Assembly: GCA_002269645.1 (NCBI GenBank)
Contig: NIVC01001545.1
Coordinates: forward strand, 180,886 to 244,885
DNA length: 64,000 nt
Reading direction: 5' to 3'
From: Macrostomum lignano
Lineage: Eukaryota
Shown here: positions 1-64,000 of the stretch, in pieces
Numbering within the stretch: the first letter of the stretch is position 1
How the letters are laid out: every line of letters starts with the position of its first letter
Position numbers and translations under genes: made by a program
The notes under the pieces: generated by a model
Databases searched by the model: none
The model's input: only the letters and a program-made list of their open reading frames with translations
Told to the model about the DNA's origin: nothing

Positions 1-345
1 CAAATAAACTACAGGTGTGAGATTTTGAGATGGCTAAGCTTTTGTGAGATTTGTGAGATTTTGAATCAAATAAGCTACAGGTGTGAGATTTTGAATCAAA
101 TAAACTACAGGTGTGAGATTTTGAATCAAATAAACTACAGGTGTGAGATTTTGAATCAAATAAACTACTGGTGTGAGATTTTGAATCAAATAAACTACAG
201 GTGTGAGATTTTGAATCAAATAAACTACAGGTGTGAGATTTTGAATCAAATAAACTACAGGTGTGAGATTTTGAATCAAATAAACTACTGGTGTGAGATT
301 TTAAATCAAATAAACTACAGGTGTGAGATTTTGAATCAAATGAGC
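1..345. repeat. 30-bp tandem repeat (intronic, NOP9)
   Basis: About 11 near-identical copies of GTGTGAGATTTTGAATCAAATAAACTACAG; the source of the spurious CEILNQINYR ORF. Confidence 0.95.
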
Positions 346-408
346 TACAAAGAGATTTTGGTTTCAAACAAATTTCCCCAAATGCTCAATGCTTTCCCAT
401 GCCCGCAG

Positions 409-2057
409 CGTCCCCTCCCTGCTGTGCAGCAGCACCGGCTGCTACTTCCTGGAGCAGCTGGTTTCTCTGCTCTCACCGAAGCAGCTCCGCAAATTCGCCT
501 CCGCCCACATCGCCGGCAAGGAGGCTGCGCTGGCCCTGCATCCCAGCGCCAATTTCGTCCTGCAGCGCCTGGCGACAGCGGACCCTCCGCCTGGCGACTG
601 GCTTGCCAAGCTGGTGGCCTCGGCAGTTGGCGACTCGCCCGGTGCCGGCTGGCTGTCCGAGGCGATGCGGCAGTCGCCTGGCAGACAGCAGCAGCTGCTG
701 GTAGGGTCTCCGCTTTCAATTCCTGTTCATGCGCATCACGTGACTCAACACTCCATTATTCAAGCAGACTAAATTGAGTTGTTATAAATGCTAAATGCGA
801 TTCTAATTCATAAACTGACGCAGAGTCGTAGACAGTCAAACGCCTCAAATATTGATTCTTTGACGGCTTTTGCAGGCGACTTGTACCGTGATATCTTGTT
901 TTTGGGTCGTCTAAGAGTCCCTTCTTTCCTATTTTACCTGTGTTACCTGCAGTGACTCCTAGGTGACTCAAGTGATTCTTGGACGCCTCTTGGCCTGGGT
1001 GCAGTTTTCATCGGGTGAGACAATTCTGCTCATTCCCCTGGCTCCTGAGCACATGCTGCGCCAATGCTGTGCGCACGCATACACACGCTCACACAGGGTG
1101 TACATGTACAGCGGCCTGACTTTCGGTCTGAGAGTCAGGCGCCCCCCCCCTGACTATCGCTGCCCCTTCAACACCCCTTCAAAATCACTCAGTATTCTCT
1201 GGGCAAAGTGCTTTGCATCGAATGGGATTTAACTACCGGAGACAATATTTGAGATTAGAAATTAGAATCAATTATAGCCTAGGTTGTAGCCTAGTGAGGG
1301 GTTGTAGCCTAATGGGGGGTTGTAGCCTAGTGTGAGTTGTAGCCTAGTGGGGGGTTGTAGCCTAGTGAGGGGTTGTAGCCTAATGGGGGGTTGTAGCCTA
1401 GTGTGAGTTGTAGCCTAGTGGGGGGTTGTAGCCTAGTGAGGGGTTGTAGCCTAATGGGGGGTTGTAGCCTAGTGTGAGTTGTAGCCTAGTGGGGGTTGTA
1501 GCCTAGTGGGGGTTGTAGCCTAGTGGGGGTTGTAGCCTAGTGGGGGGTTGTAGCCTAGTGGGGGTTGTAGCCTAGTGGGGGTTGTAGCCTAGTGTGAGTT
1601 GTAGCCTAGTGGGGGGTTGTAGCCTAGTGGGGGGTTGTAGCCTAGTGGGGGTTGTAGCCTAGTGGGGGGTTGTAGCCTAGTGGGGGGTTGTAGCCTAGTG
1701 GGGGGTTGTAGCCTAGTGGGGGTTGTAGCCTAGTGGGGGTTGTAGCCTAGTGTGAGTTGTAGCCTAGTGGGGGGTTGTAGCCTAGTGGGGGGTTGTAGCC
1801 TAGTGGGGGTTGTAGCCTATGGGGGTTGTAGCCTATGGGGGTTGTGGCCTAGTGGGGTTGTAGCTAGTGGTTAGAGCGTCAGACTCACGACTTGAAGGTC
1901 AGGGGTTCGATTCTTGACTCACTCGAAACATTTTGGTGTCTTTGAGCAAGACACTCAGCTCTGCATTGCTGCAGTTCACTCGGCTGTAAAATGGGTGCCA
2001 GCATTAGCTGGGGTAATTGGGGATGTGTGGCGAGCCCCCAGACCTGAGGTGTAATCA

Positions 2058-2098
<41 letters not shown>

Positions 2099-3974
2099 AA
2101 ACCTCAGGTAGTGCTAGCTAGGCAGTGCCGAGCTGCTCAGCCTCTGCCCCAAGATGAAGCTCGCCGTCTCCAAGCCCAGCTGATGCGCAAATTCGATTCG
2201 ATAGCTGCATCATCATGAAAGTCTGCAGACTCCTCATCGGCGCTGTTCGACACTGTTGCAGCTGTGGGCGCCGGCGCAGACGGCGGCGTGGGCGTTGCCG
2301 GCGGCCAGCTGCTGGAGGAGCTGCTCCGCTTTGCTGACACGAAGCTGCTGTGCACCAGCCTGATGCACTCTCAACCGCTGCGGCTTGCCCTGCTGTGCCG
2401 GTGTCCGCGCGGCAACCGGGTGTTTGAGGCCTGTTTGAGCAGCTCCACTGTGCCAGCCGACATCAAGCTGGGCCTGTGCGATCGGCTGCTGGTGAGCTGC
2501 GGACTGTTGCCCTTGCTTTTATTGTATCAGCAATTCTGCTTATTGGCTGTGTGGGAGAAATCTGTTTTTGTTTTAATGCTGTTAAAGTTAAAGCCGGTGC
2601 GTTTCTTAGAATCGCCCTCAGCCTCATTCTTAGAATCGTCTTAGAATCTCATTCTCAGAATCTCGTATCTCATTCTCAGAATCTTGTATCTCATTCTCTG
2701 AATCTTGTATCTCATTCTCAGAATCTTCTATCTCATTCTCAGAATCTTGTATCTCATTCTTAGAATCTTGTATCTCATTCTTAGAATCTAGTATCTCTTT
2801 CTTAGAATCTTGTATCTCATTCTTAGAATCTCCCTGTATCTCATTCTCTGAATCTTGTATCTCATTCTTAGAATCTTGTATCTCATTCTTAGAATCTAGT
2901 ATCTCTTTCTTAGAATCTAGTATCTCTTTCTTAGAATCTCCCTGTATCTCATTCTTAGAATCTCATTCAATCTCATTCTTAGAATCGCCCATAGTCTGAT
3001 TCTTAGAATCGCCCATAGTCTGATTCTTAGAATCGCCCTCAGTCTGATTCTTAGAATCGCCTTCAGTCTGATTCTTAGATCGCCTTCAGTCTGATTCTTA
3101 GATCGCCTTCAGTCTGATTCTTAGAATCGCCCATAGTCTGATTCTTAGAATCGCCCTCAGTCTGATTCTTAGAATCGCCTTCAGTCTGATTCTTAGAATC
3201 GCCCTCAGTCTGATTCTTAGAATCGCCTTCAGTCTGATTCTAAGATTGGCCCTGTATCTCTGGGTGTTTAAGAGTCCACCAGGTCTTGTAGTCGAGCAGG
3301 AAAAAGTAATGAGCAATAAAAGGCTCAAGTGATTTAATATTTACGCCTCCTAGACTGGTCCACCTTAAATTAATAAACTCTAAAGTTTATGTCTAAAGTT
3401 TATATTATAACAAACATCTTTGCGTTACTGATGCAATATTGCGTGTAAAAAGTAAAAAAAATACTAAGCGTTTATTAAGTATCCTACTTACAGTAGAAAT
3501 ATAAGAAAAATATTTTTAAAAGCCGTCTTAGCTCAAGAAATGCCTGATATGTTAAATTCGAAAAAAATCAATCCCCAGGACAACCTGGCGGAGCTGAGCT
3601 GCGACAAGCACGGCAGCCGAGTTCTGGACGCCTTCTGGGCTGTCGGCGATCACCGGCTGCGCGAACGCGTGGCCCGCCAGCTGGCCGCCGGCGGCCGGGC
3701 AGCGCTGGAGCGGCTGCGGCTTGACCGGTTCGGCAGATTCGCCTGCCAGAAATTTGCACCCGAGCTGCTGGCTGCCCGGCCAGGAGACTGGAAGCGGCTG
3801 CAGCAGCGGCTGGACGAGGCCCAGAAGCAAAAGCAGAAACAGCAGGACCAGCCAAAGCGTCCCCGCGAAGATGTAACAGCTGCGGAAGCAGAAGACAGTC
3901 AGCAGCCGAAGTCTAAAAGGCGACATAAAATGTGGCCAAAGAAGCAGAAAAAACCGCCTGCCAAGAGCCAGTAG
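409..3974 (+). CDS. NOP9: Nucleolar protein 9 (Pumilio-repeat 40S biogenesis factor), 3' exons 409-700, 2108-2491, 3579-3974
   Basis: Translation contains FLEQLV..LALHPSANFVLQRL, GNRVFEACLSSSTVP and LSCDKHGSRVLDAFW...DRFG, matching NOP9 motifs as I recall them. GT-AG sites are phase-compatible (cag|409, 700|gtaggg, cag|2108, 2491|gtgagc, cag|3579). In-frame TGA at 2216-2218. 5' exons lie outside the window. Confidence 0.88.
1275..1860 (+). repeat. 18-20-bp minisatellite GTTGTAGCCTAGTGGGG(G) derived from a tRNA-like SINE head
   Basis: About 30 tandem units that run directly into the SINE 5' end. Most units contain TAGCCTAGTGG, a Pol III A-box consensus. Confidence 0.9.
1854..2097 (+). mobile_element. 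tRNA-derived SINE (CORE-like) with (ATT)n tail
   Basis: A box TAGCTAGTGG (1861), B box GGTTCGATTC (1904-1913), conserved-domain-like GTGTCTTTGAGCAAGACACT and CTGTAAAATGGG, ATT tail 2057-2097. Confidence 0.75.
2605..3245. repeat. Adjacent 21-bp and 24-bp tandem repeats (NOP9 intron)
   Basis: Units TCTTAGAATCTTGTATCTCAT, then TTCTTAGAATCGCCCTCAGTCTGA; both share the core TTCTTAGAATC. Confidence 0.9.
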
Positions 3975-4181
3975 TCTGGATAGCCAGTTGACTCCTGTCT
4001 CTGTGGCGCAGTTTTGGTTGCCAATATGAAATACAATACACCAGTTTGAAAGGCCCACTGCCTGCTGCATTTTTATTGTTTGTGCAGATTGACAAATTCT
4101 TTATGGAATCCCTTGCTGTGTTCGTGCGCCTTGTCTTCTTGCCTTCTAGCAGCAGGCTCCCTGCTCCCCATCAGCAGTCTC

Positions 4182-4316
4182 AGTAGTAGGGGAAATGTGG
4201 ACTCTGCCGCAGGAATTTCCGTGGGAAAACCACGGGCCTATAGTGTGTAAACATAGCGCCTATGTAAATGCATTGGTGGACTCTGCCGCAGGGAAAGCCA
4301 CGGAATTTCCATGGGG
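4182..4316 (+). repeat. Left terminal inverted repeat of the Polinton
   Basis: Reverse complement of 20591-20725 with 3 mismatches in 135 bp; contains two copies of TGGACTCTGCCGCAGG. Confidence 0.95.
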
Positions 4317-5170
4317 GGGGTCGGAGAGCGAAATATACGGGCTTTTCATATTACCGATTCCAGAACCAGAATCGGTTCGAAGCTTTTCATATTGTCTGTT
4401 CCGTCTTCATAGTCGGTTCCAGAACCGTGATCCGATTCTGGAATTCGGTTCGAGAAATTTTCTCGATCTTTTGTCATATTTCTATAGAAACGAAAGGACG
4501 AATTTGAAATAACATTTCAAACATTTCAAAAAGAATACTAGTTTCTAGATTTTAGATAGACATGTTTTTATCCTTTAAGAAGTAGACAAAAATAGAATAG
4601 AAAAATTCGACGCTTTTCATTTTCCTACTCGATCTTCAATGAAAAGCCGAATAGAGCTCTATGTAAATGGATTGGTGGACTCTGCCGCCGGGGAAAGCAG
4701 CATAAGTTCCTGGGAAGCCCAAAACTGATTCTCTAAAAATAGTAAAAAACTTCTCTAGTGTACATTAGCCATAGTTAATTGAGAATTGGGTGAACCTGGC
4801 TTCCGATCTCCACAATATTTAAACTTTGTTGGCAGTGGGAATACATAGGCCTATGTTCATGAGTTCCTCCGCACTTTTTTACGAGTCTCGCAAATTGGAC
4901 TGAATTTGTTGTGAAAGTGAGCTTGCAAAGAGCCGTTTATTGCCTTGTTATGGTGTTTTCTTGATACTGCTGATTTGGCCGCGGGGAAGTGGGGTGCAGG
5001 TCTGGGGTGGAGGTCTTTAAAACTAACTGATGCACGCGACGGGGGGAATGTTATCAGTTTTATTATTATTATCGTTCAATAACGGTAAGAAAATAATTAG
5101 TGCATACACATATGTAACGTGTAAACGTATCTGTGTGTGTGTATATAGGCGATATTGCCTGGTGATTTGG

Positions 5171-5180
5171 ATATAAGGAC
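5171..5180 (+). promoter_or_regulatory. Candidate TATA-type promoter motif ATATAAGGAC (left end)
   Basis: 111 bp upstream of ORF1 ATG (5282); the identical 10-mer occurs on the minus strand at 20516-20525, outside the TIRs. Confidence 0.5.
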
Positions 5181-5281
5181 TGAAAAATTCTACTGAGCCA
5201 TTAAAAATAGATTTTGTTGATATTTAAACGGACTTCGAAATTTCAAATTTTCACAAAAAACCCTTGATTAAATTTTAAACC

Positions 5282-6823
5282 ATGAGCCATTCTCGGTGCC
5301 CATCCTACGTTCATGAGGTGTGTGTCACCTGCAATATTAGTATGCTCGGTGGACTAAAGCACCATGTAGCGAATGAAGGCTGCAGTGTCACCTGATGGCT
5401 ACTATGCCATGAATGCCAGTCCGTTGAGCTCTTCACCGTTAGAGGCCAAATCAAAAGGCATAAAAATCATTCGACTGTTAATTGGAGCTCTGCTGAAGAC
5501 CGCGAGCAGGCACGCATTACTGCTCTGGAAGTTGCACGTCAAGAGGAACGCAACAGGGCGGCAGAACGCATTCGAGAGCCGGTGAGCACTTTGAGTCAAG
5601 TTATCACAAGCTTATGCGGCCGAGTAACGAACACTGGTGACCAGCCCAACGCCCAGCCTGCTGCTGCTTCTGCTGCTCTACTCGACGGTGATGTCGGAGC
5701 TCCCCTGCTTGATGCTGCTGATGGAGGTGGCACCCCTGACTTCGAGCTGAATGTGCTGGACACCGCTTTCTTCGAGAACCTCGATGGTGAGCCTGAAGCA
5801 CAGGAGCAGCAAGAAATGCAACAGCAGCAGCAGCGGCGTGCAATCCCTGTTCCCGGAAAAAATATGGAGCGTGCCAGGATGCTGGCAGAAGTCAGCCTGT
5901 CCGACATGATTCGCGATATGGACTCGGGCCCTGCGCCTCCACCACCGCCACCACCGACTGAGGTTCAGCCTGCGGTCGAAGTCAGCCTGTCCGACGTGAT
6001 TCGCGATATGGACTCGGGCCCTGCGCCTCCACCACCGCCACCACCGACTGAGGTTCAGCCTGCGGTCGAAGTCAGCCTGTCCGACGTGATTCGCGATATG
6101 GACTCGGGCCCTGCGCCTCCACCACCGCCACCACCGACTGAGGTTCAGCCTGCGGTCGAAGTCAGCCTGTCCGACGTGATTCGCGATATGGACTCGGGCC
6201 CTGCGCCTCCACCACCGCCACCACCGACTGAGGTTCAGCCTGCGGTCGAAGTCAGCCTGTCCGACGTGATTCGCGATATGGACTCGGGCCCTGCGCCTCC
6301 ACCACCGCCACCACCGACTGAGGTTCAGCCTGCGGTCGAAGTCAGCCTGTCCGACGTGATTCGCGATATGGACTCGGGCCCTGCGCCTCCACCACCGCCA
6401 CCACCGACTGAGGTTCAGCCTGCGGTCGAAGTCAGCCTGTCCGACGTGATTCGCGATATGGACTCGGGCCCTGCGCCTCCACCACCGCCACCACCGACTG
6501 AGGTTCAGCCTGCGGTCGAAGTCAGCCTGTCCGACGTGATTCGCGATATGGACTCGGGCCCTGCGCCTCCACCACCGCCACCACCGACTGAGGTTCAGCC
6601 TGCGGTCGAAGTCAGCCTGTCCGACGTGATTCGCGATATGGACTCGGGCCCTGCGCCTCCACCACCGCCACCACCGACTGAGGTTCAGCCTGCGGCCGCT
6701 AATGAAGTGCAGCAGCCAGCACCTCTCTGCATCCAGCTGGTTCTGCCCAACAGTGTTACGGGTGAATATTGGATTGACTTGGGAGGGGCTTTCCGTATTC
6801 GCCTGAGCAATTCTCAATTCTAA
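5282..6823 (+). CDS. Polinton ORF1: Cys/His-rich N-terminus with LxCxE, acidic/Gln patch and nine 30-aa polyproline repeats; one in-frame TGA
   Basis: The frame of the 5582 track ORF extends upstream to ATG 5282 (MSHSRCPSYVHEVCVTCNISMLGGLKHHVANEGCSVT*WLLCHECQSVELFTVRGQIKRHKNH), with a single TGA at 5393-5395. Confidence 0.65.
5888..6697 (+). repeat. Nine near-identical 90-bp coding tandem repeats
   Basis: Unit encodes EVSLSDVIRDMDSGPAPPPPPPPTEVQPAV; copies start every 90 bp from 5888 to 6608. Confidence 0.97.
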
Positions 6824-7601
6824 ACTAATAACTCTAATGTACCAGTCGTTAAATATTAAATTAGCAAACATTCTGTGTTGAATTAAATTGCGAGATGATT
6901 ATCCGTATATTGAAAAAGTGAATAATGTTTATTTTTCTTTTCAACATCTCATTGCTATTTTTAAAGTTCATATTTATGCACGCAGTGCGCGTTGATCAAT
7001 TGCAAGCTGTGCTTGGGTGTGAATGCAGAATGGGTTTGATTCTGGTTGGGTTTGTAATCTCCTTCTTTAACTTGTGCTTCTAATAATGTAGCGTATCATT
7101 GCATTTTTAAAATATAAGTTTTAAAGCGCAATGAAGCGCAGAATTTTGGAAAAGTTTTCAGCTTTGAGTTATTTTGAATTTTTAGAATTCGTTTCATAAG
7201 ACCCTTTTATTAAACCCATTATGAGACCCCGAAATTTGGCACGTAACGACAAGACCCGAAGTACAACTTTCGAAAATATGTACACTTAATACGAGCGTAT
7301 ATCCACAAATTAGGGATTTGAATTTACTTTTGCAAGAAAAAATAATTTCACAAATATGTATTTCAGCAAATTTCCTCATCTAATTCTCATCGGAAATGCT
7401 CTAAGCCGTGTCATCAACCGAACCGAGATGGCTTCTTCGAGAGACACTTCATCATCATCATCATCAGCAAGTGATCGGCCGCTTGAGTCTACCAATTTTG
7501 CTATCGAAATCGAACCAACCAGTGAGTCAATCCAATGTGATTAGTAAAGCCAGTAAAGTAGACTCTTCCCTCTATAAGTACAAGCAAAAGTAGTCACGAA
7601 A

Positions 7602-7975
7602 CCCGATTCCCGATTCGCCGATTCACCGATTCCCGAATCGCCGATTCACCGATTCCCGATTCGCCGATTCACCGATTCACTGATTCCCGATTCACCGATT
7701 CCCGAATCGCCGATTCACCGATTCCCGATTCGCCAATTCACCGATTCACTGATTCTCGATTCACCGATTCACCGATTCCCGATTCACCGATTCCCGATTC
7801 GCCGATTCACCGATTCCCGATTCCCGATTCCCGATTCACTGATTCCCGATTCCCGATTCACCGATTCCCGATTCGCCGATTCCCGATTCACCGATTCCCG
7901 ATTCGCCGATTCCCGATTCACCGATTCCCGATTCACCGATTCCCGATTCACCGATTCCCGATTCACCGATTCCCG
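7602..7975. repeat. CCGATTC / CACCGATT microsatellite inside the Polinton, upstream of polB
   Basis: Mixed 7-8-bp units built on CCGATT. Confidence 0.92.
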
Positions 7976-8049
7976 CACCATAATGAGGTGGAATTAGGAA
8001 TATGATTTATAAATTTTAACTGTCGAGTGAAACGCGTACACCCAACAAC

Positions 8050-11000
8050 ATGCTAATTCATGCAGGCATTCAATTCAGCTCGGCTATTCACGCTAGTGCG
8101 CATGATGACATGCTGCAGGTCAGACGCTTCACTCCAGCATCAAGAGGTCTCGAGCCATTTCATTTTTTATCATCAACGAAGTTTGCAGTGCTACAGGCTG
8201 TTGAGATGAGATTCGATTCATCCGAGAATAAATCTATTCGAGCGCAGCTTAAGTTCAACATTAGAATGGTGAGAATCAAGGAAGCTGCGGTAATCAATGC
8301 AGAAGATAAGTGGATCGCATGCGGTCTTGAGCTTCTCTCTGATCTAAGAGATTTTGAATTGTGGTGGTTGCAGCAGTTTTCTGAGCTGGAACGCAAGATT
8401 GATGCCTACAATTCAAATGGGAGCGGTTGGATGTTGAGCAAATCACTATTTTGATCTGTGCTCTGCCCTCACTGATCGCATTCGCTACTATCGTGGACGA
8501 TGCGCGAATTTTTCTTTGCCCAATCAGCTGGCCGTTAAGAAGGCCATAATCAACCCACCGAGCGATGGAAACAATTGCTTTCTGTTTGCCTGTCTCGCTT
8601 ACCTGCACAACAGAGATCCAGGTGTGATGAAGTCTTGCCATCGACTAACAACTTACAGCAGATGGTTGGATGAAATCGATCTGAGCGGCATCGCACTACC
8701 AGTCGCAATTTCCGATTTAGACGTTATAGAGGAAAAGAATTCCGAAATCTGTTTCACAGTTTTTAGCTGGGAAGATGATGAGGCCTATGTCATTCGCCAG
8801 CCTCTTCCTGGGATTTGTGCCTCTCGCAAGGTTATTCCTCTACTCTTGCTTCGCAACTCCAGCTCCGATGATGCTGATGATGATGATGTGGTGATGAGAA
8901 TTGTGGGACTGGACACTGGTGTGCAGTTTCGAACCTGGACCGGCTCCTGAACAGCAAAAAAGGTCTGAGGAATCGCAAATGGTGTGAGAAGTGCATTTCT
9001 CCGTTTCGATTCCAGGAAGAGTTGGAGCAGCATCGAGACAGCTGCAATCCTCAACTGAAACCAGCCATCATGGAGCGCATGCCTGATGCAAGTAGCAACA
9101 CAATGCAGTTCATGGCTTGGGAAAAGACAATCAGTCCCCCATTTGTTGTCTACGCAGATTTTGAAGCTCTGAACACCCCACGTGAACCAGTGGAGTCTGA
9201 AAGAGAAGTTACTGTCACCAAGTTAACTGAGCATGTACCTGTAGCTGCTGGCTACATTGTTATTCCAAGAGAGGGTATGAGCAGCAAAATTCTGAGGCCG
9301 AGTGAGGATGTTTTCCTCTGCAGCGGACCCAATCCGAATTCTGTCGTGAAACAGTTTTTGGCCTCACTCGAACGTCTTGCTCGTGAAGTTTATGGTTGGA
9401 ATACCGAGTTTAGTCATCAGATTGCTGACAGAAACAGTGATGACAACAGGCGCAGCTTTCAAGATGCCACACAGTGCTATTTATGCAATGCAGTGTTTAT
9501 TTCATCTTCTGACAAGCACTGGGATCACGACCACCTCAGCGGTGAATACAAGGGTGCTGCCTGCGCTTCGTGTAACAAGCTTGCTCGGCTGAAACGGCGA
9601 TTTTTGCCAATAGTTTTCCACAATCTTCGCGGATATGACCTGCATTTGATTTTCTCAACTGCGCTGGGTGACATGACTGGTTGGAGGGTGAGCGTCATCC
9701 CCCAAACTGCTGAGTCGTACCTCTCCATGAGGGTCGAGTTCCAGATTGATGAGTATGAGAAAGATGGCGTAAAAAAGCCCCTGTTTTTCACGCTACAATT
9801 CATCGACTCACTGCAATTCCTACACAGCAGTCTCTCTCAACTTATTAAGAACTTGCCGGAGGACAACTGCCCCATCACTAATGCGATGCGATCAAAGTAT
9901 CCAAATCTCTCAAGCGATGTACTGTTTAGTAAGGGAGTTTTCCCGTATGATTATCTCTCGAATTTGAATGTGCTTGATGATCGCCAACTACCAAAAGTAG
10001 AAAGCTTTTTTAACCGACTCACCAACAGCCACTGTACCGAGGCGGAGTATCGGCATGCGCAGAAGGCCTGGACTGAATTCGAATCTACAACATTGCGCGA
10101 TTACATGCTCTGCTACTTGGAGCTGGACATCAGGCAACTAGCAGATATCTTTGAAGGGTTTCGAAGGCTGAGTTTGCAGGAAGACAAGCTAGATCCGGTG
10201 CATTTTGTGTCAACTCCAGGCTATCATTCGCTTCTGCACTAAAGTCTTCTCAAGTCAAGATCGAACTGCTAACTGACCTCGAGATGTATAAAATGTTTGA
10301 GAAAGGAATTCGGGGTGGAATGTCTTTTGTCAATGTACATCATGTCCAGAGCGAAAGTAGTGATGATGATAATGAACCAGCAGGTAGGAGTTTACTGGCT
10401 GTTGATGCTAATAACCTTTATGGTCATGCGCTCACAATGCCCCTACCTGTTGGCGGCTTTCGCTGGCTCAGTCAAGAGGAGCTGTGCTCCTGGTCCGAGT
10501 GCCGCTTTCTTTCCCTGGATGATGACGCTCCAATCGGCTACCTTGTCGAAGCGGATTTGCTCTACCCAGCCGAAATCCACACGGCAACGGAGGATCTTCC
10601 ATTCGCCCCAGAGAAAAGGTGTCCGAATTTCGAAGAATTTCCGCAGTACATGCGAGAATTATGGGTACTGCTTCAACATGACAATGATCATTCTCAGCAT
10701 CATCAGCAGCAGCAGCCCGACGCGAACACGACTGAGAATCCTACCGTTGCGCGCTACCGTGGAGTACAAAAATTAATGCTCACATGCCACAACAAGTTTT
10801 CCTATGTACTGCACTCGTCTGCTCTCCGATTCTATCTATCGCACGGAATGAAGTTGCATGGGCTCCACAGGATGATCGAATTCAGGCAAGAACCTGTCTT
10901 CGCGGACTACATTAAGATGAATAGCGAGAAGCGCTCTATGGCGAAAAATGATTTCGAGAAGGATTTCTATAAACTGAAAAATAACTCCCTGTTTGGCAAA

Positions 11001-11804
11001 ACAATGGAGAACGTGCGCAAGCGGCGGGACATCAGAGTGTGTACTGACAAGAAAAAAGCCAAGACTGTTTCTTCTCAACCAAATGTCGCATCATTCACAA
11101 TCATTACGCCGTCACTCAGCATCTTTGAGCTTCAAAAGCACGAAGTAACTCTTGATCGCCCAATCTTCATGGGGCAGTGTGTTCTAGATCGCTCCAAGAT
11201 CATCATGTATCGACTTTACTATGACAAAATAAAACCCATGCTAGAATTCCGTGATGGAGCAAGAGTTCGAGTTTGCGGTGGCGATACAGACTCGTTGTTT
11301 TTGAGCTTAGAGAACCTTAGTTTGCAGAGAGAAGTGCTGCCAATCCTGCATGCCGAAGGCCTCTTGGACACCTCCAATTTTTTCACTAATCATCCTCTCT
11401 TCTCGAATCGGCTAAAGGCCAAGCTAGGCTGCATTAAAGATGAAGCTGGTGGACTGCAACAGATTGAGTGGGTGCTGCTAAGGCCCAAGCTCTATTCTTT
11501 CCTCGCTGAAAGCTCGGCGGCATGCAAAGCAAAAGCAAAAGGCATCCAACGAAGCGTGCTGAAGAATGAAGTCTCCCACGACGACTACGTCAAGATTTTC
11601 AAGGGGGCTTCAAAGCTGTCGCTCACTGTTCGTCGAATTGGAAGTGAGAAACATCGCGTTTTCACCATTGAGCAACGTAAGCTCGCTCTCAGTATCTGGG
11701 AGGACAAGCGAGCGTGGACTGGCTCGAACTCAAGTCTTCCGTTCGGCCACTTTCAGCTGTTAATCAGGGGTAGTCCGAAAAGGACAGCGGACTGCTTAGA
11801 GTGA
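8050..11804 (+). CDS. polB: Protein-primed family B DNA polymerase, split at 3 frameshift junctions
   Basis: Motifs in order: GSGW, KKAIINP..NNCF, GHW, CxxC..H..C finger, YADFE (ExoI), CYLC..DHDH..G..C..CN (His-Me endonuclease insert), FHNLRGYD (ExoII), KGVFPYDY, IRGG, DANNLYG, KLKNNSLFGK, GDTDS, RPKLY. Junctions at about 8440-8452, 8888 and 10221. Confidence 0.97.
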
Positions 11805-12516
11805 TGCTTTGCACATCTGTGTAACCTTGGCGTTGAAATTTATTGACTTTTACTTATGTACTCCATGAATTGTTTCTGTGGTTTAATTAATCTGAATGAT
11901 GATGATGATGATAATGATGGATGATGATGATAATGACAATGCTGGAACGAATAGAGCCAATTCAGTTAGTTACATATTTGTAGTCTCTAAGCAACTAACT
12001 GAGCGTAACATTTTCGAGTTGAGTTGTTCCAGATTTATTTCAATACGAACTTGTGAAAGCCATGTTGGAATAATTTGCGGCATATTGGTCTGGCTTTCCC
12101 CTTTTTTATTATCCTTGAATTTTTGCACAATTGAATGAACTGAGTTACTGTCCTTTTTTATCTTTGCTAGCTTTGCTACTCATATTTTTTGTAACCATTA
12201 TCCAATGATTATCTGAAAAATATTTGCTTCCTTTTTCATTTCTGCTAGTTCTTGTTCGTTTTTGTCTTAGCAGTGCATAATCTGAGTGATGGGTGTGCTT
12301 TTTTTCTTGAGTTGGTGTGGTCTGATTAAATTTTCTATACTCAAACTAATATTGCGATTTCAGTTTTGAAAATAAAGAAAAAGTCGATCGAAGTCTGATT
12401 TTCAGGTATATTGATTAAAATGCACGCATCTTAATACGTGGTATATGCATGCAAGATTATTATATTTTTGTTCAGCTGTCGTCTTTTTATTTAATTGTTG
12501 AAACATATGGTTATTA

Positions 12517-13080
12517 TTAGCACAGAAAACGGACAAGCAAGGAAAAGTCGGAAATTAGCATGCTCATTGTTTTTGCACCACTGAGAACAAATGAGCCATT
12601 GTGAAAAAGCAGGCATTTGCAGAAGCTTAGTTTGCAGATCAAAGCAGAAAATGATTCTGGCTCATATTGAGCACTTGGTAAAGTGTTTACAAGATTAGCG
12701 AGGGGAAGTGCTCTGCACAAGTCAATCTTCCCATGAGCAGTAATAGTTTTAATCCGCACATGCACAGCTTGATGAGGCAGCAGTTGAGCAGGCACTCTGC
12801 GATGCAGCATAGCCACGAAGCGACGAGCGGCCCTGACTGAGGCCGAGTAGCTCCGGGCGCCACAGATACTCAGTTGTCCAGTCGGATAGAGCAATAGAGT
12901 CACTCTGGGATTCCGCATCCTCTTGATAAGCACTCGGGGCCAGACGGGACGATAGATGACATGAGCCATGCTGAGAGCCAGTTCCCGCAGAGGCAATTGG
13001 GCACCCCTGCCTCCAGCAAGTCTCAGATCCACGCCGCCGACCAGATTGGTCACTCGCAGGGCTGTCGCAGGTGTACTCAT
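12517..13080 (-). CDS. TATA-box-binding protein (TBP)-like, core domain only, 187 aa, intronless
   Basis: Two-repeat TBP pattern: VTNLVGGVDL...LPLRELAL...IYRP..P.VLIKRMRNPRVTLLLYPTGQLSICGARS...AARRF, then YEPESFSALICKL...LLFHNGSFVLSGAK. AATAAA lies about 25 nt past the stop (plus-strand TTTATT 12486-12491). Confidence 0.9.
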   Translation of the reverse strand: MSTPATALRVTNLVGGVDLRLAGGRGAQLPLRELALSMAHVIYRPVWPRVLIKRMRNPRVTLLLYPTGQLSICGARSYSASVRAARRFVAMLHRRVPAQLLPHQAVHVRIKTITAHGKIDLCRALPLANLVNTLPSAQYEPESFSALICKLSFCKCLLFHNGSFVLSGAKTMSMLISDFSLLVRFLC

Positions 13081-13593
13081 TTAGAGAGTCCTTTCTGCCT
13101 GTGGTACTGTCTTTGCGAGCTTTTGAGTGGTGCGGGCACACCTCGCTTCTTAAGTTGATACAGAACTTCGGTTTCAGCCAGTTGTAGTACAGTAATACAT
13201 TTTTCACTGCGCAACCAGTATCAGATGCTTGAATCAAAGGTGATCCCAGATCCTCTAGGTTGTACACCTGTCTGCCAAGCAGCTCAGTCAGAAAGATGGA
13301 CTTTTCACCCCGCTTGTCCAGGTGGGACCGTAAGCAATGTTTAGAATGTCATTTGCCAAATGCATGTACGGTCGAGATCCATCTGTCCACTTGAAATGAT
13401 GCAAATTCTTTGAGAGCTTTCTGTAATGCACTTGCATCTCAGGTGAGATTCTCTCCCATGAGAACGGAGAGGCGTACACGTGATGAGTGATATGGTAACT
13501 GCCAGCCCGGACTTGGGCAATGGCCAGCTCCTTCACAACGAAATCTCTGCTCGATCTCTCGCGTGGGAAGCCTTGGAAGTCAATATAGTTCAT
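12749..13593 (-). CDS. Polinton-type DEDD-like 3'-5' exonuclease-fold protein (one frameshift near 13307; C-terminal limit uncertain)
   Basis: YIDFQGF..FVVKELA...H...W.DG..Y then, after a shift, GEK..FLTELLGRQVYNLEDLGSP...CAVKNV...WL. I recall this pattern from Polinton accessory genes. The repaired frame overlaps the TBP ORF. Confidence 0.65.
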
Positions 13594-13646
13594 GATCGGA
13601 TGGTTTCAAGACGCAAGATGTCGGGAAGCCGACTCAGTTCCCCTTC

Positions 13647-14327
13647 TTAAATAGTTTTTTTCCTGCTCAGCTGTAGCCAGGCTCTCCCACTCCCGAATCC
13701 CTTAACTGTATGATGTGCAGGGGTGGCCTCTGGAGAAACAGCCGGTTTAGAAATTAGCTGCCTTACTGACTTTCCTATAGCCGAAGCTGGGATGTTAAGC
13801 TTTTTGTCTTGAAGCAATGAGACAAACTCACTCCAGCCTACCGGCTCGTTGGCACATTTCGAATCCCTCACCGCACTGTGAAACAAATCCAGGATGTTTG
13901 AGGAGGGTATTGTCTTCCCAGAAATTTGCGCCTCGCCATTTTCGGACACCCGAATCAGAGAGGGATTGCCAGATAGGATGGCCCATAGACTGCGGGCTCT
14001 CGCTTTAAACTTCTGCGGCACGGATTGGGTGATCTTTTCCCCCCAGCTGCTTGGTGCAATATCTGTTTTCAGCATCTTTGCATCACTCGCAGGTACCGCA
14101 CCATCCTTTCCAGTCCGCTTGCGCTTGACCAGCAAACTCTTCATCGCATCATGGTACATGGCAGCTTTCACATCGTCTGGGCAATCCTCGGCAAGCAAAA
14201 TATCATTGCATTTCCTCTGCGCATATCTCACAGCAGTGTCCATTTCAGACTCGACTGGCTTCAAATTCTGTGTGAGCATGTCGTACTCTGACTTGGGGAT
14301 CAGAACCATTTCTGAGAACTTATTCAT
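13647..14327 (-). CDS. Polinton conserved hypothetical protein (226 aa)
   Basis: Intact ORF tightly packed in the gene block; EMVLIP...VPQKFKARARSLW...GE..I.G..IPSSNILDL resembles a recurrent Polinton family. Confidence 0.65.
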   Translation of the reverse strand: MNKFSEMVLIPKSEYDMLTQNLKPVESEMDTAVRYAQRKCNDILLAEDCPDDVKAAMYHDAMKSLLVKRKRTGKDGAVPASDAKMLKTDIAPSSWGEKITQSVPQKFKARARSLWAILSGNPSLIRVSENGEAQISGKTIPSSNILDLFHSAVRDSKCANEPVGWSEFVSLLQDKKLNIPASAIGKSVRQLISKPAVSPEATPAHHTVKGFGSGRAWLQLSRKKTI

Positions 14328-14631
14328 TTTGCTTCTTTTTCTTCACTAGCTTTATTAGAATGTAGAGAATTTTGATAAAACCCGTATTTAGCAGATCCGC
14401 AGTTCTTCTATGTGTAGAAATTTTGCGGATTATTTGCTTTTGCTTCACCAGCGCTGCCTTTTGAGTGAGTGAGAACGACAGAGTGTTTTGCAATAGGTTG
14501 TAGCAGGCCTCAATGAGAAATTCACGTACGGCTTTTGGACCCGCTCTGATCAACAGACGTTTAAAGCTGATGGAATATTTCGGTGACGCGAGAACATCAA
14601 ACAAACTTTCATGTGAGTCAAAGGTTTCCAT
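14320..14631 (-). CDS. Small basic Polinton protein (103 aa) with a C-terminal amphipathic basic helix
   Basis: ATG 14631 METFDSH...EACYNLLQN...QKAALVKQKQIIRKI...GFIKILYILIKLVKKKK; overlaps its neighbours by 14 and 8 nt. Confidence 0.65.
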   Translation of the reverse strand: METFDSHESLFDVLASPKYSISFKRLLIRAGPKAVREFLIEACYNLLQNTLSFSLTQKAALVKQKQIIRKISTHRRTADLLNTGFIKILYILIKLVKKKKQNE

Positions 14632-15337
14632 TATCATTAGTGTTGCAGAATATAGAACAAATGGCGAAATCTCGGCTGTTATTCTTAAGTGTAAACAGGT
14701 GGGGTCGCTGATTGGGCAGGATTCGAGCCCGGACGCGCAGCTCATCAGGGGTGGAAGGGTGAAAATCCAGGAGCAGGTAGGCTCCCCTGCCGTGCGATGT
14801 CACGTGCTTGAACACTGACAGCAGAAAGCCGGGCTTCTCAGCAAAGCACTGCCTGCCCAGCGCTGCAATCTGCAGCTGGTCTCTGGGGTTCTTCATGATC
14901 ACAAAGTACATCGCATTCAGACTCATTGTTCGCAACTCCTTCCCTTTAAAAAATACATTTTGGGTGAGCATAACCAGAAAGCAGGGCAAATGATGGGCAA
15001 TTCCAGTGAAAACATTTCGCATTGCAGCAGAATTGGAAGTTTCTTCAATCAGGTCATCAAATACAACCAGGTCATTGGGTCTCAGTGCGGTCTCGATACT
15101 GCTGGGAAATCCCTGCTGCAGGTGCACGCCGAGACTGCTGAGCTCAGAGTGTGCTGCTTGTGAAATCCCGTAGTACCACAGAACTCTCCCAGGCTTCACA
15201 TCAAACAGGACATCCTTGTATTGTATCAGATGTTTCACGAAGGTTGTCTTTCCTGCATTTGTAGGCCCGCTGACAATCATGCAGCTTCCCTGTCGCAGGC
15301 GCACATCATAACAGTTTATCCGCTCACGTGTTTCCAT
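14618..15337 (-). CDS. A32/FtsK-like genome packaging ATPase
   Basis: Walker A GPTNAGKT, Walker B LVVFDD, plus HH...LTQN..F...RT.SLNA.YF..KNPRD. Confidence 0.95.
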   Translation of the reverse strand: METRERINCYDVRLRQGSCMIVSGPTNAGKTTFVKHLIQYKDVLFDVKPGRVLWYYGISQAAHSELSSLGVHLQQGFPSSIETALRPNDLVVFDDLIEETSNSAAMRNVFTGIAHHLPCFLVMLTQNVFFKGKELRTMSLNAMYFVIMKNPRDQLQIAALGRQCFAEKPGFLLSVFKHVTSHGRGAYLLLDFHPSTPDELRVRARILPNQRPHLFTLKNNSRDFAICSIFCNTNDNGNL

Positions 15338-15362
15338 TGCCTGTTGAGCTAAATCTTGATTT

Positions 15363-15887
15363 TTAAAATCTAATTAAATTTCTTTTTCTTAAGCAACTCT
15401 CAAACCTTTGCAGAATTCTTTCATTCAAGTGGCTCTGCTGATTTGCATGGAGGTGCCGCAGAACCCACTCAAACGAGCGCTTGAAACGAAACTTTTGATA
15501 GGCAAACAAGAGACAGAACAAACCGCATTTAGCAGAGTCACAGCTCTGAATTCGATTCACATTGCTACGTAAGTAGAATGGAGAATACCAAAAGGATTTC
15601 AGTGCTCTGTGAATGATCTCTAAAGTGCTGGAGTCCCAGCCCAGAGAGTTAAAGAGTTCTATGGAATTCTCCTTATCAGCATAACAAACCACCCAGTGAC
15701 CGAAGGATGAGCTGTACTGAAGCAGAAAGAAAATAAACTTACATCGAGATAAATTTCTTTTGAGAGTTGCTCGCTGAATAAAGTTTAAAGCATAAGATGT
15801 TTTATTTATTGAATTCAAGACAATAATTAAACAGTTATTTTGTGGCAAAAAGCTTTTAGCCAGTTTAAGCAGTTGAAAAGCATCCAT
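15363..15887 (-). CDS. Adenain-like cysteine (maturation) protease
   Basis: GHW...ELFNSLG...IQSCDSAKCGLFC, parallel to adenain HW/FEPFG/Q...CGLFC. Confidence 0.9.
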   Translation of the reverse strand: MDAFQLLKLAKSFLPQNNCLIIVLNSINKTSYALNFIQRATLKRNLSRCKFIFFLLQYSSSFGHWVVCYADKENSIELFNSLGWDSSTLEIIHRALKSFWYSPFYLRSNVNRIQSCDSAKCGLFCLLFAYQKFRFKRSFEWVLRHLHANQQSHLNERILQRFESCLRKRNLIRF

Positions 15888-15910
15888 ATTAGCGTTGCGC
15901 CAGCGTACTC

Positions 15911-17192
15911 CTAGGATGGAAAATCTAGCAGAATCTCCCTGTGCTTGGTGACCTCAATCAGTGAGTCATACAGGCACATAACAATCAGAGATACAGGCTC
16001 CTCCAGGGCCTGTCGGAAGCGAATCTCCAGCCGCAAATTGCCCTCCTTCTGTCCGTACCACAGGGCCGCTCCCTCAGGCGTGAGATCGAATGCGAAAGCT
16101 GTGTTGCCGTTGGAGAACAACTGGTAGGGGACCCACGGAACCGAGTTGGTAGGGCTGGCTGACTGACAGCTTTTCAGGTAGTGCAAGTACTCTCTCACGA
16201 ATGAATTATTCTCAGGTGCAAATGCAGCGTGGCACATGGCTTCACCACCTTTCTTTAGTGCTAGCTGGCTGAGGTTGAAGCTCTGGAACTCGAAGGGGCT
16301 GGAATGGTGATGGCCATTGAAGGCTCGGTGGTTCACGAAGACCAGCATAACGAACTTCGGCAGTTTGCCATGGGTGAATCCTTCAATGTTTTTTGACTGA
16401 ATTCCCTGGGTAGAATAAAGTTTTGCATTTCGGTTCGCTCGATGGGGTAAAGTGCGTTCTGATTGGTAGTCCCTGTTCATGCGCCAGGCTGATGTGAGGC
16501 GCCACTTTGACTCGGCGCAGGTTCAGAATGCAGTGGGAGATTTCCATTCGGTAGGCTGTGTTGTTCTCATCTGGGGTTCGGATGGCGAATGCAGTATCGC
16601 TGGGCATCAGCTTGATGTGCAGGTGTAAATTGTTCAGCAGCAGAACAGGACACTGGAAAATGTCGCTGAGCAGTGGTCCCGCATACTCCACCCAGCGGGA
16701 CTCCCTGTGTCTCTCGGCATGCCCCTCAGCAGCAGTTTCGGGTTCCAGGAATCCGGCGGGGTAGAACTTTAACTGCTGAGCATCGGATGAGCTCATGAGA
16801 GCTTTTAGGTAGGCATGGTAGGGGTAGAGCTGGTCTCCACCTGATACAATGCGCTGGTTGATGCTCACGATTACATCTGAGAATGCCGTAGACAGGACAA
16901 AGTTTTCTGGGTGCACCCCACTGTCTCTGCGCTCAGTGACAACTCCATCGGCATTTCGAACCTCCTCCCTCATCAAAGCCCCGCCAAGCCGGACTAGGCG
17001 ACAGCGAATATACAGGAATGAGCTCAGCAGATCAGTGTACTCATCAGCCGATGGATGACAGTCGAATTCAATAGGTGAGTTAGTAGCAATAGAGTTCACG
17101 GGGTGAATATCAACATATGTGGATTTTTCAATGGCAGTCTGCAGCACGGGGGACTTGAACAAATCGAGTCTCGGGTTGAATCCGTAAGCCAT
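15911..17192 (-). CDS. Major capsid protein (double jelly-roll), two frameshifts at about 16410-16470
   Basis: LDLF..P.LQT.IE...V.I.P......PIEF...DEYTDL, YPYHAYL and HGKLPKF...AFNG..SPF.FQ..N. The bridge NQNALYPIERTEMQNFIL lies in the third frame. Confidence 0.92.
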
Positions 17193-17194
17193 TG

Positions 17195-17605
17195 CTATGA
17201 GAGCGAGTCCAGAACACGTTTCACAGTCTTTTTGCTCACTTTTTGCTTTCCTTTGCCTGTTTTCTTGCTTTGAGTTTTAGACCTCCCTTTCTTAGGTTTA
17301 TTTCGCCCTGACTGGCTTCTTTTCGGTGATTTCTCCGTCTTACTCTTTTTCTTCTTTTTTGTCTGCTTCTTACTGCCCTGTTTGACTAGTCGCTGCTTTG
17401 GTCTGTTTCTATTGCTTCTGCTGTTGCTGCTGCTACCGCTGGCGGTGGTATGCCCTGGCTTTGATAGCGATATTGACTTTGTGGAAGCTTCTGGAGGAGG
17501 CTGGTAAGTCATGATTCCTGGAAAACTCCCACAGCCATAGAGCGCCGGCTTTTGGCTTCCTGCCAGAGTCCCTGAATACTGACGAATCAGCTGTTGGTAG
17601 TTCAT
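17195..17605 (-). CDS. Lys/Arg-rich putative genome-condensing core protein (adenovirus pVII-like), 136 aa
   Basis: Very basic C-terminal half; lies between the capsid genes; LYGCG fits the adenain site (M/I/L)xGx|G. Confidence 0.6.
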   Translation of the reverse strand: MNYQQLIRQYSGTLAGSQKPALYGCGSFPGIMTYQPPPEASTKSISLSKPGHTTASGSSSNSRSNRNRPKQRLVKQGSKKQTKKKKKSKTEKSPKRSQSGRNKPKKGRSKTQSKKTGKGKQKVSKKTVKRVLDSLS

Positions 17606-18411
17606 TGTATTAGCCTTTCCCGAATATGAACTGTGAGCAGAACAGGGCTGCTGCTCCGAGCAGTCAGTGAGTAGCCAAAGATGTCACGCAGTTGAAATCT
17701 AATGCCATGTAGAAAATTAGCTTTCTGAATCGGGAAGAATATTGCTTTCTTAAACACTTTGCTCATGTAGCTGCCCCATTCGACATCGGATGACATGCTC
17801 ACAGTTCGCAGCACGGAGTTCCAGTTACAGTTTGTTCGCTCCACAATGCTGCAGTGCAAGTTGATCAGGTTGGTGGGCGGACAACCGATGCAGCAGAGTG
17901 ACACTTGCCGTCCGGGTGGGATCTTCACAGGCTGGTTTCCGAATCCCAGCCACTGCAGAATTTTACTTGATGGAAGGAACAATTCTGCTCGAGCCGTGTT
18001 GTTGAGCACTACCGTTCTCAACTCTTGGATTTCAAACTTTATGCCAATATCTCTAGCGCTGCTTCGCCCCATTAAACCGGACTCATCAGCTTCCATTTCA
18101 GACTCCCTTTCGCTCATTGCATCGAAGAACAGTGACTCAGAGTTGGCCAGCAGCTCATTCATGCGCTCAACCAGTTCCTCCACTCTAGCAAAGCGTCCGG
18201 GTTGAAGAACCAGGGCCTCATGCTCTCTTCCATCTGAGACAGTGAAGCAGTAAGGCTCGTCAACATTGAACCATGCAGCAGGCAGATGGATTTCAGCCAG
18301 ACCTGCCTCATAGTCCACATTTCGATCCAAGTAAATAGGTGAAGGCAGGTGAAAATGAAAGTCACTAGGAGTACCTTCAGCATTTTCGCTACAAATGATG
18401 ATGCTTCTCAT
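17602..18411 (-). CDS. Minor capsid (penton, single jelly-roll) protein
   Basis: F...LP.PI.L...YE.GL.EI..P..WFN at the N-terminus and INLHCSIVE...LRTV...F....F.PI....I..QLRD..G...V.L..H.R at the C-terminus. The first ATG is 18411. Confidence 0.88.
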   Translation of the reverse strand: MRSIIICSENAEGTPSDFHFHLPSPIYLDRNVDYEAGLAEIHLPAAWFNVDEPYCFTVSDGREHEALVLQPGRFARVEELVERMNELLANSESLFFDAMSERESEMEADESGLMGRSSARDIGIKFEIQELRTVVLNNTARAELFLPSSKILQWLGFGNQPVKIPPGRQVSLCCIGCPPTNLINLHCSIVERTNCNWNSVLRTVSMSSDVEWGSYMSKVFKKAIFFPIQKANFLHGIRFQLRDIFGYSLTARSSSPVLLTVHIRERLIQ

Positions 18412-18441
18412 AGTTGGGAATGGCTGCACAATGTCGGTATC

Positions 18442-19508
18442 TTACACTTTTCTTAAGTCCTTCTCATCCACCCAGTCAGTGGACTTGTAGCCGGCCCACT
18501 TGACGAGATATCGGATCTTTCCCTTCCGCTTCTCAGTCTTCAGAACCTTCTCGATTACATACAGCCGCTGCGAGTCCGGAACAGCTTGCAGCTCATGCTC
18601 GTGGAAGAGGCCTCTAATGTCTTCCCCCTTCATGTCTCGAATCCTGTACATGTAGGGATAATGCTTTGGTGCCCTAAACACTATGGTGTACACCTCCTCG
18701 CTCCAGTTCGCCTTGTATCCCTTCCTGAAGAGTCTGGGTGCATTGGAAATCCGCACTGATTGGTTTTCACAGAACTTCGGTTTTCTCAGTTTCTCAACTG
18801 TCTCAATCGCTTTCCCATCATAAAGGTTCATCCACACTTCAGTCTCGTTTGCTTTGCTGACATTCATTGGTGTAGTCTTGATGCTTCTGTGGAAAGTATT
18901 GTTATAGGACTTGACCAGTTTAGGCAGCACATCAAGCCATTGTAGAGTGCTGTTGTGAGTAAAGTAACGCCACATCTTGCTTTTTAAAGTTCGATTCCAT
19001 CTTTCAATTATGGCTGCTTTGTGCTCACTGCTAGTTGGAAACGCCAGAATCCCCCGGTCTATGCAGAACTGGCGAAAAATTGCGTTGACAAACTCCTTTC
19101 CCTGATCTGTGCGGACAGTGCGCGGCTGCCGCTTTGAGCTCTTCAGCATGCTCTCAAACGCAGATTTCACTTCTGCCGCGCTCTTAGACTTCAGTGCTCG
19201 GCCATTGCAAATTTAGACAAAACATCAATGCAGGTGAGAATGTATTTATGCCCGCGATTATACTTTGCAAACGGAATCATTTCCACCAGATCCATCTCCC
19301 ACTGATCATCAATGGCCCTCACTATTATTGGCGCCCTTGGAAATCGTACTCTAGCTGGCTTATGCAGAGTGTGTACTGGCTGCTGACTTAGCCACTGCTC
19401 AATGCTCTTGACTCCAATATGCTCGCCTCTTTTTCGCAGTTCATGTTGCAGTTTTGAAGAACTGCAATAGCTCGCAGGCTGATTTGGATTGAAATAAATT
19501 TTTTCCAT
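18442..19508 (-). CDS. Retroviral-like DDE integrase with C-terminal chromodomain (one frameshift near 19195)
   Basis: WEMDL...CIDVLSK, RTDQGKEF, IIERWNRTLK; chromodomain YVIEKVL...RYLVKWAGY...WV.E.DL. Adding one C restores AEPLKSK. Confidence 0.96.
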
Positions 19509-19675
19509 TTTCAGAAACAAAGAAACATTTTTTTTAGGTTTTCTTAAGACATTGAAAATGTATAGCGCATGTGAAAGCAAGCATATATTTTTTATTTTCA
19601 AACAAAGAGATGGAAAGCAGGTCTGGATAAAAAGCTCGTAGCACAGAGTTTGTCTCAATGTCAGAGGGTCTGCAA

Positions 19676-20443
19676 TCAGTCGAAGCACGGCCTGGGCAGC
19701 TTCATGGCGTCCAATCTGCGCAGAGCGAACGGCGGCTGCTTGCGTTTCCTGGCGTTCTCAGCGGCGGCTGCTTGAGCTCGGAACTGGTACCAGACTGGGT
19801 CCTCTTGCAGATCAGTGTCCTGCCGAGGAATCGCTCCAGCTGCTGGCTTGGTCAGTTGCAGAGGCGTTGAAGTGGCAAACGCTGTGTCGATTTGCAGATT
19901 GGATGGCATGCCAGCCACATCGCCAGCAGCAGCAGGAGCATCGTCCTCCGCCTTCACTACCGGCTTGGTCTCTTCCGCGTTTTCGCCAGCACCGTCTTCA
20001 TTTTCGATGCTGTTGGAGGAAGATCCCGACTCCAGCTCGTATACATCGGAAATCTCACGTGGAGCCGATAGCTGCTCGTCGATCCAATCCGCGTACTGCC
20101 ACAGCTTTCGCCACAGCGGCGGTGTCAGCGGCACGGTGTTCCGCTTAAGAAACTCGTCGCAGCAGTCCTCCGGCAATCGCTTTAACCAGATAATGCCGTT
20201 TTTCACTTCGATGAACTTATCGAAGCCGAGTTTGACAACCTTTGGCTGTTTGTCCAAGGCCGCCTTGACAAGCGATCGCTTCAACTCCTTGAGCTTCTCC
20301 CACTGACGGATGTTCAAATTGAAGCCGGGGACTCCAGGTTTCAAACTCGCAGTGCTGCCATGTCGGTAAAATTTTCTGATAGCAATGAACATAACTCCTT
20401 CATACTCCTGTATTTGGAGTTTATATCCTTCGCCGATGTCCAT
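19676..20443 (-). CDS. PC4/Sub1 (p15)-domain protein with two tandem PC4-like domains and an acidic tail
   Basis: IGEGYKLQIQEYEGVMFIAIRKFY....LKPGVPGFNLNIRQWEKLKE matches PC4 ([24 protein letters not shown]...KPGRKGISLNPEQWSQLKE). A second, degenerate copy reads LGFDKFIEV...VPLTPPLWRKL...WIDEQL. Confidence 0.85.
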   Translation of the reverse strand: MDIGEGYKLQIQEYEGVMFIAIRKFYRHGSTASLKPGVPGFNLNIRQWEKLKELKRSLVKAALDKQPKVVKLGFDKFIEVKNGIIWLKRLPEDCCDEFLKRNTVPLTPPLWRKLWQYADWIDEQLSAPREISDVYELESGSSSNSIENEDGAGENAEETKPVVKAEDDAPAAAGDVAGMPSNLQIDTAFATSTPLQLTKPAAGAIPRQDTDLQEDPVWYQFRAQAAAAENARKRKQPPFALRRLDAMKLPRPCFD

Positions 20444-20515
20444 GACTTAAAATCTAACAGAATAAACTATCTCGTCGAAAAAAATCGTTTTTTCATGAAT
20501 CAAAGAGATTTTTTG

Positions 20516-20525
20516 GTCCTTATAT
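20516..20525 (-). promoter_or_regulatory. Candidate TATA-type promoter motif ATATAAGGAC (right end)
   Basis: 82 bp upstream of the PC4-like ATG; within CTATATAAGGAC; identical to 5171-5180. Confidence 0.5.
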
Positions 20526-20590
20526 AGACTAAACCACTGCAGCAGACATACAGCAATAGAAAAACATAGGCCTATGTTCTCTCACTAAGG

Positions 20591-20725
20591 CCCCATGGAA
20601 TTTCCATGGCTTTCCCTGCGGCAGAGTCCACCAATGCATTTACATAGGCGCTATGTTTACACACTATAGCCCCGTGGTTTTCCCACGGAAATTCCTGCGG
20701 CAGAGTCCACATTTCCCCTACTACT
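20591..20725 (-). repeat. Right terminal inverted repeat of the Polinton
   Basis: Ends ...ATTTCCCCTACTACT; 132/135 identical to the left TIR. Confidence 0.95.
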
Positions 20726-20945
20726 ACTCTCCCTGCTCCCCATCAGCAATCTTCCTGCACCCCATCAGCAGTCTCCCTGCTTCCCATCAGCAATCTCCCT
20801 GCACCCCATCAGCAATCTCCCTGCACCCCATCAGCAGTCTCCCTGCTCCCCATCAGCAATCTCCCTGCACCCCATCAGCAGTCTCCCTGCTTCCCATGAG
20901 CAGTCTCCCTGCACCCCATGAGCAGTTTCCCTGCATCCCATCAGC
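20726..20945. repeat. 22-bp minisatellite interrupted by the Polinton
   Basis: Unit CTCCCTGC(T/A)CCCCATCAGCA(G/A)T, about 10 copies; one more copy lies left of the element at 4157-4181. Confidence 0.9.
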
Positions 20946-21861
20946 TAAGTAAAACTGGAGCCAGACGCCATTCAATTCATTTTTCCGTCATTACTTATCG
21001 GCAGCACTTGCGAGCGCAGACAGACGGCTCAGCTCAGCTTTACGTTTAAAACCGTCGCCACAGAAAACGATATCTATTAATTTATTTGAATTATTTCAAC
21101 CAACGCTCTTACTACAAATAATTTACGCAAAATTGTCTTAACGATGCAACAGGAGAAAAAATGAATAAATACGAAGTAACTGATATACGAGTAAAGCTTT
21201 ACTTGTACTCATAAATAATAAATAAACAACTTGTCAATGGAATTCCAACAGTTTCATCAATAATTCTCAGAATTTGCATAACTGACTACTGACAGGAATT
21301 GGCATCAGCTCAGAAAACGGGATTTCCAATCAAGTTGCAGAATTGTAGATGCGGCAAAATAATATTTATTAATTTATTAATAATCTTATCATTCAGTAAC
21401 AACAATAAATAAATATGAAACACAGGCTCACCACAAGGCAATCAGACAGCGCATCCAAGTAAGCAGTGTACTTTTACTATCTATTATTAGACTTTTAAGC
21501 AAGCGCTTGGGACTTCAGAGTAATGAAATTATCATAACTAAACGATACTCTATAACAATAATATTATTAATAATAGTAATAGTTAACACAGGAAAAACGC
21601 GAGTAAAACGCACACAATTGAGACTGGCTGTAGGGATTGAAGGGGATTGCCAAACACCATTATTATAGAAGCGGACAAAAGAAACCTTTTGTTAATTTTT
21701 TATCCAGTATCGAAAGTGACGAAGCGATTGATCTGATGCGACATGCGGGTGAGCACAGGTGATGCAGGGCTTGTCCGTGCTCAGTAGCCGTAACGATCCT
21801 GAAAGGCAGGTGCAGATTATGATGGTAGCTAAATTACTCTCAGTACTTTACTGGTTAATTG

Positions 21862-23640
21862 TCTTCACAACTTCCACGAAACTTGAACTCAAACTCAAAA
21901 CTTCACTCACAACCTCGAAACTTCATTCACAACCTCGAAACTTCATTCACAACCTCGAAACTTCACTCACAACCTCGAAACTTCATTCACAACCTCGAAA
22001 CTTCACTCACAACCTCGAAACTTCACTCACAACCTCGAAACTTCATTCACAACCTCGAAACTTCACTCACAAACTCAAAACTTCATTCACAACCTCGAAA
22101 CTTCACTCAAAAACTCAAAACTTCATTCACAACCTCGAAACTTCACTCAAAAACTCAAAACTTCATTCACAACCTCGAAACTTCACTCAAAAACTCAAAA
22201 CTTCACTCAAAAACTCAAAACTTCATTCACAACCTCGAAACTTCACTCAAAAACTCAAAACTTCATTCACAACCTCGAAACTTCACTCAAAAACTCAAAA
22301 CTTCATTCACAACCTCGAAACTTCATTCACAACCTCGAAACTTCACTCACAAACTCAAAACTTCATTCACAACCTCGAAACTTCACTCAAAAACTCAAAA
22401 CTTCACTCACAACCTCGAAACTTCATTCACAACCTCGAAACTTCACTCACAAACTCAAAACTTCATTCACAACCTCGAAACTTCACTCACAAACTCAAAA
22501 CTTCATTCACAAACTCAAAACTTCACTCTCAGACTTGAAAATTCACTCTCAGACTTGAAACTTCACTCTCAGACTTGAAACTTCACTCTCAGACTTGAAA
22601 CTTCACTCTCAGACTTGAAACTTCACTCTCAGACTTGGAACTTCACTCTCAGACTTGAAACTTCACTCTCAGACTTGAAACTTCACTCTCAGACTTGAAA
22701 CTTCACTCTCAGACTTGAAACTTCACTCTCAGACTTGAAACTTCACTCTCAGACTTGAAACTTCACTCTCAGACTTGAAACTTCACTCTCAGACTTGAAA
22801 CTTCACTCACAAACTTGAAACTTCACTCTCAGACTTGAAACTTCACTCTCAGACTTGAAACTTCACTCTCAGACTTGAAACTTCACTCTCAGACTTGAAA
22901 CTTCACTCTCAGACTTGAAACTTTACTCTCAGACTTGAAACTTCACTCTCAGACTTGAAACTTCACTCTCAGACTTGAAACTTCACTCTCAGACTTGAAA
23001 CTTCACTCTCAGACTTGAAACTTCACTCTCAGACTTGAAACTTCACTCTCAGACTTGAAACTTCACTCTCAGACTTGAAACTTCACTCTCAGACTTGAAA
23101 CTTCACTCACAAACTTGAAACTTCACTCTCAGACTTGAAACTTCACTCTCAGACTTGAAACTTCACTCTCAGACTTGAAACTTCACTCTCAGACTTGAAA
23201 CTTCACTCTCAGACTTGAAACTTCACTCTCAGACTTGAAACTTTACTCTCAGACTTGAAACTTCACTCTCAGACTTGAAACTTCACTCTCAGACTTGAAA
23301 CTTCACTCTCAGACTTGAAACTTCACTCTCAGACTTGAAACTTCACTCTCAGACTTGAAACTTAACTCTCAGACTTGAAACTTCACTCTCAGACTTGAAA
23401 CTTTACTCTCAGACTTGAAACTTCACTCTCAGACTTGAAACTTTACTCTCAGACTTGGAACTTCACTCTCAGACTTGAAACTTCACTCTCAGACTTGAAA
23501 CTTCACTCTCAGACTTGAAACTTCACTCTCAGACTTGAAACTTCACTCTCAGACTTGAAACTTCACTCTCAGACTTGAAACTTCACTCTCAGACTTGAAA
23601 CTTTACTCTCAGACTTGGAACTTCACTCTCAGACTTGAAA
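21862..23640. repeat. 20-bp satellite in two blocks
   Basis: Variable units CTTCA(C/T)TCACAACCTCGAAA to about 22520, then homogeneous CTTCACTCTCAGACTTGAAA to about 23640. Confidence 0.97.
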
Positions 23641-24172
23641 ATTTACTCACAGACTCGAATCTTCACTCAAATACTGGAAACTTCACTCACAAACTCGAAA
23701 GTAAAAAACTTGAGACTTTTACTTAAAAACTCGAATCTTCACAAACTCGAAACTTCACCTAATTTCGTGAAATTCCGAGCTTATAAAGAGCCGCCATTTA
23801 CTGTAGCTGAAATTCAAGAAAAATTCGTGTTCACAGACAAGACTACACAAGTATAACAAAAAACCAAACAGAACAGGCAGACAAACTGGTGTAATTGCCA
23901 CACGCACGCTGTTAAGGCTGATAACTTATAGTTAAAAAGAACTACACCCTCTACTAGCTAAGTAGAGATTTTAGAGAGGTTTATCATCGCTACAAGCTAA
24001 GCAAAGATAAATAGCAAAACTGATAAGGAAGCTCAGCAGCAAAGGCACGTGATAAATTCTGACCATTGAGCAAGGGACACTCACGCTATTAGTAAATTTA
24101 TTAAATTAAAATTAATTGACAACTGCAGAGATTGCCCGCCAGCTCTGGCGGCTGCTTCACGTCTCCAGTCTG

Positions 24173-26192
24173 TCACTGCTTCCGCTGAAACCGGAACAGA
24201 AAAGCAGGGGCATTGGGGCGCGGATTTGGCAAACCAATTTTGGAGGCGGTTGGTTATTATGCAATCATTAGTATTGGTAATAATTAAAATAATTAATAAT
24301 AGGCACTACAGCATGCACTACTGTGTTGTTGAACATTTTGTAATCTACTACGAGTAGTTGAATAGCGAATCTCTAGTATTTTTTACTATTTAAAAAATCA
24401 GTATAAAATGCCATCAATCGATATTAGTAGTAGCGGTAGAAGGGGAAGGTACAGAAGGGGAATGTACACTGCGGGAGATTAGGTTCAGTAGCGGAATGTA
24501 CACTACAGAAGATTAGGTACAGTAAGGGAATGTACACTACAGAAGATTAAGTACAGTAGGGGAATGTACACTGCGGGAGATTAGGTACAGTAGGGGAATG
24601 TACACTGCGGGAGATTAGGTACAGTAGCGGAATGTACACTACAGAAGATTAGGTACAGTAAGGGAATGTACACTACAGAAGATTAAGTACAGTAGGGGAA
24701 TGTACACTACAGAAGATTAGGTACAGTAGGGGAATGTACACTGCGGGAGATTAGGTACAGTAGGGGAATGTACACTGCGGGAGATTAGGTACAGGCCAGG
24801 AATATGAATATACAGATCAAGAAAGGATTTGAGCAGAGGACATTGCTCATATTGCATCATTCCGCCGCCCACCTGCATGGAGCCGTAGGCTGCGCTAGCC
24901 ATGGATGACAGCTTGCCAGCTACTTTGGTGACGCCTGAACGCATTCCGTCTTTGAGGTCCTGCAGATCGTAGTAGGGCTCGCCGGGTACGGGCCGCCCGG
25001 CGGAGCCGCTGCCAGGGCCGCTGCCAAAATAATCGGCCGACCCAATGGCCGTGGCGCCCTGGAACCGGCTCAGGTTGGCGCTGCTGTCTTCGGTCTTAAG
25101 AAGGAAATTTGGTAATTGGAGCTTTAATCACGAGTTGCTGTGCAGTTGGCGATGGGGGAGAGAAGCAGAGGGGGTGGGGAGAGAAGAGGGGGTGGGAAGA
25201 GAAGAAGAGAGGGTGGGGAGAGAAGAAGAGGGGGTGGGGAGAGAAGAAGAGGGGTGGGGAGAGAAGCAGAGGGGTGGGGAGAGAAGAAGAGGGGGTGGGG
25301 AGAGAAGAAGAGGGGTGGGGAGAGAAGAAGAGGGGTGGGGAGAGAAGAAGAGGGGGTGGGAGAGAAGCAGAGGGGTGGGGAGAGAAGAAGAGGGGGTGGG
25401 GAGAGAAGCAGAGGGGGTGGGGAGAGAAGAAGAGGGGTGGGGAGAGAAGCAGAGGCGGTGGGAGAGAAGAAGAGGGGGTGGGGAGAGAAGAAGAGGGGGT
25501 GGGGAGAGAAGCAGAGGGGGTGGGGAGAGAAGAAGAGGGGGTGGGGAGAGAAGCAGAGGCGGTGGGGAGAGAAGAAGAGGGGGTGGGGAGAGAAGCAGAG
25601 GCGGTGGGGAGAGAAGAAGAGGGGGTGGGGAGAGAAGAAGAGGGGGTGGGGAGAGAAGCAGAGGGGGTGGGGAGAAAAGCAGAGGGGTGGGGAGAGAACC
25701 AGAGGGTTGGGGAGGCTGGAGGCCAGCCGCAGGTTCAGTCGGGAGACCCACCTGCCCGCCGCTGAACATATCGGAGCTGATGGCCTTGGCGTTGCCGAAT
25801 TTGCGTTGCGCTTCGTCAGAATTGGCGACGGGTCCAGAGGCTCCCACGCCGCCACCGCCGGCGCGCCTCGCCCGGCCGAAGGTCGATTCGTCTTCGCTGG
25901 CGCGGCTGTTGCTGCCCAAGGCGGCCGACCAATCAGAGTTGGTTGGCAGGCTGCGGTCCACTCCGCCCGCTTGGCGGACTGCCAGCTTGGCGAGCGCTTC
26001 ATGCCCCAGGGGTCGGCGCTGCTGCTGCCGTAGGGGTCGTCCATGGCGACCGCGCCGCCGCCACCGAGGACGGCGGCGCTGGAGCGGCCGAAAGCGCTGG
26101 AGTCTCCGGTCTGCTCGATCGTGCGCATGTCGGTCATCACCGAGTGAGCCACCTCTCTGTGGGGCGGGGTGGGTGGCAGTTGGGGACTGGCT

Positions 26193-26228
<36 letters not shown>

Positions 26229-26231
26229 GGC

Positions 26232-26280
<49 letters not shown>

Positions 26281-26283
26281 GGC

Positions 26284-26316
<33 letters not shown>

Positions 26317-29193
26317 GGCAGACAGACAGACAGGCAGACAGACAGACTCACCGCTGTCCCAGTCCCACGCCGCCCATGCCCAGCCGCTCTGCCTGCTCGG
26401 CCTTCTTCGGATCCGAGCGCCACCGCTCGTCGTCCCGCTGGGCGCCGAGGCTGCCGCTCTCGCCCTCCTGGTAGGCCAGACGCATGCCGGCCAGCCGTTT
26501 CTCCTCGGCCGCCCGGTTGGCCGCGTCAGCCTCAGCCATGGCAATTCGGCCCTGCTCGACCTGCTTGTCCCACTGGCTGGCCTGCGACTCGATCTCTGAG
26601 AAGCTGCGGCCCTGCACCTGCAACGGATGAGATTTGAAGAGGCAGGCATCATTTTCCAGGAATTCTTGGAAAGGAATTCATATCGGACGGGAATTCCCAA
26701 TGAAAGGGAATTCTCAACGGACGGTATTTCTAACGGATGGGAGGAGAATTCCTAACGGAGGGGATTCCCAACGGATGGGAACTCCAAATGGATGGTAAAT
26801 CCCAACGGACGGGAATTCCTAACGGAGGGGGATTCCCAACGGAGGGGGATTCTCAACGGAGGGGGATTCCCAACGGAGGGGGATTCCCAACGGAGGGGGA
26901 TTCCCAACGGAGGGGGATTCCCAACGGATCGGAAATCCCACCGGAGGGGATTCCTAACGGACTAAAAATCAAAATTTTACGAATTGCTGAAATCCGAAAG
27001 GGAAATTTTGGGAGGGAAATCCAACAAAGGAATAATTAAAATACCTGCGGGAGAGACATGCTTTCACAAATTAGACAGTGGACGCACCTTAGTAGCCCCC
27101 AGGCCGCCCTTCTTAGCCGGTTTTTTCTTATTGGCGCCAAGGTGACTCGTCTTCATCGACGACACCGGAGCAGCCGCAGCCGCCCTAGTCGGCGAGGTGG
27201 ACAGCGCCGCGTCAACTTTCGGACCCTGGCCGGCGCCAACTTCGTCGGCCAAAGTGGCGGCGCCGATTCGGGTCGCAGACGACGACGTCGCGACGCCGTT
27301 GCTTCCGGCGCCGCCGCCTGAAAGCGACATCTGGCCGAGTCGCTCGGCTGGCGCGGCCGGCTCGTGCTCAGCGAAGAAGTCGTCCTCGGCGCCTCCGTGA
27401 CCGGCGGCTGAAGTGGCCGGGTCGGACGAGTGGCTGTCCAGGTGGACCCGGGTGCCGTGCTCGCGGCCGGCCTTCGTGGCCAGCGACTCGATGCGGCTCT
27501 GCAGGTGGGCGGCGAGTTTTGGGGTGGTTTGGAGGCGATTTTTGGGTAGTTTAGAGGAGATTCTTAGGGTGGTTTGGAGGCATTCTTAGAGTGGTTTAGG
27601 AGCGATTTTTAGAGTAGTTTAGGAGCGATTCTTAGAGTGGTTTAGGAGCGATTTTTAGAGTGGTTTAGGAGCGATTCTTAGAGTGGTTTAGAAGCGATTT
27701 TTAGAGTGGTTTAGGAGCGATTATTTTGGGCGGTTTAGGAGCGACTCTTAGTGGTTTAGGAGCGATTTTTAGGGTGGTTTAGAAGCGATTCTTAGAGTGG
27801 TTTAGGAGCGATTTTTAGGATGGTTTAGGAGCGATTATTCTGGGTGGTTTAGGAGCGACTCTTAGTGGTTTAGAGGCGATTCTTAAGATTGTTTAGAAGC
27901 GATTCGTAGGGTGGTTTAGGAGCGATTCTTAGAGTGGTTTAAGAGCGATTTTTAGGATGGTTTAGGAGCGATTATTTTGGGTGGTTTAGGAACGACTCTT
28001 AGAGTGGTTTAGAGGCGATTATTTGGGTAGTTTAAAATGATTTTTGGGGTGGTTTTCTCGTATTACGCTTACAAGCGCACTCAACAGTTTCTCTACCTTG
28101 TAGAGCTGAGCGGCTCTGCTGTGGTATTTCTGCTGGGCATCGCTGGTGGTGCACCCGTGCTGACGGAAAAAGTTCATCTGCAAATAATGAAGCACCTTTA
28201 TGTTATAGTATTTGCTGCCTGCGATTTCAAAACCAAGACCAGGGCAGGGTTGCTAATTGTCACCTTATTGGCAACTGTCCAAAAATTATAGTAAGTCTGT
28301 CTGAGAGTCTGACACAGCCTATCTGTGACCTAGCTATAGGATGTCTAGGAGTGTCTTGGTGTGTCTTGATATGTACTGGGATGTTTTGGGGTGTCTTAGA
28401 ACTTCTTTGGATGTCTTGGGGTGCCTTGGGTGTCTTGGCGAGTGTCTGGATGTCTTGGGGTGTCTTGGGGTCTTGGCGTGTGTTTGGATGTCTTGGGGTG
28501 TCTTGGGGTGTCTCGGGATGTGTTGGAGTGTCTAAGGGTATCTTGCGGTGTCTTATGATGCCTTGGAGTGTCTTGTTGTGTCTTCGAGTGTCCTGGGACC
28601 TGGGATGTTCTTGAAGTGTCTTGGTGTGTGTATTGGGGTGTCGTGGGATGCCTTGATTTGCCTTTGGATGCCTTAGGGTGTCTTGGAGTGTCTTGGGATG
28701 TCTTTAGGTGTCTTGGGTTTTATTGGGGTGCTTTGGGATGTCTTGACTTGCATTTTTATGTCTTAGGGTGTCTTGGGATATCTTGATGTGTTTCGGGATT
28801 TATTGGGGTGCTTTGAGCTGTCTTGGGATGTCTTGAGGTGTCTTGGGATGCCCTGGGATGTCTTGGGATGTATTGGGGTGCGTTGGGATGTATTGGGATG
28901 TATTGGGGTGCGTTGGGATGTATTGGGATGTATTGGGGTACGTTGGGATGTCTTGGGATGTATTGGGGTTCGTTGGGATGCATAAACAATTGGCATCTGA
29001 CCGCATTGGCATTGCCGCCAAGTTGCATAGCCCTGAGCTGCAGCCAGGTCCAGCTCGTGTCCAGCTGGGTGGATCGAATGAAGCTGATGTGCACGCCGAG
29101 GCCGCGGTGTACGGCGCTGCAGTCGATGCAGAGGAACACGCCGTAGGTGACGCTGGCCCACGAGGGATTGTTGGCGCCGCAGTCGAAACAGAT
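24173..29193 (-). CDS. ARFGAP2: ADP-ribosylation factor GAP 2/3; exons 29193-29002, 28177-28097, 27498-27088, 26617-26352, 26156-25752, 25094-24873, 24184-24173
   Basis: ArfGAP zinc finger [40 protein letters not shown], plus [39 protein letters not shown] and [17 protein letters not shown] sites are phase-compatible. One 1-nt deficit near 25972. The first exon was not found; ARFGAP2 versus ARFGAP3 is not resolvable. Confidence 0.9.
24460..24795. repeat. About 36-bp tandem repeat, ARFGAP intron
   Basis: GGGAATGTACACT(GCGG/ACAG)GAGATTAGGTACAGTA units. Confidence 0.9.
25155..25710. repeat. Purine-rich 22-23-bp tandem repeat, ARFGAP intron
   Basis: GGGGTGGGGAGAGAAG(A/C)AGAG units. Confidence 0.92.
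26197..26347. repeat. (CAGA)n microsatellite
   Basis: Directly visible; fills a short ARFGAP intron. Confidence 0.95.
26690..26960. repeat. About 17-18-bp repeat CCCAACGGAGGGG(G)ATT
   Basis: Directly visible in an ARFGAP intron. Confidence 0.85.
27530..28030. repeat. About 22-bp repeat TTAGAGTGGTTTAGGAGCGATT
   Basis: Directly visible in an ARFGAP intron. Confidence 0.85.
28340..28980. repeat. About 10-bp degenerate repeat TGTCTTGGG(A/G) / TGTATTGGG
   Basis: Directly visible in an ARFGAP intron. Confidence 0.85.
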
Positions 29194-31479
29194 CTGATGG
29201 AAGATTAACCAATGGTTTTTAATGAGCGATAACATTGGAGCTGACAAACAAACTATTTATTGCTAAACTGCTCAAGTTAATAAAAGTCCAGATTGCTAAA
29301 ATGGCAGTCGCATATTGAATTTACAATGAAAAATAGATTACCAATTTATTTAATGACTTTTTATTAGAATTAGAGATTGGATAGAATCAAATTTTTGCAT
29401 TGATCCTAGGAATTTAGAACTTTAGGAAGTGTTTAGGATCAAAATCCTTTTCTGATGTATAAACATACCTATGCCAAGTTGTAGCTTAAAAGATAATTGA
29501 ATAATTATTTGATAGATGTTTTTAGCATCTAGGGTAGCAAATCAAGAGAATCAATAAATTAAGAGAATCATAAATAGGCTTTCTATTCATAGAGATTTCT
29601 TATGAAATAAGATTTTTAAATAGTTATACTACTTCAAGTATAGCTCTCTTATGGAATGATCCATAAAGATAATAGCTAAATACTTTTTTATAGACTGCAA
29701 ATTTTAAATTATTGTATAGTTATTATAAAAATAGAACATTTTCTGAAACCAACAATAAGAATTTTTATTAGTGCTTTTCTTTTTGGAATTTATGTTGGCT
29801 TGGCATTGATTTAGTCATTTTAGCTAAACATTTGTAATTATATATTATACAATGACAGTTTATAGAGCAGAGACTATAAATATAACTTATATATAAAATG
29901 TATGACAAATAAGGCCAATGTACAATGGAAATTTGTCATATGCCTTTTTGGCAGATTGGATTAGTATGCAAGCAGTATGCATTGGATATAAACAAAAAAA
30001 TTTTGTTTGCATTCTGATATGCACTTATTATGATCCCATAATCATAGCATACCTTATTGGAATAAAATCTAAAAATGTGCAGATGCACATCAAGTGTCTA
30101 GCAAAAACATGCCAAGGTTAAAGAGTCACTTTCAAGGTACATAGGCCATGTCAAGGGGTTACTAAGTGTGCACTAGGGCCTAGGTGTTGTGACATCTTTT
30201 TAGCACTCTGCATTGCTTCTATAGTCCAGATTATGCTGGGTGCACACCTGAACAAAAATTGAATAATTATAAACATATGCCAAAAAAATGAGTACACGTT
30301 TACACTTTCAAATCTATGCAATTTGTGTAAAGGACCTTTTTTGACTAATAATTTGGTTTTTGCTTTTTTGCTTATACCATTTATAGCAGAAAATTGATAC
30401 ATGGAAAAATTGTTTAAATGCCTTATTACAAGCTTTAAAAGTCTAAAAAGTGTGAAATTTATGCTTAAAATGATTTTTTTCATTTTAAGGTACAAAAAGC
30501 TTATTACAAGCTTTAAAAGTCTAGAAAGCTTGAAATTTATGCTTAACAATGAATTTTTTTTCACTTTAAGATGCATGCCAAGTGTGCACATATATTATTT
30601 TCTTAAGAGTGATATATGTCTACTTTTGGCATGCAAGGCCAATGCATGCCCAAATTTTTGGGCATATATTACATGATCTAGCTAGTGTGGCATTGCTTAG
30701 CTTTGGCAATGGTGGCGTATTAACAAAACATTGCTATTCAGAGCATGCCAAATAGCTATTCCAACTTTTAACATTTAATCCATTCTATTAATGGCTTTTT
30801 GACATAGATTCTAAGCACTGTGCCAAGCAAGTGTCATACTGTAGTACATTGTGCCATATACTATAACTATAGTCTAGATCATGCTAGGTACATTTGGTAG
30901 AAAATTAAAATGCATAAACTTTTGTTTATATGCCTAATTACAAACTTAAAACTAAAAAGCTTTTTTATCCTTTATTCCACTTAACTCTTAATACTAACTA
31001 TTTTGCATGATTCTATAAAGTGTATGCCTAGTGTATATGTACCAGACTCCAAATGGTATACATTAGGGACTTCTAGAGCTAGCACCACTGGACTGGAAGC
31101 AAAAATAAAACATTCCCCCAATTTTATGCTAGTGTGGCAAGGTAGAAATTTTGTTAACAAAGCTAAAAAAGCTAGTTCTTTTAAGTTTGGGCACTGGGGA
31201 TAGGGGACTGGGGATAGGGGACTATGGGGAAGAGCAGGGAAATAGACAAACAAATAGAAATGTACAGGGCTTGGGCACCAAGCTCATGACAATGATATGT
31301 GCTCGTTGGATACATAATTTAAGAAATTAGTCACCCTTCTAACCCCCATTTTTTCTTTGCCTCTCTGCCAAGAACTGACAGAGTATATTATGCCTTGCAC
31401 TGTGCAGGTTGCCCTTAAATCACAAATCCACACTGCTATCATTTCCAAGAGCCTGTTTCAGTACCAGCTTTAAATTCTA

Positions 31480-32710
31480 CATGCATGTTCAGCCTACGGA
31501 TGCTCAACTCAAACAAACTGGAATCAGGAGTGAGCTTCCACAGCCAGTCTCTCTAAGATGCTGCTGTGCTGTTGAGAAATGGAAGCAAGCAAACTTGAGA
31601 AGACTTTGAGCAGGAGAAGTTCTCCAAGATTTGCTCTTGCGATTTTTTTTCCAATGACTTCATTGAAGCATCGGCAGATACCAACGTCATATGTAATAAG
31701 AGAAGCAAGTCACTATCAAGGAAGTGTGTGAAGCTTGGAGCGGTTCTATCCATCTTCCCAAATCGGCGGAATGCTTCCATCTACTTGCTATTGGACAAGA
31801 AGGCACCGCGAGCAACCACAGTGTCAGTGACATTGTCTAAGGGCATGGAGAGAGAGCTGGAATTGGAGTCTTTCTAGAAGTTGACTTCATTGCTGAGACA
31901 GACTTTCAGGAGATCCAGCGCAAGCTGGAGCAAGAAGCAACCAAGCCAGCTAGATTTCAGACAACTATCCAAGGCCAGCTCTGCATCTATAAGCTAGAGG
32001 GAGCCAGTGTGCCACATTTCCTGCAACATTTGTCTGGCCGAAGACCTTTTTGTCACGTATGGAGCCAATGGACTGCCACTAAAAGCAAGCATGTTCAGCG
32101 ACCTACTGACTGGAGGAAAAGCTTGACTCTCAGCCAGCTAGTGAATCTCATGTCGAGAATCAAGAATTGGACTAAAGATTCATGCAAGGCCAATTCGACC
32201 CAAGACTGGGGTCTCCAGTCTACCGGATGCAGTACAAGAGCTCTTGGAGGAAGCAGAAGGGCTGACAGACAATCGGACTGTGAGCTTTGCACTAAAGCAG
32301 CTGAAGCTTAGCAGGAAGCCATCATGCACCCAGAGGTACTCTAAGGATCTTGTGTTTTCCTGCTTGATCTACTCTACCAGTGCCTTAGCAATGGACAATA
32401 GACACCCCATCAATGGCAATGGACAATGCTTAAACAGGACGCCATCTGCCTCCCATCTATAGCACCTCAAGGTCAATAACTGCAAGAGTTGGATTTTCAA
32501 GAAGCCTTGACAGTGAAGGCTTCCTTGTGCTAAGAGCTTCAAAGCTGTCATAGATGGAGAAGGTTGTGACCCTGGTCAACAATGAGATCTACATTGCATG
32601 TAGGATTGAATTGATGCCATCATTCACGGACAAAGCAACAGGCCAGTCTGTGTTCCTGCTATTCGATCCGGTGCACAACTTGAAAAATGTCTCAAACGTT
32701 TCCTGTCAAG
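31480..32710 (+). pseudogene. Decayed THAP-domain / P-element-like transposase
   Basis: Across frames: CSAYGC (31486), SKICSC.F...DF (31623), KLGAVLSIFP, CLPSI and FDPVHNLKN (32662). Many stops and shifts; no TIRs found. Confidence 0.65.
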
Positions 32711-34595
32711 GAGTCTTCCATCTCTATCCATCTTTGGCTCTTATAATTGCAATTGTTCTTAAACAAGTTTGCTCAGAGCCTGGCTCTAAATCAATATTTT
32801 TCTCTATTATTACCATATATTCTCATTATGAAGTCTAAATAATCATGCTAGTAGCAGCAATGTTTCCAAAATATAATTGCTTTGTATGCTGTTGGTGTTA
32901 AAGACTTGTAACAGCTCTCTGAGAGATAAAATGCCCCTTTTTACTTACACAATAGCTGGAACGGGTTGTCACACTAAGGTAAATGCGTGTGGGGAGCTTC
33001 CCGTCCAGTGATGCTATTTTTAGAAGTCCCTATATTACAAGTCTGTTACAGAACTTCATATAATTACAGGTGTGCATAAAATTGCAGATTAGCAAAAAAT
33101 TGCAGAAATGCATAATATTGCTGAGTTTTAAAACTTCTCTCATTGGATAGTAAATTCAATTCTCTATAACATAGTGCTTTGCCAAAAGAATCCTATGCTT
33201 TATTCTATTTAAAATTGAAACAAAAAATAAATTACAGAACTTCATAAAATTACAGGTGGCATAAAATTACAGACCATCATTTTTACAGCTGCTCATTTAT
33301 ATATATATATAGTGTGTGAGCAGTTAGCGTACAGCTATAGCTGCATTCATTAGCAAGTTCTCTTATCATTTTTTTTCAATTACAAAGTTTGCTTTTGCTT
33401 TAACCAGAGCCAGAGAGCTTGGGCTAAGCATGTGCTTTATCACTTTAGAACATTTGCATAAGCACAACACAAGCACAATCATCAAACAATCTCAATGTGG
33501 ATTTCATATCAGTCAACATGTAGACATATTTTATGCTCTATTCATGTTCTTGCTTTAGCATTTAGGCTATATGAGATTATATAACAATACAATTTAGTTA
33601 GGCCTAACAAAATCTATAATATTTCTATAAGTATAATATCTATAATAGAGACTAGAGATAAAGATGGGCATGGTTATATATATACTGCCTTACTCTAAAT
33701 GTAGCTAGCTTATATGCCTATGTCTATGATATCTATTGACATTTGACAAACCATACTAGGCACTGACTAAGCCCTTAGGCCCAGGTCTATTATTAAGTTG
33801 AGGAGCTTTGGCTAGGTCTAGCCAAAGAAGCTTAAACTATTTCTAGGCCTGACTTTAAAATAAAGCTTGGTCAAAATTATATAATCTAGATTATAGTCTA
33901 TAGCTAATTGGTCTTAGGCCCTAGGTTTACTTTAATGCTTTTAACTATTTTGCCTATCTTGACTTCAATAAATATATATATAAAAAATTAATATTTAGAT
34001 CATAAATCTCTCTACATAGTATTTTATTTAAGATTTGGATTGATATACCTGGTATATAGGCCAAGGGCCAGGCCTAGGTAGTAGTTATATATTAAAAATA
34101 GCTAACACCATGGCTAAGCCTATATACTATCAATATCTAATTATGTCATCTATGACTATGTAAATAAAGTAATGTTTCTTAAAAATGCAAAGTTTTGTGA
34201 TTTTATTCACAAAGTATTTATGTCACAAAGTCAATGACCAAAAGTGGCTATGAAATATTATTTATTATTTATATGAATTGAAATATTTTATTAAACTTGT
34301 TAACTTATACTTGCTTTAAGACTAATATAAAATTTGCATATTATAAAGTTATATATATATAATGGTCATCAAATATTTCTAAAAAGACTATATACCTAAA
34401 ATAAAAGTTAGCACCTCTTATCTCATCTGGAGACCATTTGATTAGATTATAAAACTATTAAAAATAGATTACCAAATCATATATTCCTTTATTCCTAAAA
34501 GCATAAATAAAATGTTATTAAACTATTAAAAGCTTATTTATATCCATTTCAGCTCATCCTGCCTTTCTTGAGTCTTATAAAATAAAAGACTCAGC

Positions 34596-36899
34596 ATGTA
34601 TACAAGAAGGTATAAAGGGATGCAACAGGTACTAGTCCAATGGGATGATGTCTCCCAAGGTGCACAGCACTATGTTACCATAGATGACCTAAAAGGAATG
34701 ATTGTTCCAGGAGCAAAGGTTTCATTTGATGACAAAGAAAACATCTGGGAAGGCACAATTGTGCAGAAAAAAATAATACCAGAATTGCCTACTTGTAAGA
34801 AAAGGAAAAATAGAACAAATGCCCTGGCTACAAGCATCAAGGAGCTGCCAGGACCTGGCTAGTCTGATTCTGCATGCGCAGCTGCTGCAACTGGTGAGCT
34901 GCCAGGACCCGGCCAGTCTGGTTCTGCATGTGAAGCTGCTGCAACTGGTGAGCCCCCAGGACCCAGCCAGTCTGGTTCTGCATGCGCAGCTGCTAGTGAG
35001 CTGGAGTCAGATGCTGCTGTGTCATCAATTAGTAATGGTTGCGGCTTGGTCCACTCTGTAGTCAGCAATTTCCAGTTGAATCTGAGTTTTTCAAAATTGT
35101 GTTGGAGGAGATTGTCGACGATGTTGCACAACTTTACGACTCTACTCAGGGTTCAAATCAACATGACTGGCTTAATGAGTATTATGAAGGAGTCATAGGT
35201 GTTGCCTTTATTGATGATGAAATTGAGCAGAAAGTTGCTGACGAACTTGTCGCTTCGTATTCTGTTGCGGCTGCTGCAACTTCTCTGGCTTCATTGTCTG
35301 TTGTGGCTTCTTCCACTGCTTAGGCTTCTTATCTGGTGCTGCTTCAAGTAGTGTCGATATCGTTGGAGAGGAAGTCAAGCAAAAGGGCATCGCGAACCCA
35401 AGCAAGAAAGAAGTGGGGAAGAAATATGTGTGCCCATTTCCAAAGAAGGGCGAGACAGAGCCGCAGCATGGCATTGTTGGCTCTCGGCTAAGTCAACACA
35501 TCTGTGAGTCACACCGAGACCTTCTAAATGGCAACTCAATTGAATCACTGTCCAGAAAATCAAGCTGCATATGCAAAGTATGTTACCACCAGATGAGTGC
35601 CCAACCAAGGTTCCGTGTCCAGAGTGTGGCCTTCTGTACCTAAAATGGGCCTTGAATCAACACCTTGAATACACCCACAAAGTTCCTAAAGGCCAAACCT
35701 CATCTGCTAAGAAGCAGAAGGCTTTCAAGGAACTAAAAGTAGCCATTACCAAAGGAAATGCAATGACGGAATTGGATAAGGAAATCCTTGAGTACAGTAG
35801 CTGGCTGCTAAAATGGGAAGGCACAGGCCTGTGCAAGAGTACCATTGATCGTTTGACTCGAATGATTGGGCAAATGTGTGAAGAGTGCGGCTTCGAGGGT
35901 CTAATGGATTTTCTGAAGCAAGATTATCGAGATCAACTCAATGGAATTGTGGAGAGAGAAGGTCTTTGCACTAAGTCAGGAGGCAGATTTTATCTTGACG
36001 CCTTGATGCACCTTGTTTCCTTCCTTCGAGCACGTCGCTTTGTAGAGGTCTGCGAAGGTGAGTTGAATTTTCACCTCCTCAAATTTGAGGACTGCATGAA
36101 GCGCCTCGTTAAAACCTACAGCCACAAAGTGAAGCCTTACAATGCCGAATTGCGAGACAAGCTGGATTCCAACCTGCTGAAGAACGAAGAGGTTGCTGAA
36201 CTGCACAAGGAGGTTGTAGACTTGCTGGACAAGGCAACGAACCTGATGGAAAAACAGCCTGATAGTCCAGCTTTCTCACTAGCGATTTCAGCAGCTTTCT
36301 GCTTTTCTGAGCCAGATGGCAACGCCAGCTGACCAGATGTTGTTGATAATGCAACAATCGTCGAAGCAAGGAGTTGGCTTGAAAACCAGGAGGATGAGTT
36401 TAAGGTGCACAAGCACAAGACTGCCAATATCTATGGTGCAGTGCGGATTGGCGTGGACAGCTACCACCAACTTCTGGCTAAATTTTGCCAAAAGAGAGTC
36501 AATGAAAGTAAAGCCGACTCTAAACCTCTGTTTTAAATTGAGTGTGGATGGACAACCCTCTGGATGCGTCAACGAGCCAGCAACATCAAGATCCAACATG
36601 TGACAAACACAGCCTATCGAAAGTATATTGAAACCTGGAGCAAATTGCTGCTGGACCCTGAGGCGCAAAAGGCAGTTTCGAAGCGATTGGTACACCGTGA
36701 AAATGTTGCCAGGCAATTGTATCAGGCAACTGTGGCTCATGAAACGATGGCTGCAAAAATGTCAATCTGTGGAATGCTAACAACAGTTGCCGATCCCAAT
36801 CGAGCAAAGGATTTAGTGGAACTCGAATCCAAGCAACCTGTAGAGAAAAAACTTCACTTGGCCTGGCAAGCGGCCATTGTTGCCACCTATGATATTTGA
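34596..36899 (+). pseudogene. Decayed zinc-finger + tyrosine recombinase ORF (Crypton-like)
   Basis: C2H2-like CPF...LSQH...H and CPECG...LNQHL..TH; recombinase motifs: degenerate NAQRP, HKT..YG (36414), T.YRK (36615), H......Y (36693, 36720). In-frame TAA at 36534 and frameshifts. Confidence 0.65.
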
Positions 36900-39800
36900 A
36901 AGTGCAGATGAGTCGCAGAATGATCAGCCTAGACCATCAACCAAAATCAAGAAGTCAGCCAATGTGACCAAGCAGTCTACAGTTAAGTTGCCACTGCAGA
37001 AAACGCCGATCAAGTCGAAAGGCAGAGCCAAGTAGTCAGCCAATGTGATCAAACAGTATAGTTAAGCAGCTGTCCAGCAAAGATTGACTGAAGTGAATGA
37101 TACTGGACAAAAAAGGAGGCGCAAAGATACAGTTCTTCAGGCCTGAAGTGTGAAGATGACATGACTTATAAGTACATTCATTTTCTTTTGTTAAACTTGC
37201 AATTCGTGCTGAAAAGGAGTACACATTGAGCATTTAGGATTTTTAGAGATAGGTGATTAAATAGAAGCTGCTAATATTAGATTTATTTGACCATAGATAA
37301 AATGCTACTGTCAGTCACACCAAAGACAAGTCACCAAAGACAGTCAACATGAAAAGTGATATTCAAGCTTTAAAATGAATACAAATAGAATTACTACTTG
37401 ATTTTTGGCCTTAGAACAAGAGTTTTCAACAAAATTAATATAAAATTAAAGTGAATTGCTAAGGAAATGGCATGGCTGAAAATCTTTCTTTTGTCTAAGT
37501 TTGTTGCAAGCCAATATTCGCATTTTATTTTACTAGGCAAAATTCTTTATGCTGCTTCATAGAAACTATAATTGATAGACTAAATGTTTGCTGCATTCTT
37601 CTTTTAATAGTCTGATCTTTATTCAGCCTTATTTTCATTGCAAAATGCTTTTCTATGGTTGCCAAGCTGATGCAGTCTTGCTCATTTTTTATTAAGGACT
37701 TTGTTCCTGTGACGGTTTGCAATTTGCATTCATTTTTAGTTTTGTCCAGTTTCTTGGCATTTTACAAACAAATAGTACTACTGTTCTTCAAATTAAACAA
37801 CTACAACTATATGACAACAACTATATGACAATGTATTCCTGTACCTAGCTTTTTATTCTGCATTTTTTAGTCTTACTATTCTCTGTATATATTGTGCTTC
37901 TAGTATTTGAACATCTTTTTAGGAAATCGATTTTATGGATTCCTTAATGTGCTCTCTGATTTGCAGTCATTTTGCCAGACTGATTCTTCATAACTGTATG
38001 TTTATAGCCCATGATCCATCAGCTAAGTTTGAACCAGAAAAAATATTGTTGCAATGTACTTTTATCACCCATATTTGAACCAACTGTCTGTTCAAGGTAT
38101 ACAAATGATTGTCTAAGTAAAAGGCCATTAACATTTATATTTACCCTGTCCATGTGTATCTAAGTTTTATTGCTAATATAATTTCTGTTGCGGACAATAT
38201 ATATTCATATGATATATACTTAGTAATAGACTTCATCATAAAGGCTTTCGATTGTTTTAAAGGCCATGATGTAGACTCAAATTCTGATTAATTACAGATC
38301 TGCATATTTTTACAGTTGGCAGCAATCATTTAAAAAGAAATGACTAAATAACTTGTAGATGTGCATATTATTACAGGGTTAATAATATTACATGCTTTTA
38401 ATCTGCTATAAGCAAAGAGTACAATTTAGCTAAACCTACAGGTATCTCACTGTACTTGTAAGTTGTTTCTAATCATCTTACCAGCAAGATTAACCTTAGT
38501 TGAACAGTTTTGTGAATTGAAATTGCAGGCACTTCTAATTTTAATTTATCAAAAGATGTGACTAACATTTTCAGCTTTCATAGAAAACACATGCACTCTT
38601 TTTCCCTTGCTACATTGTTTAAGAATGTAGGAATTCTATGTAGTAGCTACTAGCAAGCAGAAAAATAGCTCAAGTACTTGAAATGACTGCTTTTAAAATA
38701 GAGCTTGCCTAGCTTTTTCATTTAAGTGTATCACTCAGTTAAACCTGCCTTGCTAACAACAATGAATTTCAAAGAACCAATGTGTCTTAACTATGGTGGT
38801 ATTGTAGGCTAAATTTCTCTACTAAATTGGTAAGAACAGTTTTGCTTCTGCTGAAAAGTTCGCATTTTATTCAGAAAATAAAATTTGCAATCTGGAATTT
38901 TATGCTCTGTAATTTTATGAATTCCTGTAACCAAAAAGGCCCCTGGTATACATGTACACTGAAAATTCTAGCATACAAAGGGACCTAGACTCCCAAGGAG
39001 CCGCTGTCTACTAGCTGGAGAAGACAAGGACAATGACCATAGTGCAGCCCGAGAGGACCACTGCCAACCTGTTAGCTGCCCTAAGTTCAAGAAAAGAGTG
39101 AGATTCAGCAATAACGCCAACAGCTCTGCTGACTCATCAACTGCTGACAAATCCAAATCCACTAACAGTGACAACAAAGCTACTGACAAGGATCAGCCTT
39201 CAAATAAATCAATGACCTGGCAACTAGTCAATCAGAGTAGCAATCATGCAGAGGGAGCTCCAGACCCCAAACTATGCCGCCACAGCCAAAGCTGCGCCAA
39301 CAAATCCTATTGACAAATGCCGTACATTGAACTTAACTGATCACATCCTGAGGCCAGTCACCCATGAGGAGCTCCAGACCTATCAGTGTGCTGACTCTGC
39401 CATCACCATGATGATTAACTTAATCAAAAGCTAACAACCAAAGCCTCCACTAAATTAGCAATTGAATCTGACAGGCTCATTCTATATAAGATGGACATTT
39501 TTGGAAAATAGAAAAAAGTCAATATTTTTGCTTGCCATTGCCTTATCAGCCAATTTTTTTACCAAATGTTTTTTATGTGTAATATCTACAATCTAAGAAT
39601 AAATGAATGATAAAATGTTAGATTAGTATGCTATCAAGTGGCAAAAAGTCATTTTTGTAAAAATTTAGACATTTTTCTAAGCAAAAGACATCATTAAGTT
39701 TGTGTACCTTTTAAAAACAAATAGAAAGCTTTGGAAGGTTGAAACAAACTATAGATAAAAGTATAGTACTTGCATCATCAGATAAAAGTATTGGTGACCA

Positions 39801-40666
39801 AATAATCTATTATATTTTTAATATATTGGTACCTCAAAGTTACTGAATTGACAGAAAAAAATATGTTACGACCATAATGTTACGACCATAAGGCTGCCTT
39901 TTCTTTTGTATCTTTGTTGCCTTTTTGAGTTTATATATTCTACAAAAAGAGTATGATTACTAAAGATGTTCTGAGTCAAATTTTAAAAAATGTATTGCAA
40001 AATATCAAAAATAAAAATGTTATAAGACTTTTACCTTTTAGTTTCTATATGTCAAAAATCCTGTTGTTACGACCATAAGTGCCATTCAAGGTTTAATAGC
40101 ATCTATACTAATGATGATATCTACATGAAACTCTATAAAAATATTTTTGACAAAATTATCTTTCATTTAAAATATTGGTTTAGTATATTCTATTATTATA
40201 TTTCATTTTATAAGTAAAAATAGCCTGTCATGTTACGACCATGCTTATATGGAATGAGCTGACAAGAGATTAGAACAAAATCAACCCTGCTAATCAGCTT
40301 GCTCTCAAACAGCCAGCCACAGCTTAGCCTAACCTGCAAGGCAGACAGCTGGTCAAGCCAAGCCTCTGCCATCTGGAAGTACTGCCCGAAGGTGACCGAG
40401 ATCTGCCTGACATTGGCATGGAAGTTGAAATTTAAGGTATTTACCAACAAATGTAATGTTGCACCTAGTTGCTAACTATCAATGTGCATTACTGTTAGTA
40501 GTCTATTTTGCGAAGGCACTCAAAGTTGAATTTTATTGCTGTAAGCTTTGTCTACACCTGTTCTATGCTAAAAGCAGAATTTCTGATTTATTTTAATTTT
40601 CTATCACTTCCTTATGCTTGAGGGTAAAAGCAACTAATTTTCTGTCATTTCCTTATGCTTGAAGGT

Positions 40667-42608
40667 TGTCGCGACTTTCCTATTCATTTCTTAGTTCACC
40701 TTCACTTGTCTCTGTTTACTCTGTCTTCTCTCTCTCTCTGTCTAGCTCAATCTTGTTATTCTTATCTCTCTCTCTCTCTCTCTCTCCCTTGCTGCCTTCT
40801 GATTGGCTCTCCATTCTCGCCTCTCTCTTCAGTCGCGCACTCCACCCCCTCTCTTTATTATTCTAGGCTCAACCCCCCAAAGTTAAATGTTCTATAAATA
40901 TATCGGTTTGGGCCCTGCGCCCACTTACTGCTCCTTCAATTTAACTCCAATTAAATAGTTTTTAGTTTAGTTAGTATTTTCTCTACATGGCGCCCAATGT
41001 AAAATAATTTAGTCATTATAAGTCAATTCAGTAAGGCTGGCAAAGGCCATGCCATCGTCGTAGCCCTCCACCAGTCTCCTCGTCTCATCGTTCGTCGACT
41101 GCGCCCTCCCATCTCGTCAACTGTCGGCCGGAGCAGTCTCATCCCATCTCATCTCGTCTCGACTGTCTGCCGGTGCTCCTTCATCTACATGTAGTCGTCG
41201 CTCATCGTCTGCCGGGGGTGCGTCCTGCGGTATCCTCGGTCTCTCTCGGTTTCGAATTCTCGGCCGGGGCGCCGCGGGGCTCGCCTGCCGGATCGTCTCG
41301 ACTCTCTTCACTCATCGTCTGCCGGGGGTGCGTCCTGCGGTGTCCTCGGTCTCTCTCGGTTCAAATTCTCGGCCGGGGCGCCGCGGGGCTCGCCTGCCGG
41401 ATCGTCTCGACTCTCTTCACTCATCGTCTGCCGGGGGTGCGTCCTGCGGTGTCCTCTGTCTCTCTCGGTTTCAAATTCTCGGCCGGGGCGCCGCGGGGCT
41501 CGCCTGCCGGATCGTCTCGACTCTCTTCACTCATCGTCTGCCGGGGGTGCGTCCTGCGGTGTCCTCGGTCTCTCTCGGTTTCAAATTCTCGGCCGGGGCG
41601 CCGCGGGGCTCGCCTGCCGGATCGTCTCGACTCTCTTCACTCATCGTCTGCCGGGAGTGCGTCCTGCGGTGTCCTCGGTCTCTCTCGGTTTCAAATTCTC
41701 GGCCGGGGCGCCGCGGGGCTCGCCTGCCGGATCGTCTCGACTCTCTTCACTCATCGTCTGCCGGGGGTGCGTCCTGCGGTGTCCTCGGTCTCTCTCGGTT
41801 CAAATTCTCGGCCGGGGCGCCGCGGGGCTCGCCTGCCGGATCGTCTCGACTCTCTTCACTCATCGTCTGCCGGGGGTGCGTCCTGCGGTGTCCTCGGTCT
41901 CTCTCGGTTCAAATTCTCGGCCGGGGCGCCGCGGGGCTCGCCTGCCGGATCGTCTCTTCGCTCATCGCCTGCCGGATCGCCTCGTTAATTCGTCATTCAA
42001 TTTTTTTCTTTCACAATGTAAAAAATTAAATTAATTTTTTAGGGGGGAGGGTAGATGCAGTCAGTTTTTTCATTGGTTATACTCGTAACAATTTATTCAT
42101 TAAAATCGCACACGTGAAATTTCTTGGTCAATTTTGCATTCACTCTAGTCTCCACAGTTTTTGTATTGAAATTCTTAGTCGTATTTGTACACCATTGTTA
42201 AATTTGCTTTAAAGTTGTTTCTTGAACTCTAATTCAGTATTCAATTGGTACTCGAAAATTTAAAAAATGTTCCATTTTTTGGGGGGAGTGTCGCGACTTT
42301 CCTATTCATTTCTTAGTTCACCTTCACTTGTCTCTGTTTACTCTGTCTTCTCTCTCTCTCTGTCTAGCTCAATCTTGTTATTCTTATCTCTCTCTCTCTC
42401 TCTCTCCCTTGCTGCCTTCTGATTGGCTCTCCATTCTCGCCTCTCTCTTCAGTCGCGCACTCCACCCCCTCTCTTTATTATTCTAGGCTCAACCCCCCAA
42501 AGTTAAATGTTCTATAAATATATCGGTTTGGGCCCTGCGCCCACTTACTGCTCCTTCAATTTAACTCCAATTAAATAGTTTTTTAGTTTAGTTAGTATTT
42601 TTTCTACA
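40667..42608 (+). mobile_element. Non-autonomous LTR retroelement (TRIM/LARD-like), 1,942 bp
   Basis: LTRs 40667-40987 and 42289-42608 (TG..CA, about 99% identical); PBS TGGCGCCCAATGT at 40988 (tRNA-Lys-like); PPT GGGGGGAG 42281-42288; perfect 5-bp TSD AAGGT; no gag/pol motifs. Confidence 0.95.
41201..41960. repeat. Seven 109-110-bp GC/CpG-rich tandem repeats inside the LTR element
   Basis: Units begin at 41201, 41311, 41420, 41530, 41640, 41750 and about 41859. Confidence 0.95.
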
Positions 42609-45600
42609 AAGGTAAAAGCAACTAATTTCCTGGCATTTCCTTATGCTTGAAGGTAAAAGCAACTAATTTCCTGTCATTTCCTTATGCTTGAGGGCAAAAG
42701 CAGTTAACTTTTATAATTTCCTTATGCTTCTGGGATAAAAGCAGCCGTCATTTTTTCTGCCATTTCCTTACTCTTCTGGCTAAAAGCAATGTATATTTGA
42801 ACTGTCCAGTGCTTATGTACAGTGTGTAATAAACTATTTATCCAATGCAATACATTTAACTAGCACTCTTGCACTCATTATTTATCCTTATGCTTTCTGC
42901 AAAAGCATGCACCCATGCAACAATATTTATCTAATGCGTCAATATTTTATCATTGCGATACAGTAAATCTTGCTCATTTGCATTCATCTGATTATATAGC
43001 CCCATTTCATGTGACCTTCCTTGCACACAATCAAAGTGCAGAAAGTATCCTCTCTTTTCCCTTATGCTTTCCGAAGAAAAGCAACTAACTTTGTAAACCT
43101 CTGGGTTCAATTTAACTAGAGGTATTTTCTCTTTTCAATTTGTGAGCCCACTGTCTAAGGGCCAAACTGTCTTTTGCCTAGCTCAGGTCAAGCCACCCTG
43201 GACCCTAGCCTTGTCCTCAGTGGAGGGCATTCTAGGATTTGACCTCTTTCTTTGTTCTGATTTTTTTGAGCCTGGGAATTTTGTGAGGTCCACTAGTTTG
43301 GCTCTTCCCCAGTGCCATTTGTTTTCCCCTGTTCATTGTAACTCCTTATTGAGCCCCCCACTTGATATATTGGTCATTAACCTGCCCTACTATTATTTCT
43401 ATTATACTATTTTAACTTTCTATTTACACGATACTCAGCTTTTCCTAACTGCCAACCTGTTTAATGTGAGCAATTCAAGGCGCCCCATCTGGTTCGTTTG
43501 GCTCCAGACCCCTGCCACGTAGTTATCTGCTTTATTGCCTTTTGATTTCATGTGCCTACCTTATCTCTGTGCGGGCCTACCATAGAGTGCATGAGGGGTG
43601 CCAGCCAGCTCCCACAGTTGAGCTTCCCTCCTTTTTTTCCTGCACACTGACTCCAATTGTTTCTCTATACCAGAATTCAGATTGCACTATTCAATTTGCT
43701 TTGCGATTAATTTGATATTCAACCTGCAATCATCTCCATGCTATGTGGACTATGGAACTCAACCCTATATGGGGAGGCGCCACCCCTGCTGTTAGCCCGT
43801 CCTTGATGGAACTCCTCGAGGAAGGTGCACACAAGCCTATGAGGATTGCTAAAGCAAAGCCTCCAGCGCCATCACCAAGTCCAGACGCCTGGATAGACGG
43901 CTATATGGACACAGTGAAGGCAGCCTGGACATTGGAAGTTGCCAAGATGGATATCCTCCAGTTCATAGAGCACAATCATGACATGCCATCTCCACCGCCA
44001 GCCAGCTGGTACAAAGACATTAGCCCAGAGTTGCCTGCCACTCAGCCCTAGCAGGAGGCCCATTCGCCGCCTATCACCAAACTAGAGCCTGCCCAGCTCC
44101 TAGCAGAACTGCTCAGCTGGGAGGTCAAGAGCAGCCTGGGCACCCGGCGAGTAAATGATTGCCAAAATTGGTCAAGCTTTGCCTGGCACTATTTGCCGCA
44201 AGCAGCTGCCCTAGCCATTGATGCAGTTACTACCTAGCTAGGAGAGTGCCTAAATGACGAGCCGGGACTGCAGGTCAACCTAACCTGTTGCCTTGTTGCC
44301 CTGTCTATTGAACATGTGGCGCTGCGCTGAGGTATCTCCCCCAGGCTAGAAAGATTCTTCTATAGTGCACGCGTTGCCAGTTGGGTTGCTGCCCCTGATT
44401 GGCCAGCCAAAGCCAAGGACTTTGCTGATGCCATGGATCAGCCTCAGCCACCTGAAGCTGCCCAGCCCTCGTGCCAGCGCTGCAATGATGACGGCAACTG
44501 CAATGACTGACCCGTAAACTGTGGTAGACAAGCCCCGCAAGCCAAGGCCACAACTGAATGAATGTGCAAGGGTTTGCGGACTTTTTTTCTGACTTTTGTA
44601 GGGCACCCCAAGCATGTGGCAGTTGGGTTGCCACTTTGATTATTGAAACTTCCTACTAAAAATATTTGTCAATTAAAAAGTTTTCTGCAAATTTAATTGT
44701 GCGCCCCAACTCGCAAAAATTTTGCATTTCTTTCCCAATTGTTGTTTATTGGGCTGCAGTCATGGCTATTATCATATTTCACAATTTTTTTATGCCTACC
44801 TGTGGGCTGCTGCGTCACTTTCTCTAGCCATCACCTTCCTATACGTCCCAGTTTTGTTCTTCCAATTGGTCCCACTGATGACTCAATGTTTCCCCACTCT
44901 TGTTTTGCTGATTTTGTCCTTAAATTCTGCGCAAATTGCTATTGCTCAACCCCATGTCCACTCCTTTGTCCAACCTGCTATCCAGCTGCCCATCCAAGTC
45001 TTGCCCCTGTTGTTGAAATTTATGTTAATCTATTTATATGCATGCCTTAAGCACTACTACTGTAACCCTTCTCCTACTGTTGTGACTTCTTTCCCGTGAC
45101 CATTAGCATTTAGGGAAGTTAAGTTTAGTGTTAAGTTTGTGGTAATCCTTTGTTTAATTTTCATTAAGCTACTAGCAGACAATCTTAGCATCATTTAAGC
45201 CACATTCCACTTTGGTATATTTGGTTGTACCAAATATTTAATACCTGCCTGCTAAAATAATTATTTTCTTAATATCCAGCTGACAATAATAATAACAATA
45301 ATCTGCAATAATATTATTTTCATTAATTAATTAATTAAGCCCATAGCTTATCTCGAGTTATTTGCCAACGGGGCATAAAACAAACCAAGTTCTCATCTCA
45401 AAGAAAGCTCTGAGACTAATTTTCATTCCATAATATGAGAACTATGGTGGTGGAACCTCTACCCTACTGATAGTAATCAGCTAAGTGTATTTGACATATA
45501 CTGACTTTGGCATCTATGACCCAATTTGAATGACCGTGCCTACTCAATGACTGCTCGTCTATAACCACAACTACCCTGCTCTTGGATTTAATACCCCGGC

Positions 45601-46859
45601 AGTTGGACCATAGTCCAGATCATAGCAGGCATATGCCAGAATGAAAATTCATTTTTTAATTTTACGTCAACGTAAAATTAAAAAAAGTTTACGCCAAGAC
45701 TAAAATTGTTTATATGCCATTTTTATTGAATATATATTTTTAGAAATTCAAAACTTTTACTAAACTTTAAAATAGCTTTTTTGTGTACTAGTGCTATGCC
45801 TTTATCATAGTATACTCGAATGTTCTTTCAATGTAATAACTGTATATTCGAATCTTTCTTAGAAACTGAATCTACGCGAACGCCAAATAATAGTTTGTTT
45901 TAATGCGCGAAATAAATTGGAGAATTATTTTTTTGTTTTAATTGTATGTGGGGGAAATCACTATATATAGGAGTGGTTTCGCGACAAATATACTCCAACT
46001 GTCTTTTACTCGTGAGCAAATAATTGCGAACAGAATAAGCAGTTCAATCTAAACCATTTCAAAGTCTTTGAGCTAAATAGCGACTTATTTATTTGCAAAA
46101 CCTGTGAAACGATTCTAAGAAATTTGCTAAGAGAAGGGAATTGGGACTAATTCTTGGAGATATACCAAGAGAGGCGCCGTGACCCTCTAGTCTCGGTGAA
46201 CGCCCGATTAGGACTATACACTAATACATATACCAGTACTAGACCGCTCAGGCCATAAGCTACTAGAACGCTACCAGAAAGCAAGCCATAAGCTACCAGA
46301 AACGCTACTAAGAACGCTACTAAGAACGCTACCAGAAATATTTAAATGAAATTCTAAGAAATAGTTAGGGAGTAAAAGCAAGTATAATCAGGATAACTGT
46401 AGTTGGCAAATCGGTGGGATTAAAATTGATAAAGTAAGAGGTGAAAGGCCTGTAACAACTTTGGTGGCAGCTCGTAGGATATTTAATAAACACTAATAGT
46501 TAGAAGTTTAGAAAGACAGAGCCAAAAGGCCTGTCACATTTGTTAAAAACTGATATCCTTTGTTTTAATTTTGATTTTCTTGTGATTAATAATTAAATTT
46601 ATTTTTTATTTTATAAATATTTTATATTTTAGTTTCTACCTTGAACTTGGCTATTTTTTGTATGACAACTGTGTACACTTTATGTTGAACCTGAAAATTC
46701 TATATGCCAAGTGTACACCAAGATTGTAAGTGAGAGCAAAAATATGCCAGAAAATTACAGTATAAAGGCCACCTTTGGGACTATGGCAATCGGAGTAAAA
46801 CAGAAGAAAATTTTGCTTTTTTTTGTCTACACAAATCTTCCATTTAATTATGCAAACAC

Positions 46860-48892
46860 TAGTGTTGGGCAATTTCTGTTCCTCTATTCTTCCATTACTA
46901 CAGGCAGTTACTTTTTTAGAAGTGTTATTACCAGAAGTTACTTCTTTTAGGTAACAGACTTGGTAACGGAAGTGATTTTTTATAAGTCCATTACTTCTGT
47001 TACTTTTACAATTTTTACTTTAGTGTTTTGTGTTATTTTCTTGTTTTACCTTTTTGTGCATATTTCATATTGCATATTTGCCATTGTTTATCAGTTTATT
47101 TTACTATCTCTTTAGTCTTTTTATTTGTATATTGTTCTATTTTTTCTGTGACCTTTTTACATTTTTCAATTTTATTTGTGTATTTTGTTAAGACAACCAA
47201 GACACTGGCACCAAGACACCAAGGCCTCCTGACACTGGAGACAGTCTCTGTCAACACTGAGTTGGAGGAGCTTGGCGCCAGTGGCGACGGAGCACAACTA
47301 CCATAGCACATGCGGTGCGCAGCCCACACCCTTAATCTGGTGGCATTAATGGATATGCTAGCTGCTGTGGAAGGGTCTCCCATGCTCAGGGGCCTCTTTT
47401 GCAAGGCGATTGCCAAAGCTCAAGAACTTTAGAATGCGCAAGGCCATAGCACCCTTGCTGCTGTTGCTATTCATTGCAAGCTAGGGCACAAGCTCTGTAT
47501 GCTGAATGCCACCTATTGGAACTCACTGTTCAACAGCATTCAGCAGCTGACAAAGCTCTTCAATGCCAACATGTGGCCGGCCATCAATTGCATCCTGCAG
47601 GGTTTGCTAAAGCCCCTGCTGCCATTCTAAGCTAAGGATGCGTGCATTCTGAAAGAGTATGCAGCTGCTATGGCACCAATCGCGATGGCCCTAGACTTGC
47701 TCCAGGGTGAGAATAACATCTATTTGGGACTACTACTGCCAGTTGTCACTAGTGTCCTCGCAAAGCTAGACAAGCTGAAGGCCAGAGCTGATGGTAGCAC
47801 CCTGGAGTACTGCAACTCAAGGACTTGTCAACAGCCTGCAGGACTGCATTTGATGACTATTTGAGCCCACCTTCAACAACATGGAGTGCCTGCTAGCATC
47901 AGGCTTCCACCCCCAATTCCATCTGACGTGGCTGAAGTGCTTCAATGCAACGAAGTGTCAGAGAGTGCAGCAGGCCATGGTGAATGCTGTGAGGAGCAAA
48001 CTGGAACTAGCAATGGCAAGTCAGGTCGAGGTGGTGGGAGATGGAGCCAACAGTAGCAGCCTCTCTAGTGGGAATGGCGATAACAGTGACAACTTTCTAA
48101 GCCAGCCGCAAAAGCCCCATAAGGAGGAGAACTTCAGGATGAAGGCAAAGATTATCATTCACAATTGGCTCAATGACATCTGGAAGCCAGAAGTTGGGGT
48201 CTCTAACCTGGCTTTCAAAAATATGCCAGTGATCAAAGGCCTTTTTATCCACTACAACATGGCTGTGCCTTCCAGCATTGCCATTAAGTGTGCTTTCTCA
48301 ATGGCTAAAGATGTGTTGCAAGCAAAGCGTGCACACCTTGCAGACAAGACTCTCATGCCTCTGTTGCTGCTGCAGGGAAACAGTCATCTAACATCTTAAT
48401 CTATAGACTATAGACTTAGCACTTGGACTGTTTTTTGCCAGTTGGACTCAGAAGTTTTTTGTCATTTTTTTGTCTTTTTTGTTTTTGATACTAGCAATAG
48501 CAAAGTCATCAAACAAATGTCAAAATTGTCAAAAACGAAAATTGCCAAAACTCAAAAGTCAAAGACTCAAAGTGGATTTCAAATGGCAGCTTGAAACTTT
48601 CCTGGAAGTTAATTTATTTAAACAACAAAAATGCACGATGGCCACTAAAATAATTTTGTTACTGATTAAGTGATTAATAATGAATAATGATTAGTGAATT
48701 AGTGATTATAAGGGGTTATAATGTATTTTGTTTAGCATATAGGGGTATAGAAGATATAGTACAAGTAAAAGAATATAGCCTACAAATAAAAAAATAATGG
48801 ACTTAAAGTAACAGATTACTAGAAGTTACTTTCTGTGGTAACGGAAGTTATTATAACAGAAGTTACTTTTTTGAGTAACTTGCTCAACACTG
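46860..48892 (+). mobile_element. Decayed hAT DNA transposon
   Basis: TIR-like (T/C)AGTGTTG(G/A)GCAA at both ends; subterminal AAGTTAC/GTAAC repeats; transposase remnants TYWNS (about 47510), ALDLLQGE...LLP, L.SGFHPQF and YN..VPSS.A....FS..K (dimerization domain). The TSD matches only at 4/8. Confidence 0.75.
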
Positions 48893-51800
48893 GCAAGTTA
48901 CACAATGCTAGCAGAAATTCAAAGTGTTCAAAACCACCTACCAAAAGAAGAGGAGCCTAAAAATTTATTTTCTTCACCCCCACCTCATACTTTATTTCAA
49001 AAAATGAGTTCATTATCTCGACTTAATTTTTAAGTTTTTTTTAGATATACAGTACAGATTTTTATGATTAGACTAACATTATACTCAATATTTTGTTGGC
49101 ACACAAAATGACTGTCAACCAATTAGATAGCTATTTATCATTTAGCAATATTTTCCAATAGGTAAAGCACAAAGTAAAGGTAAAAAAATTACTTGAAGCA
49201 AAAGTGTAGGATTGCCTAACTCTTTATTATATAGGCCTAGCATCCTTTCTCTCTTTTTACTTATTAGCTTACTAAAGCCCTTAAGGCTTGACCTAGCCTA
49301 TGACATAGGGGATGCTTCTTTCTTAATAATATCCCATCATTGAGATACCAAAGTTGATGCAGGGCTTGCTTCTGTCCTTGTAAATAATTCTACAATGCCA
49401 CCAAAGTTGTAATAGGCCTTTTGGCTCTATCTAGAAATCCCACCATTGAGACACCAAAGTTGTTACAAAGGTTATTTTTTCCTCACGACCTTATTGGTTA
49501 TTACTTGCCTTTTACTAGTACCGCATGTACTTCTATTGGTAGCATCTATACTTCTATTGGTAGCATATGTACTTTTATTGGTAGCGTCTGTACTTTTATT
49601 GTACTTTCTGGCCTGAGCGGTCTTTAGGCACCATTTATCCTATTTTTATACCTTTCTAAAGATATTATTTTCTCAGTCCTGGGCATTCCTGGGATCAGAG
49701 GGTCACAGCTTACTTGCTGGGTATTCTGCCCTGAGGCGGGTTTCTTAGACTCTGAGTCTGGATTTCTCTACCCTATGGTAGGATTTCTGCTTTCTAGAGA
49801 CAGGTTACTAGACTCTTAAGTCTAGGATTTCTCGTTCTCTGAGAATGGACTGCACTCCTACTCTTGGGGTGATTCCTAAGTCACTATCTACTACTTGGAA
49901 TGAGTAACACAAGTGATTTCAAGCCCAATGGCTGATCAAATTTTATCTGCACAATTGAAGCTTTGAGCTTGAAGGCGAGAGAGAAAGAAACCAATGCAAA
50001 AGGAAGTATACTTTGGTCAGGCCCTTAGCTGGCCCTTATTTATAATAGAAATTTCATTACCATTTTAAACAAATCATCATACAAAATATACAAAATATTT
50101 CTAATATTTGTTCAACACAACAAAGTAATAGTTTTCGAATTTTATAGCCGAATATAGGTTTCTAAGAAATATAAAAGTGTGTTTAGTAAAAACATAGCCT
50201 ATTGCACCTATACCAATCACAATAGTAATATTATACAAACATGCTATTACAAAAAATTAGAAATAGAAAAAATCAAAAGTCAAGCATACCTACCTTATTA
50301 CTCTGTTGAGTTTTCAGCTTTTTAAATATGGCATCAATATCTCTTTTGCTTGGTGTCTCAGATGTCATTTCTACTTAACTTTTTATTTTATTAGAGAGTA
50401 ATAGTATTTAGCAAACCAAAGCAGTAATAGCAAAATAGTATTTGTGGAAGATTTTTATTATTTAACAGCGTCTATTATTAATAGTAGTACTCTTATATTA
50501 AGCCTAGATCTTTGATTTTGGCTTGACAAATCTATGCGCTACAGGACTATTTAATAAGAAGACAAAATTTGATTGCCGTTTGTCTTCTACGTCCCTAAAA
50601 TTCACTGCGGAAAAGATCAAATATGTAAATAAGCTTAAAAATCTACTTTAGCAGATATCACGAAAAAACTAACTTAAGCGGGAAAAGTTATCGCACCAAC
50701 TTGATCGGTACAGTACTGAAATAAAAGTAAACGTAAACTTTAAGTCATACTACGCAGTACAAGAAATGCATTTAGTGAAACAAAAATATGTCAGCTAGCA
50801 GCCAAAAATAAGAAAAACAGTACACACTTTTTAATATACTAACTTACTATTTATTTTAAACAAATGAAAGCTAACGCAGATAATAAAAAGTTTTTCGCCA
50901 GTTGACAATGTAACTAAAAGCTGCTAAGAAGGTTGACTGTTAAAGATTTTTTCACTTATCTCATTCACTGTTAGTAATGTTAACTATTAGCATCGAATTA
51001 TAATTGATTTCTGAAGTTTGGCTATATTTGGGAGCTATGCGCCTCGCCGTGCGCCCTCTATAACCCGCTCCACTGGGCCGTGCATCATACCGACGTCGTC
51101 GCCGACGCGCAGCCAAATGTTACATGTACATACCCGGCCGCTAGCAAATGAGTTGCTCAAAGCTAACCACTGTAATATGTGCTCACATTTCGCTAGCGAA
51201 TCAGTGTAGTGTAATATTGTAAAACAGGTTGTACACAATGTTTTGATCCTCCCCTGCCATTGGTATACAATATATTTACGTGTAATAAATTAAATACATG
51301 TATGCTATCATAGATTCAAATAAAAGTATCTTCAGTAAAATTGCTAAAGAATTTATACAAGTGCGCAGTACGTAACAAGAAAACGTACAATCCGCATTCA
51401 GCTTCAGGATAAAAAACGTCGAAACTTAAAATTGCAGAACTACGTAGTACATGCAAGTTTAATATGAAGAACTCTGCTTAAGTTGTATATAGGCATGCGG
51501 CATGCATATTAGATTTACTAAGTCTATCTTTTGTATGCATGTAAATTTGTCACATCAAAACTTAAGTTCCTCCTTTGATGAAGCGCCTGATCTACCCGCG
51601 CTTATCCCCGAGAACTTAACTTTAGTTGACACATGATTACATATACCTGCATGCAGCATGTAAAGCAGGTAATGTACATGAGGGCATGAGGCTATCTGCA
51701 GGCAGGTCTGTAATGCTTTGGTGGCGCAAAATCTGGTATGTTATCAGAGCATATTATGCTTTACATGAATGAAATATGTATACATGTATGTACAGTAAAT

Positions 51801-52964
51801 TATTTTAAAATGCCACTCGATGGTGCCAAAGCAGTCATCGGGGTCACTGATGGTGCCAAATTATTTGGCCCCAGATTCATGACAATAAAATACACGCAAC
51901 GCATGAAGAAATACATATTATAAGTAAAAAAAACTACGAGCGTACATGTATGCATTTCCTGGTCGCTTACATGTACATGTACCTGTTTATAGATAATGTA
52001 GTGTAAATGTACATAAATATAGTAGGGTAGTTACATGTAGGAAAGTATGTCCATTTATTTTTAATTTATACCAATTAGATACAATGCAGTATCCGTCCGA
52101 GAACAGATTCTTAATAACTCCAAAGAAGCATTTTCGATAATAAAAAATTCAGTACATTCTTAAGCTAATTATCAAAACTAAAATGCATGTAAGCAAGCCG
52201 AAAAAAATTGAATTCCTAACAAAAAAATTGTACTGGCAGTGCAAAATAATCAATACAGATGTAGCTATGAAGCGGGGAGACCACAATTTTAAAGTATAAT
52301 TAGTGCACAAAAAGACGCAATATTATAAGTATCAAATGTACATCTATATGTACGAAACGGTGCCAAAACAGAAACAGAGAATTAAGGGAACCTAGTAAGC
52401 AACAGGGCCGCTAAGGGTGCCAAATTAGTCATTGGGGTCATCGATGGTGCCAAAGCAGTCATCGGGGTTACTGATAATGCCATATTATTAGGCCCCATAT
52501 TCATGACAATAAAATACACGCAACGCCTGAAGAAATACATAAAAATAGAAGACTAGACACACAAAAACAAAGATTTGACTAGATTCAGTTGTAGAAGTTA
52601 AAAAACAGACAACAGAGTGTATAAAATAACAAAGAATAGAGATGCAACTATCACTATACTTAGTAAGCCTTACTGTTAGTAAACACAAAAAATATAAACA
52701 GTTTGGTAATGCCACTCTGAACGATTCTGTGACCTACTGTAAGTACTGCACGACATTTAGTAAAGGTTTTTTGTCAAACATTTTTGTGTATACAGAAAAC
52801 TTTATGTTATATAATAAAGAGGCTGACTTGGTGTGACTAGCAGATAAAGAATAAAAATGAAGGCATTGCATGCAAAACTCCTTTTTTTAAAAAAATCTAA
52901 TCAAATTTAGGCAAGTCAAATACGGTAAATAGTTGACTCCAACTACAGACTCTACTGCACTCAC

Positions 52965-53095
52965 GACAGCCTTATCAACTTGATCTTCTACAGACTGCAG
53001 TGCAACTACTACAGCCTTATCCACTGATCTACTGCAGACTGCAGTGCAACTACTACAGCCTTATCCACTGATCTACTACAGACTCCAGTGCACCT
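52965..53095. repeat. About 45-bp tandem repeat downstream of MMD, interrupted by a SINE
   Basis: TACAGCCTTATCCACTGATCTACT(G/A)CAGACT...GTGCA units; the array resumes at 53454. Confidence 0.8.
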
Positions 53096-53453
53096 TTTTT
53101 TAAAGGTAGGGGGGTTGTGCGCACCCTGGCGCACTTTAAGCGACATAGGCACACAACCGGCGAGAGGCATTGCTGCCCATTCCGCCGACTCCCCTGAGCA
53201 GGCAGACAAGCGCGCGGATACGTACGCAGGCACACACTCACACAGGAGTGTACAGCGGCCCTAACTTTATATTATCGTTAGGCATGTACACTTCACTGCG
53301 CCTTGGGGGGTTGGCTCTCAAGGCCGTTAATTGCACGAGCAGAGCCAAGCCGAGATTCCAATTCAGCCCCAAATTAATGTGACTGCACTTGGAATCGAGC
53401 CTGGGTCGCTGGCACACCAGAGCAGCTGCGCTACCGCTGGGCTACGGCCCCCC
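53096..53453 (-). mobile_element. tRNA-derived SINE with 13-bp TSD
   Basis: Minus-strand head GCCGTAGCCCAGCGGTAGCG...GGCTCGATTCC (A and B boxes), short poly-A, TSD CTCCAGTGCACCT at 53083-53095 and 53454-53466. Confidence 0.8.
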
Positions 53454-53508
53454 CTCCAGTGCACCTACTACAGCCTTATCAACTGATCTACTACAGACGC
53501 CAGTGTCA

Positions 53509-55683
53509 TCACAGCTCAGACTCCAAGCCAACTCCATCAATAGTTTCCGTTCGCAGGCCAACCAGGTGAGTGGACACAGCATTGTACTGCAGCACCGACC
53601 CAATCACCACGAACAGGTGCCAGATGGCGTGGGCGAAGGGCACAATGCCGTCCAGCTTGAAAAAAACGACGCCGCACATGTAGGCTGCGCCGCCAGTTAA
53701 AAGTTCGCCAAGGCCGTTTGGGTTTTTCTGAAAATTACGTTTAAGATGAGGGGGTCAATGGGTCAACCAACCCATTAGTATGAGTCAATGAGTCAACAAA
53801 CCCATTGGTTTGGGTCAATGGGTCAACCAACCCATTAGTATGAGTCAATGAGTCAACAAACCCATTGGTTTGGGTCAATGGGTCAACCAACCCATTAGTA
53901 TGAGTCAATGAGTCAACAAACCCATTGGTTTGGGTCAATGGGTCAACCAACCCATTAGTATGAGTCAATGGTCAACAAACCCATTGGTTTGGGTCAATGG
54001 GTCAAACAACACATTGGTGTGGGTCAATAGGTCAACCAACACATTGGTGTGGGTCAATAGGTCAACCAACACATTGGTGTGGGTCAATGGGTCAACCAAC
54101 ACATTGGTGTGGGTCAATAAGTCAACCAACACATTGGTGTGGGTCAATAAGTCAACCAACACATTGCTGTGGGTCAATGGGTCAACCAACACATTGGTGT
54201 AGGTCAATGGGTCAACCAACACATTGGTGTGGGTCAATGGGTCAACCAACACACTGGTGTGGGTCAATGGGTCAACCAACACATTGCTGTGGGTCAATGG
54301 GTCAACAAACACATTGCTGTGGGTCAATGGGTCAACAAACACATTGCTGTGGGTCAATGGGTCAACAAACACCTTACTGTGGGTCAATCAGTCAACAAAC
54401 ACATTGATGTGGGTCAATGGGTCAACAAACACATTGCTGTGGGTCAATGGGTCAACAAACACCTTCTGTGGGTCAATCAGTCAACAAACACATTGCTGTG
54501 GGTCAATGGGTCAACAAACACATTGCTGTGGGTCAATGGGTCAACAAACACCTTACTGTGGGTCAATCAGTCAACAAACATATTGCTGTGGGCCAATCAG
54601 TCAACCAACCCATTGGTGTGAGTGAATGAGTCGATCAAACTGCGTAAATACAATTGGGTCAGTGAGTCAGCCAGCTCTAAGCAGGAATTACTTGCCATTT
54701 TTAACGCCACTAACGATGGCAACGCGCCAACAGAAACGTAAAGCAGGACTTCGAGCCATTTGTACCTAAAAGTGCAATATTTCATAGTTAGTAAAAGCTT
54801 TTTGTGCGAAGGAGCATGGTACATTTAAAAAAGGACTACCGATATGTATCGAATAAGATTTTGCATTGCAGAAGTTGCGCGTACTTCTCGTGAAATATGA
54901 GCTGATAGGCGATGCCAAACACGGCAGCTGGCCACACTGCGTAGAGGCATTTCAGGCCGTAATCTGATTCGTAGTCGCGTAGGACCAGCCTGGGTAGCAG
55001 GTAGGGCGCGGTAGATAGATAGGTAGGTAGGGAAGAGAGTAGTAGGTAAAAATAAGTGGTACATACAGTAGTAGGTGGATAGGTAGGTAGATGGGTAGGT
55101 AGGTAGGTAGGTTGGTAGAGGTAGGTAGGTAGGTAGGTAGGTAGGTAGGTAGGTAGGGTAATGGAGATAGGTAGGTAGGTAGGTAGGTAGGTAGGTAGGT
55201 AGGTAGGTAGGTAGGTAGGGTAATGGAGATAGATAGGTAGGTAGGTAGGTAGATGGTAAGTCAAGCACCCGAATAAGAATTCTTACCAGGGCGTGTAGCT
55301 GGCAGCAATAAACAGGTAGATAAAAACACGATCGCCCCTGTGAAAAATCTCCTTTAAAGTTCTGCAAAGTGGAGTAAAATTCATGCTGTTTAGTTTGCAT
55401 TCGAGTTGGATAGCGCAGGCAGACAGTGGGAACAGCTACTGACCTGAAGCGGCCCCAGAAGGCCAGGATGTGAAAGACGGAGGACACAGAGAACAGGCCC
55501 AGCGTTGCCAGGCCATAAACGCGAGCGATGGCGAGCTGGCGGGCATCAATGGACCGGGAGGTCATGCTGTGCAGCTTGTAGATTGAGGCTGGAATCATTA
55601 TTCCATGGGACAGGATGTTGGCCACATGCTCTTGATCAGTGGGCACATATGCCTGACCTGCTGCAGCTCTACTGTTTTTGAAC
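53509..55683 (-). CDS. MMD: MMD/PAQR11-like 7TM protein; exons 55683-55444, 55361-55287, 54989-54885, 54765-54696, 53727-53509
   Basis: YVPTDQEHVANILSH, LFSVSSVFH, FHRGDRVFIYLFIAASYTPWL, FHEKYKWLE and GGAAYMCGVVFFKLDGIVPFAHAIWHLFV. Phases are consistent if the last intron is GC-AG. The first coding exon was not located; MMD versus MMD2 is not resolvable. Confidence 0.92.
53750..54625. repeat. 30/60-bp tandem repeat in the last MMD intron
   Basis: GGGTCAAC(C/A)AACACATTG(G/C)TGTGGGTCAAT units. Confidence 0.95.
55010..55255. repeat. (TAGG)n microsatellite in an MMD intron
   Basis: Directly visible. Confidence 0.95.
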
Positions 55684-58600
55684 CTGCAATGTGAATGGAT
55701 AAAATAATTCTTTAAAGACAGTTATTTTTAAATAAAAAAGATGTCAATTTCCTGAAAATCTTTTTACCTTCCCAAATTAAGCTGACTAGCTGATTTTAAC
55801 AGCTGTTGATGAATGCTAGTCATGCTAGATCAGTTTTTAGTTAGCTACTTTATCAACCCAGTAGCTTTGGAGCAAGATCAGTGAGCTACCATTGAGACAA
55901 ATCTGAAGTAAAAAGGGGTTTGAAACAAACTTTGAATTGTGTGTATTAAAATGAAAAATAAACTTTAAGAAACTAATACATGTAGGATGAAATAAATACA
56001 CAGGAAACTTTGATTTAAAAAAATAGTCATTAAAACTTACAAATAGAGTAGCTATATATAACTATAAGCTTCATTGATAAAATAAAATGACATTTTCTTG
56101 TTTACTATTATATGTATAAATATATATGTAGGTATGGATCTAAAAAAATTAAATGGGGGGGGGCTACTAAGGTACATATGCATGTATATTATGTACATGT
56201 ATATATACACAAAATTGTGTATTTTCGATGCAAAAAAAAATAAAATAAAATCTGACTCAATGTGTGCACCCTTGCTAAATCCACCACTTTATATATGAGT
56301 AAATTCTAATTCCATACAGACTTAACAAAAAATGATATTAAATTCAATTGAAAAAGCTGACACCTCTTAATAATATTAAGCACTTCTATACCTATTAAGC
56401 TCTATATAATATCACAATAAAGTAAAAAATCAAATCATATCATAACAAATCTATAAATTAAATAGTCAATTATTTCAACAATGTATATGGTGCTTATTAC
56501 TTTAATGGCAATGTTATATCAAGTTTTTAGAGTAAACCGCCAGGTCAATATGACAATAGTTAGTAAGTAGTTTATTTATAGTAGTGATTGAATAATATTT
56601 CCAGGCAGATCAAATTACTATTCTAAATTCAGCTAAGTAACATAGCATATTTTTTCACAGCCATCCATAAGTATAAAATGTTATGCAATTGAATAATGAA
56701 TATTTGCAACAGAAAGAAGAATAGAAAATCAAAAATATTTTTCCCAGATGAATTTAGCTGCTTTGCATACATTACTAATGTCATTAAAGCCATTGCAAAA
56801 TTAGTGACTCTAGTATCGTTGTGTTGTATCAGGTCATATATTATTGAGTCTAAGCATAAACTTCAATAGCTTAAAAAATTGAGTAGGGAAGTAAAGTAGA
56901 GTAGGCACAGGTAGAAAGAAATGTTGTTTTATCCAGTGAAGGCTAAGCCTAATAAGGCTGTGAAGCAATGGCATTGGCAGTGATGTTTAAGCAGTTAAAA
57001 TATTTTTGAATAATTGAATTATTTGGATAACTATAAAGCATCCCTAATTGATAAGACCACTCTATATCATTTACCACATCAATCACTATCACTAAGAATG
57101 ATGTCATTGCCAGTCCCGGAATCAGAAAATTGTTGTAAAAAATAAAATAGTTCGTAGAAAATAAATGATTTGAAATTCCCTACACGATAATATTCCAAGA
57201 AGTTTAAGTATTTTAACAACACAGGCTCATGCCCACAAGTCAATACTCTTATACTTAATTATTAATCATAGTTAAACTATAACAAAAGTCTGAGCAAAAT
57301 TCTGAACAAAAATGCATCGAATCACTTTATGCGCTAATCACAATAAAAATTATAAGGCATCGAGAGCTTTTGCTGCGTCGAGAAAATTTTTAGGAGCTTG
57401 GCCTTTTTTCTGTGGGCTCTACTTAAAGTAGGTAGTTCTGAATGAACTTGCCATTTTTATATATATTCCTTTAACAATTTAAGAATAAAAGTAAAAGTGC
57501 ATGCTTTTGCAAGAGATATTTCTTTCGATGATCTCAGTGTTTCATTTTTTGAGTTAATATCAAAAGTCACGCTTGCTTTGATAATATGCTTCCCGTTTTT
57601 GGGACTTGAGCTAAGATATTCAGTTTTCGAATCGAAATCTAAAAGTAATGGTAGTGTTTTCTGAATATACAGTACTATAGGTTTAAAACATCGACGCGTC
57701 TTCAAATTTCTTTCGATTTACACACAAAAAATATTTATTTAAACCACTATTTGTTTTAAGAAAAGGACTTGGATCATTAGGATTTTGACATTAAAGAAAT
57801 TGGCGTGACAGTTCGTACTGTTTCATCTCATCGCTTTTAGTGTTTACTTTATATTTCACGGCATCACGCATTACCATCTTATGAGCAGAAGCTGTAACTT
57901 GGGTCCACTGGCTTAGCACACGCCAATTGCTATGCACAATACAGTTTATTTCTTACTGTTCAATTCGTTTTTGCATTGTGTTCGCAAACAGCAGCCAAAC
58001 TTCAATGCTTGTGCCGGCCATTAGTTAGGGCAGAGCATGCAATGTCAAACGAGACCGCGACCCCGTCATTATGGTAGCCAGTTGTGGGGCTGTCATGGCC
58101 ACAGCCTTCATATAGCCCATAGAAAATGACAGGTGGCTGTAGAGTAAAGCCAGCTTAGCTTATTTTATTTTAAGCCGTCCGCATTTGCCACTTCCAAATT
58201 TGGCTGCTAAAAACTCAAACCAATTTGATATAAGACAATATACAATATATTTGCAGCATTTCAGCACTTGCTCCTTTCTGACCCTGTCAAATACAATATG
58301 ATAGAGATGTGCATGAGGGTATATACTCGTATGTACGAGTATAGCTTTTAGTTGAACGGGCGTCTTGCATGCAGTCTAGCAGACAGACAGAACTTTGTTA
58401 TGGTTAATAGACAAATGCAACTATATGGTGGGACCGAGGGCTTGTGTCGCATTATTCGAACTTGTAATTGTATTTTCGGCTTATCATGACTTGTAAAAAT
58501 GATAATGGACGCAATAAATTGCAGGGACTGCAATAAAAAAGCACAATTGGAGCAAAGACCATAGCAGCTGCATGAAGGGTGCAGTCAGAGAGTGAAATTC

Positions 58601-58750
58601 ACAATGCGGTGCGTGACTTTCTGTGCGTTTTCTAGACGAACTCTTAAATAGCATACAAGTTTATCATCAATTCCAAAAGTTTTAATAAGGCCAACTGCAA
58701 CTGTCTCTTTGACCAAATCTGCGTCTGTGCAAATTCGAACTCTGAACTCT

Positions 58751-58990
58751 GGGAGAATTCTGTCACTAATTGCCCAGACAGAAGTGGGAGAATTCTGTCA
58801 CTAATTGCCCAGACAAAAGTGGGAGAATTCCGTCACTAATTGCCCAGACAAAAGTGGGAGAATTCCGTCACTAATTGCCCAGACAGAAGTGGGAGAATTC
58901 TGTCACTAATTGCCCAGACAAAAGTGGGAGAATTCCGTCACTAATTGCCCAGACAGAAGTGGGAGAATTCTGTCACTAATTGCCCAGACA
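58751..58990. repeat. 35-bp tandem repeat, about 7 copies
   Basis: GGGAGAATTC(T/C)GTCACTAATTGCCCAGACA(G/A)AAGT. Confidence 0.95.
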
Positions 58991-59348
58991 GAGCTGTTGG
59001 TATATCCTTTTTCACAATGCCCTCTTACCCGAACTCAGGTCGCTTGAAATTCCTACATGCAAAAGCAGCAGTGCGGTGGTCTCATAAAGCAGAATCGGTG
59101 TGCCTGATAAGCCGGCTTAAAGAAGGTCAGAAGTATTCTTAGATAACAAGGCCCCGCGCCCATAACACTGAAAGCGTAGTGCACGCACGCAAGACTGAAA
59201 TTTGAAATTCAGTAACTGCAATCACTGCAGCTAAAATGTGCAAACAGAAAACTTGATACTCAACTTCAAGACGGCGCTTGCTTAGAGTGCATTCAGACTG
59301 TGCCATGCAGTTTGTGCGATCGGTTATGCAGCTGATGCACCGTCTACA

Positions 59349-59657
59349 CTCACAGATTCACTCTCACAGATTCACTCTCACAGATTCACTCTCACAGATT
59401 CACTCTCACAGATTCACTCTCACAGATTCACTCTCACAGATTCACTCTCACAGATTCACTCTCACAGATTCACTCTCACAGATTCACTCTCACAGATTCA
59501 CTCTCACAGATTCACTCTCACAGATTCACTCTCACAGATTCACTCTCACAGATTCACTCTCACAGATTCACTCTCACAGATTCACTCTCACAGATTCACT
59601 CTCACAGATTCACTCTCACAGATTCACTCTCACAGATTCACTCTCACAGATTCACTC
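59349..59657. repeat. 14-bp perfect tandem repeat
   Basis: CACAGATTCACTCT, about 22 copies. Confidence 0.97.
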
Positions 59658-59969
59658 TTTTCTTTCATTCAAAAGAACTCTGTCTATACTCAAAGGGCAA
59701 GTATTAAGCTTACATTCACTCTTTCCCAAGTAAAAAACAGAAAGCAACCCAAATGAAAGCCACGCACATCAGGACAAGCGAGAATTGTCCAATCTGCTGC
59801 TTTCAATCAAAGCCTTGGGGTTTCAGTTTACTTATTGACTTTGCGGTGCCGCAAAAGTTCTCCAACAGCTACTTAGTTCTAATCATGCGCATGTGAACTG
59901 CGAACTCCTGCATGTGCTTCCTTCATGAATGCCTTCTAATTGTGGGAGAAAGTTCTCTGACCCGCTGGG

Positions 59970-59981
59970 ATCTCTCTCTCG

Positions 59982-60022
<41 letters not shown>

Positions 60023-61420
60023 AGTATCTCTACTTCTCTCTCTTTTAATATCTCTACCCCTCTCTAAGTATCTCTCTCTCCGGATGTCTCCCCCTCTCTC
60101 TCTCAGTATCTCTCCCTCTCTCTCTCTCTCTCAGTATCTCTCCCACTCTCTCTCTCAGGATGTCTCCCCCTCTCTCTCTCTCAGTATCTCTCCCTCCCTC
60201 TCTCTCTCAGTATCTCTCTCACTCTCTCTCTCAGGATGTCTCCCCCTCTCTCTCAGTATCTCTCCCTCTCTCTCTCTCAGTATCTCTCCCTCTCTCTCTC
60301 GCTCAGTATCTCTCCCACTCTCTCTCTCAGGATGTCTCCCCTCTCTCTCTCTCTCAGTATCTCTCCCTCTCTCTCTCTCTCAGTATCTCTCTCCCTCCCT
60401 CTCTCTCAGTATCTTTCTCCCTCTCTCTCTCAGGATCTTTCTCCCTCTCTCTCTCAGTATCTTTCTCCCTCTCTCTCTCAGTATCTCCCTCTCTCTCTCT
60501 CTCTCAGGATGTCTCCCCCTCTCTCTCTCAGTATCTCTTCCTCACTCTCTCTCAGTATCTCTCCCTCTCTCTCTCTCAGTATCTCTCTCCCTCTCTCTCT
60601 CAGTATCTCTCCCTCTCTCTCTCTCTCAGTATCTCTCCCTCTCTCTCTCTCTCAGTATCTCTCCCTCTCTCTCTCTCAGTATCTCTCCCTCTCTCTCTCT
60701 CTCAGTATCTCTCTCCCTCTCTCTCTCAGTATCTTTCTCCCTCTCTCTCTCAGTATCTCCCTCTCTCTCTCTCTCTCTCAGTATCTCTCCCTCTCTCTCT
60801 CTCAGTATCTCTCCCTCTCTCTCTCTCTCTCTCAGTATCTCTTCCTCACTCTCTCTCAGTATCTCTCCCTCTCTCTCTCAGTATCTCTTCCTCACTCTCT
60901 CTCAGTATCTCTCCCTCTCTCTCTCAGTATCTCTTCCTCACTCTCTCTCAGTATCTCTCCCTCTCTCTCTCTCTCAGTATCTCTCTCCCTCTCTCTCTCA
61001 GTATCTTTCTCCCTCTCTCTCTCTCAGTATCTCTCCCTCTCTCTCTCTCTCAGTATCTCTCCCTCTCTCTCTCTCAGTATCTCTCTCCCTCTCTCTCTCA
61101 GTATCTTTCTCCCTCTCTCTCTCTCAGTATCTCTCCCTCTCTCTCTCTCAGTATCTCTCCCTCTCTCTCTCTCAGTATCTCTCTCCCTCTCTCTCTCTCT
61201 CTCCCTCTCTCTCTCTCAGTATCTCTCCCTCTCTCTCTCTCTCAGTACCTCTCCCTCTCTCTCTCTCTCTCTCAGCATCTCTCCTCTCTCTCTCAGCATC
61301 TCTCCTCTCTCTCAGCATCTCTCCCTCTCTCTCAGCATCTCTACCTCTCTCTCAGTATCTCTCTCTCTCTCTCAGCATCTCTTCCTCTCTCTCAGTATCT
61401 CTCCCTCTCTCTGTCTCTTA
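59970..61420. repeat. (CT)n-rich satellite punctuated by CAGTAT/CAGGAT
   Basis: Directly visible. Confidence 0.95.
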
Positions 61421-61959
61421 GTATCTCTCCATCTATCTTAGCATCTCTGCCTCTAACCCCATTATCTCTCCCCTCTCAGCTTGTCTATCACCCCTTACAG
61501 TTCCCTTCCAGCCCAAACCTCGCCATTAGCCTCGCCCTCTTCTCTCTGCTGCGTGCATCATATTTCCATATAACGATTCCACAAACTCAGCTTCGTCTTA
61601 TGCAATTATGTTTCTCTCACAGAATAATCTCAGGAGATTTATTAAGACAGGCCTTAACGACATCGCTTTATGTGCCTCGTGTTATAACTTCTCGGAACTA
61701 CTTCTCAAATTTAAATTAGTAATAATAAAGTATTCATCAATCAATCAAGCTCGTCCTCGAGCGGCTTATATAATCTTTTTTGGAAGATCTTGAAATATTC
61801 GCTTAGCGCGCATGCACTGTGATTAATGATGACATCAGTCTTGACGGAGAATGAGAGGTTATTAGTTGATTGTTTAGGTTAGGAAGTAAAGGAAAACACA
61901 GCACTGAGAGGTTGAGAGACAATCTGAATAATAGAAATATTAGGATTCCAAAGAGAAAC

Positions 61960-62980
61960 AAGAAAGGAAAAGGGAGAAAGAAGGGAGGGAGAGATGAAGA
62001 GAAGGGAGGGAGCGAGGGAGAGAAGGGATGGAGAGATGGAGAGAAGGGATGGAGAGAGGAAAAGAAGGGAGGGAGCGAAGGAGAGAAGGGAGGGAGAGAT
62101 GGAGAGAAGGGAGGGAGCGAGGGAGAGAAGGGAGGGAGCGAAAGAGAGAACGGAGGGAGAGATGGAGAGAAGGGAGGGAGCGAAGGAGAGAACGGAGGGA
62201 GAGATGGAGAGAAGGGAGGGAGCGAGGGAGAGAAGGGAGGGAGCGAGGGAGAGAAGGGAGGGAGCGAGGGAGAGAAGGGAGGGAGCGAGGGAGAGAAGGG
62301 AGGGAGCGAGGGAGAGAAGGGAGGGAGCGAGGGAGAGAAGGGAGGGAGCGAGGGAGAGAAGGGAGGGAGCGAGGGAGAGAAGGGATGAAGAGAGGGAGAG
62401 AAGGAAGGGAGAGAGAGAAGGGAGGGAGAGAGAGAAGGGAGGGAGAAGAATGAGAAGAGGGAGAGAAGGAGACAGGGAGAGAGGGAGAGAACGGAAGGAG
62501 AGAGGGAGAGAGGGAGGGAGAGAGAAAGAGAAGATGGAGGGAGGGAGGGAGAGAGAAAGAGAAGAGGGAGAGAGGGAGGCAGAGAGAAAGAGAAGATGGA
62601 GGGAGGGAGGGAGAGAGAAAGAGAAGAGGGAGAGAGGGAGGGAGAGAGAAAGAGAAGAGGGAGAGAGGGAGAGAGAGAGAAAGAGAAGAGGGAGAGAGGG
62701 AGGCAGAGAGAAAGAGAAGATGGAGGGAGGGAGGGAGAGAGAAAGAGAAGAGGGAGAGAGGGAGGCAGAGAGAAAGAGAAGATGGAGGGAGGGAGGGAGA
62801 GAGAAAGAGAAGAGGAGAGAGGGAGGAGAGAGAAGAGAAGAGGGAGAGAGGGAGGGAGAGAGAAGAGAAGAGGGAGAGAGGGGAGAGAGAGAAAGAGAAG
62901 AGGGAGAGAGGGAGGGAGAGAGAAAGAGAAGAGGGAGAGAGGGAGAGAACGGAAGGAGAGGAGGGAAGGAGAGAAGGGCA
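61960..62980. repeat. GA-rich low-complexity repeat
   Basis: GAGGGAGAGAAGGGAGGGAGC and similar units. Confidence 0.95.
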
Positions 62981-63516
62981 TAAAGAAGGGCGAGTGGTAC
63001 TGTAGATTCTAGCTATCAGTACTAAAGACAAGAGGAGAACGCGCCCGCAGCTGCAAAAGTGGGGGCGAACACTTTCGAAAGATTTGATTAATCCGCAATC
63101 GCTGGCTAAAGCTAGGCTTAAGAAGACCGGTCTCGCACATGACAGAGACAAACAGGCTGAGGCAGAAGGCAGAAATCCAACAAACCACTTTACCGAGTGT
63201 CAGTCAGACTTGGGGTGGGCGAAGCAAAAAAATTTGTTTGCGATTTTTCCTGCAGCCTTCCTTCCTTCAGTTCAGACAATTTCTGGGGCAGGATTGGAAC
63301 ATTCGGTGCGAAATGGGTTTGCACTGGGGAGTCGCTTATCTGTAATGCATGACGTCCAGCGCTTCCACGCGTTCTCTTCTCTCCCAGGAGTTCAACTGAT
63401 TTCCGCTTATCGCGCTTAAAATGCTTGGCGCCCCACCGAATCGTTTACGGTTCTCTCCTGTACAAGTAGTTTTAACGGGCTGATGCTTTATGGTACAAGT
63501 ACATCAGACAGCGAAT

Positions 63517-63590
63517 GCTACTACTACCACTACCACTACTACTACTACCACTACTACTACTACCTACTACTACTACTACTACTACTGCTG

Positions 63591-63624
<34 letters not shown>

Positions 63625-63628
63625 ACTA

Positions 63629-63711
<83 letters not shown>

Positions 63712-63732
63712 TACTACTACTACTACTACTAG
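63517..63732. repeat. (CTA)n microsatellite
   Basis: Directly visible. Confidence 0.95.
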
Positions 63733-63829
63733 CTATGGATGAAAATATTTAAATAGCCATCCACGCCAGTAGCGTAGCCAATCGCCTGGGGGGTTTGGGT
63801 TGGGCGCGGCGGTGCCAAACCATGAGGCA

Positions 63830-63975
63830 ATTGAGTGCCTGCGGCGCTTAAATGGTGCCAGCGGCGCCAAATGAGTACCTGCGGCGCCAAAGTGAGTGCC
63901 TGCGGCGCCAAGAAAGTGCCAGCGGCGCCAAAAAAGTGCCAGCGGCGCTAAAAAAAGTGCCAGCGGCGCCAAAAG
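63830..63975. repeat. About 22-bp repeat GCGGCGCCAAA..GTGCC(A/T)
   Basis: About 6 copies near the window end. Confidence 0.8.
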
Positions 63976-64000
63976 TGGCAATGGCATAAGGCATGGCCAG

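Follow-up and report, generated by a model that had tools for sequence, protein, structure and literature searches.

A TATA-binding protein carried by Maverick/Polinton elements of Macrostomum lignano and a candidate cognate promoter box

The described system that appears closest to the locus reported here is that of the herpesvirus KSHV, whose ORF24 protein has a TATA-binding protein (TBP) fold and serves TATTWAA late promoters in a virus without an RNA polymerase of its own (PMC12529657). ORF24 is a protein of 752 amino acids that carries four intercalating phenylalanines, binds Pol II directly and needs five partner proteins (PMC12529657). TBP-like proteins are also found in large dsDNA viruses, almost all of which encode TFIIB as well (PMC7221094). 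Among virus-like mobile elements, a TBP is mentioned for mirusvirus-like elements (PMC10675990), and the label TBP is used in the legend to a figure of adintovirus-like elements (PMC8502044 and its preprint), so that a TBP in a Maverick-like element is not unprecedented. The available text of PMC8502044 gives no analysis, promoter or mechanism for the labelled protein. The terms TBP, TATA and PC4 are absent from the main text of 10.64898/2026.06.19.733378 and of PMC10748475, and our literature search found no paper on a Maverick TBP with a cognate promoter; an earlier description may exist in preprint supplements, figures, subscription journals or repeat databases. The wider question is whether Mavericks are autonomous viruses, and how they would then time the expression of their capsid genes without an RNA polymerase or a helper virus.

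We analysed a window of 64,000 nt of the Macrostomum lignano genome (contig NIVC01001545.1, forward-strand positions 180,886 to 244,885; coordinates below are those of the window) in which an initial annotation had described a virus-borne TBP gene. The gene lies in a Maverick/Polinton of 16.5 kb (4182-20725), and the epithet is confirmed in this sense by the inverted repeats and the Maverick gene set. The terminal inverted repeats, 135 nt each and 98% complementary, occupy 4182..4316 (beginning AGTAGTAG) and 20591..20725 on the plus strand, and the 6-bp flanks AGTCTC and ACTCTC agree at five of six positions, as for a 6-bp target duplication. The insertion site is a tandem repeat of about 22 nt (CCCTGC..CCCATCAGCA..CT), seen at 4150-4181 and 20726-20950. 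Both the protein-primed polymerase (pPolB) and the rve integrase are present, each in pieces in this copy, together with a packaging ATPase and an adenain protease. The polymerase region (8050..11804, plus strand) matches Pfam DNA_pol_B_2 on two pieces, and a short tandem array of CCGATTC-type units lies directly upstream of it at 7600-7980. In the left arm, an ORF at 5816-6823 (plus strand) is based on a 60-nt tandem repeat encoding a proline-rich unit of 20 residues; the antisense frame of this repeat yields a spurious Pfam TBP match on the ORF 5678-6871 (minus strand), which we rejected because none of its stretches passed. Outside the element, the window holds a host ArfGAP-domain exon at 28756-29235 (minus strand; Pfam E 3e-27).

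The TBP gene is the last of a compact block of 11 minus-strand genes and is convergent with the polymerase. At the far end of the block, a PC4/p15-like gene of 255 aa (19676..20443; Pfam PC4 E 3.6e-6) also occurs in a second Maverick lineage introduced below, where it is matched by tblastn and by PC4 at E 6.5e-4, below the cut-off. Its product shows by eye an apparent second, more diverged PC4-like repeat and an acidic tail, and could be a transcription cofactor or the single-strand DNA binding protein of the element. It is followed by a retroviral-type integrase with a chromodomain (18442..19508, two pieces in this copy; rve E 1.5e-5 and Chromo E 5.4e-5, both below Pfam cut-offs), by a putative minor capsid ORF and a basic, core-like ORF (17195..18411), and by the putative major capsid gene (15911..17192, two pieces in this copy). 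We take the last to be the major capsid gene from its position, its size and a resemblance to Polinton capsid proteins, and the core-like and minor capsid labels are likewise presumed from position. The putative major capsid protein had no Pfam, PDB or profile-comparison match and a single-sequence model with a pLDDT of 31.6; Pfam and PDB gave no match for the other two. Next come the adenain-type protease (15363..15887; Pfam Peptidase_C5 E 1.8e-4, above the cut-off) and the packaging ATPase (14618..15337), recognized from its sequence, including the Walker A motif GPTNAGKT; a sister-copy ATPase scored E 0.009 against Pox_A32, below the cut-off, and a Pox_A32 search of the genome returned no match. 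The three ORFs between the ATPase and the TBP gene (13288..14637, starts at 14637, 14327 and 13593) are conserved in copies of the same lineage, and Pfam and PHROG searches gave nothing for them. The one adjoining TBP (13288-13593) does so in both lineages and starts with an acidic motif, IDFQGF...VVKELA, which is reminiscent of nuclease folds, with no Pfam or PHROGs match. No TFIIB was detected in the element: none of the 15 PF00382 matches in the genome falls within it, and tblastn with part of the host TFIIB gave a best E of 3.8.

The ORF at 12517-13080 (minus strand) is a real two-lobed TBP. As initially annotated, it is intronless and limited to the core; its 187 aa contain both PF00352 repeats (E 1.6e-21; 76.3 bits against a cut-off of 22.9, in two stretches) and also match 35 distinct solved TBP sequences. 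An AlphaFold2 model, computed from an 86-row alignment rich in canonical TBPs, had a mean pLDDT of 95.4, and its best Foldseek match was human TBP (1cdw, TM 0.80), so that profile and structure searches alike returned TBP. The AATAAA ascribed to the gene, a putative poly(A) signal at 12486..12491 (minus strand), begins 28 nt past the first base of the stop codon and also occurs in other copies, lying at most 80 nt away in 7 of 10 subfamily copies checked. Four sequencing runs taken to be possible RNA, when compared with 8000-20700, all proved to be contigs; they span the TBP gene, and one has even coverage of the entire region, as expected of DNA. The protein is 27% identical to the host TBP and 24% to the host TRF2; host TBP, TRF2 and TFIIB are genes separate from the element.

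At least 152 TBP matches occur in the genome (150 of 234 candidates were scored). Besides the lineage of the window element (lineage A), a second Maverick lineage (B) carries, at the same place at the block end, a TBP that is 32-36% identical to that of lineage A, as well as the PC4-like gene and a capsid protein about 40% identical to its lineage A counterpart. A search with the lineage B TBP gave 44 of 130 matches at 70% identity or more, fragments included. Several lineage B copies are without most of the polymerase and part of the integrase and retain the TBP, PC4-like and packaging genes; these polymerase-deficient copies look non-autonomous. The same genome has multiple copies of at least two further Maverick lineages, whose capsid proteins are recognized by Pfam and which carry no TBP.

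Comparison of the DNA-facing surface with canonical TBP was based on yeast residue numbers anchored on the host TBP, with base-facing positions as listed in Table 1 of PMC12529657, the usual TBP assignments for the remaining DNA-side and TFIIA positions, and a family alignment of 16 rows (7 from lineage A, 2 from lineage B and 7 other records). The four intercalating phenylalanines of canonical TBP (F99, F116, F190 and F207) correspond in the element protein to P48, Y65, F144 and F159. The initial annotation had the first-repeat pair replaced by Trp and Tyr, and this held for Tyr65 in place of the second Phe; the first aligns to Pro48 rather than to Trp47, since the segment YRPVWPRV pairs without gaps with host YNPKRFAA in both MAFFT and profile-profile alignments, which puts Trp47 at the position of Arg98. 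Trp47 may nonetheless stack on DNA. In lineage B this loop contains insertions, and its register shifts from alignment to alignment. The remaining assignments were borne out: the C-lobe Phe pair (F144, F159) and the N-lobe Asn (N12) are retained, the C-lobe Asn is lost to T112 in the motif KTIT, and the stirrup glutamates E140 and E142 are present in all 16 rows. In addition, S145 stands in place of Pro191. The corresponding C-lobe glutamates of canonical TBP contact TFIIB (PMC7221094).

The altered positions are fixed rather than drifting. In every one of the 16 rows F116 is changed to Y, T124 to C, V122 to S or T, N159 to T, V161 to T or S, and both Q158 and V203 to K, and P191 is never Pro (S, T or N instead), while N69, V71, L114, F190, F207, E186 and E188 are unchanged throughout. 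Between the two lineages, 10 of 17 base-face positions agree, versus 50 of 150 elsewhere (Fisher p 0.037). Mere loss of DNA binding would be expected to leave the surface free to drift, and a changed surface that is fixed speaks against such a loss; with both TFIIB glutamates also fixed in lineages A and B, a decayed decoy is disfavoured.

Upstream of the genes of these elements, an 8-mer recurs across copies, YWTAAGAA, that reads as a TATA box with G at position 6. Aligned in TATA register, 13 sites have C (9) or T (4) at position 1, T (7), A (5) or C (1) at position 2, then T, A, A, G and A without exception, and A (12) or G (1) at position 8. On the minus strand of the window element the commonest form, CTTAAGAA, lies 74 nt upstream of the TBP ATG (13147..13154), upstream of the ORF starting at 14637 (14682..14689; TATAAGAA at the matching place in lineage B), upstream of the packaging ATPase within the 3' end of the protease (15386..15393), upstream of the putative minor capsid gene within the 3' end of the integrase (18450..18457), and upstream of the integrase itself (19541..19548), in non-coding DNA that differs among subfamilies. 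The form TTTAAGAA precedes the ORF starting at 13593 (13644..13651), where other subfamilies and lineage B have TATAAGAA, and stands 149 nt upstream of the basic ORF 17605 (17747..17754). A CCTAAGAA box lies 104 nt upstream of the putative major capsid gene (17289..17296), and other copies have CTTAAGAA or CATAAGAA 102-110 nt before that gene. No upstream box was seen in this copy for the protease and ORF 14327. The element minus strand thus has eight YHTAAGAA sites placed 52-149 nt before a block ATG, except two at 40 and 46 nt; over all sites the distance from box to ATG ranges from 33 to 149 nt.

When all k-mers located 25-150 nt upstream of ATGs in the 8,083-nt block were compared, the top 6-mer was TAAGAA (8 of 11 genes, 9 occurrences), and its score was reached by the best of all k-mers in 5, 28 and 7 per 1000 permutations for 6-, 5- and 7-mers, respectively, a procedure that corrects only for the choice of motif, with the 25-150 nt interval and the 14637 start set after the sites had been seen. 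In lineage B, where the motif was preset and gene starts were read by eye, TAAGA occurs 6 times in sense and never in antisense in 5,460 nt, and 5 of the 6 sense sites precede orthologues of boxed lineage A genes (integrase, capsid, ATPase and two downstream genes; binomial p 0.002), at comparable distances. The lineage B capsid box lies 105 nt before its gene, as against 102-110 nt in lineage A. The property enriched is the placing of the motif and not its abundance: TAAGA occurs at 1.4 per kb per strand in the host flanks versus 1.7 on the sense strand of the block, without overall enrichment, and CTTAAG is not enriched in the whole window (18 versus 24.9 expected).

Within coding DNA the box imposes rare codons, which indicates a constraint at the DNA level. 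TTA makes up 7% of Leu codons and AGA 27% of Arg codons; nevertheless, Leu-Arg pairs at the integrase and protease boxes are written TTA AGA in 19 of 19 cases (10 of 10 copies in the protease box, 9 of 9 in the integrase box), versus 2 of 178 away from boxes. The 11 loci counted are related, so these counts are not independent; five Leu-Arg pairs at a third box, whose reading frame may not be coding, were excluded from both. The box also occurs in different reading frames and in non-coding DNA, and in the box upstream of the capsid gene the DNA stays C-N-TAAGAA although it overlaps a codon for Pro, Leu or His. The box of the structural block is thus a candidate promoter.

The box follows the TBP in its distribution among the Mavericks of this genome. 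In two other lineages, found via PF21738, the only TBP hit in 20 stretches belongs to a lineage A element lying next to one of them, and no PC4-like gene was detected; none of 120 ORFs in 19 TBP-less Maverick stretches, many of which are not element genes, has an exact YHTAAGAA upstream, and in one of these lineages TTTAAGAG lies upstream of the protease. This co-occurrence involves four non-independent lineages, A and B being of common ancestry. Ordinary TATA boxes stand before other element genes, namely the PC4-like gene in both lineages (TATATAAG at 20519..20526 on the minus strand of the window), the left-arm ORF, and the polymerase and TBP genes of lineage B. Before the TBP gene stands the box in lineage A and TATAAAAG in lineage B. 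Another candidate motif, ATATAAGGAC, was dropped, being an ordinary TATA that matches no genes but the PC4-like one and the left-arm ORF.

Published structures allow the box to be set against the protein. The C-lobe of TBP contacts the 5' half of TATA, where Pro191 excludes bases other than T at position 1 and V203, L205 and I194 lie at position 2; wild-type TBP does not select G at positions 6 and 7, and its cavity can accept G at position 6 (PMC1636458). Position 1 of the box is C in 9 of 13 sites, and Pro191 is lost in the element TBP; position 2 varies among sites, and V203 has become K; position 6 is G in all 13 sites, and most of the fixed changes lie in the N-lobe, which faces it. Judged from these structures, the departures of the box from TATA appear to coincide with the changes in the protein. 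Because its cavity accepts G at position 6, host TBP could also read the TATAAGAA variants (PMC1636458).

We infer that the box is a promoter, that the element TBP reads it and binds TFIIB, and that the genes linked to the box are late. It is reasonably probable, in our view, that the protein is a late-promoter TBP of altered specificity and recruits the TFIIB and Pol II of the host. Under such a scheme host TBP would first read the ordinary TATA boxes on the regulatory and replication genes of the element; the element TBP would next bind YWTAAGAA before the integrase, capsid-module and packaging genes and recruit host TFIIB through its intact glutamate stirrup, and host RNA polymerase II would thereby be brought to the boxed genes, the outcome being an early-to-late switch. 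The ordinary TATA boxes at the PC4-like gene, the left-arm ORF and the lineage B polymerase and TBP genes make the order of host TBP, then element TBP, plausible. The lineage A TBP gene, itself behind a box, would depend on transcription running through from the preceding gene or on its own product. The initial annotation had suggested altered TATA specificity like that of TRF/TLF paralogs: the altered specificity is supported, with YWTAAGAA as its candidate target, and the protein resembles a viral late-promoter TBP more than it does TRF2.

The element TBP is under purifying selection. Of 50 lineage A loci, 8 broken or partial ones were dropped and the 42 intact ones gave 26 distinct sequences; among 11 chosen subfamily representatives (55 pairs) the median dN/dS was 0.22 (range 0.07-0.48), ratios that are rough because the gene is mosaic and dS in the C-lobe often saturated. 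For lineage B the median was 0.38 (range 0-1.18, 54 pairs), a weak signal with few changes. In 5 of 5 pairs of copies, identity within the TBP gene is 90-100% in the first 300 nt, falls to 78-88% in the following 60 nt and is 32-85% in the remainder. This step in identity, near nt 330-360 of the gene (12517-12750 of the window) in all five subfamily pairs, implies that the two TBP lobes have different histories. In one copy the packaging-side proteins are 86-99% identical and the polymerase merely 58-62%. It seems that crossovers between the packaging and polymerase arms have repeatedly fallen within the TBP gene.

The capture of the TBP by the element is probably old, to judge from its place in the tree. 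In a careful tree of 46 rows, hand-picked out of 155 in a quick tree and carrying a tool warning that long branches meet, lineages A and B group together (100/97), outside a second clade (100/96) that unites archaeal and eukaryotic TBPs with TRF2. The phylogenetic check proposed with the initial annotation thus separated the element TBP from host TBP, and the AU test rejected a clade of the two (p 0.013); a joint clade with TRF2 was not rejected (p 0.059), with long-branch warnings, and the free tree separates the two. Between the two clades fall short unnamed metagenome TBPs, nine of which share the Asn-to-Thr change; those with Thr at the second Asn position are of 170-190 aa, on contigs of up to 19 kb. 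Scans of viral contigs found no relatives. Metagenome contigs gave 13 weak loci, of which the two that were opened are prokaryotic, one with an archaeal-type TBP. The ESM Atlas returned generic TBP clusters, and its PC4 leads were all under 0.9.

Several other explanations of the protein and the box were weighed. The boxes could be promoters read by host TBP or another host factor, with the element TBP a relaxed, TAF-free helper that has no private sequence and increases transcription of the element genes. The TATAAGAA and TATTTAAG variants are indeed near TATA, wild-type TBP can accept G at position 6 (PMC1636458), and N69, V71, L114, F190 and F207 are unaltered; yet the commonest form, CTTAAGAA, differs from TATA at three positions, ordinary TATA boxes are used at other genes of the element, TBP-less Mavericks of the same nucleus are without the box, and the changed residues are fixed rather than drifting, so we consider this explanation unlikely. 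Sequestration of host TFIIB (or of Brf1/Brf2) by a decoy that damps host transcription without productive DNA binding, which the initial annotation had also raised, would agree with the retention of E140/E142 in all 16 rows alongside the loss of two of the four Phe and one of the two Asn, and with the divergence of some basic N-lobe positions (R141 is A in most of lineage A). It is not favoured, and in our estimation is quite improbable: changed DNA-facing residues are fixed across lineages that are 32% identical, the DNA face is better conserved between them than the rest (10/17 versus 50/150, p 0.037), two new lysines lie on the DNA-facing side, an element without its own polymerase needs host TFIIB, and the box would be left unexplained.

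The invariant TAAG core might instead be a late initiator used by the RNA polymerase of a large DNA virus acting as helper, in the way that virophages rely on helper late promoters, the TBP having another job. Virophage promoter motifs exist in published work, and TAAG matches the baculovirus late initiator. This too seems very improbable to us, since the 8-nt box is in TATA register and always at least 33 nt from the ATG, a spacing that fits a -30 element, no helper virus was observed, and the TBP-less lineages, which would depend most on a helper, are without the box. A signal at the RNA level unrelated to TBP (a trans-splice acceptor, a 3'-end or a translation signal) ranks lower again. The host does trans-splice 30% of its genes and has operons (PMC8629364), and the block is tightly packed and one-directional; the host acceptor, [T/C]TNCAG (PMC8629364), is unlike the box, and several boxes fall within the preceding gene, one of them some 100 nt short of its stop, unlike a cleavage signal. 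The TBP may in that case work with Pol III factors, the stirrup also serving Brf1/Brf2 (PMC7221094), or bend DNA for replication or packaging. Virtually no weight attaches to a recent neutral retrocopy of host TBP with dN/dS near 1, which the initial annotation had named as the outcome that would undo its proposal. The gene is intronless, core only and followed by AATAAA, as a retrocopy would be, but it is 27% identical to host TBP, its dN/dS is about 0.2 (lineage A median 0.22), its block-end position is kept in two distant lineages, and the AU test rejected a clade with host TBP (p 0.013).

TBP is among the most conserved of proteins, and a change at most of its specificity positions with the TFIIB contact kept would amount to a reprogrammed TATA recognition. 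Building on the altered-specificity reading, we propose tentatively, as something that may well prove otherwise, that some animal Mavericks carry a self-encoded early-to-late switch made of one small TBP and a co-evolved box and served by host TFIIB and Pol II. If true, viral TBPs would be used in a third way, in addition to those of herpesviruses and giant viruses, and TBP and promoter would form a naturally orthogonal pair. The short metagenome TBPs that share the Asn-to-Thr change may belong here too, with a separate box for each. A dedicated TBP and a defined 8-nt box make the question of Maverick capsid timing biochemically testable.

Set beside known systems, the element shares with Mavericks, Polintons and adintoviruses its inverted repeats, pPolB, rve integrase, ATPase and adenain (PMC8502044). 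Its TBP resembles TRF2/TBPL1 in having lost intercalating Phe and kept the TFIIB stirrup; host TRF2, however, has Y, R, H and F at the Phe positions as against P, Y, F and F, keeps both Asn and groups with cellular TBPs in the free tree. With the TBP-like proteins of large dsDNA viruses it has in common a two-lobed TBP in a dsDNA virus-like genome (PMC7221094), and structural matches to them in BFVD are 7-20% identical. In those viruses (PMC7221094), the C.L3.2 glutamate is about 40% conserved and the stirrup has drifted, and the L5.1 Phe is about 90% conserved, whereas in the element the glutamates are invariant and the N-lobe Phe positions changed. No TFIIB was detected in the element, and the pairing of a TBP with a cognate TFIIB in the same genome is not found here; in Foldseek, cellular TBPs scored TM 0.78-0.84 versus at most 0.76 for large-virus TBP-like proteins. 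Like the vTBPs of beta- and gammaherpesviruses, the element TBP would serve a non-canonical TATA in a genome without its own RNA polymerase, and polar residues replace hydrophobic ones on its DNA face, including V122 and V161 (PMC12529657). ORF24 is without the TFIIB glutamates (PMC12529657), whereas the element protein is a 187-aa core with two of the four Phe and both glutamates, and thus not the multi-domain type with a Pol II-binding N-terminus, four Phe and no glutamates. What is new is the proposed pairing of protein and promoter, viral TBPs and the TBP label on a related element being already known. By analogy, the element TBP appears to work most like ORF24, while belonging to neither the herpesvirus nor the large-virus group.
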